Shown here: piece after piece, positions 1 to 64,000 of the stretch
How positions within the stretch are numbered: position 1 is the first letter of the stretch
How the letters are laid out: every line of letters starts with the position of its first letter
Source: Octopus sinensis
Taxonomy: Eukaryota
Direction of reading: 5' to 3'
DNA: 64,000 nucleotides
Assembly: GCF_006345805.1 (NCBI RefSeq)
Contig: NC_042997.1
Span: 194,928,001 to 194,992,000 of the forward strand
The notes under the pieces: model-generated
What the model saw: only the letters and a program-made list of their open reading frames with translations
What the model was told of the DNA's origin: nothing
Database searches by the model: none
Translations under genes and position numbers: made by a program

Positions 1-1101
1 GAGGTATGACGTTTCGAGCGGAGCTCTTCGTCGGAAACATAAAGAAGGAAGAGGAGAGGAAAGAAAGATCCCAGAGCGGGCAACAGGGAAAGAGAAAAAA
101 GACGACTGGTGTTTACGAGTTGCACATGGTGAAAGGCGGATGTTGACGATAACAAAGCAAAGTGGGTTTTTAAAGGCAAAAGAGTGGAGACAAGGTTGGT
201 AACCCAACAGATGTGTGTGTATGTGTGAGTGTGTGCATGTGCGTGTGTGTATGTGTGTGTGTGAGGCGAGATGAAAAAACAAAAAAATATATGTGTGTGT
301 TAGTGTGTGCGTCTGTGTGTAGGCGTGTGAGGTAGGGCGAGACTAGTGGTCAGCTAGCAGACAGTAGTAAGAAAAAGAAGGAAGGAGGAAGGGAGGTCAG
401 TAGTAAGAAAAAGAAGGAAGGAGGAAGGGAGGGAGGGGAAGGGGTGGGGGCGTATGTAGCGTGCCAGCGTGTGTTGAGTAGTAGTGTGTGTGTGTGTCCA
501 GTGTCGTGGTGGTATTAATGAGTAGATTGAATGTGTGTAAGAGTGATGTATATATATAGGCAAGGTGTGTATATGTGTGCGCGTGTGTGTAACGAAAAAG
601 GGGGGGGGTTAAGGAAAAAGGACTCCAGCTGAGGGGAAGATGGAAGAGTGGTACCGCGGAGACAGGTGTGGGAAAACCCAACGACACGCGACGGTCCCAG
701 GAACGGGCGGGAGGTCTCGTCAGGTCCAAGGGCGAGGTGTATGCGACGCGTATGCAACGCAATAATTATTTGAGGGAATATTAACGTATATAATTGTTAT
801 TCTACCAATTATATACGTTTTTATTATTTTTTTTGCAATTTACTTAATTATTGATATTTTATTGCTATTTTAATTTTAATATTTCTATTATATGTAATTT
901 TGTAGATGGTGTAATTTAATTGTTCATTTTGAATTGATAAAAGGTGGCTTTTTCTAATTTTTATATATATATATATATTACAGATATAGGGTGAAATATA
1001 ATTAATTTAATAAAATCAACAAATTTCACCTAGTAGTATTTCGGTATGGAAAAGGACCATATTTGGTAAAAATTTATATAATTATAAAAACCCTTATTAT
1101 G

Positions 1102-1104
<3 letters not shown>

Positions 1105-1168
<64 letters not shown>
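1105..1168. repeat. (TA)n microsatellite
   Basis: Direct reading. Confidence 0.95.
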
Positions 1169-1170
<2 letters not shown>

Positions 1171-2723
1171 TTTGTGTATATATGTATACAGTGTGCATAG
1201 GTACAAGCGAGAAGTCCGAAACAGTATTGAATGCCAAAAAAGCAAGAGTTAACCATGGTTAATACAGAAAGCATCTCATTCTTGGATATATGAATTTGAC
1301 ATTCTTGATCATCAGACTGGATGTGAAGTGTAGAACAGGTAATCTGTTGTTCAGAATAGGTGGGAGAAAGGGAGGACTGTAACCTTTGACCTGAGTCTTG
1401 ACCTAAATATTCACAACAGAGTGAACTCCATTAAAAGCAACCAAAGGCCAAGTTGTGATGTTTAACCCTTCAGCATTTAAACTGGTCATATCCAGCCTCT
1501 CACACATACTCTACAATATCATTCTAAGCATAAAAACAACCACTGTCCAGGGACCACCGTGACAAAAAATAGATCTAACATTTCTCCTGTGTGTTGTAAG
1601 ATTGTTGTTTCGATTCCTGGACCAGGTAGTGCATTGTGTTCTTGAGCAAAACACTTCATTTCACATTGCTCAACTGGTAAAAATGGGTAATCCTGCGACA
1701 AGCCAGCATCCTATCCATGGAGGAATATATATGCCAGAGAATTGGCCCTCATCTCCTTATGCAGTTATGTGGAATAACCAGGGCATTACTGGTATCTTTG
1801 TCATCAAAGAAAGGTAAAGTTGCCCTTGGCAGGATTTGAACTCAGAACATAAGAGAAGCAACTAAATATTGAAAGATGTGATCCCCATTAACAAAAGCTG
1901 TGCCTGATGGTCACAAACATTTAACAAACAATTACAGTTACTCTTTTACTTGTTTCAGTCATTTGACTGAGGCCATGCTGGAGCACCGCATTTAGTTGAG
2001 CACATCGACCCCAGGACTTATTCTTTGTAAGCCTAGTACTTATTCTATCAGTCTCTTTTGCCGAACCCCTAAGTTATGGGGATGTAAACACACCAGCATC
2101 GGTTGTCAAGTGATGTTGGGGGGAACAAACACAGACACACAAACATATACATACGACAGGCTTCTTACAGTTTCTGTCTACCAAATCTACTCACAAGGCT
2201 TTGGTCGGCCTGAGGCTATAGTAGAAGACACTTGCCCAAGGTGCCATGCAGTGGGACTGAACCCGGAAACATGTGGTTCGTAAGCAAGCTACTTACCACA
2301 CAGCCACTCCTATGCCTAATGTATGTAAAAAAAAAATACAAAAAAGATATTGTCCAGTCTGGAGCAGTATTATTGTAATCTCTAGCTTATAGGGGGCAAG
2401 TGATAACAGATGATGGCACAGTGCTAAAGGGGACTCACCTAAATAGATCTTTTGGCTCTCTCTCTCCCTCTCTCACACAGTAAAAACACATTCATACATG
2501 CTAAGAACACTCAAGAGAGACTCTATGTATCTCCTGATCTACTAGAAATAGCAGACAAATCTTCCTCAAATCACCTTAGTATCTGTATAAAACGTAGGAC
2601 ATATTGGATAATGTAGTCTTAGATTTGTTGTTTGATTAAAAGACAAGATGACATGGCTGGAATGCCTTTGATTTCATTACTGACCTAGGGTTAAATAACA
2701 ACATAACATCAAAGTAGTATTAC

Positions 2724-2800
2724 CTGATATTCTGCAGCCAGTGGAACCAGATGCTGTCATAGTAATCAGGGATGAAGCACAGGAGGTGATTGGTAACAGC
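2724..2800 (-). CDS. VARS2: VARS2 exon 13
   Basis: [25 protein letters not shown](R)|gtaata; the expected next exon (DWCISRQLWWGH) was not found in 1-2723. Confidence 0.88.
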
Positions 2801-4549
2801 CTGGTTAATATGAATAAATTAGAGCAATAATTAGAATAATTTATGCAAGAAATGTATCATCCTCCCCACCTGACACTATTGTCTTATGTTCCAGGACTAA
2901 TAGGGCCAGTTGCCTGGTTTCTGTGGTGTATAAGTGGCTGAAATCACGATATCCCAGAAATTTTAAGAAATATTTTTTACTGGAAAATGATGTACAAATG
3001 TAATCATTCATATAGGAAGTTGACTCATTTAATGTCAGAATAGGCTTTTACAGAAAAAATACAATGAAGTTGATTTTTATTTATGCTGGATGGTGATAAA
3101 GGGCCTCTCACTCAGAGTAAAAGGTAGACTATATGACACATATGTACGAACAGCCATAATACATGGCAGTGAAACATGGGCTGTGACTGCTGAGGAAATG
3201 CATAAGCTTGCAAGGAATGAAGCCTGTATGCTCTGCTGAATGTGTAATGTCAGTGTGCATACACAACAGAGTGTAAGTGCCGTGAGAGAAAAGGTGGACC
3301 TAAGAAATCAGATGTGGTGTGCAAGAGAGACGACTGCACTGGTATGGTCATGTGGTGAGAATGGATGAGGATAGCTGTGTGAAAAAGTGTCACCCTAACA
3401 GTCGAGGGAAACTGTGGAAGAGGTAGACCCAAGAAGACCTGGGATGAGGTGGTGAAGCACGACTTTTGAACATTAGGCCTCACCGAAGCAATGACTAGTG
3501 ACCGAGACCTTTGGAAATATGCTGTGCTTGAGAAGACCCAGCAAGCCAAGTGAGACCATAACCTGTGGCCTATGCCAGTGGGGTAACCAGCCCACTTATG
3601 AGTACCTTTCCTTCATTGGACAATAAACTCTGCTTGCTAAGACCTGTTGAGGCAAGTGAAATCGAAATCAAATTCGCTGATGTGGCTGATGACAGCACTG
3701 CATGACTGGCATCCGTGCTAGCGGAACGTGAAGAGCCCCATCCAAGTGTGATCGTTGTCAGGGTCGCTTACTGGCTCCTGTGCTGGTGGCACATAAAAAG
3801 CACCATTCGAGCATGATTGTTACCAGCGTCACCTTACTAGCACTTGTGCTGGTGGCACATGAAAAACAACATTTGAGCAAGGTCGTTGCCAGTGCCGCTG
3901 GACTAGCTCCTGTGCAGGTGGCACGTAAAAAGCACCATTTGAGCCTGGCCGTTGCGAGTACCGTAAAAGCACCCACTACACTCTCAGAGTGGTTGGTGTC
4001 AGGAAGGGCATCTAGCTGTAGAAATTCTGCTAGATCAGACTGAAGCCTGGTGCAGCCATCTGGTTCGCCAGTCCTCAGTCAAACCGTCCAACCCATGCTA
4101 ACATGGAAAGCGGACGTTAAACGATGATGATGATGGCATAATGCTTACTTTTTCTGCATAAATTTACTAATGTCAACCACTTTCCAGAGTGTACTGGATG
4201 CATTTTACATGGCACCTGCTTTTTATGTGGCACCAGAATAAAATAACTACTAGGTTGACATGATAACAAGAATAATTTGAAACGGGTGTCCCAGCATGAC
4301 CATAAGTTAAACACGTAATCTATTGGAGACCCTAATCTTTGTTGTAATATATTTTGTAAACTTCATTTTAGCAGATCACACACACAGGTAGAAATAGTTC
4401 TAATCAAGGTTTTTGTTTATTTTCTTGCAGTCTTTATCTTTGGGAAAACTCACCTGAGTTGCTTTGGTTGCCATTTCTTTACAATTGAGGAACCACTGGT
4501 CCATCAGAAGAGGTTCAATAACATCTTTGGAACGACTATAATAATAAAC

Positions 4550-4594
<45 letters not shown>

Positions 4595-4606
4595 GTAACA
4601 GTAGTA

Positions 4607-4653
<47 letters not shown>

Positions 4654-6367
4654 ATACTAGTAATAATAATGATTTCAAATTTTGGCACAAGGGAGTGCAT
4701 CAACAGTGAAAGAAGAAACATGGCAGAATATTTGGTAAACAGCAAAGAAAACCTGCTACAGTATGCTGCTAGTGCAGAAGGAATTAACAAAAATGGATTT
4801 GAGAGTGCTCATGAATTCTGAACAAGAACAGCCAACAAGAGAGAAGAAACCCTACTCCTTATGGAATTACATGGTCAGTTCTACCGTGAAACCAACAAAT
4901 TAAAAGACCAGGAAGCTTCATGGAGGTGGCTCAACAAGGGTGACCTAGAAAAAAATACTGAAAGCCTAATCATTGCAGCCCAGGACCAGGCATTGAATGC
5001 CAACTCAGTGAATGAGAATATATACCGCACAAGTGCATCGGACCCCTGCAGAATATGTGGGAAGAGGGTCGAAAGTGTGACCCGCATTGTTAGTGTTTGT
5101 GAAACACTTGCGCTGAAAGAGTACAAGCATAGACACAACAAGGTAGCCCAATATCTCCACTGGCTACTATACCGTAAGTATGAATATGAGGGTGCTTGAT
5201 ACCAACATACACCGAAAAAAGTATGGACAAAAAGGGGAAGGCAAAAATCCTCTGGGACTTTGATTTCCAGACAGACAAAATGTTAGAGCACCGAAGACCA
5301 GATATAGTAACCTTTATGAGGGACAGACAAGAGGACCTAATAATCGATGTAGCAGTGCCAGAGGATCAACATATCATCATGAAAGAAAGAGAAAAAGTTG
5401 ATAAATATGAAGACCTGAGAATTGAGATTGCTAAGATGTGGCAGCTACGAGAGTCAAAAATAAAGGTTATCCCTCTTGTTATTGGAGCAGGGGTTCAACA
5501 CCATGCATTTTGCCTGGCGTGCTAAAGTTTCTGCTTGCTCGCCGCTATAATAACAACAACAACAACAATAACAATAATAATAATTGAGAAAGAAATTGGA
5601 AGATCCTGGTGAGAAAGACAAAGAGATTGTGGAAGACTAAGATGACAAATAATTCCTGTGGTAAATGGTGCATTTGGTCAGCATAACACCCACCCTCACT
5701 GGCCCTCGTGCCGGTGGCATGTAAAAGCACCCACTACACTCTCGGAGTGGTTGGCGTTAGGAAGGGCGTCCAGCTGTAGAAACTCTGCCAGATCAGATTG
5801 GAGTCTGGTGCAGCCATCTGGTTTGCCAGTCCTCAGTCAAATTGTCCAACCCATGCTAGCATGGAAAGCGGACGTTAAATGATGATGATGATGGTGATGA
5901 TTCTTTTTAAACATCAAAATGGCAATGAGGGTCAATCTGAGTAAAATAGGAACCAAAGGGTGAAAAAATGGTTGAGAAATATTGCTGTAAAGCAGGAGTG
6001 GGGAAACAGTTTAGTGCGGTGGGTAAAAATTTCCAAAGATAAAGGTTCGCGGGCGGATCACAAGTTCTAACTCTTATATTTGTGTACATCTTGTAATTCA
6101 ATATACATTAATAAAGATAAGTTTAACACCTAATATTAACACGTAACATCTTCATTAATGCCGCCACTGAATTTAGGATGTTTATATTACTTATGAGGTA
6201 TTCTTTATTTTTCCCTTAGAGTGTAGTTGGGTCTCAAGGGGGTGGTACAAACCTAGTAATATGTGTTTTATAGTGAAAACAAAATTTCCATTCAAATGGC
6301 AATTACCGGACGATTTTCTGTTCGAGTCTGACCATTTTAAGCCATGGTGGAAATGCGACGAATATTG

Positions 6368-6401
<34 letters not shown>

Positions 6402-9400
6402 GTTTAACATCCATTTTCCATGCTAGCATGGGTTGCACGGTTCAACTGGAGTCTGGGAAGCCAGGAGGCTGCACCAGGCTCCAGTCTGATCTGGCAGTGT
6501 TTCTACAGCTGGATGCCCTTCCTAACGCCAACCACTCCGTGAGTGTATATAATTGATAAATTTACTATATTCTGTATATACAATATACCAGCCTGCAGGT
6601 GCAATAAAGGGGAATCATGGGTGCATTTGTGCCTGTGGGCGTGGGTTTCCCCCACCCCTGCTGTAAAGGTTCTGAAGTAAGCACCACAAGACATTGTGTC
6701 AGATGCTTCACTGAGCCTGCCAAACCAACATTTAACTTAATTGACATGGAATATTTAATTACCTGCAGACAGGAAGCATCATGGAATGATTGATCGTTCC
6801 ATGGTATAAGTCTTTCTGTTTTAAGGATTTTACCACAGCTTGTCTTGCATCAAACCTCTTCATTCCCTGAAAAAAATAAAAACCAAATATTGGTTTAAAA
6901 CTAAAAAAGATATAACAACAACACTAATAAAAAACACAATAATGTATATTTGGCTAACTGGCTTCCATGCCGGTGGCACGTGGAAGGCACCATTCAAGTG
7001 AGTTCATTGCCAGTGTCGCCTTACTGGCACTTGTGCCCCGTGCTAGTAGGGTGCTAAGAGCAACATCCGAGCGTGATCGTTGCCAGAGCGGCTAACTGAC
7101 TTCCGTGCCGGTGGCACGTAAAAGGCACCATTCGAACGTGATCGTTACCAGCGTCACCTTACTGGCACTTGTGCTGGTGGCATGTGTAAAAACATTCGAG
7201 CGAGGTCGTTGCCAGTACCGCCTGACTGGCCCCCGTGGTGGTGGCACATAAAAGCACCCACTACACTCTCGGAGTGGTTGGCGTTAGGAAGGGCATCCAG
7301 CTGTAGAAACCCTGCCAGATCAGATTGGAGCCTGGTGCAGCCATCTGGTTTGCCAGCCCTCAGTCAAACCGTCCAACCCATGCTAACATGGAAAGCGGAC
7401 GTTAAACGATGATGATGAATAATAATCCTTTCTACTATAAGCACAAAGCCTGAAAACTGGGAGGGGGTGGGGCAGTCGATGACATCAACCCCAGTACCTG
7501 ACTGGTACTTATTTGGTAGACCTTGAAAAGATGAAAGACAAAGTCAATCTCAGCAGAAGTAGAACTTAGACCATAAAGCTGAAAGAAATGCTGCTAAGCA
7601 GTTTGTTTGTTGTGCTAAATATTCTGCCAGCTTGCCACCTTAATAATAACCATTTCTCGGTCAATAAATTAAGTACCAGTTGCATACTGTTTGTTTGTTT
7701 GTTCCTTCTCGAGCCATGTCTGGCTCATAAGGGCCGGTTTCCCAGTTTCATTGGCATATAGGTTCCCCACCTGGACAGGATGCTGGTCCGTTGCAGGTGA
7801 GCTGCAAGATGCAGGAGGAAAGAGTGAGAGAAAGTTGTGGCGAAAGAGTCAGCAGAAGTTTCGCCATTACCTTCAGCCGGAGCCGCATGGAGCTTAGGTG
7901 TTTCGCTCATAAACACACACATTGCCCGGTCTGAGATTCGAACCCGCGATCCCTCGACCACGAGTCCGCTGCTCTAACCACTAGGCCATGTGCCTCCACA
8001 AAGTTGCATACTGGGGGTGATCTAATTGACTAGACCCCTCCCCCAAAATTTCAGGCCTTGTGCCCAGAATAGAAAAGAATAATAATCCTTTCTATTATAG
8101 GCACAAGGCTTGAAATTTTTGGGGAGGGGGCTAGTCGATTACATCGACCCCAGTGTTTCACTGGTACTTAATTTATCGACCCCAAAAGGATGAAAGGCAA
8201 AGTCAACCTCGGCAGAATTTGAACTCAGAATGTAGCGACAGGCAAAATACTGCTAAGCATTTCATCCAGAGTGCTAATGATTCTGCCAGCACACCACCTT
8301 TAAAAAAAATAATGGCTTCAAATTTTACCACAAGGGCAGCCATTCTGGGGGAGGGGAGGTGTCGATTACATAGACCCCAGTGTTCAACTGGTACTTAATT
8401 TATCGACCCCGAAAGGATGAAAGGAGGAACCCAAAATCACAGCAGAAGATTCAGAAGACAGAAGGATGAAATTAAATAACGTAAGGTATTTCGTCTAGCT
8501 TTGAACCATTTCTGATTTTGTAGTAGAAATATTAGGAGTCTCACCTCAAAAGGAGCACCAACATTGCACATAAGACCAGAGTCATCAATGATAGAGAAAG
8601 AAATTGGTAAACCATGCCGCTCACAAACTTCATAGTCCGTTTGATCATGACAAGGGGTCAGTTTGACAGCACCTGGAAAATGAAATACATTTATTGGTCA
8701 GTCAAATAATTATTTCAAATAATGTGAAAGGAGTATAGGGTGCCATTAGCATTTTGGTAAATGGAATCTACAACTTTGGTCATCATTGTCATCATAGGCA
8801 TAGGAGTGGCTGTGTGGTAAGTAGCTTGCTAACCAACCACATGCTTCCGGGTTCAGTCCCACTGCGTGGCACCTTGGGCAAGTGTCTTCTACTATAGCCT
8901 CGGGCTGACCAAAGCCTTGCAAGTGGATTTGGTAGACGGAAACTGAAAGAAGCCCGTCTTATATATGTATATATATATGTGTGTGTGTGTATACGTTTGT
9001 GTGTCTGTGTTTGTCCCCCTAGCATTGCTTGACAACATTGCTGGTGTGTTTATGTCCCCGTCACTTAGCGGTTAGGCAAAAGAGACTGATAGAATAAGTA
9101 CTAGGCTTACAGAAAATAAGTTTGGGGTCGATTTGTTCGACTAAAGGCGCTGCTCCAGCATGGCCACAGTCAAGTGACTGAAACGAATAAAAGAAAAGAA
9201 AAAAGAATAACCCATTATTCTGTGGCAGATACCGGTGTCATGCAAGTAGCACCTGTGCCGGTGGCATGTAAAAGCACCCATTACACTCTTGGAGTGGTTG
9301 GCGTTAGGAAGGGCATCCAGCAGTAGAAAACCATGCCAACAGCCCAATCAAACCAACCAACCCATGCCAGCAAGGAAAACGGTTGTTAAATGATGATGAT

Positions 9401-12400
9401 GATGATTTAATGCTTACATTGTTTTCAATTAATCTTGCATTATTTTGTAGCCTTGCGACCTCAATGATGCAATTGTTTAATTTTAGAATGACGCCAGTGG
9501 CATGTAAAAAGCAACCACTAAACTCTCGGAGTGTTTGGCGTTAGGAAGGGCATCAAAATATAGAAACCTTGCCAGATCAGAATGGAGCCTGGTGCAGCCA
9601 TCTGGCTTGCCAGTCCTCAGTCAATCGTCCAACCCATGCTAGCATGGAAAGCGGACGTTAAACGATGATGATGATGATGATGACATTGTAGGATTTGATG
9701 AATACAGTTAAATAATACACCCTGAAGGTGGTGTGCTCCAGCATGGCTGCAGTTCAATGACGAAAACAAGTGAAAGAATAAGGAAATATAGTTATAGAAT
9801 GCAAGAATTAACATGAGAGAGGGAGAGAGAGAAAGAAAGAGAGAGAGAGGGGAGAGAGAGAGAAAGGGAGGGAGAGAAAGAGAGGGAGAGAGAGAAAGAG
9901 AGGGAGAGAGAGAAAGAGAGGGAGAGAGAGAAAGAGAGGGAGAGATAGAGAAAGAAAGGGAGAGAGAGAGGGAGAGAAAGAGAAAGAGAGAGAGAAAGAG
10001 AGGGAGAGAAAGAGAAAGAGAGGGAGAGATAGAGAAAGAAAGAGAGAGAGAGAGAGATATGAACCTTCTCCAAACTCTTTGTCGACAAACTCATCAGCAA
10101 TGACGGGAATCTTTCGATCTGAAAATGGATGCTGAAGTAAGGCTCCATGAAGATGTTGGTAACGAGAATCTTCGGGATGTACAGCCACAGCCACATCCCC
10201 AAATACTGTCTCTGGACGAGTGGTGGCCACAATGATTTTTTCATCTGTGAAGTCAGAATAAAACAAAATATTAGCAACACAAAAATATGGAATGTATATT
10301 TTAATACAGGACTTTTTTTTTTTACTAGGGACCCTCTAATCTGAACCTGAAAATATTTCAGCCCTGATTAACCCTTTTGTTACCAGATTTATTTTGAGAT
10401 GTGTTATAAACCCAAACTCAAATATTAAAGTTTTAAAAGGTGTAGTGATGTCATTTTCCAGTGTGTGCACACACAACGTCATTCTTCAGTGTGCGTGTGC
10501 GGAACGTCATTCTTCAGTGTGCGTGTGCGGGGCTGGAACCTTCTGGAAAGGCCTAATGAAGTTCCCTCATGCACATGTGCAAGAGACTGGGGAAGAAAAT
10601 TCTATCACGTTTTTGTTAGCGTCGGTGACTTGAGACACGGCTATTGAAGAGAGAGGACGTGTTAAATGTGTGATCAGCAATTCTCCTGTCCCAGACGCTT
10701 AGGATTTGACCCGCTCTGTTGCAGCTGAATTTGTTATAAGAATCTTACAAATGTTAAAGTTCAGTCTTGCTATATCGAACCAAGTGGATACCAATATACC
10801 AACGTACTTCTTTTGTAAATAAGAAAATGAAGAGTAATATATATTTTTACGGTTGCGTTCTTGTTCCTGACTGGTAGATTCTGGAAATTAAAGAAAGGAA
10901 ATTGGTTGCACCCGAACAGTGTAAAGAATTAACCAGTTCCATTACAAAGGTTTTAATCGACTAAAAATACAGCAATCTACAATACAAACAAAGATTGCGA
11001 AATTGTAAGCAAAACCAAACTTCAACGCGATAACATTTTTATGCAGCGAGTTGCTACATTCTCGACTAACTAAAATCAACGCTGAACATGTCATGTCGCA
11101 AACAGAACAGAACTCTGCACAGTTGCACTGCAGGCATATAACAGCAATCGAGACAATCAAAATCACGTGATCAAAACTAAAATCACAATTAAGTTATCGC
11201 CGTATCTTGAATATTTTCTAAAAGTCTAAGGTGAGTTGAAGATGATGTTAATCCCGAGATAAATGTGTCACAAACAGCTTCATTTTTGTGAGTCTCAGTG
11301 TCCACAGCTCTGTACCCAGTGAAGGGTATACATATAAATATAATATAACAAAGAATTTAGTAAAATAACTTAGTCATCATTAAGCTAGTGTTAGGAACAT
11401 AAATTGTGACTAAGGTTTGGTGGAAGATTTTAGTTCAGAACTTATGAAAACAAGACATTTGTACTACAGAGCCGGAGTCGGTTTCAGCCGGGTTGGTAAC
11501 AAAAGGGTTAAACAGCTCAGTAATCCTTCCTCATTAACAAGGATAACAACCATTTGGAATTTTTTTTACAGCTCACATTTTTCTAGTGGACATCAACTTT
11601 ATGTATGTTTAAATTGAACATCTACTTCATCACTTCACTAGTCAAGAAAAGTCTGCAATGATCAATAGCACAGCCACAGATTTTTTGATAAATTATTAGA
11701 AAAAACAATATTAAGATCACAGCTAAGGCAGTGAGTGGCAAAATCTTTAGCACACCAGGCGAAATGCTTAACTGCATTTTGGCTGTCTTTACGATCTGAA
11801 TTAAAATTCTGACAAAGTCAACTTTGCCCTTCATCCTTTCAGGGTCAATAAAATAAGCACCAGTTGAGTACAGAAGTTGATGTGACCAACTTACTCCACC
11901 TCCTCCATAATTGCTGGCCTTGTGCCAAAATTTGAAATCAATATTAAGTTCATAGCAGCTAGTTGCTATGACACTGAATAAATATGTATGAAGATCTTTG
12001 ACAAGACTTACCGGTTCCTACAACAGGATATGCAAATGAGGTTAAAGTTCCAAACTGTACTTTCTTAGAATAACCAGGAATTTCAAGTTTGGTCTTCCCT
12101 TTCAACTGCAACATTTCTATCTGAGAAATAAAATAAAGAAAACATCATGCATAATAGGTAAGTGGTTAAAATGCTGGATTAATGAACCCATGGATCACAA
12201 GTTCAAAGCTACATACTGACAGAGAACCCTTAGTCAAGGCATTTTTGCCAGTACCGCCTGACTGGCCCTCGTGCCAGTGGCACGTAAAAGCACCCACTAC
12301 ACTCATGGAATGGTTGGCATTAGGAAGGGCACCCAGCTGTAGAAACTCTGCCAGATCAGATTGGAGCCTGGTGCAGCCATCTGGTTCGCTAGACCTCAGT

Positions 12401-15400
12401 CAAATCATCCAACCCATGCTAGCATGGAAAGCAGATGTTGAAGGATGATGATGATGATGGTCTTCGTTAGTTCCTTTCTCTTTCCCTAACCTTCTCCCTA
12501 AAGAACTAATCAAAGGGCAATATTTTTGTACCTTTACTCCAGCCACATCTTCCAAAGCCATACTTTACTCACACATCATGATAATATAGATCACCATGGT
12601 TGTACTGGGCCTTCTCAAAATCAAATCCAGGATAAGTCTTCCTTGAGGTACAAGGCAGAATGACTCCTGGTCTAGCAGTGCACTGGCTTACAGCTGGCAC
12701 AGTGGTTTCAACACTGAACATTGGTCACTGATATAGTAATTACCTTTGCAAGTCTTCACAACCTCTACAGGTATTAGTTCTATGACTTCCTTGAGTCAGG
12801 TACTTTCAGGTAGGAAACATGTTGCTTTGCACCTTGAGGAAACCAAAGAAACTCTTCTCAGACATCCCACATGGGATAACCAACTGTTGCCAATGCAATC
12901 ATCATGGAAAGTCTTTACACAAACCGACCACCCTAGATGTACCGAGATGCTTTATGTTTCAGCATATTTCTAGCAGAATTCAGAACTGTATCAGGTTCAA
13001 CCTGGCTGAATTGGGGCAGACTTTTGAATTAGTCATGCATTATCTTATAACTTTCAGATTTCGATGATGTGACCGTTTACTTTTAGAATGACATTGTAGG
13101 GTAGGTGTGAGAGGCCAGATTTGGCCAGTTGGAACATAAAACAGGTAGAATATTAGGGTCAGATATGGGTAGTTTTAAATGCTAAAGGGTTAAAGTATAT
13201 ATTTTAAAATTAACCAGACATCATAAAGAGAAAGCCTTACTTACCTCAACATCAGAAATGGCTGACTTGAGAACACAAGACCAGTTGACCAAACATTTTT
13301 TACGGTATATTAAGCCCTCGTCATGGAGTCGGATAAAAGCTTCGTTAACAGCTTTGGAGAGATTCTAAAATAAACCGAAGAAAAACATGTGAGAAGAGAA
13401 TTATATGAAAAGAAAAGTTATTGAAAAGGAGCAGTCATAGCTGTGTGGTTAAGAATCTCACTTTGCAATCACGTGGATTTGGGTTCAATCCCACTGTGTT
13501 GCCCCTTGGGCATGTGTCTTCTACTATAGTCCCTGGCTAACTAATGCCTTGTGAGTGAATTTGTTAGATAAAATCTACTGTGTGGAAGTCTTTCATCTCT
13601 TTCTCTCTCTCTCTATCTATCTGTATATCATCATCATCATTTAACATCCGGTTTCCATGCTGGCATGGGTTGGATGGTTTGACTGAGGTCTGGAAAGCCA
13701 GTGGCTGCACCAGGCTCCAATCTGATCTGGCAGAGTTTCTACAGCTGGATACCCTTCCTAACACTAACCACACTGAGAGTGTAGTGGGTGCTTTCTACAT
13801 CCCACTGGCACAGGAGCCAGTCAAGCAGGCCTGGCATCAATCATATTTGGATAGTGCTTTTTACGTGCCACCGGCATGGGGGCCAGTCAGGGGGTACTGG
13901 CATCAGCCACTTTCAGATGGTGCTTTTTATGTACCACCAGCACAGGAGCCAGTCAGGGGGCACTGGCCACAGCTACGATATTGGTTTTACTTGACTCATC
14001 ATGTCTTCTCAAGCATATCATATCGCCCGATTCTTATTTGGGCCAGACATGCGTGGCTGCAATCCCACTTTAGTTGCCGGATCTTCTCAGTCACAACATA
14101 TTTCCAAAGGTCCCGGTCGATGATGATGATGATGATGGTCTATGACTAAGTAATTTGTGAGAAGCTCTTACCTGATCCATTGTAAAAGATTGTCGCGTCC
14201 AGTCAAGTGAGGCTCCCAGTCGTTTCATTTGTTCATAAATCGCGTTTCCTTTTCTGCCACAGAAACAGTAAATATCAAAATCGATAATTGAAAAGATAAT
14301 GGAAATAACATTACGGTTTTGTATTTTATACAAAGTATATTGCATATCGTATTTATATGATATATTCTGTAATATATTATCATCAGTTAATGTCTGTCTT
14401 TGATACTGGCATGGGTTGGACATGAGATGACAAAGGACTGAGATTCCTATTTCTTTACTAACCACAAGGGGCTAAGCACAGAGAGGACAAACAAGGACAG
14501 ACAAACGGATGAAGTCGATCATATCGACCCCAGTGCATAACTGGTACTTATTTAATCGACCCCGAAAGGATGAAAGGCAAAGTCGACCTCGACTGAATTT
14601 GAACTCAGAAGGTAAAGACAGACAAAATACCTATTTCTTTACTACCCACAAGGGGCTAAACACAGAGAGGACAAACAAGGACAGACAAACGGATTAAATC
14701 GATCATATCGACCCTAGTGCATAACTGGTACTTATTTAATCGACCCCGAAAGGATGAAAGGCAAAGTTGACCTCGGTGGAATTTGAACTCAGAACGTAGC
14801 GGCAGACGAAATACTGCTAAGCATTTCGCCTGGCGTGCTAACGATTCTGCCAGCTCGCTGCCTTAAGGACTGAGATTCCTGGCACCTTGCTTGCTGTACT
14901 CAAGAAGACCCATCCTATGCAGCAGAAGTGTTAAGGCCGTATCCCCTGGTGAGGAGAATTGGCCTGCAAGAGTCCTTGTGCCAGTACCACACAAAAAGAA
15001 CTCGTGCCAGCATCACATAAAAGCACTCATGCCAGTGCCACGTTAAAAGCACCCAGCACACATTGTAAAGTGGTTGGCATTAGGAGGAAAGGCATCCAGC
15101 TGTAGAAACCAAAGCAAATCAAACTGGAAGCTGAAGCAGCTCTCCGGATTACAAGCTCTGGTCAAACTGTCCGACCCATGCCAGTATGGAAAACAGATGC
15201 TAAAGGATGATGATGATAGTGATATATATATCATCATCATTACCATGATCACCACCACCACCACCACTACCACCACCATCTCCACCCTTTAATGTCCATT
15301 TTCTATGTTGGCACAGGTTGGATGGTTTGACCGGAGCTGGCAAGCTCTGGTAATAGATATATCGGTAAAAGAGACCAATAGAATAAGTATCAATCTTAAA

Positions 15401-18400
15401 AAGAAGAAATATAAGTACTGGGGAGTTGATCCATTAGACCAGGGATTCTCAAACCTTTCCGGGCTGCCGCCCCCTTGACACACAGGCCACATTCCTAGCA
15501 CCCCCACTCCAACTAACATCGACTCCTTTCTGAAACAAATTCAAAGCAACTGTATTTCACAAATAAAAATTAACCTAATGAACCCATTATTTTGTTGTTT
15601 TTACCTGAATCATTCCCCCATTATTGCCCACTTTTTACAAGAATTGCTACCCCATTATCCCCACACTTTTCTTCAATGCCCCCAGTGGAGCAATACTGCC
15701 CACTTTGGGAACCACAGCATTAGACTATGGCCAGCATGGCCATAGGCTAATGACTGAAACAAGTAAAAATTTTTTAAAATATGACTACAGTACTGATTAA
15801 AAGACTTTCTGGTCAACAAGCTCTGTGCCATAAGTCTTTAGAAGCAGAGTTGACAGTTCAATAACAAAGTCACAATGTATTTCTTTTATAATTCAGTCTG
15901 TTCTTATACATTAGTATATAACTTAATATCCATTTCCAGGTTGGTAACGAAAGGGTTAAAGACCCAAACCTTTGTCTTTCTGCACTGATATCAGCAGTGT
16001 CAGACACCCTTGTCCAATGAGGTCAGAATTACTGATTAACATTAAAACAATTTCCTATCAAAATAAGGATTGTAAATTTAAAGAATTATTTACTCTGTTT
16101 TCCATTTCCATACTTCTTCAAGAAATTTTTCTCTGCCAAGATCATGTTTTGTGCAGCCCTTCTTCTGCCATAACCATTTCTCAATGATCACTTGAGTTGC
16201 AATGCCAGCATGGTCCAGTCCTGGGAGCCAGAGTACCTGGTGTCCTTGCATTCGGTTCCTGTAATTTAGAACAGAGGAATAGCTTATTTGTTTTACAAAT
16301 AACAATGCAACTCTTTGGAAAAATCTCTCTATATATAAAGCTGAAGTTGTCTGTGTATGGCAGGTTTGGTAGTTTTCAACTAACACTATCTCCTCCAAGA
16401 CCCCGCAGCGCAAGTTGACCAAAATTGAGAGTATGATAGAAAAAAGCTTGCTCTTCCTTCGATAGAAGAAAAAATTCAAATCAGACCATGTTAACACCAA
16501 AAATTATTTACATCAAAAAGGTGCTTTTTTTCTATGAAAATCCCTATTTTTTTACTGCTGTGTCGCCATTTTTCAGGCATTTCAACCAGGAAAATGTTCA
16601 CTTAAAGAGAATAACAAGCTATATAATGCAAAATTTTTACTTTTCAAAAATTCCAATTCTAAAGGGTTGAAATAAACCCGAGCAATGCCGGGCGATGCTG
16701 CTAGTATTGTATAAATAAATACTTTTCCATTATTTAATTGTAAAGCTATATAAGTGACGCAATGCAGGACATTCTCAGACAACTAAATAAACCTTTTTAT
16801 TATAAGCATGTGGCCTGAAATTTTGGGGAAGGAATTAATTGGTTATATTGACCCTAGTGTGGAACTAGTACTTATTTTATTGAGCCTTTTTATTTAAAGG
16901 CTCAAGGCCTGAAATTTTGGGTGGATGGATTAGTCAAGTATCTTGATCCCAGTGTTTCACTGGTACTTAATTTATCGATCCCAAAAGGCTGAAAGGCAAA
17001 GCCAACCTTGGTGGAATTTGAACTCAGAACATAAGGACAGATGAAGTGCCACTAAGCATTTTGTTTGCCATGTTGATGATTCGGCCAGCTTACTACCTTC
17101 AGACAACTAAATAATAAAAATATAAAAGTGTTTTGTAATTTGTTAGATATATAGAGAGACAGAGAGAGGAATAGGGCATTGATAGGTAAATACATGGAGG
17201 AGCAGCCAGAGAGGGATAGGACTTTGACAGAGAATCAGACTAAGAGAGTGGGAGTTGAGAGAGAGAGTCAGACAGATTGGGGTATCGATAGCTAGACAAA
17301 TAGGTGGAGCATTGATAACTAGATACAGAGAAAGGCAGCTAGATAGGGCATTGGTAGCCAGATGTAAAGAGAAAGATAGATATATGAGAGTGTTGATAGT
17401 CAGACAGATAACTGGGAATTTGATAGCTACATACATAGAGAAATAGATATATGAGAGAGATAGATAGCTGGAGCATTAATAGGCAGATATATTGAGAAGA
17501 CATACAGAGAGAGATGGGATATTGATAGCCAGATACAGAGAGGTGAGCATTGATAGTCAGAGAGAGGGGTAGAGAGAAAGAGAGAGAGACAGAGATAGAG
17601 CATTTATATTAGATACATGGACAAAGGCAGGTCGAGCAATTGATAACCAGATAAATAGAAAAATAAATAGAGAACTTGGGTATTGATAGCCAGATAAAGA
17701 TATTGTACAGTGACTTACCAACGGACTATAGCATCTTGAATGGAGCATGTCAAAGCATGACCAAGATGGAGTGAACCAGTCACATTAGGGGGTGGCAAAC
17801 AGATGACAAACCTTCTCTTCTTTACAGCATCCTGCAACAGTTCAGAAGAGCAACATAAGATTACAAATTCTGGGTTATACAAAAAGGAGTGGAAAAAATA
17901 TTTTAAAAGAATGGTAGACACAGGCATGGCTTTTGGGGTTAAGAAGCTTGATTCCCAACCATGTGGTCTTGGATTCACCTCCATTGCATTGTACTTTGGG
18001 CAAATGTCTTCTTTGATATAGTAGAATAGACCTTTGCTGACTTGACTTGACTTGACAGCATTCACCCGGGGTGGGTTGAGCTGGCTTCATTCATCCTCAA
18101 TGCCGCATCTCTCACAAACGCTGACCAAAATCCTCACAGCCGGCTTTGCCCCACCAGACAAAACACCCATTGTCCTCAATGGTGATATTCTTGAAGAGGT
18201 TGAGAGTTTCAAATACCTTGGCGCCATCATTACAGCTACAGTTCAAGGTGAGGCTGACATTAAAACACGAATCGACCTCGCTTGCCAAGCCTTCAACCGA
18301 CTCAGTGCACGACTCTGGTCAAGATCTGAGATCCGACGTACCACCAAAGTACGGATCTACCAAGCACTAGTGCGAACGATTCACCTTTATGGCAGCAAGT

Positions 18401-19395
18401 CAAGGCCAATGAGGGTGGAAGATATTAAGCGACGAGAATCCTTCGATCACCTCTGTCTACGCCGCATCCTTCGTGTCCGATGGCATCACTTTGTCTCTAG
18501 ACCTTTGCTGAGCCAAACCAAAAGCAATGTGGTGAGTGTATTTGGTAAGTAGAAACTGAAAGAAGCCCATTGCATGTATGTGTGTGTGTATACTTTAAAT
18601 GAGGAAAGTTTTATGCAATGGATGCATATCCTATTATATATTATGCAAACCTGAAATGCATGTATTAAAAGTATTCAAAATATCACTATTTGGCTTCACT
18701 TCATTATTACAACTTGGGCCTCACTGAGGCGAGGTGGCTGAGTTCCTTTCATGTGTTGGGCTTCACGGAGGAAATGACTAAGACCTTTAGCATTATGTCG
18801 TGCTTGAGAGGAAGACGACATCAAGCCGAGTGAAATCGCAATTGTGGCGGATACTGGTGTAACGTAAATGGCACTTGTGCTGGTGGCATGTAAAAGCACC
18901 CATTACATTCTCAGAGTGGTTGGTGTTAGGAAGGGCATCCAGCTGTAGAAAACCATGCCAAATCAGACTGGAGCCTGGTGCAGCCTTCTAGCATGCCGGC
19001 CTAGTCAAACTGTCCAACTCATGCCAGCATGGACAGCGGATGTTAAATGAGGATGATGATGATATATATACATATACATTTATATATATATTTATATACA
19101 TTTATGTAATTGCCAGTGCTGCTGGACTGGCTCCTGTGCAGGTGGCACATAAAAGTACCATTTGAGTGTGGCTGTTGCCAGTACCGCGTGACTGGCCCTC
19201 GTGCTGGTGGCATGTAAAAGAACCCACTACATGCTTGGAGTGGTTGGCATTAGGAAGGGCATCCAGCTGTAGAAACTCTGCCAGATCAAGATTGGAGCCT
19301 GGTGCAGCCATCTGGTTCGCCAGACCCTAGTCAAATCGTCCAACCCATGCTAGCATGGAAAGTGGACAATGATGATGATGATAATATATATATGC

Positions 19396-19426
<31 letters not shown>

Positions 19427-21291
19427 CAGACACACACACACACACACATATATATATACACATACATATATACACACACACACACGTGTATGTGTGTGTG
19501 TTTATTTTGATATCATCTGGTAGTTGCAAAATGAGTGTCACTGTCGTACAAGCAATGCCATCCATTTCTGATCTTGTATGAAAACGATGTATGGCTTTGG
19601 GAAAAATTAACTTTCTTCAAAGAAGCTGAAGATGGGTGACAGGAAGAATGTAAGGACATCTGGTTGTAGAAAAATCCACCTAAATGAATTGTGTGTGACG
19701 CATGCAATCATGGGAAAGTGAATGTTAAAATGATGAAAATGACACACACTTAACTGGCTTCTATATGCTTTCAGTCTACTAAGTCTACTTGCAAAGCTTT
19801 GGTTGTCCCGAGGCTATCACAGAAAACACTTGCTCAAAGTGCTGTACAGTGGGCCTGAACCTGAAACCACATGGTTGTCAAACAAACTCTTTAACCACAC
19901 AGCCAAAGAAGCTGTGAATTAAGAAGGAAAAGCTAGAAACCTGAATCGGCTGTGGTTGGTGAAAACCTTTCTCTTCCCACCATTTGTACCATACGGCTTC
20001 AACGTATTCTGGGTTGTAGGCTGGAGGAAGGGTACCAGTAATTTCTACAAAAAAAAAAAAAAAAAAATCAGAGAATCACGACTTGCTAGAAATAGCAGCA
20101 AAATTTTCTCTACGTCACATCATTGCTTAAAGCTTAGTGGTCATTTGTGAATATAATTTGGTAGCATGTACTGTGCTTTTCTTAACTGTTTTAGGTGTTT
20201 ATGTAAAAGCACATAAAGGCACCATCCGAATGTGGCCGATGCCAGCGCTGTCTTGACTGGCTTCTGTGCCGGTGGCACATGACCTGCTGTGCTTGAGGAG
20301 GCCTATTGAGTCAAGTACATCAACATCAAAATAGAAATCAAATGGAAATAGTAGTCGTGATACCTGTGCCAGTGGCACATAAAAAGCACCCACTACACTC
20401 ATGGAGTGGTTGGTGTTAGGAAGGGCATCCAGCTGTAGAAACACTGCCAGATCAGACTGGAGCCTGGTGCAGCCTCCTGGCTTCCCAGACCCCGGTCGAA
20501 CCGTCCAAATGTGCTAGCATGGAAAACGGATGTTAAACGATGATGATGATGTAGTTATGAATCAGGCACAGATAGCTTCTTGGCCCAACGGCCCTCAACC
20601 CAGTAGAATATGGAAGATGTGATAGTTGGAGAGAGAGAGAGTTGCACTAACAACTAGGTTGGTGTACATTTACAGCTGAGTAGACTGGGATAATGTGAAA
20701 CGAAGTGCCTTGCTTGAGGACATAGTACACTGCTCCACCTAGAGACTGAACCCATGACATTTTGATCATGAGCCCTATATTCAACCGCTAGGCCATATGC
20801 TTTCATACAAAATCACATTGTACTGTCTTAAATAAAAGAAAGAAAACATTGGATGTAGTCCAAGGTACACTGTGTCTGAAAAAAAAGACAGGATGGTCAC
20901 AACTGGAATAACCTTGATGGCAGGTGTATCAGGTGCTAAACAACAACTCCTCCTTTCATAGAAAATATTCAACCACTGGTTCATTCTCATTCTCTATCAT
21001 CTCTTTAGTGAAGGCACATGGCTTAGTGGTTAGGGTGTTGGACTCATGATTGTAATATTGTAGTTTCGATTCCTGGACTGGGTGATGCATTGTGTTCTTG
21101 AGCAAAACACTTCATTTCACGTCGGGGTGGCTGTGTGGTAAGTAGCTTGCTTACGAACCACATGGTTCCAGGTTCAGTCCCACTGTGTGGCACCTTGGGC
21201 AAGTGCCTTCTACTATAGCCTTGGGCCGACCAAAGCCTTGTGAGTGGATTTGGTAGACAGAAACTGAAAGAAGCCTATCGTATATATGTAC

Positions 21292-21327
<36 letters not shown>

Positions 21328-23236
21328 CTACACTCATGGAGTGGTTGGCGTTAGGAAGGGCATCCAGCTGTAGAAACACTGCCAGATCAGACCGGAGCCT
21401 GGTGCAGTCCCTGGCTTCCCAGACCCCGGTCGAACCGTCCAACCTGTGCTAGCGCGGAAAACGGACGTTAAACGATGATATATATATATATATATAGTAC
21501 ATGTGTATGTGTATATGTTTGAGTGTCTGTGTTTGTTGTCCCAACATTGCTTGACAACTGATGGCAGTGTGTTTATGTCCCCGTAACTTAGCGGTTCGGC
21601 AAAACAGACTGATAGAATAAGTACTAGGCTTACAAAGAATAAGTCCTGGAGTCGATTTGCTTGACTAAAGGCAGTGCTCCAGCATGGCCACAGTCAAATG
21701 ACTGAAACAAGTAAAAGAGTAAAGAGTTGTTCCAGTCTACTCAGCTGGCAAAAATGTGTAATCCTGCAATGGAGTGGCATCCTGTCCAGGGAGGAATATT
21801 TACACCAGAAAAACCAGGAAACTGGCCTCATGATCCTTAAGGGGCAATGTGTACTTCAGTACCTGCCATTAGGCACCGGTATGGCTATGTGTGATTGAGA
21901 AGCTTGCTTCCCAATCATGTGGTTTTGGATTCAGTGCCCCTGCATGACGCTTAGGGCAAATGTCTTCTATTATAGCCCCGAGTTCATACCTATACTGGTG
22001 TCAGGTAAAAAGCACCCAGTGCATTCTGTAAAGTGTTTGGTGTTAGGAAGGGCATCCAGATGTAGAAACCAAGCCAAAACAGACAATTGGAACCTGCCAG
22101 CTCCTGTCAAACTGTCCAACTCATACCAGCATGGAAAAGCAGATGCTGAATGATGGTGATAATGAAACTGAAAGAAGCCTGTCGCATATAAATATATAAA
22201 TGTGTGTGTATGTGCTTGTGAGTGTCCTGGTCTTGAAATCATCATCGTCATAGTTTAACGTCCGCTTTCCATGCTAGCATGGGTTGGACGATTTGACTGA
22301 GGACTGGCGAACCAGATGGCTGCACCAGACTCCAATCTTGATCTGGCAGAGTTTCTACAGCTGGATGCCCTTCCTAATGCCAACCACTCAGAGAGTGTAG
22401 TGGGTGCTTTTACATGCCACTGGCATGAGGGCCAGTCAGGCGGTACTGGCAACAGCCACGGAAAAATCGGGGTGTTTTTTTTGTTTTTTTACGTGTCACC
22501 GGCACACCGGCACAAGTGGCAGAAATCATGTGATTATTGTACATGACTGTCACTGTCATACAAAAAAATATTTTTAATTTCTATTTTTCCATGAAAAACA
22601 TCCACGGCCATGAAGAAATGTTACTTTGCTTGGAATCAGGTGAGTGTTGGTGACAGGAAGAGCATCTGGTCATAGAAAATCTGCCTCAAAAAATTTTGTC
22701 TGGCTCATACAAGCATGGAAAAGTGGATGTGATGATGATGATGATGATGAATAACAGTGAAGAGTGTATCCGAGACATACAGAGAAATGAGAGAAAACGT
22801 CCATATTAAAATCATCAAACCATAAACAAACACATAAAAAAAATGAGTACCTTTTTTTTGCCATGGAACTAAGCCCCTTGGACAGTCATTTGAATCCGAG
22901 TCATCTGTGGCCTGAAATTAAAAACTTAACATTGTATAAATCATATCACATCCAAGATACAGACTCACTGGTGATCTGTGTCCTCTCACTATCTTTTCTA
23001 CCACTACTGCTTTTGCAGATGGCTCATATTTATATCAGAAATTTCTTTAATATTTGTAGAGGCATGGTTTGGGTGGTCAGAAGTAACACTTCATTTCACA
23101 GAGTGGCTGTGTGGTAAGTAGCTTGCTTACGAACCGCATGGTTCTGGGTTCAGTCCTTGGGCCTTCTACTATAGCCTCGGGCCGACCAAAGCCTTGTGAG
23201 TGGATTTGGTAGACAGAAACTGAAAGAAGCCCGTTG

Positions 23237-23267
<31 letters not shown>

Positions 23268-26200
23268 ATATATGTTTGTGTGTCTGTGTTTGTTGCCCCA
23301 ACATTGCTTGACAACAAGAATCAAGAGTAAAAAAACAGAAACTGTTAGACAGGTGTTTGCCTGAAATGGTATCCTAGAAACAGGAGTAGTATAACTATGC
23401 CTGTGAATTTCCTGATAATTACATGAGTTTGTTCTATGCAACCAGATGACCAATAAAAAATTTCCTTGTGGGTCAATGCCAGTGCCACCTGATTGGTTCC
23501 CTGTGCCAGTGGCACACAAAAAGCATCATTCGAACATGGTTGATGCCAGTGCCCTGGCCTGATTGGCACCCGTGCCAGTAACACATAAAAAGCACCATCC
23601 GAACGTGGTCAATGCCAGTGGTGCCTGACTGATTCCTGTGCTGGTGGCACATAAAAAGCACCCACTACACTCTCATTAGGGTTGACGAAAGCAATGTGGT
23701 GGACAACGAAAAGCCTGGCTGATGACAGTCAAGGCTGATCTGGAACCCAAGCTAGGTCCCCATATCTACGGCATTCGCCGCTGGAATAAGGAGTGGTTGG
23801 AGATCACGTGGTCGTTGGCCTCAAATTGCCAGGCCTGGTTGGCATTTGTGAGAGATGCAGCATTGAGGATGAATGAAGCCAGCTCAACCCACCCCGGGGT
23901 GAATGCTGTCTCAAGACAAGACAAGACTACACTCTCAGAGTGGTTGGCATTAGGAAGGGCATCCAGCTGTAGAAACCTTGCCAGATCAGATTGGAGCCTG
24001 GTGCAGCGTACTGGCTTGCCAGTCCTAAGTCAAGCCGTCCAACCCATGCCAGCATGGAAAGCGGACGTTAAACGACGATGATGATGATGATCCTAAGGTG
24101 TTTGAGAGAAGCAACGCAAAGGAAGCAGCCTAGATGCTGCATCCTGACAATACACCTGTTCACACATCACTTTTTATCTGTGATTTTTCTTTTGGGCATA
24201 ATATGAAATTACTCTTGTCTACGCCCCAGTCACTCTACTGTCTGAGAACTTTTAAAAAATTTTGTTTTCAAGATTGAAATTCACCCTGAAAGGTAATTGA
24301 TTCCACATGAGAAAAGAAGAAAAAATCGCAATAAGAACTGTGCTTCACCCCTGAAAACTTGTTCCAGAACTGGAAAAATCCTTGGGAGTGATGTATCAAA
24401 AGTGTGGAAGACAAGTATGATTAGAATGTAAACAAAGCGCAGGAGTGGCTGTGTGGTAAGTAGCTTGCTTCCCAACCACATGGTTCAGGGTTCAGTCCCA
24501 CTGCGTGGCACTTTGGGCAAGTGTCTTCTACTATAGCCTCGGGCCGACCAAAGCCTTGTCAGAGGATTTGGTAGACGGAAACTGAAAGAAGCCCACCGTA
24601 TATATATGTATGTGTGTGTGTTTTTGTCCCCCCAACATCGCTTGACAACCGATGCTGGTGTGTTTACGTCCCCGTAACTTAGCGGTTCGGCAAAAGAGAC
24701 CGGTAGAATAAGTACTAGGCTTACAAAGAATAAGTCCTGGTATAGATTAGCTCGACTAAAGGCGTTGCTCCAGCACGGCTTCAGTCAAATGACTGAAACA
24801 AGTAAAAGAGTAAAGCAATGAAGTTTGGAATTTCTAATTGCTTTTAAATTCTCCTGAAATTCGAACACAGTTCATCCATTGGAGTCATCTCCGTAAATGA
24901 GTTTTTACCGCAGTGCGTAAAACTGGAAGCATTTTTATGGTGAACAAAATGCAGAATTTTTCCGCCAAGCTTTGAATGTTATTCTAGAATCTATTAATAA
25001 CGATTGTGATCGTTAAAGATTGCCGGCGATTACGGCCTCACAACGATGCCACGAGTGTCAAGTTCCATGTAATATAAATGAACTCTAGACAAGCAATGTT
25101 CAAACATAATACCCTAGGTTAGTACTTCTAAAGGTTTAACACAACTAATAAAACAAATAGCTTTAAACAAACACAACAAATAAAACAAAAGCAGAATGAA
25201 ATTGTAAAGACTGGAATTAGATATCGTAACCAGGTTACAAAATTAACTTGTTAGAGGCATAATCAAAACATGTTTCTCAATAGTGAGAGACTTTAAAAAA
25301 AATATGGCAATAAATCCTCTCAATTTACAATGTGGCTTCTTACGCATGGTATTAAAGATCTTTCAAACATTCTATTAGCCCTTACATGAAGCCTACATGT
25401 ATGTCTTCTTTACATACATACGTTAGTACCTGTTTCTTTACTACCCACAAGGTGCTAAACACAGAGAGGACAAACAAGGACAGACAAACGGACTAAGTCG
25501 ATTATATCGACCCCAGTGCGTAACTGGTACTTATTTAATCGACCCTGAAAAGATGAAAGGCAAAGTCGACCTCGGCGGAATTTGAACTCAGAACGTAGCG
25601 GCAGACGTACATAGGTTAATACCCTTTCGTCAATGCCCTTCGCTTTTCTCTCTGCAATGACATTTATTCAAATGTCATTATTATTAATCTTTATTCTGTC
25701 GGAGTTTTAATACAGAAATGTAATCGATAAATGATGTAAACAACTGAAATGCGTAATAAACTAGTCGAAGGTTTTGAATGGTACCCTTTGCCGAGAGTGA
25801 AGTGTACTGAAAAGAAAACTGACCCCAATTTAAATAAAACACGATGAACAGGTTGGTTCTTGCAACCAAGATTAGATTAGCTGTATTGCATTCGATGGTA
25901 ATAATTCTGATTCATTTTGTCCTAGCATGTAACTTCAGATGAAGTAAAATGATGACATGCATAGCTTTACCAAAGACGTTAGCGATGTCAGTGCAATGAT
26001 AACAAACTCGACATTGAAAGCAAGAGACTGCGGTTCGATTTATTTGCGGAAATTTGTAATTTCACCGTACATGCAAGACATAGATAATGGGGGTTTTTTT
26101 GTAAATGTTTTCTGAACCCGAGAAAAAGAATATAAATGTCCTTGAACCGAACTGTCAAAACATCATATTTATGTATGTGTAATAAATTTATGTTAAATAA

Positions 26201-26556
26201 TATCGTCAAATGGCTGTAGCTAAAAACAGTCATGTCCAATAAAATATAAGGATGTATATAATATATTAATGTTTCAAATAGTTATTTACTTAGTAAACAG
26301 TCAAATATATACAAATAATATCTGTAATCCGATTGTAAACATTTACCTGTGAGAAAGACCTTAAATTCAAAGCATTCGAAACTTTAGCTTGACATGGTCG
26401 AGTCGCTCGGTTCTGTATGAGTTTGCGGCAATTCCTGATCGTTCGAGAATAACTGTGATAGCGATTGTTTGTAAGATTATTCAACGTCCGTCGGCAAGTG
26501 TTGAGTGTGAGGTGAGAATGGGACAACAGCATGGCATGTTGGATGGAGGCAGCCAT
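2724..26556 (-). CDS. VARS2: Valyl-tRNA synthetase, mitochondrial type; 13 exons (about 511 codons), 3' part continues left of the window
   Basis: Exons 26556-26347, 22911-22851, 20044-19941, 17831-17719, 16258-16094, 14253-14172, 13364-13245, 12120-12012, 10244-10065, 8672-8545, 6866-6763, 4535-4454, 2800-2724 join in frame with GT-AG ends. ValRS motifs present: [13 protein letters not shown] (HIGH), [43 protein letters not shown]. The N-terminus is Arg/Ser-rich, lacks acidic residues and has no GST-like domain, favouring the mitochondrial paralogue. Confidence 0.93.
3100..4136 (+). mobile_element. RTE-clade LINE 3' portion (ORF C-terminus plus 3' UTR); longest copy of the most abundant repeat in the window
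   Basis: Frameshifted peptide ..[58 protein letters not shown], then a modular UTR, GGCGTTAGGAAGGGCATCCAGCTGTAGAAAC and a (GAT)n tail. Roughly 30 shorter tails occur in both orientations (e.g. 5690-5895, 6370-6545, 6960-7420, 13630-14130, 28460-28960, 34900-35350, 39590-40000, 45250-45710, 47280-47880, 59610-59890). Confidence 0.85.
4454..4535 (-). CDS. VARS2: VARS2 exon 12
   Basis: [27 protein letters not shown]|gtgagt. Confidence 0.94.
4538..4670. repeat. (AAT)n microsatellite abutting the VARS2 exon 12 acceptor
   Basis: Direct reading. Confidence 0.95.
4700..5490 (+). mobile_element. Decayed R4/Dong-like (RLE-endonuclease) LINE fragment
   Basis: LHGQF..WL..G.L...[13 protein letters not shown], degenerate CCHC knuckle [30 protein letters not shown]....[23 protein letters not shown]; frameshifted. 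Confidence 0.8.
6763..6866 (-). CDS. VARS2: VARS2 exon 11
   Basis: [34 protein letters not shown](S)|gtaatt. Confidence 0.94.
7690..8001 (-). mobile_element. tRNA-derived SINE with 12-bp TSD, nested in another SINE; second copy at 31215-31515
   Basis: A box TGGCCTAGTGGTT and B box GGTTCGAATC on the minus strand; AGTTGCATACTG duplicated at 7678-7689 and 8002-8013. Confidence 0.85.
8545..8672 (-). CDS. VARS2: VARS2 exon 10
   Basis: [42 protein letters not shown]|gtgaga. Confidence 0.93.
9815..10058. repeat. Polypurine (GA/GGGA/GAAA) compound repeat
   Basis: About 240 bp, almost entirely purines on the plus strand. Confidence 0.95.
10065..10244 (-). CDS. VARS2: VARS2 exon 9 (editing/CP1 domain)
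   Basis: [59 protein letters not shown](G)|gttcat. Confidence 0.93.
10372..11507. mobile_element. piggyBac-like MITE carrying a ~0.9-kb internal insertion
   Basis: TTAA at 10368-10371 and 11508-11511; 13-bp TIR CCCTTTTGTTACC; ends match the 221-bp copy at 51099-51319 in the opposite orientation. Confidence 0.75.
12012..12120 (-). CDS. VARS2: VARS2 exon 8
   Basis: [36 protein letters not shown](D)|gtaagt. Confidence 0.93.
13245..13364 (-). CDS. VARS2: VARS2 exon 7
   Basis: [40 protein letters not shown]|gtaagt. Confidence 0.95.
14172..14253 (-). CDS. VARS2: VARS2 exon 6
   Basis: [27 protein letters not shown]|gtaaga. Confidence 0.95.
15440..15717. mobile_element. hAT (Charlie-like) MITE nested in a SINE
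   Basis: Perfect 8-bp TSD CATTAGAC (15432-15439, 15718-15725); imperfect TIR CAGGGATTCTCAAA / TTTGGGAACCACAG. Confidence 0.8.
16094..16258 (-). CDS. VARS2: VARS2 exon 5
   Basis: [54 protein letters not shown](E). Confidence 0.95.
16324..16704 (+). mobile_element. Non-autonomous Helitron
   Basis: A|TC start, subterminal hairpin CCCG-AGCAATGC-CGGG, CTAG|T end, no TSD. Confidence 0.8.
17140..17700. repeat. Degenerate GATA/GAGA compound repeat
   Basis: Recurrent GGGCATTGATAGCCAGATA-like units. Confidence 0.8.
17719..17831 (-). CDS. VARS2: VARS2 exon 4 (HIGH motif)
   Basis: [37 protein letters not shown](W)|gtaagt. Confidence 0.93.
18041..18497 (-). mobile_element. RTE LINE insertion with inverted 5' segment and 14-bp TSD
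   Basis: TSD TAGACCTTTGCTGA at 18027-18040 and 18498-18511. The 3' end and (AAGTC)n tail are on the minus strand (18041-18122); the RT C-terminal peptide ([32 protein letters not shown]) is on the plus strand (18122-18497). Confidence 0.85.
19941..20044 (-). CDS. VARS2: VARS2 exon 3
   Basis: poly-T acceptor; [34 protein letters not shown]. Confidence 0.92.
22851..22911 (-). CDS. VARS2: VARS2 exon 2
   Basis: ttttaatttcag|[20 protein letters not shown](E)|gtactc; phase 0 to 1, bridging exons 1 and 3; weak sequence similarity. Confidence 0.65.
23676..23925 (+). mobile_element. 5'-truncated copy of the same RTE family with 12-bp TSD, inserted in another RTE tail
   Basis: TSD ACTACACTCTCA at 23664-23675 and 23926-23937; 3' end GATGAATGAAGCCAGCTCAACCCACCCC..GAATGCTGTC plus (AAGAC)n matches 18041-18122. 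Confidence 0.85.
24437..24813 (+). mobile_element. Full-length tRNA-derived SINE (family A) with central (TA/TG)n; about 12 copies in the window
   Basis: GTGGCTGTGTGG A box, GGTTCAGTCCC B box, CORE-like CCTTGGGCAAG. Other copies near 1935-2320, 8795-9200, 32690-33095, 36075-36415, 37805-38205, 53545-53955 and 63810-64000. Confidence 0.85.
26347..26556 (-). CDS. VARS2: VARS2 exon 1 (predicted mitochondrial targeting peptide)
   Basis: [70 protein letters not shown] then CAG|GTAAAT donor, phase 0; no D/E residues. Confidence 0.75.
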
Positions 26557-26868
26557 CACAGTTTGACCGAACCTGCTTTCTAACATTGAAGAGTTACAGA
26601 AAGCCGGGAGTGTTTCTTAAGCAATTAAGCATCATGACCGGGTGATCAGCAATTAACTCAAATAATTAGCCTCCTATTACACAGAATAAAGTTTTATCTA
26701 ATTTATTTTTCTTTTCAAATCAAAGTTAACGTTCGATTATTTAGTTTATAATGTTTTTTTTTTTTGTTATGAACAATGATAAAGATGAATAAGTAATTAC
26801 TGAGAATTGTCCAGCGACAACGGACTTGCTTGTTTAGAAAAGAAACACACACTTCAAGTGGGAAAACG
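26557..26868. promoter_or_regulatory. Putative bidirectional promoter and 5' UTRs shared by VARS2 and GTF2H4
   Basis: Only 312 bp separate the two divergent ATGs; the interval is repeat-free. No specific motif identified. Confidence 0.7.
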
Positions 26869-26993
26869 ATGTCAGCAACGATAGAATCGGGCAAATTGGA
26901 ATGTAAGGATTTATACGGGTATCTTAGAACTTTGCCTGCAAATGTTCTCGATAAACTCTATAATCATCCGGCAACATGTCTTGCTGTATTCAG
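26869..26993 (+). CDS. GTF2H4: GTF2H4 exon 1
   Basis: [41 protein letters not shown](R)|gtgaat. Confidence 0.95.
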
Positions 26994-29900
26994 GTGAATA
27001 TCTCTGAAGATTTTGTTATTTTTACATGTCATAATAGTTTTTTTTTTTTCAAGTGCTTCGTTGTTTGACAACATCCAACGTGGTTCTTATGTAATTTACT
27101 ATGTTAAATAACGTTACCAGTAATTTTCTAATATGTAGTCATCACCTAGCTCATAATGATCGCCTGGTTTATTCCTTGTGTACCTAACATGAAATTTAAA
27201 AGATTATTGTTATTATAATATCTCTCTTTTTGATTCTTGATTTGAAGTATTTTTTCGTTTACATGTGTCAGATCAGATGTCTGAAAAAAAATACTCATCT
27301 TAATGTGAAAAACGTTCCTAAATTTAGAGAAAATTTAGGGTAAAGGTAAACAGTTGCAGAAAGAAAAATTTACATATATGCGTAAATATAATTGTTCTTG
27401 TAAAAGAATAATCACAGTAGAATAACAATTTAAGGCGAAGTACTCAATGCATTGAGAAAGTGGATATATTTATTAAAATAATGGCTCTTATCAAACTGAA
27501 AATTCTGAGACTTAGTGTTGAAGGATTCATTATTTTAATTGAAAAAGTATTTGTATGTGTGAGTTTATCTGTCTGTCTTATATATATGTATGTATATGTA
27601 CATATAGATATATATATATAAATTAAATTAGAGATAAATATATATATATAATTTTCTGAAGTCCCAATTAACTTAATTTTCACAGTTTCACAGTAGATTT
27701 AACCTTGCTCAGTCTATCCATGCCATCAGTAAATGTTCCACTATTATTCTTAAAATAATAACATAATTTCAACACACACACACACACATGTGTGTGTGTT
27801 AATTATCTGTATTTATGCCCACCTTGTATTCAGAATTCTGAAGAACTGTACATCTTTGGCAAAATTTCTACACCTGGATGCCCTTTTTAACGCCAACCAC
27901 TCCAAGAGTATAGTGGGTGCTTTTTATGTGCCACTGGCAGGGAGCCAGTCAGACAGCACTGACGTCGGTTACATTTGAATGGTGCTTTTTACATGTCACC
28001 GTATATATATATATAAACTGCACACACTCTCAAAGCTTTGGTCAGCCTGGGGACTGAACCCAAGACCACATTGTTGAAAAGTAAGTTTCTCAACCACACA
28101 CCCACACTCATATATATATATGTATGTATTCCTCATTTTTACATCTGCTTTTCTTACTGGCATGAGTTGGCTGGGTCATCACAGTCGAAGTCATATTTTC
28201 CTTATTCGTGAATTTAATTTGTTTTCTTTCAATTAGGGAATTACCAGAACTTGCCAAACACTGTGTAATGAGAATCCTTTTTGTGGAACAACCCGTACCT
28301 CAGGCTGTTGTAGCACATTGGGTGGCCAACAAACATCATGAGTAAGTATTTTGATTGTTTTTTAAACAACTTTCAGTTTCAAGTATAATGACTCTAGAGT
28401 AATGTGTTAGACTACTGAGTTCAACATTATGAGTTCAAATTGCTTTGAGCATTATCATCATCATTGTTTAACGTCTGCCTTCCATGCTAGCATGGGTTGG
28501 ACGATTTGACTGAGGTCTGGCAAACCAGATGGCTGGACCAGACTCCAATATGATCTGGCAGAGTTTCTACAGCTGGATGCCCTTCCTAATGCCAACCACT
28601 CCGAGAGTGTAGTGGATGCTTTTACAGGCCACCGGCACGAGGGCCATTTAGGCGGTACTGGCAACGGCCACACTCAAATGGTGCTTTTTATGTGCCACCT
28701 GCACAGGAGCCAGTCTATGGTACTCTTAGCGCTCCACTAGCACGGATGCCAGTCATCGAATTTGATTTCGATTTCAATTTCACTTGCCTTGACAAGTCTT
28801 TGCAAGCAGAGTTTAGTGTCCAATGAAAGAAAGGCACACATAAGTGGACTGGTTACACCCTTGCCGCAGGCCACAACGTTTCTTTCTCACTTGCGCTTGC
28901 TGAGTCTTCTCAAGCACAGCATATTTCCAGAGGTCCCGGTCACTATAATAACGAAATTATTGTGTGCAGTGCTCAGGTGCACTACAGCTTATCAAAGGTG
29001 CAGGTATAGTACATAGAATTAGGAAAATCAACAGTGTATGAGTCATGATATACATGTGTGCATGTGTATGGAGGAGAGGGGATATCAGGTGTAGTGTTGG
29101 TGAATTTCAGGAAGCATTGAGGTTTTAAAGGATGCAGTGTCTCGGCGACTAACAACTGATGCAGGTAGTTTGTTCCATGCTTCAGCAACTCTGAGTGGGA
29201 AAAATGTTTCCGAAAGTCACGGGAGCTGTGCTGTTTTCTGACTTTGTAGGCATGCCCACATGTATTAGACACATGGAGCTCAAAAAGGTGGTTGTTGGTG
29301 CAATGGTTAATAATTTTGTGAGTGTTTACCAAGTCAAACGCCAGATGTTGGAGCTTCAATGTATCTATGCCCAGGGAAGTAAGGTGTTCAGAGTATAGTA
29401 GATGCCTGATGGAGGGTATTCACTTGGTTGTAAATCGCTGAACAGTTTCCAGGAGGTCAGTGTCCTGAGCAATATAGGGGTTCCAGACTGGTGAAGCAAA
29501 TTCCAAGTGTTGGAAACCTTCTGATAAACACACATACACAGTCTCCTTCAAAGATACACACCTCCACTTAAAGACACATTCTCTCTGTGTCTCTCTCTCT
29601 TTCCTTTTCTCTGTTGAAAATAGATATATTCCCTCAAAAATACACACATACTGTCACTCCATCGGTTACAACAACAAGGGTTCCAATTGATCTGATCAAT
29701 GGAAGGGCCTACTTATGAAATTAATATGCAATAAATTTGCCTCTCAGTGATGTATTTACATTAAGTATGACACACAGATGACTCCATATATGGTATGGTA
29801 TGTCTGGAGTACCAGATCTGTGAACTGTACTGAGTTCTTTGACTACCTATATGTCTTAGGTTTGCTTGATCAGGGTTGATTTGAGGTTATGCTGCAACAA

Positions 29901-32888
29901 CAGTAATGTTTAAATGAGCCAACCAGGGGACTTCTGTTTGGTTGCTTCATCTGCTACAAATAACAAGCAAATCTCTCTCATATCACTCTTTGCTGTATTA
30001 AAAAAAAGGAAGGAAAACATTAAATTACATAGTTCTTAAATGCATTGTCTTAAAAAATGAATAACAACAGGTAAGTCACATTTGGAATACTTTTGATCAT
30101 GTTTCCTTTTGATCAGAGCCGACCAAGGATCAAACAACATCAATGTTTGAAAGCTTTAATTTTTTAGAATTGTTCTTGTCCACCAGTTGTAATCATGAGT
30201 ATTCTTTCTTTTACTCAACCAGAGAACAGAAACAGGCAATGGCTGCTGTGACAGATCTGAGAGTTTGGCACGAACAACCTCTTCCAGGTGGGATGATGGG
30301 GTTCATATTGAACCAGACATTCCGAATGAACATGAAGACAGCTCTGTTAGGAGGGTAAGTGTCTAGAATGATTAAGACAATGATAACATTGTTTTAGCAT
30401 CCACTTTTGTCAAGCTTGCATAGGTTAGATGGAATTCATTGAGGCAGATTTTCTATCACTGGATGCCCTTCTTATTTCCAAACAACATAATATTTCCCTT
30501 TGATGAGACCATTTTCACGAAAAATTGGCAACTGTTAATATGACAATGACACTTCTTTACAAATATGCAATGTCAAGACCAGGAGGCACAGACACACACA
30601 CACACACCCCTCTCTCTTTTTCGGAGAGGCACAAACACCTACTAGCACCGTGTGTGTATATGTGTGACATATACACACACAGCTGTAACTTCTGCCTACC
30701 AAATTCAATCACAAAGCTTCGGTCAGCCTGGGGCTATAGCAGAAGACATTTGCCCAAAGTGCCACGCAGTGGGACTGAACCCGAAACCACATAGCTAGGA
30801 ATCAAGCTCCCTAACCACACAGCCATACCCGCGCCTACATTTATACACACATTAATATATAAATACAATGGGCTTCTTTCATTTTCTATCTACTAAATCC
30901 ACTCACAAGGCTGTGGTCGGCCTAGGGTTTTAGTAAACACCTACCTGAGGTTCCACACAGTGGAACTGATACTGAAATCATGTGATTGGGAAGTGAATTT
31001 CATAGCCACTCAAGGGCAGTGAACTTATATATATATCATCATCATCATCTAACATCCATTGTCGATGCTGGCATGGGTTGGATGGTTTGACTAGGGCTGG
31101 TAAATTGGAAGGCTACACTAGACACCAGTCTGATTTGCCATGGTTTTCTACAGCTGGATGCCCTTCCTAACACCAACCACTCTGAGAGTGTAACGGATGC
31201 TTTTATATATATATGTTTGTTCCTTCTCGTGCCATACCTGGCTCATAAGGGCCAGTTTCCTGGTTTCCTTGGCGTCTAGGTTTCCCACCTGGACGGGATG
31301 CCAGTCCATTGCAGGTGAGCTGCAAGATGCAGGAGGAAAGAGTGAGAGAAAGTTGTGGCAAAAGAGTCAGCAGAAGTTCGCCATTACCTTCTGCTGGAGC
31401 TGCGTGGAGCTTAGGTGTTTTGCTCATAAACACACGCATCACCCGGTCTGAGATTCGAACCTGCGATCCCTTGACTACGAGTCTGCTGCTCTAACCACTA
31501 GGTCATGTGCTTCCACACACACATATATATATATATATTTATACACACAGACATACTTCATGAAATGAAGTAGCTTACTCAAGGATACATGTACAAACAT
31601 AACTTTATATGTCGTATTTTATTGTACATTTTAGTGGTCAACCATGGACAGGTGGAGGTTCCCTTCCACCAGATAAGCATGCCAAAGATATTGCTTTTTT
31701 GGACAACTACGCTCAAGACAGATGGGAAGTAAGTAGTATTGCTTTTAATATTATTATTATTAAACAGAAATCCAAGGCAGTGAGTTGGGAGAATTGTTAG
31801 CACACTGGGCGAAATGCTTAGCGGTATATATTCTGCCTCTACGTTCTGAGTTTATATTCCGCCGAGGTTGACTTTGCCTTTCATCCTTTCAGGGTTGATA
31901 AATTAAGTACCAGTGAAACGCTGGGATCAAAATACTTGACTAATCCATTCACCCAAAATTTCAGGCCTTGAGCCTTTAGTAGAAAGGATTATTAGACACA
32001 AATCTAACATAGTTAAAGGTGGCGTGGTGGCAGAAACGTTAGCATGCCGGGCGAAATGCTTAATGGTATTTTGTCCGTCTTTATGTTTTGAGTTCAAATT
32101 CCGCCGAGGTCGACATTGCCTTTCATCCTTTCAGGGTCGATTAAATAAGTACCAGTTACGCACTGGGGTCGATATAATCGACTTAATCCGTTTGTCTGTC
32201 TTTGTTTGTCCTCTCTGCGTTTAGCCTCTTGTGGGTAGTAAAGAAATAGGTATTTTGTCCGTCTTTATGTTTTGAGTTCAAATTCCGCCGAGGTTGACAT
32301 TGCCTTTCATCCTTTCAGGGTTGATAAATTAAGTACCAGTTACGCATTGGGGTTGATGTAATCCTTGTTTGTCCCCTCATGTATAGCCCCTTGTGGGCAA
32401 TAAAGCAATAAGAAATCTAACATAGTTGTTAGGATGCAGGATAAAATGCTTAGTGGCATTTCTTCTGGCTCAACATGGACTTTTAAATTCTGATTCAAAT
32501 GCTATCAAGGAACTTTTGAATTACTCTGTATATTAATGTATCTTTTGAATTTTGATTTTGCAGTGTGTTCTTCATTTTATGGTTGGTTCATCCGACTGTG
32601 TCAGCAGAGATATAAAGTGGGTCTTACTACACGCAGGGCTCATGAAGGCGTAAGTCTTTCTGTATTTTCATTCCTCAGTTGTTTCTTTTTGTCTACTCTT
32701 TTACTCTTTTCAGTCATTTGACTGTGGCCATGCTGGAGCACTGCCTTTAGTCGAGCAAATCGACCCTAGGACTTATTCTTTGTAAGCCTAGTACTTATTC
32801 TATCGGTCTCTTTTGCCGAACTGCTAAGTTACGGGGACGTAAACACACCAACATCGGTTGTCAAGCGATGCTGGGGAAACAAATACAA

Positions 32889-32921
<33 letters not shown>

Positions 32922-35695
32922 CATATACATATATACGACAGGCTTCTTTCAGTTTCCGTCTGCCAAATCCACTCACAAGGCTTTGGTCGGCCCGAGGCTA
33001 TAGTGGAAGACACTTGCCCAAGGTGCCCCGCAGTGGGACTGAACCCAGAACAGTGTGGCTGGTAAGCAAGCTACTTACCACACAGCCACTCCTGCACCAC
33101 TCCTGTGTCTGTCGCTTTCTTACAAATTCCAGCTCTAAAAGACGATACAGATGTAACTGGAAGAGGAAGAGAAGTGCTAAATGGGCTGAGGGTTCAAATT
33201 TTATTGCAGCTAGTGTGTTATGCTTATTGTTCTGCCTTTTTTTTTCTGTTTCTTCCTTTGGAATAAAAGGCTATCAATGACTTCTCTCCACTGTTTTCAG
33301 CTCTGGGTTGGTTTTTTTTTTCTGTTTCTCTTCTGCTTTTTCAGCTCTACCTCAGTATCCTGCTTCCAGCTATTGTTAGAGTGTCCTCTCATCTATATCC
33401 CTTGTGAGATGTTTCCCTTAAGGAAGACTTCCCCTCTTGAGTCTTGTGCCTTTTCAATTGCCATTGGATGCTTGTGTAACTTTGCTGTTTTCTAGGTAGG
33501 AGTGTTGGCCCTATGCAAACCCATTTTTATCCCTGGGAAAAAGTGGTCAAGAGTAGTCTGACCTCTATCTTTTGACCTGTCCAGTATGGGAGACCCTACC
33601 AGAAGCTTGCACTCTACTGACATAGGTCCAGGTCATAAAAGACACATAAGCCGCTAAAACAAGGGCTGGTCTTGTGGTGACCGTTCCTACCTTGATTTGC
33701 AAGAAATGTTTGTGGTACAGTTAAAATTGGATAATTTTTGTTGCATTGGACAAAAGCACTTTCCAGTATTTATACCCAAGCTGGTGCCATATAAAAAGCA
33801 TCGGTGCTGGTGCCACGTAAAAAGCACCCAGTACACTCTTTCAAGTGGTTGACATTAGGAAGGGCATCCAGCCATAGAAACCTTGCCTTATGTCGATAGC
33901 CAGCTGGAGGAGGTGTCCTCTTGGGGCTACAAGCCACAGTAGCATCCACCCTTAAGGGTTAGCCACATTTAAGTGGCAAATATACTTCACGATGTCATGC
34001 AGCTACTTTTTATACCTTGCTCAGAGATTTATTATTGTTTGTATTTTACTATTATTTATTATATTCACTAATATAAAACTAGACATTAGTTCTCTTTCAC
34101 ATGTACAATGTACTTTATTTCAGTGAGTCAGAAGATCAAGCCCCAGTGATTACACCAAATGGTTTCCAATTCCTACTGATGGACACATCGTCTCAAGTCT
34201 GGTTCTTCATGTTACAATACCTCAATACACTAGCAGTGAGTTAACATTATAACTGAGCTTTAATTCTTACTCTTCATTGCATTCTGTATCTTAACTAAGT
34301 TTTCTATCTTTGTTTCTCCTAAATCTATTCTGTAGTTAGCTTAATACACTTCAGCCTCACACAATGTCCAGTTTAACAACACCATTTTTCCTTTGGTCAT
34401 CTATAATGGAATTCACACTGTTGCAAGAATTTTAACAGACTCTCAGTTCTCACTCAGTCCCTGTTTCGCTTGCAGATAGTCATACTGGGCATTATTAACC
34501 ATATTACTCTCACTGGTCTTAGGTTCTGCTTCTCTTTTTGACTAACTTTTTAAAGAAAATGTTTTTAAATATAGTCTGTTAGAACTTTACATTATCCAGT
34601 TTGTGCCATTTTTTTGGGAATCATTTCTATAAAACTTATTATTCCTGTTAATATACATCTTGCTATAAAATGTTCACCCATCAAAACTATTATCATTACA
34701 ATCTTGATATATAATACATATAAATGGAACTGGCTCTTGAAACATATATCTCAAACCAATATTTACATGCATTTATATGCTTTGAGAACCAGTTCCAAAA
34801 AAGAATTATTTTATGTTCTTTTGAACATAAATCCTTAAGACATCAACAATATATATATATATATATATATCATCATCATCATCATCACCTTCCCTTCTTG
34901 GGACACAAAACTCTACTTGTGAAGACGTGATGAGGCAAGTGAGGATCAGAATCGAAATCGATCAATGGAAATCGATCAATGGAAATTGCAGATGTGTTAC
35001 CAGTGCCGGTGGCATGTAGAGAACTTTCCGTTTCGCGACCGTTGCCAGCACCGCCCCGTTTCGTGTCCGTTGCCAGCCTCGCCTGGCCCTCGTGCCGGTG
35101 GCACATAAAAAGCACCATCCGTTCGTGGCCGTTTGCCAGCTCTGTCTGGCACCAGTGCGGGTGGCACGTAAAAAGCACCCACTACACTCACGGAGTGGTT
35201 GGCGTTAGGAAGGGCATCCAGCCGTAGAAACACTGCCAGATTTGACTGGGCCTGATGAAGCCTTCTGGCTTCACAGACCCCAGTAGAACCGTCCAACCCA
35301 TGCTAGCATGGAAAACGGACGCTAAACGATGATGATGATGATGATGATGATATATATATATATATATATAATAAAAATCAAATGGAAATTGTAGTTAAGA
35401 TACCAGTGCTGGTGGCACATAAAAACACCTTCCGAACGTGGCCAATGCCAGCGCCACCTGACTGGCGTTCGTGTTGGTGACACGTAAAAAGCATCAACTG
35501 ATCGTGGCCATTTGGCAGCCTCCTCAGGTCCATGTGCCGGTGGCATGTAAAAAGCACCCACTATACTTGCGGAGTGGTTGGCGTTAGGAAGGGCATCCAG
35601 CTGTAGAAACACTGCCAAATCAGACTGGAGCCTGGTGCAGCCTCCTGGCTTCCCAAACCCTAGCATGGAAAACGAACATTAAACGATAATGATGA

Positions 35696-35743
<48 letters not shown>

Positions 35744-38700
35744 TATATACATATATATATATGTATGTATGTATGTATATACTGGGCTGTGGAAATATGC
35801 AAAAGTGGATGTTAAAACAATCATGATATGTATGTTTACACATGGGAGCTCATAGGTGCAAAATAAGGTGTGAAAAATAGTACTTGAATACCAAAGGTAG
35901 AGCAGAATAGTATTCTCTTGAAGGTGAAAAGACTTCACCTCATATCTGTACTTATTAATGCTATATCTTCTGTTTTCTTTTAGACACGAGGCATGGATTT
36001 AGTCGAATCTTTGTCCTTCCTTTTCCAGCTGAGTTTTTCAATATTTGGAAAGGTAATCCTTACTTCTATATTCTTTTTATTCTTTTACTTGTTTCAGTCA
36101 TCTGACTGTGGCCATGCTGGAGCATGACCTTTAGTCGAACAAATCAACCCCAGGACTTATTCTTTGTAAGCCTAGTACTTATTCTATCGGTCTCTTTTGC
36201 CAAACCGCTAAGTTACGTTGGGGGGGACAAACACACACACACACACATATATACGACGGGCTTCTTTCAGTTTCCATCTACCAAATCCACTCACAAGGCT
36301 TTGGTCGACCCGAGGCTATAGTAGAAGACACTTGCCCAAGGTGCCATGCAGTGGGACTGAACGCGGAACCATCTGGTTCGTAAGCAAGCTACTTACCACA
36401 CAGCCACTCCTACATCCATGTTCTGTGTTAACATGGTTGGATTGTTTTACTTTTTTCATCCTTTTTTTAAATTCTGAATATGTGATTTTGTTGGAGCAAT
36501 TAGCTTACAGCCACATCAATTCTTTGATTCTTTATAGCTAATCTCTTGATCTGGAAGTTAAAGTTGCATTTAGTTGTGAGATTATGAATGAAGCAGAATG
36601 AATCAAGCAATGTTCTGTGCACAATGAAAGAGTATAATAAATGTACCAACTTTAGTAAGATTTGAACTACTGACAACGTGGTCTGTACTTGAGCACTTTT
36701 ACCCTCACTACCGTGTTCCTTTGGGTATTTCAGTAACTGTTGTCAATAACAGACAGTAGACAACACTTGCTAAAACTGTAATAATGTGGATATTTTTTGT
36801 GTCAAATGTTAATACTATCTTCATATAATAATAATCCTTGAGATTACAGCTGGTACTATTTGCTGTTCTCAAAAAAAGGAATATTTTACTTACTGGCACC
36901 TGTGCCGGTGGCATGTATAAAAAGATTCAAGCGAGGTCATTGCCAGTACCGCCTGACTGGCACCCGTGCTGGTGGCACATAAAAAACACCCACTACACTC
37001 TCAGAGTGATTGGCGTTAGGAAGGGCATCCAGCTGTAGAAACTCTGCCAGATCAAGATTGGAGCCTGGTGCAACCATCTGGTTCGCCAGTCCTCAGTCAA
37101 ATCGTCCAACTCATGCTAGCATGGAAAGCGGATGTTAAACGATGATGATGATGATGACGATGTTATAACACAATTCCTATAAAAGTATTTGAACTCACAA
37201 CCATATAGCTTGCAGTTAGTGTTTACAATCATGTAGCCTGCTTACCAATGTTTACAACCATGTAGCTCATTACCAGTGTTTACCACCATGTAGTCTGTGA
37301 CCAATGTCTGCAATCCTGTACCCTATGGCAATGCCCACATGATAACCTTGCGAATTACATGACGACATCAATAATGCTGGTGTGTCATCATCATCTTCAT
37401 TTAACATCGGCTTTCCATGCTGGCATGGGTGGGATGGTTTGACTGAAAACCAGTAAGCTGGGGAACTACACCAGGTTCCAATCTGATTTGGCATGGTTTC
37501 TACAGCTGGATGACCTTCCTAATGCCAACCACTCCAAGAGTGTAGTGGGTGCTTTTTACATGCCACTGGCATGGGTTGGGGTGCCAGTTACGAAATCCCA
37601 ACATTGACCATGACTACAATCTCACTTGGCTTGACAGGTCTTCTCAAGCACGGTATATTGTCACTGCCTCCACGAGGCCCAAAGTTCAAAGAGTGCTTTT
37701 TACAAGTCTTCTGTCTTGTTGGATCTTGTAGATCCTGTAGAACTGTCCAACCTGTACCAGCATGGAAGACAGACTTTAAATAATAATGATGATGGTCATG
37801 ATATATAGGCATAGGAGTGGCTGTGTGGTAGCTTGCATGGACCACATGGTTCCAGGTTCAGTCCCATTGCGTGGCACCTTGGGCAAGTGTCTTCTACTAT
37901 AGCCTCAGACCGATCAAAGTCTTGTTGAATGGATTTGGTTGATGGAAACTGAAAGAAGCCCGTCGTATATATGTATGTGTATATATATGTATATGTGTGT
38001 GTGTGTCTGTGTTTGTCCCCCGCCCCCAACATTGCTTGACAACCAATGCTGGTGTGTTTACGTCAGCGTCACTTAGCGGTTCGGCAAAAGAGACCGATAG
38101 AATAAGTACTAGGCTTACAAAGAATTAGTCTTGGGGGTCGATTTGCTCGACTAAAGGCAGTGCTCCAGCGTGGCCACAGTCACATGACTGAAACGAGTAA
38201 AAGAGTATGTGTATGTGTATGAAAATAGCTTTAGACGTTTTTATTTCCTGAGATTTTGCTGAACTCAATAAATCAAAAGAGTAGATCAGTTTTGTAAACT
38301 AGACTGCTGTTATTTTTCTAGGACTACACAACAGAAGGAATGTCTGAAGCTCAGCTTCGCCTCTTGCAACATTTACGAGAGTTTGGTTTAGTTTATCAAA
38401 GGAAGGTAAGTAATTTATGCAATCTCATGTTTCAATGTTTTTTTAAATTTTTTATATATTTGTTTTCTGTTGACTCAGACTCAAGCTAGACAGCTTTTAA
38501 GCCCAGTTGTGCGTTTTATGTTTAGTTAATCTTTATAATAAGGGCAGTGATAGTGAACTGGACAACTCACTGGGGTTAGCACTTTGTATCTCATCTGGGC
38601 AAGAGATTTAATTGCATCCAGTTTTGAGGTTCCAGCTTGGGAGTTCAAGAGGTTGTGAGTTCGAATCCCGGACCGGGCTGCGTGTTGTGTTCTTGAGCAA

Positions 38701-41700
38701 GACACTTTATTTCATGTTGCTCCAGTTCACTCAGCTTTAGAAATGAGTTGCGACGTCACAGGTGCCAAGCTGTATCGGCCCCTTTGCCTTTCCCTTGGAT
38801 AACACTGGTGGCGTGGAGAGGAGAGGCCAGTATGCATGGGCGACTGCTGGTCTTCCATAAACAACCTTGCCCAGACTTGTGCCTGGGAGGGTAACATTGT
38901 AGGTGCATTGTAGGGGGTCTCAGCTCAGCATTGTAAAAAAAACCCCAGATAACATGGTCCTAAGGAAAAAATGGAATGGTTATTGACCTTCGGTCATAGA
39001 TCTGTTTGATCAAGGCTGACCTGAGGCTAAACAGCAATGACCCCAACTTATAGTTATTGTTTTTTATAAGTTGAAGCATTACAAATTTCACTTTCAAATC
39101 ACACTGCGTAGCACTATTTCTCTATCTTACAATGTGTTCCTAGAAGAATTACTAGTACTTTATTTCATCCTTTTGTAAATGCCACCTGACTGGCTCCCAT
39201 GCCTGTGGCACGCAAAAAGCGCCATTCAAGCGTGGCCGATGCCAGTACCACCTGACTGGCCCTCATACTGGTGGCACGTAAAAAGCACCCACTACATACA
39301 GAGTGGTTGGTGTTAGGAAGGGCATCCAGCTGTGGAAACATTGCTAGATCAGATTGGAGCCTGGTGCAGCCTTCTGGCTCGCAAGCCCTCAGTCAAACCA
39401 TCCAACCCATGACAGCATGGAAAGCGGACGTTGAACGAGGAGGAGGAGGAGCTAAATTGATTTTGTAGAATTTGAATGATGGAATCATCATGCACAGAAC
39501 TGTAAGATATCTCTTCTGAGATATTCTTATATTCTTGCTTAGAATTCAGCCACTTCATTGTGATTCTGCTGAACCATTAAATACTGATGTATCATCATCA
39601 TTGTTTAACATCTGCTTTCCATGCTAGCATGGGTTGGATGATTTTGACTGAGGGCTGGCGAACCAGATGGCTGCACCAGGCTCCAATCTTGATCTTGCTG
39701 AGTTTCTACAGCTGGATGCCCTTCCTAACACCAACCACTCCAAGAGTGTAGTGGGTGCTTTTTACGTGCCACCGGCACGGGGTTCAGTCAAGCGGCACTG
39801 GCAACGATCTCACTCGAATCTTTTTACACGTGTCACCGGCACAGGTGCCAGTGAAGCGACGTTGGTAACGAGCACGCTCGAATGGTGCCTTTTACGTGCC
39901 ACGGGTATGGAAGCCAGTTGGCTGCTCTGGCAACGATCACGCTCGGATGGTGCTCTTGGCACCCTACTAGCACAGGCATAAGTGCCAGTAAGGCGATGCT
40001 GATATTTTTTTTTAATCTTTTTACTCTCAACAAACATTGGGCATATTTTTAGCCTAATTTTCTAATTGTGGTTTTCTGTTCTATTTTTGTTTCAGAGAAA
40101 ATCTCAGAGATATTATCCAACAAAACTTGCTATTAATCTTGCTGCAGGATTATCTCAGGTTTCTGATAATGCAATCAGACAAGGTTTTATTGTAGTAGAA
40201 ACAAATTATCGGGTCTATGCTTACACAGGTGAGTTACTTTGACTAGTCATTCAGATGAGAAAGTAATGAATGCGGTGGACATACATCATCATCATCATTT
40301 AGTGTCCGCTTTCCATGCTAGCATGGGTTGGACAGTTCAACTGGGGTCTGGGAAGCCAGAAGGCTGCACCAGGCCCAGTCTGATCTGGCAATGTTTCTAC
40401 GGCTGGATGCCCTTCCTAATGCCAACCACTCCATGAGTATAGTGGTTGCTTTTTACGTGCCACCGGCACAGGTGTCAGATGGGGCTGGCAAACGGCCATG
40501 ATCGGATGGTGCTTCTTACGTGCTACCGGCACGGATGCCTGTCAGGGCGGCGCTGGCAACAGCCACGTTCGGATGGTTCGCTTACGTGCCACTGGCACTG
40601 GTATCACAGCTACAATTTCCATTGATGTTGATCGATTTCGATAACGTAATGAGAGCACATAAGGGGAGACCCAATTGTTGGCATGCAATCACCTGGTTAT
40701 GGTTAAATTAATCAATTTATAAATATATAAATCATCAGGCGACACGCTGTGCTTGAGGAGACCTATTGAGTCAAGTAAAGTCAAAATTAAAATCACAATC
40801 AGAATCTTAATCAAATCGAAATCAAAAGGGAAATTGTAGTTGTGACTGATGCCTGTGCCATCTGACTGGCTCCTGTGCTGGTGGCATGCAATAAGCACCA
40901 TTCATGTGTGGGTCGTTGCTAATGCTGCCTGACTGGCTCCCCATGCTGGTGGCACGTAAATAGCACCATCTGAACATACTGGTTTGCCCTTGATATCTCT
41001 CTCTATATAAACGGCAGTTTGTCTGTCTGTGTGTCTGTCAGGTTGTACCCTCACCCTGACCACGGCTTTCAACCGATTCTGATGAAACTTGACACACACA
41101 TAGCCCAATGTCATAATTCAAAACTAACGCAGCGAAAATTTTGAAAAGTTCCCCCAGTTCTTAAAAAAATTGATAAATTCGACATGGGGTCGAGAATCTA
41201 AGCTTTTTATTTGCAACACATTTTCTGTTGTAGTTTTCGCAACTTGCAATCGATTTTCACCAAACTCATGGTGAAGCTTAATATTACCCTAAGAAACTTA
41301 ATTCTGACGTTAGTTTTCCATGCAATACCTTACCATCATAAAAAATCGATAAAATCATGCCATTTTGGGAAATCGCATTCAAATTCAAGATGACATATTT
41401 TCGACAATATCTTTCTCAAATTGGCAGGAATTTTTTAAAAATTCACAGCAAGCATCATGTCTGCTCCAGGGGCTCTTACATACCCAGGCAATGCCGGGCT
41501 ATGCTGCTAGTATATTTATAAATTGATTAATTTAACCTTAACCGGCTGATTGCATGCTAACTACCTGATAAAATCTGATATAAATTTTATCCTTATTTTA
41601 ATATATATATATCATCGTTGTTGTGTCGTTTAACATATATAAAGCTATGGTATATGATTTTTTTTGTGCAAGGGTTCCTTGAGACATGTAATTTATTTTA

Positions 41701-44700
41701 AGGGTTATGCCAAGGTAAAAAGGTTGAGAAACACTGCTCTATTCTAACATTTCTACAGTCTCTCCAATATGTTATATGAAATCCTCTTCTTTTCCAGACT
41801 CACAACTCCAGATTGCTTTATTAGCTTTATTCACAGAAATGATTTACCGGTAAGATATATACTGAACCCTTGGTCTCTGTTTCATATTTAATGCTTTTGT
41901 TACTATATTTCTGTTGAAATACCTGGCCTTTGTTTCAATTAAATTTTGAAAATAATTAAGAATTCAGTAAAATAATTTTGTCATTAGTAAACTGGTATTT
42001 GGAATATAAATTAACATGAATTTTTAATTTAAATCACTTGTATCATAGAACCAGTGGTGGTCTCAGGAAGGTTGGTATTAAGAGGGTTAAGTCAGGGAAC
42101 TCTCAGCTCTTTATTTTGGTCTTATTATATTTCTTGTTGAACTTGTTGATGTTTAGCCTCATGTCAGCCCTGACCCTGCAGGCTATAATCAAAGGTATTC
42201 TACCCATGTGGAGGTGCAGTGGTTAGGGCAGTGGACTCACAGTTGTGGGATTGTGGCTTCGATTCCCAGACCGGGCGTTGTGAGTGTTTATTGAACAAAA
42301 ACACCTAAAAAGCTCCACGAGGCTCCAGCAGGGATTTGTGGCAAACCCTGCTGTACTTTTTCACTACAGCTTTCTCTCACTCTTTCTCCCTGTTTCTGTT
42401 GTACCTGTATTTCAAAGGGCCAGCCTTGTCACACACTGTGTCATGCTGAATCTCCCCTAGAATTACGTTATGGGTACATGTGTCTGTGGAGTGCTCAGCC
42501 ACTTGCATGTTAATTTCACGAGCAGACTGTTCTGTTGATTGGATCAACTGGAACCCTCGTCATCGTAACCGACGGAGTGCCACAACCCAGGACCATATTC
42601 TTCAATATTTCTTTCTATTATATGCACAAGGCCTGAAATTCCGGTGGAGGGGCCTAGTTGATAACACTGAACCCAGTACTCAACCGCTATTTTTTTTATC
42701 AACCTAGAAAGGATGAAAAGGGGTGTAAAATATTAAAGATGATGATGGTGATAACAATGACCATGATGTATAAATTTGTATAATTTTATTCTCTCTCTTT
42801 TTGTACAGGTTTCCAAATATGGTTGTGGGTCAAATTACCAGAGACAGCGTTCGATCAGCATTAAGCTGTGGTATAAGTGCTGATCAGGTCAGATAAACTA
42901 TTTCTTAGCCTTTCTTTTTGATAGAGTTGTTGTTGGGATTATCATGGAATGATGCTTGATTCTTGACTGTTTCACCTGAGACTGTGACCATTGACCTTCT
43001 TTCAATTCAAATTCATTAAAGGCACAAAACTGGGTATTAGTATTTTTGGTCTATAACTGAGGAAGAATTAGGGTCCTTGTGTTTGTCGTATTTAATGCCT
43101 TTTGCATTTAAGGGATAACCAAACACCACGCATCCCAACTTTTGTTAACAGTAAGTTTGTATAACTTGGATTACAGGTAGATTAGTATGAAAACGGTTAA
43201 ATAAGAACTGAATTCAGATTTGTTTGGTAAAGTGAGGGTATGCAAAATGATATTCAGATATTTTGCTAGGAGATTAGCAACTTAAGCTGCTATAAGAGAT
43301 TGATGTAACAGGCTTCATCTTTCAAAGGTTTGCTTTTTAAGGTGCTTACTTTGTAAATATAGGAAGGATTTTTTTAAAAAATCATATTTTATTATTTGCT
43401 CTGACTTATATTTATGTCTAAGGTGATAAAGGTGACAGAGTTAGCATATCGGGCAAAATGCTTAGTAGCATTTCATCTGTCTATGTTCAGAGTTCAAATT
43501 TTGCCTTTCATCCTTTCGGTGGGGGCTGTGTGTCAATAAAATAAGTACCAGTTGAGCACTGGGGTTGATGTTATCAACTTACCACCTCCCCCAAAAATGC
43601 TGGCCTTGCGCCAAAATTTGAAACCATTATTATGTCTATGTCTCATCTGTTTTACTCCACAGATAATCCACTTCTTAAAGAGCCATGCACATGAGAAAAT
43701 GCTAGAAAAGGTAAACAATTAATTAATCACTCTAATTTGATTGATGTATCATTAATTGCATTTATTATTTTATTGTGTTGTGTAAATATTTATATAAACA
43801 ATTGTTGCAGTAATCTTCCTATATATTCAGTTGGAATTATTGCTGTTGTTGTTTTCTCAATATATTGGGTTGTCCGGGAAGTTTGTGCCGATTTATAGTA
43901 GCTTACCTTTCGACTTATTTTAGAACATGGTTGAGTCCATAAAATAGGATTTGACTACACCTCCATTTAGAGCACAGTTTAAGCAATCTTTTCGTGGAAG
44001 AAGGTTTATGTTCCTATAACCTGTGTTAATTATGTAACCCTTTAAAATGGAAGATAAGAAAGTCCATTTTCGGCACTTGATGCTTTGGGAACCAGACAAA
44101 AATTGCTGCAACTCAGCTGGGATATGTTACCCCACCCTCCATATTCACCAGATATTGCTCCTTCGGATTTCCACTTATTCAGGTCTCTGCAGAATAGTCT
44201 TAATGGTAAAAGTTTTAATTCCTTGGATGACATAAAAAGATACCTTGATGAATTCTTTGCCATGAAACCACCTCAATTCTGGGAAGAAGGTATTTTCAAG
44301 TTAAAGGAAAGATGGAGATGCATTGTGCAACAAAATGGTTCATATTTGGTTGATTAAAAATGTAATGGCGAGTATTTATTGACCTTTTTCTTTCCTTTAA
44401 AAATCAGCAGGAACTTTCCGGACAACCCAATATATAAATACTTTCTTGTCTGCCTTTTTTTGCATTTGTTTAATCATGATCATCAACATTATCTAACTTG
44501 TAACAATACTCACCCTCTCCAATCCGCTATATATTCGTCTTTTAGTAACTTGAGGGTATGTCCTGACACCATTCCAATGCCATCTTTTCTTTTTCTTATT
44601 TCTTTATTGCCCACAAGGGGCTAAACATAGAGGGGACAAACAAAGGGATTAAGTCGATTACATCAACCCCAGTGCGTAACTGGTACTTAATTTATCGACC

Positions 44701-47700
44701 CCGAAAGGATGAAAGGCAAAGTCGACCCTGGCAGAATTTGAACTCAGAACGTAGCAGCAGGCGAAATACCGCTAAGCATTTCGCCCAGCATGCTAACATT
44801 TCTGCCACCTCGCCGCCCTCTTTTCTTTTTCTAACTGAAGTAGTCAGGTGTCTCCTCTGCAAGAAGACACCTGTTCTTATCTTTCTATTACAACTTTAAC
44901 CTCTCATCACCTGGTATAAAGCCACTTCCCTCAATACTACACCCACATTCAGTTGAAGAATCTTTTGTGAGCTACTTAGTGACTTATCTGGTGCTGGCAC
45001 CATGTAAAAAAAAACCCAGTACACACTGTAAAGTGGTTGGCATTAGGAAGGGTATCCAACCATAGAAACCATGTCAAAGCAGACATTTGAGCTTGGTGCA
45101 GTACTCTGGTTTACCAACACAGAAAACAGATATTAGATGATGATGCTTTTATGATATAATTTTTTCATTAAATTTTATTAAAAGACTAGGCCTTAGTCTA
45201 TTGTTCCCTTTCTCTTATCCTTTCTGCCTACATTCACACTGTATCATCATCATCCTCATCGTTTAACATCCACTTTCCATGCTAGCATGGGTTGGATGAT
45301 TTGACTGAGGACTGGCGAACCAGATGGCTGCACCAGGCTCCAATCTGATCTGGCAGAGTTTCTACAGCTGGATGCCCTTCCTAACGCCAACCACTCCGAG
45401 AGTGTAGTTGGTTCTTTTATGTGCCACTGGCACGAGGGCCAGTCAGGCAGTACTGGCAACGGCCACACTCAAATGGTGTTTTTTACGTGCCACCTACACA
45501 AGAGCCAGTCCAGCAGCATTGGCAATGACCTTGCTCGAATGTTTTTTCCATGTGCCAGTAAGGTGACACTAGTAACGATCATGCACGAATGGTGCCTTTT
45601 ACGTGCTACCGGCACGGAAGCCAGTTAGCTGCTCTGGCAACGATCACGCTCGGATGTTGCTCTTAATGCTCCACTAGCAAGGATGCCAGTCATCAAATTT
45701 GATTTCGATTTCATGTTGGATAATCCTAGATCCTCCCTTTATCCCTCCCATTTTCTCAACCCTATCACTAATCCCTTCCCTTTCTATTGTTCTCTGCTAT
45801 CTTCCCCTCTTACTTTACCATCCTTGAGTCCTTTGTCTAGAATTATCGCCTACTTTCTCTTGTTTTCCCTCAGTTATAAGGAACCAATTTAGGCTCTTAA
45901 CCTTTGCAAGTTTCAAGGCAATCATCATAAAAACAGCATGTAGTACATTCTGTAAAGTAATTGGTGTTATGAAGGGCATCTTGCTGTGGAAACTGTGCTA
46001 AGGTAAACATTGGTACATGACACAGTCCTCCAGTTCATCAGATCCAGTCAGACCATCCGACCCATGCCAGCACTGAAGATGGATGTTAAATGAGGATGAT
46101 GGTAGTGGTAGTGGCAATGACGATAACTCCTTATCTTGTGAAACCCCCAAATTTTTTCACAGAACCTGTTTTGTCCAGTGAAGGTGCATGGCCTAGTTGT
46201 TAGGATGTTGCACTCATGATCTGGCTATCCTAGGTTCAATTCCTGAACTGAGTGACACATTGCGTTCTTGAGCAAAATATTTCATTTCATGTTGCTCCAG
46301 TCCACTTAGCTGTAAATGGGTAACCCTGCAACAGACTAGTCTTCCGATTGTGGGGTGGGGGGTGGATGGCTTGCCTAGCCAGTGGAGTGGCATCATTCAA
46401 AAGCTGAAATGATGCAAAGTGCATTGTGACCAGTGATGTATAACATCTGATAGTCTGGTTGATCACATGATCATATGATGTATGACTGAAGGATCTCTTC
46501 TTCCATATCTTCTTTCTCTTGATTATCATCTTTAGCTCTTTCCCTGATGTCACTGATCACCTATTTCTTTACTACCCACAAGGGGCTAAACACAGGGGGG
46601 ACAAACAAGGATAGACAAATGGATTAAGTCGATTACATCGACCCCAGTGCGTAACTGGTACTTATTTAATCGACTCCGAAAGGATGAAAGGCAAAATCGA
46701 CCTCGGCGGAATTTGAACTCACAACGTAGTGGCAGACAAAATACTGCTGAGCATTTCGCCCGGCTTGCTAACGTTTCTGCCAGCTCACCGCCTTTTGTTA
46801 CTGATCACCTTTGAGTGGTACATTCTTCAGGAAATTTTATAATTTTCAACCACTTACAATGATATTTCATTTTTGTTGTTGTCAGAGAACTTTATTTTTA
46901 TCTTATATTTTCTTGAATTTTTTGTTTGTTTTAGATGCCAGTTATTCCTCCAACAGTTACTGACCAGATCCGTTTGTGGGAGTTGGAAAGAGACCGGTTT
47001 AAATTTACAGACGGAGTACTCTATAATCAGTTTCTCTCCCAGAGTGACTTTGAACTTCTCCGCGATTATGCTCGGGTATGTCAATATTTTATTTTTCTAA
47101 CTTATAATCACCGTTTAACCCTTTAATGTTCGGATTAAAGGCTTGCCAGTCCTCAGTCAAACTGTCCAACCCATGCCAGCATGGAAAGTGGATATTAAAT
47201 GACGATGATGATTACACTGTCAAATGTAAAGCTTATTTATTCAAATTGGTTTGAATTGATCAACTGTTTGGGAGTGGCACTCCCAAACAGTTGAAGGAAT
47301 CCGGAGTAGAGGTAGACCCAGGAAGACATGGGATGAGGTGGTCAAGCATGATCTTCGAACGTTGGGCCTCACAGGCAATGACGAAAGACCGAGATCTCTG
47401 GAGATATGCTGTGACTGTGAAGACCCGACAAATAATGTGAGTTCATGGCTATTTCCTGCACCAGTTTCACATAGCAGTCCCAGCCCATCCAAAGTATCTT
47501 GGATCACAGGACGGTCTGCTGTGCTTACCTTGGATCGTAGGGTGACCTGCTGTGCTTGAGGAGACCTATTGAGTCAAGTACATCAACATCAAAATCAAAT
47601 GGAAATTATAGTTGTGATAACTGTACCGGTGGCACATAAAAAGCACCATCTGAATGTGGCCGATGCCTGTGCCGCCTTGACTGGCTTCTGTGCTGGTGGC

Positions 47701-49505
47701 ACGTAAAAAGCACCCACTACACTCACGGAGTGGTTGGTGTTAGGAAGGGCATCCAGCTGTAGAAACACTACCAGATCAGACTGGAGCCTGGTGCAGCCTC
47801 CTGGCTTCCCAGACCCCAGTTGAACTGTCCAACCCATGCTAGCATGGAAAACGGACGTTAAACGATGATGATGATGATCATCATGCACTATCTCTTAGCT
47901 TCAAGATTTCAATAACATAATTATGTATTTTTAGAGTGACATTGTAGGGTAGGTGGGAAAGGTTGGATCCGATCAGTTTGAACATAATACTGGTAGAATA
48001 TTTTGGTCAGATATGGCCTGTTTAAATGCTAATGGGTTTGATATCCATTTTCCCCAGTTTACATGAGTTGGATGGTTGACAGGGGCTGAAGAGCCAAAGG
48101 ATTGTGCGCCAGGCTCTAATGTCTGCTTTGGTATGGAGGAGGAATTCCAATTTTAAAATATCCAGCTAACAAAACAGTGAAGTCAGAAATACCGCAAAAT
48201 ATCATCGTCATTGTTTTAACGTCTACTTTTCCATGCCGGCATGGATCAGATAGAATTTATTTAGGTGGACCTTTTCTGTTACCATCTTTTTCTAAGTAAA
48301 GGGGAAACATGGCCAGATATTTTCTGTTGTGTTTGGGGAGAGTCATTTTCTTTTTGTGTCTTATTATGTAACACACTCACCGGTAAAATTTCCACTTTTT
48401 TAAAATTCTTATTGTCCTAAAATTTTCGTTTCGTCTTGCAACCTTTTCAATAGTTTTGACTCTCCCCAGACACAACAGAATATGCTTCAACACATGAACT
48501 CATATAAAGAATCTTGCAATCCAAAAACGAAATATGACCAGACATGTTTTTGTGGAAAATTAGAAAGAAAGGACACTGCTTGTATGATAGTGACACTCAT
48601 CTTCTTCATTTAATGTCTGTTTTCCATGCTGGCATGGGTTGGACAGTTTGACTGAAAACTGGTAAGCCAGGGAGCTGCACCAGGTTCCAATCTGATTTGG
48701 CATGGTTTCTACAATCGGATGCCCTTCCTAACACCAACCACTCCAACATGTAATCTCATGTTAATGCCACACACAGAGGCTTCTTTCAGTTTCCATCTGT
48801 CACATCCACTCACAAGGCTTTGGTTAACCCAGGGCTATAGTAGAAAACACTTGACCAAAGTGCAATGCTGTGGGATTGAATCAAGAACCATATGGTTGGG
48901 CAGCAAGCTTCTTACCACACATCTAGAAATAATTGTTATTTATGTTCTTTTTGATCAACATCAAAAAATCAAATGGAAATTGTAGTTGTGATACCTGTGC
49001 TGGTGGCACATAAAAAGCACCATCCGAATGTGGCTGATGCCAGTGCCGCCTTGACTGGCTTCTGTGCCGGTGGCACGTAAAAAAGCACCAACTGATCATA
49101 GCCGTTGCCATCCTCCCCTGGCCCCTGTGGCACATAAAAAGTACCCACTACACTCACGGAGTGGTTGGTGTTAGGAAGGACATCCAGCTGTAGAAACACT
49201 GCCAGATCAGACTGGAGCCTGGTGCAGCCTCCTTGCTTCCCAGACCCCGGTCGAACCGTCCAACCCATGCTAGCATGGAAAACGGACCTTAAACGATGAT
49301 GATGATAATGATTTTAGATTTGGAAATTTAAAAGATATTTTTTTCTTTTCCTGTTTCTTAAATATTTTGTTTATTTTACCTCAATATCTTGTTGCAGGAC
49401 CTTGGTGTATTAGTCTGGGACAAACCAAGCAAGCGAGTTATGGTTGTGGCTCGCAATGGCCACGACGAAGTGAAACGCTTTTGGAAGAGACAAAAACATT
49501 CATGA
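26869..49505 (+). CDS. GTF2H4: General transcription factor IIH subunit 4 (p52/Tfb2), complete, 14 coding exons, 455 aa
   Basis: Exons 26869-26993, 28237-28341, 30223-30354, 31635-31728, 32564-32649, 34124-34235, 35984-36052, 38322-38405, 40096-40228, 41798-41849, 42809-42887, 43663-43710, 46935-47075, 49398-49505 sum to 1368 nt with consistent phases. p52 motifs present: [68 protein letters not shown]. Confidence 0.97.
28237..28341 (+). CDS. GTF2H4: GTF2H4 exon 2
   Basis: [34 protein letters not shown](E)|gtaagt. Confidence 0.95.
29050..29520 (-). mobile_element. CR1-clade LINE 3' fragment
   Basis: [29 protein letters not shown] and downstream [11 protein letters not shown]; related copy at 62605-63255. 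Confidence 0.8.
30223..30354 (+). CDS. GTF2H4: GTF2H4 exon 3
   Basis: [43 protein letters not shown](G)|gtaagt. Confidence 0.95.
31635..31728 (+). CDS. GTF2H4: GTF2H4 exon 4
   Basis: [31 protein letters not shown]|gtaagt. Confidence 0.95.
32564..32649 (+). CDS. GTF2H4: GTF2H4 exon 5
   Basis: [28 protein letters not shown](A)|gtaagt. Confidence 0.93.
34124..34235 (+). CDS. GTF2H4: GTF2H4 exon 6
   Basis: [37 protein letters not shown]|gtgagt. Confidence 0.95.
35984..36052 (+). CDS. GTF2H4: GTF2H4 exon 7
   Basis: [23 protein letters not shown]|gtaatc. Confidence 0.95.
38322..38405 (+). CDS. GTF2H4: GTF2H4 exon 8
   Basis: [28 protein letters not shown]|gtaagt. Confidence 0.95.
40096..40228 (+). 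CDS. GTF2H4: GTF2H4 exon 9
   Basis: [44 protein letters not shown](D)|gtgagt. Confidence 0.95.
40996..41510 (+). mobile_element. Non-autonomous Helitron (ends shared with 16324-16704)
   Basis: A|TCTCTCTCTATATAAA start; CCCAGGCAATGCCGGG hairpin, then ATGCTGCTAG|T. Confidence 0.8.
41798..41849 (+). CDS. GTF2H4: GTF2H4 exon 10
   Basis: [16 protein letters not shown](R)|gtaaga. Confidence 0.94.
42809..42887 (+). CDS. GTF2H4: GTF2H4 exon 11
   Basis: [26 protein letters not shown]|gtcaga. Confidence 0.94.
43663..43710 (+). CDS. GTF2H4: GTF2H4 exon 12
   Basis: [16 protein letters not shown]|gtaaac. Confidence 0.93.
43865..44430 (+). mobile_element. Internally deleted mariner (DD34D) element, 566 bp, copy 1 (GTF2H4 intron 12)
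   Basis: TA TSD; ~30-bp TIR TTGGGTTGTCCG..; N-terminal [15 protein letters not shown] fused out of frame to C-terminal [34 protein letters not shown]. Confidence 0.93.
46935..47075 (+). CDS. GTF2H4: GTF2H4 exon 13
   Basis: [47 protein letters not shown]|gtatgt. Confidence 0.96.
49398..49505 (+). CDS. GTF2H4: GTF2H4 exon 14 (terminal, TGA)
   Basis: [35 protein letters not shown]. Confidence 0.96.
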
Positions 49506-51098
49506 AGGATTCCTTAGATGATTTTTTTTTGTTAAAATTCTGAATGAGAGACTTGAAGAAATCCCAGCAAGCCACTGACATCAGTTAAATCAATTGTTAA
49601 GGGGTCATCCAATAAGATTCAGCAAGTGAATGTTAAAAAACATATCACTAAGTTCTGTAGTATATTGTGTTGAAAGCTGGTTGTTACCCTTTACAAGGTT
49701 TGGCTGTTGAGGTTGGGGTTTGTCAATAGCATCAGTGCTAAAGATTATGCAAAGTTATATGCAACTGTGAAGATCTCTTGGACATAAGTCACTATATTTT
49801 TGTTAAATTTATCCAAGTAAAACAAAGAAGTTTTCAGGGGAAAAAAAAAATTCTGGTTTCTACCTCTTAAATTTAAAATAAATATTTTATACTACTTTTT
49901 GCTATGTTTTTTTGTTACATTTCTTGTTTGGTAATGTTGGAGGGAGTTTAATATTGTCCATCATTTTTAGACAAACTCTTATTTCTTTATTGCCCACAAG
50001 GGGACAAACAAACGGATTAAGTCGATTACATCGACCCCAGTGCACAACTGGTATTGAATTTATCGATCCTGGAAGGATGAAAGGCAAAGTCGACCTCGGC
50101 GGAATTCGAACTCAGAACGTAATGGCAGACGAAATACCTATTTCTTTACTACCAACAAGGGGCTAAACAGAGAGGACAAATAAGGACAGACAAACGGATT
50201 AAGTCGATTATATCGACCCCAGTGCGTAACTGGTACTTATTTAATCGACCCCGAAAGGATGAAAGGCAAAGTCGACCTCAGCGGAATTTGAACTCAGAAT
50301 GTAGTGGCAGACGAGATACCACAAAGCATTTTGCCTGGCATGCTAACAATTCTACCAGCTCGCAGCCTGTCACTCTCTAACCTTTCATCATATGGCACAA
50401 GATCACCTCCAATGCTCCCTCTCCTCTCAAAGGATTTTTGTCTTGCAAGTTACTTGGTGACCATGCCGGTGCTGGTGTCACATAAAAAGCATCCAGTCCA
50501 CACTGTAAAGTGATTGGCATTTGGAAGGGTATCCAGCTGTAAAAACCTTGCCAAGACTAACCTCGCCTCTACTTGTGCCATATAAAAAGCACTCAGTCCA
50601 CTCTGTAGAGTGGTTGGTGTTAGGAAGGGCATCCAGCTGTAGAAACACTGCCAGATCAGATTGGAGCCTGGTGAGGCCGCCTGGCTTGCCAGTCCCCAGT
50701 CAAACCGTCCAACCCATGCCAGCATGGAAAACGGATATTAAACGATAATGATGATCGTTTTCAATTAATCATACATTGCCTTGTAACTATGAGATTTCAA
50801 TTATATGATTGTTTATTGTTAGAATGGCATTGTAGGGTAGGTGTGAAAGACCGGATGTGGCTGGTTTGAACATAAAACAGGTAGAATATATGGGCCAGTT
50901 ATAATCAGTTTAAATGCTAAAGGGTTAACATAAACTCCTTTGCTATAAACAAATAGGTCAGGTCATCAGTCTAAGGTTAATTTCCTTCTTGCTTCCCCAT
51001 TGACTCTCAGAGGGTTCTGAAGAGTCATGGCTGCTGTCCCCTTTCTCCTCTCAGTGAATCATGAAAAAATATAAAATTACAGGTCACACACCATTTAA

Positions 51099-51319
51099 CC
51101 CTTTTATTACCAACCTGGCTGAAACCGGCTCTGGCTCTGAGTACAAATGTCTTGTTTTCATAAGTTTGGAATTAAATTCTTCCAGCAAACCTTAGTCACA
51201 ATTTATGTTCCTAACTCTAGCTGAATGATAACTAAGTTATTTTTTCTAAATTCTTTGTTATATTTAAAGTGATTGAAAGAAACACAGAGCATCTCAAAAT
51301 AAATACAGTAACGAAAGGG
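51099..51319. mobile_element. piggyBac-like MITE, 221 bp
   Basis: TTAA|CCCTTTTATTAC ... GTAACGAAAGGG|TTAA. Confidence 0.8.
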
Positions 51320-52019
51320 TTAAAAGCAGATAAAAAAAATATAGGAAAGAAAATACAAACACATGAGAATTTTGAAACTTTTATTGCTCATTTTTTCTTT
51401 CATTTAATTTAATTATCTTTAAAAAGAATGCAAGGAAATGCGACATTTTAATAATTAAAGTAAAGTGGTTTTAATTATTTTTTTTTATTTGTGTGTTGTG
51501 TGCATATATGTTTTTATTAAGTAAAGAGTTTGTGTGAAAATAAATGCTAAAACACTTCAATTTAATTAAGATTGTGTCCGTATTGAAGAGAAGTAAACAC
51601 TGGATTAATGCTTAAATCTCCCCAAAACAAGTGTGACAATAAATTGCGTTAATGAAAAATAAACCCGAAATGGTGAATAGCAATAAAAATGTCAAGTAGT
51701 GAGTTTATGTAATGGACACAATAATGACCAATGCTTGTGTGGAAGGAAGGAGAGTGGACGTTGTTGTTGTTGTATTGTTGCAGGTATCAGTGATATGAAG
51801 GGGGTGCGATGGGGTCATAGTTTATACTGCTGACCTCACCGGTAATGGTCAACAGCGATCTGGGGCAAGGGTGGGAGTAGAGCAAGTAGATGTATTATTG
51901 ACCTTGGTGGCGGTGGTCAAATAACAATGTTTGGGAAGTGAACAGTTGTGTTTGTTGACCTTAGTAACGGTCAATAGTGATGAACCGAATAGAAGTCCTG
52001 TAGTGTAACTAAATGCTAG

Positions 52020-53220
52020 TCAATACTACGAGTGCATAAGGAAGCAACTGACCCAATATGGGTAGCCAGCTATGTGGGACTAATATAGAGCTGACCAAGT
52101 GAGGGCGCACTAACAATGTAAGGTATCATACAAGTGTCCAGGGCAGGTAGCTACCAATAAAAGGTGCTGTGCAGCTGTCCCAGTGAATGGATACTGAGCA
52201 AGCTGATTTAACAGAATATTTCATATGCTCTGCACTACTGACCCCTGGCAAAGGCACCAAATTCTCATTGGCCAGGAAAGATTTTTATAAAGAAGATCTG
52301 TAATCGAATACAGTTTATTAGTGAAACACTGTACAACTAGTGTTTCATTACATAGTAGTGTTAGGCTCAAATGTTCTGGCCCAGAGTGAGTAACTAGCGA
52401 TGTAAGGTACTACACAGCCAACCCAAAATGGGAACCTAACAATGTAAGGTACTACACAGCCAACCCAAAATGGGAACCTAACAATGTAAGGTACTACACT
52501 GCCAACCCAAAGTGGGAACCTAACAATGTAAGGTACTACACTGCCAACCCAAAGTGGGAACCTAGGAATGGAAGCTAGTCATATTAGGTACTATGAAACT
52601 GACCCAATGTGGGTAACTAGCATAGTAGAGTACTTTACAACTAACCCAATGTGGGTAACCAGCAATATAAGGTACCGTTGCAGCTGACTCAATACAGGAA
52701 GCTAGCAATGTACAGTACCACATAGCTAACCCAATGTGGGTAGCCAGCAATATAAGGTACCATGCAGCTGACTCAATACAGGAAGCTAGCAATGTACAGT
52801 ACCACATAGCTAACCCAATGTGGGTAGCTGATACTGTAGGGTACTGTACAGTAGACCCAATATGGGTACCTAGCGATGGAGGGTACTATGCAGCAAATCC
52901 AATCTAGATAGCTAGCATAGTAGAGTACCAATAACTAACCCAATGTGGGTAGCTAATACCGTAGGGTACTGTACAGTAGACCCAATATGGGTACCTAGCA
53001 ATGGAGGGTACTATGCAGCAAATCCAATATGGATAGCTAGCATAGTAGAGTACCAATAACTAACCCAATGTGGGTAGCTAATACCGTAGGGTACTGTACA
53101 GTAGACCCAATATGGGTACCTAGCAATGGAGGGTACTATGCAGCAAACCCAATCTGGATAGCTGGCATAGTAGAGTACCAATAACTAACCCAATGTAGGG
53201 TACTATGTAGCTGACTGAAT
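52020..53220. repeat. 42-bp-monomer satellite with monomer, dimer (84-85 bp) and trimer (125 bp) blocks
   Basis: Monomer starts 52418/52460/52502/52544; dimer starts 52641/52726; trimer starts 52810/52935/53060/53185. Confidence 0.9.
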
Positions 53221-54439
53221 GTAATAGGGGTATTCTCCTTTAATTATACAACTCACAACTCAACACTATCATACCTTCAGATATCGATTCATCACTTGTA
53301 CAAGGGTTTCACTTTTGTCTTTTTAAATAGGAGATGGTAAAAATAAAAATTAAAATCATAATCAGAATGATTCTAAATCGGAAATTATTTATAGTTTAAA
53401 TGCGTTTAATCCTCCTCTACCATATAACTTAAGATTTTGAAAAATTCTCAATTAACACCTGTTACATAGCAACAAATGTTTAAGCAGTATGATGGTAAGA
53501 AATAGTAAAGTAAAATAAATAAATAAATAATTAATTAATTAAATGAGTGGCTGTGTGGTAAGTAGCTTGCTAACCAACCACATAGTTCCGGGTTCAGTCC
53601 CACTGTGTGGCATCTTGGGCAAGTGTCTTCTGCTATAGCCCCGGGCCGACCAATGCCTTGTGAGTGGATTTGGTAGACGGAAACTGAAAGAAGCCTGTTG
53701 TATATATATATATATATATATATATAAGTGTGTGTGTGTGTGTGTGTATATGTTTGTGTGTCTGTGTTTGTCCCCCTAGCATTGCTTGACAACCGATGCT
53801 GGTATGTTTACGTCCCCGTCACTTGGCGGTTCGGCAAAAGAGACCGATAGAATAAGTACTGGGCTTACAAAGAATAAGTCCCGGGGTCGATTTGCTCGAC
53901 TAAAGGCGGTGCTCCAGCATGGCCACAGTCAAATGACTGAAACAAGTATAAAAGAATTTAAAAAAAAAAATAAAAGGGTTAGTTAAAGCCAATAGTTTTA
54001 ATTGAATCAAATAATAAAATTTCTGTTAGTAAATATTAAAACTAACTTCAATGAAATCGTTAGATTACTGGTTCTTCTCTAAAAATATTTTTACGTCTCT
54101 AAGTATAATTACTTTTTCTTTTTGAAACTCAATTCTATGTGTGTGTATGTGTATATATATAGAGGGAGAGTTCACGAAAAAAACAAAAGACGAAGACAGG
54201 TGGTGTAGAAAACAAACAAATGTGTATTAGTATAACGCTCAGGAATTGAAAAAGTCTTTTATGTTTCGAGCCTACGCTCTTCTACAGAAAGGGACACAGA
54301 AAAAAACAAAGAGAGAAAAAAAATGTGTGTAGCGGCTACCGATTTATCATGGCAACTGTATATATATATATGTATGTGTATAGATATACATGCACAAATG
54401 TGACCAGGTTCTTGCAGAAATTGTCAATTAGACTGACTG

Positions 54440-54970
54440 GCAAAGGATGAAGGCTAATAAATACCAGCCACCACAATCAATGGATATCAAATTCCTAAAG
54501 GAAGGTGACAAAGCACCCAAAGTGAAAGCAATGGAAGGGGACTCGTTTTCTATTTTGTGTTCAGTCTCAGACTGGGAAATGCAAGTGGACCTGAGGGGCA
54601 GTTTTGTCTTTTCAGAAGAGATAGTGGTGACACCACTCTAGCCAGACATATTCCTGCTCTCTAGGAAAATCAAAAACGGTCATCGTGGTTGAACGCACAA
54701 TGCCCTGAGAGGACAGACTCTGTATTTCCCACCAGGTAACGAAAATGAAATATCAGGATTTAGTCAACAAGACCCTAGTCAAGGGCTAGCATGCAGCCTC
54801 ATTCTCCATTGAAGTCAGTTTCTACAGCTTTCCTTCTAGATCTGTGAGCTATTTCCAGTAGAAAATAGGTCTGGAACCTAGATAATTGAAGAAAGCCATC
54901 TAGGAAATAGGCATGTCAGCTGAAACTAGCTCAAGGTGGCTACGGTTGATAAGAAACCACAAGTGGAACC
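54440..54970 (+). mobile_element. Decayed RLE-type (HERO/NeSL-like) LINE C-terminal fragment
   Basis: DWEMQVDLRGSFVFSEEIVVTPL*PDIFLLS..KTVIVVE.TMP*E..KYQDL..IEV....AETSSRWL, with stops and frameshifts. Confidence 0.6.
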
Positions 54971-55569
54971 CTTCTGTAGGTGAAAACTATGTCCTCACTG
55001 CCTGAAGCGTACAGGCTAAATGTACAGGGAAAATGCATGTGACTTTGACAATTTTTGATATCTTGGTATCTGAAGAAGCTGGAGATACGATAGTCTGACC
55101 AAAAGAACCGGCTATTGCAAGCAAAAATAAATATTGAAAAAAATGCCATTGGGCAATTTTGGACACATGACAGTTTATCATAATAGTAACGATATGTATT
55201 CACATGTGTGTGTGTGTGTATATATATATATATAGTTGAAATTTATAGAAAAACAATAGATGAAGACAGGTGTATGAACAACAAGCAAGTGTATTAGTTT
55301 GACACCCAGGAAAATGAAAAAGTCTTTTATGTTTCGAGCCTATGCTCTTCAACAGGAAAGAATAAGAGCAAATATACAGAGAGAGAATGTGTAGATTTCA
55401 GCGGTCTGCACATACATATATATATACACACATAGACATATATATATATATAGTCTCCTTTATTAAAGCTGAAGCTAAAAGTTCTTCTCATGATATGAAA
55501 TATATAATTGAGTTTCTTGAAAGAAAAGAAATAGTTATACTTTATCATCATGATCATCATTTAATGCCT

Positions 55570-55626
55570 GTTTCCATGCTGGCATATATATGTGTGTGTG
55601 TGTTTGCATATGCTGCATACACACAC

Positions 55627-55673
<47 letters not shown>

Positions 55674-55921
55674 ATATGTATGGGTTGAGGAAGTGGGAGA
55701 GGAGGTAGGTGATCACAGTGAATGAGAGCTGTGAAGAGTGAAGTGTGGGTTTTGAGTAAAGAGGGTCAAGAAAGTGGAGGGTGGTGGGGAAAAAGTTGTG
55801 AAGAAGGGGTGGCAGTGTATTTTGAAATTTTGGTTGTTGATATATATATATATGTATGTATGTATATGTATGTATGTATATATATATGTGTGTGTGTGTG
55901 TATGTATATATATGATGTATA

Positions 55922-55970
<49 letters not shown>

Positions 55971-55991
55971 GTATATATATGTGTATGTATG

Positions 55992-56050
<59 letters not shown>

Positions 56051-56070
56051 TATATATATATATATATTGA
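55570..56070. repeat. (TA)n/(TG)n compound microsatellites
   Basis: Direct reading; source of several spurious ORFs. Confidence 0.9.
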
Positions 56071-56085
56071 AGTTAAAGTTCAATC

Positions 56086-56091
56086 TTTATT
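56086..56091 (-). terminator. Candidate polyadenylation signal of the GPCPD1-like gene
   Basis: AATAAA on the minus strand about 140 nt after the TGA. Confidence 0.4.
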
Positions 56092-56227
56092 TTTATAGGA
56101 TATGTTTAAATTAAAACTAAAATAAAACAAAACCAATGTGTCATATCTGTGAAGATTTCAGAAGAAAGCAGTTCAAAAAAAAAAAAAAAAAAAAAAAGAG
56201 AAATTTTTTTTCCATCCCATCAAATTC

Positions 56228-59200
56228 TCAGACTATCTTTAAAACACTTGCAGGTCCATATACATCCATTCTGAAGAAGAGGAAAATATAGAATTAACAG
56301 AAATATTCTTGTTCTTTCTAAAAAAAAAAAAGGAAGGCAAGTTTTGTTTAGATTTGGGGATTAGCAGAGATCAGGCAACTGCCATAATACGAAGATGATG
56401 ATGAAAACCTTTTAATTACCTTTGTTGGAGCAGAATCAGTAGATTTTCTTAAACAAAAATAGCAACTTATTTTGAAAATATTTAGAAAAGTTTTTGATAT
56501 CTAAACAGCTTCTGAATAGCATTTTTGTATATATTGAAGCAACTACAGCTGATAGTTTTGATATTAAAATGATTTACAGGTTTTGTGCCTCCCATTAACC
56601 AATATTTTGTCATTTACTTCAACATTTCTATTGGGTTGTCCGGAAAGTTCATGCCGATTTATAGTAGCTTACCTTTCGACTTATTTTAGAACATGGTTGA
56701 GTCCATAAAATAGGATTTGACGACACCTCCATTTAGAGCACAGTTTAAGCAATCTTTTCGTGGAAGAAGGTTTATGTTCCTATAACCTGTGTTAATTCTG
56801 TAACCCTTTAAAATGGAAGATAAGAAAGTTCATTTTCGGCACTTGATGCTTTGGGAACCAGACAAAAATTGCTGCAACTCAGCTGGGATATGTTACCCCA
56901 CCCTCCATATTCACCAGATATTGCTCCTTCGGATTTCCACTTATTCAGGTCTCTGCAGAATAGTCTTAATGGTAAAAGTTTTAATTCCTTGGATGACATT
57001 AAAAGATACCTTGATGAATTCTTTGCCATGAAACCACCTCAATTCTGGGAAGAAGGTATTTTCAAGTTAAAGGAAAGATGGAGACACATTGTGCAACAAA
57101 ATGGTTCATATTTGGTTGATTAAAAATGTAATGGCAAATATTTATTGACCTTTTTCTTTCTTTTAAAAATTGGCACAAACTTTCCGAACAACCCAATACA
57201 TATAATACATAGCCATATGTAAAGTGAACAGCAAGGATGAAAACAATGACTTGTATATTTATCAATATGTTTTGACAGATCTAACTGCTGTGTTTTGTCA
57301 TTGGAAAAATAACTTTTCCTTTATCATAAATGTATATCCATGAGACAAAATGATTTCAAAACATCAGCCATCTCAGAATCCCATGCTCTCATGAATCAGG
57401 TATGTCATGAACACATTCCTCTTAATCTTTTAGCATTGAGATTTCAATTATGTGAATATTTATTTTATGGCTAACATTGTAGAGTAGGTGTGAGAGGCTG
57501 GATCTGGCAAGTTTGAACATAAGACAGGTAGAATTTTTAAGTTGGATGTTACCAGTTTAAGTGGGTAAAGGGCTAAAGGAAAATTGTCCTGTGTCTAAAC
57601 AGCAGTTAGCATACGAGTATTCACAAGTGAATCTGCCAGAATCTATGAAGAATAATTATGTAAATCATAGTTTCTACATATGTTTCACCAAAATGGTAGC
57701 AACAAAATTATGTAACTTATAATGACCACCACCAAAGAACTGCCTTTATGTAGTGTTCAACAGAGTTATTTTATAACTCTATAGGAAATTCAATCATTGA
57801 AATGAATGAAGTAATTGTCAGCTATACAGTGGTCGCTGATATTTTGAGCAGTAAACTCCATCTCACAATATTATTAATTTACAGCAGCACTGAACTATAC
57901 ATACTGTATTTGATAGCATAAAAGATGTATGGGCGTATTAGATACACCCAATTTCAGCAGTACAAATTCTGGAAAAAAAGATTTTTAGTGCATTAACCCT
58001 TTTGATAGCAACCTGGCTGGGATTGGCCCTAGTTGTACGATATAAACTTCTTGTTTCAAAGTGATTTAAACTAAGACTGTCAATTGATATTCCATGTTAA
58101 TTTATGTTCCAAACACCACCTTAATAATGGTTTCAAATTTTGGTACAAGGCCAGCAATTTCAGGGAAGGGTTAAAGCGAGTTCATTGATCCCCAGTGCTC
58201 AACTGGTACTTATATTATCGATTCCGAAAGGATGGAAGGCAAAGTTGACCTCGACAGAATTCAAACTCAGAACATAATGAAACAGCACTAAGCATTTTGC
58301 CTGACACGTTAAGAATTCTGCCAACTCACCGTCTTACACCAGTTTAATGGTGACAAAGTTGTTTGACTACATTCTTCATTATTTTAAAAATTATTTGAAA
58401 AACAGCAAAGTATTTCAACTGGGATGTGTGTCAAAAGGGTTAAAGCATGCATTATTAAAAGCAACTTTACATATCGGAGCCAGCGTGATTTCTTTTTTTT
58501 AAAGTGGGTCTTATATGCCATCAGATACAGTAATTAAGACATTTGCCAAAATGACAAAACAATTTTGAAATAAAAGCCTTAGGCTCCATTTGATACTTGT
58601 GTTCACTGATAGTACTTCCTAAGTGAGTAACTAAGACATGCTCTTTCGTCTTTCTTGCCTGAATAGTCATGTGACAAAGTGTTGCATTATGGGAAAGCTA
58701 CCTGTGTCATTTACCTAGCAGTAGAACAAATCGAAAGAAAGTGAGAGAATTTGATTAGGATGACAGTTCCACTTTGGTTAGTCTTTCTACAAAGACTAAC
58801 CAACATAAACAGTTTTCTGTCAATCTGTTTTTGTAACATTATCAGTTTTATTTCTCAACACTTTGCACTGACCAATCTCTTATTACTTACAAAGCTTATA
58901 TTCAATTTTCTGTAAAAGCAGACTTCCTGAATTGCCACTGAAACAGTTACTTCGGCCACGTGTCTTCTGTCATGGCCAAACGGTAAAGCTATTTAACTGA
59001 CACGATTTAGCTGCTGATCCCAGTGGCGCCATGTCTTTCCTTTGTCATAACTACTCTGATGTTTTAAGTCTTCAAAGGGAAACAAGGGTGTAAATTAGAA
59101 GACTAAACAATCATAGATATAACTTAGAAAGAATTTAGCTTCTTACAGTCAAGGGTTGAATGAAATAGGCAAAATAAACAAGCAATACAAAGATGTCTAG

Positions 59201-59574
59201 GACTAGACAATATTGATTGAAGAATGTTTCATAATGAAGTTCGTAAGGATGTGAAGCTGTAAAATACATCATTTGCATCAGAATCATCTTCACATAGTGA
59301 TTTAGAACAAGACACAATAGAAGAGTTTCTCCAGGCCCATGAGAGGATATGAGCTTACTATCTTCAGTTGTTTACTTGTTTCAGTCATTAGACTATGGCC
59401 ATGCTGGGGCAGTTCTTTGAAGTGTTTGAACAAATTCAGCCCAGTACTTATATTTTGCAAGCCTAGTACTAATATTATTGGTCTCTTTTGCCAAACTGCT
59501 AAGTTATGGGGGACATAAACACATCCGCATTGGTTGTTAAGTGATGGTGGGGAGTCAAACACAGACACACCTAC

Positions 59575-59614
<40 letters not shown>

Positions 59615-62445
59615 TGATGCCAGTGCCGCCTTGACTGGCTTCTGTGCCAGTGGCACGTAAAAAGCACCAACCGATCATGGCCGGTGCCAGACTATCTGGC
59701 TTCTGTGCCGGTGGCACATAAAAAGCACCCACTACTCTCACGGAGTGGTTGGCGTTAGGAAGGGCATCCAGCTGTAAAAACACTGCCAGATCAGACTGGC
59801 GTCTGGTGCAGCCTCCTGGCTTCCCAGACCCCGGTCGAACCGTCCAACCCATGCTAGCACGGAAAACGGACGTTAAACGATGATGATGATACATATTTAT
59901 ATATTTATAAGTCCTGGGGTCAATTTGCTTGACTAAAGGCGGTGCTCCAGCATGACCACAATTACATGACTGAAACAAGTAAAAGAGTATCAATATTTAC
60001 ATACACTACATGATAACCTGTCTACCACTAACAGTGACACAGCAGCCATGTAGAAATGGCACCCATTGTTGATTGGGTAGCCTGAGGCAAACGGTTATAT
60101 CTTTGCTGTGTGTTACATCATAGTAGCTTCTTTAATTTCACAGCTTCATGTACAAAAATGTTTAACTCTTTTACTGTGGAAATCAGATATATCCACCTAA
60201 AATTTCATTTCTCTTAATTACAGAAAGAGTTTTAAATACTAATTTATCATTTGATGAAGTATGTTATGTTTGGAAAAACTTTTTGCTGAGATATGTCAAG
60301 AAGATATGACAGAAAATACTAATTGTACTTTTTGGTAGCTATTTAGCGTCATTAGTGGAATAACCAATTTCACAGTTGAAGGATTAAAAGAAGGAAAAAG
60401 ACACAAATGTACAGAAATGTTTGCAAGAAGGTGGGGAAAAAAACCTAGAAAGGATTTTGTTTAAAATTCTAGGAATTAGTTAAGTGTTCTTATAACAAAA
60501 AATAAACAAGAACCATGTCTCCACTCTTGTAAAAAAAACAAGCAAACAAAAAAAAAACCCAGATTCTGATTCTGTCTGACTCCATCTCTTCACTAGAAAA
60601 AAAAATCTATATATTAAACAAATGATGCAGAAGGAGAGCTTCAAGTACATTGACCTGCCATCAGAAATGTGAGTTTTAAGTACCATAAATCCTCGAGTAT
60701 AGTCCACCCTTGAGTATAATACGCAGGGGATTTTTAGGGGGACTGTACCTCTGAAAAATCTAAACCTTGTGTATAATACGCACCCCTTCTCTAACTTGAG
60801 TCAAGGCGGTCTATATAACGTCCTTGGTTTGTAAAACTGTATACAGTAATGTCCTTTATTATTATTGTATATATAACATAATGCAAACATGTAGCTTTTT
60901 TGAGCATTTTGTTTACAGAAAATAAAGAAATAACCGTAATAACGTTTAATAAATGTTATTTACTGCAAGTTATGGATGATTCTTTTATGACTTCATTGCT
61001 TTCAGGCTTAGCTTAAGGTATTTTCGCGTCTGACATCACAAAATGCGTCTGAATAAACATAGCCAGACAGCAAATAGAGACTCGGACATTGCTTAGAAAG
61101 TAATTTTCATTTTTAACCTCGTATATAGTAGGCAGTAGGGATTTTGACCTTTAAATTTTGGGGAAAAAATGCGGATTATACTCGAGGATTTATGGTAGAT
61201 CCTGCCATTTTGATTGCTTTATCTGCTGAGTATGATAACAGCAACACACATTCACTGGACAAAATGGGGTCACTACCCATTGAACAACCAAAATAGCAGG
61301 ACCTACATAAACTCACAATTCTAAAGCATTCACTTCTAATGATGGCCTTTGTGCCTGAAATATATAAAAGTAACTCAACTTCCCATTTTCACATTGTCAG
61401 AAGCTCTTCTTCATTATATGTTAGTTTACTCCTGACTTACAATGCTTCAAGCAAACTACACCACTCTTCAACTGCATATTTTTTCTATGACACCAACAAT
61501 GATTATTTCTACAGACAGCTGTTTCAAATATTATCTAATGAGGTTAAATGAGGCTGAACATTAGACAGGAATCTAACTTACCGATTATATATTAATCCTG
61601 TAAGTGGATAATCTGTTAAAACCTTCATGTTATCGCAGTTTTCAATATCAGTTCCCCAAGCAATAAGTGACAAATTTTCTCGGGCACACATCTCCATAAG
61701 TTCTGTATCTTTCAGTAACTCTTCTGCATGAGCACAAATACCCTTAAAAATAGAAAACAAACAAATAATGTGTAGATTAGACCAGGGTATGGTTGTGTAG
61801 TTAAGAAGATTGCTTTGTAACCATACGTTTTGGGTTCAGTCCCACTTCATGGCACTTTGGGCAAGTGTATTCTACTATAACCCTAGGTTGACTAAAGCCT
61901 TGTGAGTGGATTTGGAAGATCGAAATTGAAAGAGACAGTTGTGTGTGTGTGTTAATCAAAGTGTACGTGGACAGATATATGAGTGCATTTTTTTCCCTAA
62001 CTTATGAACTCTTAGATGGCTTGCTTACACACACCCTCCTCCTCCTCATCATCATTTAATGTCCGTTTAATGTCCAATGCTGGTGTCATGTAAAAAGCAC
62101 TCAGTACAACAGACAAGTGGAACCTGGTGCAGCTTGCCAACTCCTTTCAAGCTGACCAATTAATGCCAGCAGACATTTAAAGAGTCTCTTTGAGTGGCTC
62201 TTTGTTTAGAGGTAAAACTAAAAGCTGATAAATTTTACTTTCATTGTTTTCCCTAAATTTAATGTTAATTTTCATAGAATCGACAAACAATGGTGAAAGA
62301 ACTACTCACAGGAAGAGATTCAGCCTTCGCAAAGCTAATAGCAGTGCTTGTTGTATGGCAACGGGCATCCTTGTAGGACATCCAATGACTATTTATTCCC
62401 TGTGTCAAAAACAGAACAGGATACTTGTTCTGTTTTAAATGTAAC
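56228..62445 (-). CDS. GPCPD1: GPCPD1/GDE5-like glycerophosphodiester phosphodiesterase, last three exons (5' part beyond the right edge)
   Basis: Exons 62445-62310 (LHLKQNKYPVLFLTQGINSHWMSYKDARCHTTSTAISFAKAESLP), 61742-61582 (GICAHAEELLKDTELMEMCARENLSLIAWGTDIENCDNMKVLTDYPLTGLIYN(R)) and 56270-56228 (MDVYGPASVLKIV*) join with phases 2-0-2. They resemble the human GPCPD1 C-terminal segment as I recall it (KQNKYPILFLTQG...GINVHTEDLL...WG...GLIYDR). Orthologue versus paralogue not resolvable here. Confidence 0.82.
56631..57196 (+). mobile_element. Internally deleted mariner element, 566 bp, copy 2 (GPCPD1-like last intron)
   Basis: Same length, same deletion junction, TA TSD; about 97% identical to copy 1 by eye. 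Confidence 0.93.
57997..58439. mobile_element. piggyBac-like MITE with an internal SINE
   Basis: TTAA flanks; TIR CCCTTTTGA; SINE family B sequence at about 58125-58335. Confidence 0.7.
60683..61195. mobile_element. Tc2/pogo-like MITE, 513 bp
   Basis: TA TSD; 25-bp TIR CCATAAATCCTCGAGTATA(G/A)TCC(A/G)C with 2 mismatches. Confidence 0.85.
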
Positions 62446-62637
62446 CTGTTAAAAATAGAAATAGAAATAATTAACTGATTGTATACAGAGCTCGGGTGCA
62501 CTACAACTCATTGGAAAAAGTAGCCAAAAGTGCATGAACAGTACGCAGAATAAGCACAGGATGTGAACAGTAAATGAGTCATTAACGAAAAAGGTGAGGG
62601 TGAAGTGGGGGTATCAGGTATACTGTTGGTGAATGTT

Positions 62638-62871
62638 AGGTGGCGAGCTGGCAGAAACGTTAGCACGCCAGGCGAAATGCTTAGCGGTATTTCATCTGCC
62701 GTTACGTTCTGAGTTCAAATTCCGCCGAGGTCGACTTTGCCTTTCATCCTTTCGGGGTCGATAAATTAAGGACCAGTTACGTACTGGGGTCGATATAATC
62801 GACTTAATCTGTTTGTCTGTGCTTGTTTGTCCTCTCTGTGTTTAACCCCTTGTGAGTAGTAAAGAAATAGG
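62638..62871 (+). mobile_element. tRNA-related SINE (family B) with ~21-25-bp TSD, inserted in a CR1 fragment; about 12 copies in the window
   Basis: AGGTATACTGTTGGTGAATGT(T/C)AGG at 62616-62640 and 62869-62893. Other copies near 8130-8430, 14450-14865, 25435-25605, 32020-32400, 44600-44815, 46563-46795 and 49975-50360. Confidence 0.85.
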
Positions 62872-64000
62872 TATACTGTTGGTGAATGTCAGGAAATATG
62901 GAAGTTTTGAAGGATGTAGTGTCTCGGCAACTAACAACTTTGAGTGCGAGAAAATGTTTCCAAAAGTCATGGGTGCTGTGTTGTTCTTTGATTTTGTAAG
63001 CATGTCCACAAGTGTTAAATATAAGGAATTCAAAAGTGCCCAAAGTTGTTGTTGTTGGAAAGATGGTGGATAATCTTGTGGGTGCCTACCAAGTCAGTTG
63101 CTAGATGTTGGAGCTTTAATGTGTCAAATTCCCAGGGAACCGAGATCTTCAGAGTATGGTAGATGCCTGACAGTGGGTACTCATTTGGCTGCATGTTTCT
63201 GAATAGTTTCCAGGAGATTGATATGCTGAGCAAGCTAGGGGTTCCAGACTGGTGATGAAACAATGAAAATCAAAACCTCAAAACGATTGTTGTGGTAGTT
63301 TGGCCTCCAGGTTTCACTGAGAGACATTCCAGTCATGACTATCCCACATTTATTGCAGTGTATCAAGGATCACATTATTCCCTTCTTCATCAAGATGCTA
63401 AGGCCTGACTTGACATAGATTTGGCTACTGTTTCTAGCAGGTTGTAAAAGCGCTTTTTGGGCTCTGAAAGTTTCTAAAAGAGATATACATGAGTCAGTAA
63501 GAGAGCCTCTACACAGCCACTCAGCTTGCTAAAAGTAGCAACAAAATTTCTCTCTCAAATCACACCCTGGTGTCTAAAAAAAGATAAAAAAAGGGGGTAT
63601 ATAAAATAATATTGTCCTAGATATGGTATGTGTATAACAGTCAGGATGGTCACGGGAACATTTTTGATCAAAGTTCAGGTGGATCAAGTCTATCTTAAGG
63701 GTTAAATAACAACCATAGGTGAAGTACAAAACATCAAATTATTATCATAGAAACCAAATGAATGAGCAGATGGAGGAGAATAGCAACAACTACCTTTAAC
63801 ATGAAAAACAGAGTGGCTGTGTGGTAAGTAGCTTGCTAACCAACCACATGGTTCCGGGTTCAGTCCCACTGCGTGGCACCTTGGGCAAGTGTCTTCTGCT
63901 ATAGCCTCGGGCTGACCAATGCCTTGTGAGTGGATTTGGTAGACGGAAACTGAAAGAAGCCCGTCGTATATATGTATATGTATATATATGTATGTGTGTG

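What the first reader, a model, noticed from the sequence alone, without database searches (positions are those of the whole stretch)
26347..26993. VARS2 and GTF2H4 head-to-head (312 bp between ATGs): the same pair is adjacent in the human MHC
Seen: the mitochondrial ValRS ATG (26556, minus) and the TFIIH p52 ATG (26869, plus) diverge from a short repeat-free interval in an otherwise repeat-saturated window. Established: human GTF2H4 and VARS2 are immediate same-strand neighbours at 6p21.3 in the MHC region. Inference: one inversion of GTF2H4 converts this head-to-head layout into the human tandem layout. The pair may therefore be an ancestral bilaterian microsynteny block retained in a lineage known for heavy genome rearrangement. 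A shared promoter would also couple a mitochondrial translation enzyme to a transcription/NER factor.
Basis: partly seen in the sequence, partly recalled or inferred. Interest (0 to 1): 0.72.

Follow-up and report, generated by a model that had tools for sequence, protein, structure and literature searches.

The report
Conserved divergent VARS2–GTF2H4 gene pair
In this octopus sequence the genes for the mitochondrial-type valyl-tRNA synthetase and the TFIIH p52 subunit start back-to-back only 312 bases apart. The same tight layout is found in another octopus, an argonaut, an oyster and a brachiopod, so it is an old but ordinary example of two housekeeping genes that probably share one promoter region.

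Summary
GTF2H4 (TFIIH p52) is complete on the + strand: 14 exons, ATG at 26869, 455 aa, 99% identical to O. bimaculoides GTF2H4. A valyl-tRNA synthetase gene runs the other way from an ATG at 26556, with 12 exons before it leaves the window. Exactly 312 bp separate the two ATGs.

The interval lies in the longest repeat-free stretch of the window (25608-27546). It also lies in a roughly 2.7-kb zone where CpG is not depleted (o/e about 1.1, against 0.45 window-wide).

The synthetase has an acid-free, arginine-rich 70-aa first exon. In NJ trees it groups with vertebrate VARS2 and Drosophila mitochondrial ValRS, with 92-93% bootstrap on full-length sites but only about 48% on window-encoded sites.

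The same head-to-head pair, with 218-312 bp between start codons, occurs in O. bimaculoides, Argonauta, Crassostrea and Lingula. Neither immediate neighbour is a ValRS in Patella, Owenia, amphioxus, sea urchin, a tick or gar. Ptychodera and a skate show nothing within 9-10 kb and are not informative.

The pair therefore dates at least to the mollusc-brachiopod ancestor. Bilaterian ancestry, linked to the human tandem pair, is plausible but not shown. A shared promoter is inferred, not demonstrated. This is a new member of a known kind (conserved divergent gene pairs) and of modest interest.

The parts
26347..26556 (-). ValRS (VARS2-type) exon 1. It encodes 70 aa ([10 protein letters not shown]...RSFSQ) with a presequence-like composition: 0 Asp/Glu, 9 Arg, 2 Lys. 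Donor CAG|gtaaat follows 26347.
   Evidence: The exon is 91.9% identical to O. bimaculoides with no indels. Annotated ValRS genes start here in O. bimaculoides and Argonauta.
26584..26586 (-). Alternative in-frame upstream ATG ([14 protein letters not shown]...). The O. bimaculoides annotation uses it, but it is not conserved in Argonauta.
26557..26868 (.). 312-bp spacer between the two start codons, the putative bidirectional promoter plus both 5' UTRs. It is AT-rich (GC 0.32) with CpG o/e 0.98.
   Evidence: Spacer lengths in relatives are 302, 218, 249 and 225 bp.
26577..26596 (.). Run of bases invariant between Octopus and Argonauta, 21-40 nt upstream of the ValRS ATG. It is probably ValRS 5' UTR or core promoter.
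26630..26654 (.). Second block conserved across octopods (CAYCATGRCCGGKTRAYCAGCAA), 74-98 nt upstream of the ValRS ATG.
26772..26812 (.). Best local match between the Octopus and Argonauta spacers, 57-97 nt upstream of the p52 ATG.
   Evidence: score 21, against shuffles of 10.7 +/- 1.6 with a maximum of 18.
26869..26993 (+). GTF2H4 (TFIIH p52) exon 1, encoding [10 protein letters not shown]...CLAVF(R). Donor CAG|gtgaat.
   Evidence: It is 96.8% identical to O. bimaculoides.
26869..49505 (+). Complete GTF2H4 coding region, 14 exons: 26869-26993, 28237-28341, 30223-30354, 31635-31728, 32564-32649, 34124-34235, 35984-36052, 38322-38405, 40096-40228, 41798-41849, 42809-42887, 43663-43710, 46935-47075, 49398-49505. 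The product is 455 aa.
   Evidence: (99% identical to O. bimaculoides GTF2H4, P0177).
4454..26556 (-). 5' part of the ValRS gene, 12 exons: 26556-26347, 22911-22851, 20044-19941, 17831-17719 (HIGH motif), 16258-16094, 14253-14172, 13364-13245, 12120-12012, 10244-10065, 8672-8545, 6866-6763, 4535-4454. These encode 486 aa, and the gene continues beyond the left end of the window.
24600..27300 (.). Zone where CpG is not depleted (500-bp o/e 0.8-1.5), against a window-wide value of 0.45 and a median of 0.39. This is consistent with an unmethylated promoter region.
25608..27546 (.). Longest stretch of the window with no within-window repeat match.

Best explanation
This is a divergently transcribed pair of housekeeping genes, a mitochondrial-type valyl-tRNA synthetase (VARS2 orthologue) and TFIIH subunit p52 (GTF2H4). 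Their first coding exons face away from a roughly 0.3-kb spacer that is free of repeats and not depleted of CpG. The most likely mechanism is that this spacer is one nucleosome-free promoter region with two closely spaced or overlapping core promoters firing in opposite directions. Any breakpoint or insertion in it would damage at least one essential gene. That would explain why the pair has stayed together, in the same orientation and with the same spacing of about 220-310 bp, since at least the common ancestor of molluscs and brachiopods, even in the heavily rearranged and repeat-laden octopus genome. Shown here: the gene identities, exon structure, spacing, repeat and CpG profile, and conservation of the layout in four lophotrochozoan lineages. 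Inferred: TSS positions inside the spacer, sharing of regulatory elements, co-expression, mitochondrial import, and homology with the human tandem GTF2H4-VARS2 adjacency.
For: The same ValRS(-)/p52(+) layout occurs in O. bimaculoides (272 bp from the annotated ATG, 302 from MAAS), Argonauta hians (218), Crassostrea angulata (249) and Lingula anatina (225). The downstream neighbour of p52 differs in each phylum: GDPD/CBM20 in octopods, Mutator/RNase_T in oyster, EF-hand mitochondrial carrier in Lingula. Only this pair is retained. The interval is the longest repeat-free stretch of the window and lies in its largest CpG-undepleted zone. Promoter-proximal blocks are conserved between Octopus and Argonauta above shuffle controls, whereas the flanking introns share only repeats. 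For the mitochondrial type, exon 1 has 0 acidic and 11 basic residues in 70, and there is no GST or Lys-rich cytosolic extension. NJ bootstrap for (Octopus + oyster + Lingula) with vertebrate VARS2 and insect ValRS-m, excluding VARS1-like sequences, is 92-93% on 945 sites.
Against: No transcript, CAGE or chromatin data were available, so the TSSs could lie elsewhere, for example in upstream non-coding exons. Between the two Octopus species the spacer is no better conserved (89.5%) than the adjacent introns (87.5-89.1%). No motif is shared with the oyster or Lingula spacers, and none of the classic vertebrate bidirectional-promoter motifs is present. The pair is missing next to p52 in limpet, Owenia, amphioxus, sea urchin, tick and gar, so it is dispensable in many lineages. 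On the 372 sites that the window itself encodes, VARS2 grouping reaches only about 48% bootstrap (against 10-12% for VARS1). By raw identity the fragment is as close to VARS1-like sequences as to mammalian VARS2.
Confidence: 0.7

Rival explanations
1. The pair is kept passively. The two genes have independent, merely abutting promoters. They stay together only because a spacer of about 300 bp between two essential genes is a tiny target for viable breakpoints. There is no regulatory coupling between mitochondrial translation and TFIIH.
For: There is no excess conservation of the spacer between Octopus species. No motifs are shared across phyla. The pair has been lost in many lineages without obvious consequence. 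The two gene products have no known functional link.
Against: Orientation and spacing are identical (218-312 bp) in genomes of very different size and repeat load. Promoter-proximal blocks are conserved across Octopoda. Conserved 5'-5' pairs with spacers under 1 kb are enriched for bidirectional promoters and co-expression in general (PMC3514665).
Confidence: 0.25
2. The lophotrochozoan head-to-head pair and the human tandem GTF2H4-VARS2 adjacency arose independently. The pair would then be a lophotrochozoan feature, not a bilaterian one.
For: Every non-mammalian deuterostome tested either lacks the pair or was uninformative. Amphioxus, sea urchin and gar have other immediate neighbours. Ptychodera and the skate show nothing within 9-10 kb. 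A tick also lacks it. The orientation differs between human and lophotrochozoans.
Against: Chance immediate adjacency of the same two genes in two lineages is very improbable: about 1e-4 genome-wide, and a few per thousand even if both sit on one ancestral linkage group. GTF2H4 lies upstream of VARS2 in both layouts, so a single-gene inversion suffices. Zebrafish keeps both genes on chromosome 19.
Confidence: 0.3
3. The synthetase is not a dedicated mitochondrial enzyme. It would be either the VARS1 orthologue or a single dual-targeted ValRS that uses the two in-frame ATGs (26586 and 26556) or downstream starts, as yeast VAS1 does.
For: Raw identity to VARS1-like sequences is 53-58%, against 54% to marmot VARS2. 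Tree support is weak on window-encoded sites. Two in-frame ATGs are present. Whether octopus has a second ValRS gene could not be checked.
Against: The full-length trees give 0% bootstrap for grouping with VARS1-like sequences and 92-93% for grouping with VARS2/ValRS-m. There is no GST or Lys-rich appended domain. The annotated product sizes (1068, 1056, 1083 and 1055 aa) are close to mammalian VARS2, at 1064 aa for the marmot protein. The upstream ATG is absent in Argonauta.
Confidence: 0.1

Closest known systems
Conserved ancestral microsyntenic pairs (CAMPs) of the co-regulated 5'-5' class (Irimia et al. 2012, PMC3514665). The type example is HSPD1-HSPE1, which share a bidirectional promoter.
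   Same: Two unrelated housekeeping genes lie in divergent orientation with a spacer well under 1 kb. Orientation is conserved across phyla while the surrounding gene order is scrambled.
   Different: HSPD1-HSPE1 is kept head-to-head from fungi to human and has an experimentally shown shared promoter. Here the head-to-head form is shown only in molluscs and a brachiopod. It is absent from several other phyla, it is tandem in human, and promoter sharing is untested. The two products have no functional relationship, unlike the chaperonin pair.
Human GTF2H4-VARS2 neighbours in the MHC class I region (6p21.3)
   Same: The same two orthologous genes are immediate neighbours, with GTF2H4 on the upstream side of VARS2. 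The gene order DDR1-GTF2H4-VARS2L is given in PMC1309616.
   Different: The human pair is tail-to-head on one strand (orientation from memory, not tested here), so the VARS2 promoter abuts the GTF2H4 3' end rather than its 5' end. No bidirectional promoter is possible there.
[quoted passage not shown] 2004; both cited from memory)
   Same: Divergent housekeeping, DNA-repair or mitochondrial genes lie less than 1 kb apart in a CpG-undepleted zone without repeats.
   Different: The octopus spacer is AT-rich (GC 0.32), not GC-rich. It lacks GABP/ETS, NRF1, YY1, SP1 and ZNF143 consensus sites.

Membership tests
TFIIH subunit p52 / Tfb2 (GTF2H4) | A Tfb2 domain followed by the Tfb2_C (p8-binding) domain, with full-length similarity to solved p52. 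| tested here: met
   PF03849 matches residues 18-368 (E 1e-139) and PF18307 matches 383-450 (E 7e-27). Human p52 chains match at E 2e-193 over residues 9-455. The model is 99% identical to O. bimaculoides GTF2H4.
Class Ia valyl-tRNA synthetase | A Rossmann catalytic core with the HIGH motif and a CP1 editing insertion, with the best match to ValRS rather than IleRS or LeuRS. | tested here: met
   [14 protein letters not shown] lies in exon 17831-17719. tRNA-synt_1 matches at E 2e-68 and the editing-domain model also hits. T. thermophilus ValRS matches at 5e-100, against IleRS at 1e-33.
Class Ia valyl-tRNA synthetase | A KMSKS motif and an anticodon-binding domain. | not testable with these tools
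   The gene leaves the window after residue 486. The orthologous annotated products in O. bimaculoides, Argonauta, oyster and Lingula do carry PF08264 Anticodon_1.
VARS2 (mitochondrial ValRS) as opposed to VARS1 | An N-terminal mitochondrial presequence, and no GST-like or Lys-rich cytosolic extension. | tested here: met
   The first 70 aa contain 0 Asp/Glu, 9 Arg and 2 Lys and are rich in Ser/Thr/Leu. The catalytic core starts at about residue 91. No targeting predictor was available, so this rests on composition only.
VARS2 (mitochondrial ValRS) as opposed to VARS1 | Phylogenetic grouping with named mitochondrial ValRS of other animals. | tested here: inconclusive
   NJ trees group Octopus, oyster and Lingula with Marmota and Callorhinchus VARS2 and Drosophila ValRS-m, excluding VARS1-like sequences. 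Support is 92-93% on 945 sites but about 48% on the 372 window-encoded sites. No maximum-likelihood method was available.
VARS2 (mitochondrial ValRS) as opposed to VARS1 | Import into mitochondria and charging of mitochondrial tRNA-Val. | not testable with these tools
   This needs experiments.
Bidirectional-promoter gene pair | Divergent orientation with less than 1 kb between the 5' ends. | tested here: met
   312 bp separate the start codons, and 282 bp if the upstream ATG is used. The TSSs must lie closer together than that or overlap, unless upstream non-coding exons exist.
Bidirectional-promoter gene pair | TSSs mapped inside the spacer, with shared elements or co-expression. | not testable with these tools
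   No RNA-seq, CAGE or ATAC data were reachable.
Conserved ancestral microsyntenic pair (CAMP) | Adjacency of the orthologous pair in distantly related phyla. | tested here: met
   The pair is present in Cephalopoda (3 species counting the window), Bivalvia and Brachiopoda. ValRS coding sequence in the flanks was confirmed by tblastn.
Conserved ancestral microsyntenic pair (CAMP) | Presence on both sides of the protostome-deuterostome split, which would indicate bilaterian age. | tested here: inconclusive
   The deuterostome evidence comes from mammals only: the gene order from the literature and the orientation from memory. Amphioxus, sea urchin and gar are negative. Ptychodera and the skate are uninformative within 9-10 kb.

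The most novel reading that the evidence does not exclude
VARS2-GTF2H4 is a pan-bilaterian (possibly older) divergent gene pair whose common promoter co-regulates mitochondrial translation capacity with TFIIH. It was retained intact in molluscs and brachiopods, converted to a tandem pair by a single-gene inversion on the vertebrate or tetrapod stem, and lost repeatedly elsewhere.
Probability: 0.35. Interest if true: 0.45.

Novelty: new member of a known kind. Interest (0 to 1): 0.33.

Why it matters
The pair adds one well-documented case to the class of ancient, tightly spaced divergent gene pairs. It shows that such a pair survives in the octopus genome, which has lost much ancestral microsynteny and is nearly half repeats. 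It also gives a compact, roughly 300-bp candidate for a cephalopod housekeeping bidirectional promoter, which could be useful as a small dual-expression element. Finally, it offers a marker linking a lophotrochozoan locus to the human MHC class I framework region, a small data point for reconstructing the proto-MHC linkage group. It does not open a new kind of biology.

Tried and rejected
1. Short-exon queries to the protein search returned only fragments of similar length and cost two of the three searches.

I used the near-identical O. bimaculoides protein instead.

3. Direct splicing of ValRS exon 1 to the exon at 20044 was rejected because the phases do not match. A bridging 61-nt exon was then found through conservation with Argonauta.

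4. I looked for motifs shared by the spacers of octopods, oyster and Lingula, and for ETS, NRF1, YY1, SP1, CCAAT, CRE, E-box, TATA and ZNF143 consensus sites in the octopus spacer. Nothing meaningful turned up.

5. I tested whether the spacer is more conserved than the introns between the two Octopus species. It is not.

6. Literature searches for an earlier description of this pair as microsynteny found none in the main texts or the supplements that are held. The supplement of Irimia 2012, which might list it, is not held.

7. Rfam and tRNA scans of the window gave no hits.

8. The skate look-up was uninformative. The contig ends 9 kb downstream of a 32-kb gene.

9. Raw similarity as a VARS1/VARS2 classifier was rejected, because mammalian VARS2 is fast-evolving and identity values overlap.
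Full report
**What is in the sequence.** The window is eukaryotic and aligns at about 90% nucleotide identity, collinearly, with an Octopus bimaculoides chromosome. It therefore comes from a close Octopus relative. I then modelled them from splice sites and reading-frame continuity.

**GTF2H4.** The gene is complete on the + strand. It has 14 exons, an ATG at 26869 and a stop at 49505, and encodes 455 aa.
- It is 99% identical to the O. bimaculoides protein named GTF2H4.
- It carries Pfam Tfb2 and Tfb2_C.
- It matches human p52 in solved TFIIH structures at E 2e-193.

**The synthetase.** A valyl-tRNA synthetase gene runs on the - strand from an ATG at 26556, through 12 exons (486 aa), and leaves the left end of the window.
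- It has the HIGH motif [14 protein letters not shown].
- It carries Pfam tRNA-synt_1.
- Its best solved relative is T. thermophilus ValRS at 5e-100, far above IleRS or LeuRS.

They are exact. 26347 is the last base of ValRS exon 1 (donor CAG|gtaaat). 26993 is the last base of p52 exon 1 (donor CAG|gtgaat). 26557-26868 is 312 bp.

**Is exon 1 really the first exon of the synthetase?** Its phase is incompatible with direct splicing to the exon at 20044, which was a warning sign. A tblastx comparison with the Argonauta locus revealed a conserved 61-nt exon at 22911-22851, encoding ...GLVPWQKK, with good acceptor and donor sites. This exon restores the frame.

Independent annotations of O. bimaculoides and Argonauta hians also start their ValRS gene at the homologous position. 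Between the two Octopus species exon 1 has no indels in 210 columns, whereas the spacer and introns have 14-50 gaps.

O. bimaculoides is annotated from an in-frame ATG ten codons upstream, which corresponds to window position 26586. That ATG is absent in Argonauta. The Argonauta, Lingula and oyster proteins begin MAAS/MSAS, as at 26556.

**VARS2 or VARS1?** Three lines of evidence bear on this.
- The 70 residues of exon 1 contain no Asp or Glu, 9 Arg and 2 Lys. They are followed almost at once by the catalytic core, so there is no GST-like or Lys-rich appended domain.
- Raw similarity does not discriminate.
- In NJ trees the octopus fragment groups with the p52-adjacent genes of oyster (Saccostrea) and Lingula. 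This set joins proteins named mitochondrial ValRS in Marmota, Callorhinchus and Drosophila, plus insect relatives and two choanoflagellates. The VARS1-like sequences fall outside.

Bootstrap support for this grouping is 92-93% on 945 full-length sites. On the 372 sites encoded in the window it is about 48%, against 10-12% for the VARS1 alternative. I regard the VARS2 assignment as probable. The method is crude and the VARS1 side is poorly labelled.

**The interval itself.**
- Within-window repeats cover 44% of the window. The longest repeat-free stretch, 25608-27546, contains the finding.
- CpG o/e is 0.8-1.5 from about 24.6 to 27.3 kb, against 0.45 for the whole window and a median of 0.39 for 500-bp windows. 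In a genome with gene-body and repeat methylation this would be expected of an unmethylated promoter. That reading is an inference.
- The spacer is AT-rich (GC 0.32) and has none of the consensus sites typical of vertebrate bidirectional promoters.
- Between the two Octopus species it is no more conserved than the flanking introns: 89.5% against 87.5-89.1%.
- Between Octopus and Argonauta the introns share only repeats, but three promoter-proximal blocks persist at 26577-26596, 26630-26654 and 26772-26812. The best local score is 21, against shuffles of 10.7 +/- 1.6 with a maximum of 18.

**Synteny.** I looked up GTF2H4 orthologues and read their annotated neighbours within 10 kb.

| Species | Layout | Spacing between start codons |
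|---|---|---|
| O. bimaculoides | ValRS(-)/p52(+) head-to-head | 272 bp from the annotated ATG, 302 from MAAS |
| Argonauta hians | head-to-head | 218 bp |
| Crassostrea angulata | head-to-head | 249 bp |
| Lingula anatina | head-to-head | 225 bp |

tblastn confirmed ValRS exons in exactly these four loci and in none of the others. The gene on the other side of p52 differs in each phylum, so only this pair has been retained.

In six species the immediate neighbours of p52 are other genes:
- Patella, in two assemblies
- Owenia
- Branchiostoma
- Strongylocentrotus
- Lepisosteus
- the tick Ornithodoros

Ptychodera and the skate Leucoraja have no called gene and no ValRS similarity within 9-10 kb. 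Given their large intergenic distances, this is uninformative.

Presence in both Mollusca and Brachiopoda places the head-to-head pair at least in their common ancestor.

**The human comparison.** A published gene table lists DDR1, GTF2H4 and VARS2L consecutively in the human class I region and puts both zebrafish orthologues on chromosome 19 (PMC1309616). The same-strand orientation in human is from my memory and was not tested.

GTF2H4 lies on the 5' side of VARS2 in both layouts, so flipping GTF2H4 alone interconverts them. Independent immediate adjacency of the same two genes would be very unlikely by chance, which favours common descent. However, no non-mammalian deuterostome, ecdysozoan or cnidarian with the pair was found, so bilaterian age remains a hypothesis.

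**Mechanism.** The best reading is a bidirectional promoter region shared by two essential housekeeping genes. The tiny, functionally dense spacer leaves no room for viable breakpoints or transposon insertions, which would explain persistence in a rearranged, repeat-rich genome.

The main rival is passive retention of two independent back-to-back promoters. The lack of excess spacer conservation between Octopus species and the repeated losses elsewhere are compatible with either view. Only TSS mapping, expression correlation and reporter dissection can decide.

**Comparison with what is known.** Irimia et al. 2012 (PMC3514665) describe hundreds of conserved ancestral microsyntenic pairs. These are enriched for 5'-5' orientation and spacers under 1 kb, with HSPD1-HSPE1 as the type case. 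This pair fits that class.

I found no paper that names GTF2H4-VARS2 as such a pair. The relevant supplementary lists were either not held or use orthogroup identifiers, so prior listing cannot be excluded.

**Verdict.** This is a real, accurately described feature and a new member of a known kind. It is less secure in another, since bilaterian ancestry and promoter sharing are untested. Interest is modest.

Noticed in passing
window 26584-26586 (-): There is an in-frame ATG ten codons upstream of the conserved MAAS start. It is present in both Octopus species, is used by the O. bimaculoides annotation, and is absent in Argonauta. It could give a slightly longer presequence or act as an upstream start.
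   Followed up: partly
window, e.g. 23722-24081, 28461-28673, ~13976, ~19186, ~36951, ~40528; also L002 6396-6553: A SINE-like interspersed repeat recurs in the introns of both genes. Its translation reads ...[24 protein letters not shown]... / [12 protein letters not shown].... Argonauta has it as well.
   Followed up: no
window ~56000-64000 (-), exon 62301-62450: This is the 3' part of a third gene, tail-to-tail with GTF2H4. In O. bimaculoides and Argonauta it is annotated as a 613-aa CBM_20 + GDPD protein (GPCPD1-like). This neighbour is conserved only within octopods.
   Followed up: partly
window 52376-53538: This region gives many staggered matches to one O. bimaculoides segment (L001 31495-32406), which points to an internal tandem or satellite-like array downstream of GTF2H4.
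   Followed up: no
window 1-1200: The left end shows strong GC skew (0.52 in the first kb), high CpG o/e (up to 1.86) at low GC, and CA/TA-type microsatellites. It lies inside a ValRS intron.
   Followed up: no
window 10600-11300: A second small CpG-undepleted, repeat-free patch (o/e about 1.1) lies inside a ValRS intron. Its meaning is unknown.
   Followed up: no
related proteins P0322, P0350 (choanoflagellates) in the trees: Two choanoflagellate ValRS sequences fall inside or next to the animal mitochondrial-type clade rather than with the VARS1-like sequences. This hints that the VARS1/VARS2 split predates animals, but the NJ support is weak.
   Followed up: partly
literature, PMC1309616: Both human ValRS genes lie in the MHC. 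The cytosolic one (then called VARS2, now VARS1) is in class III, and the mitochondrial one (then VARS2L) is next to GTF2H4 in class I. The two paralogues may have stayed on one linkage group since their duplication.
   Followed up: no
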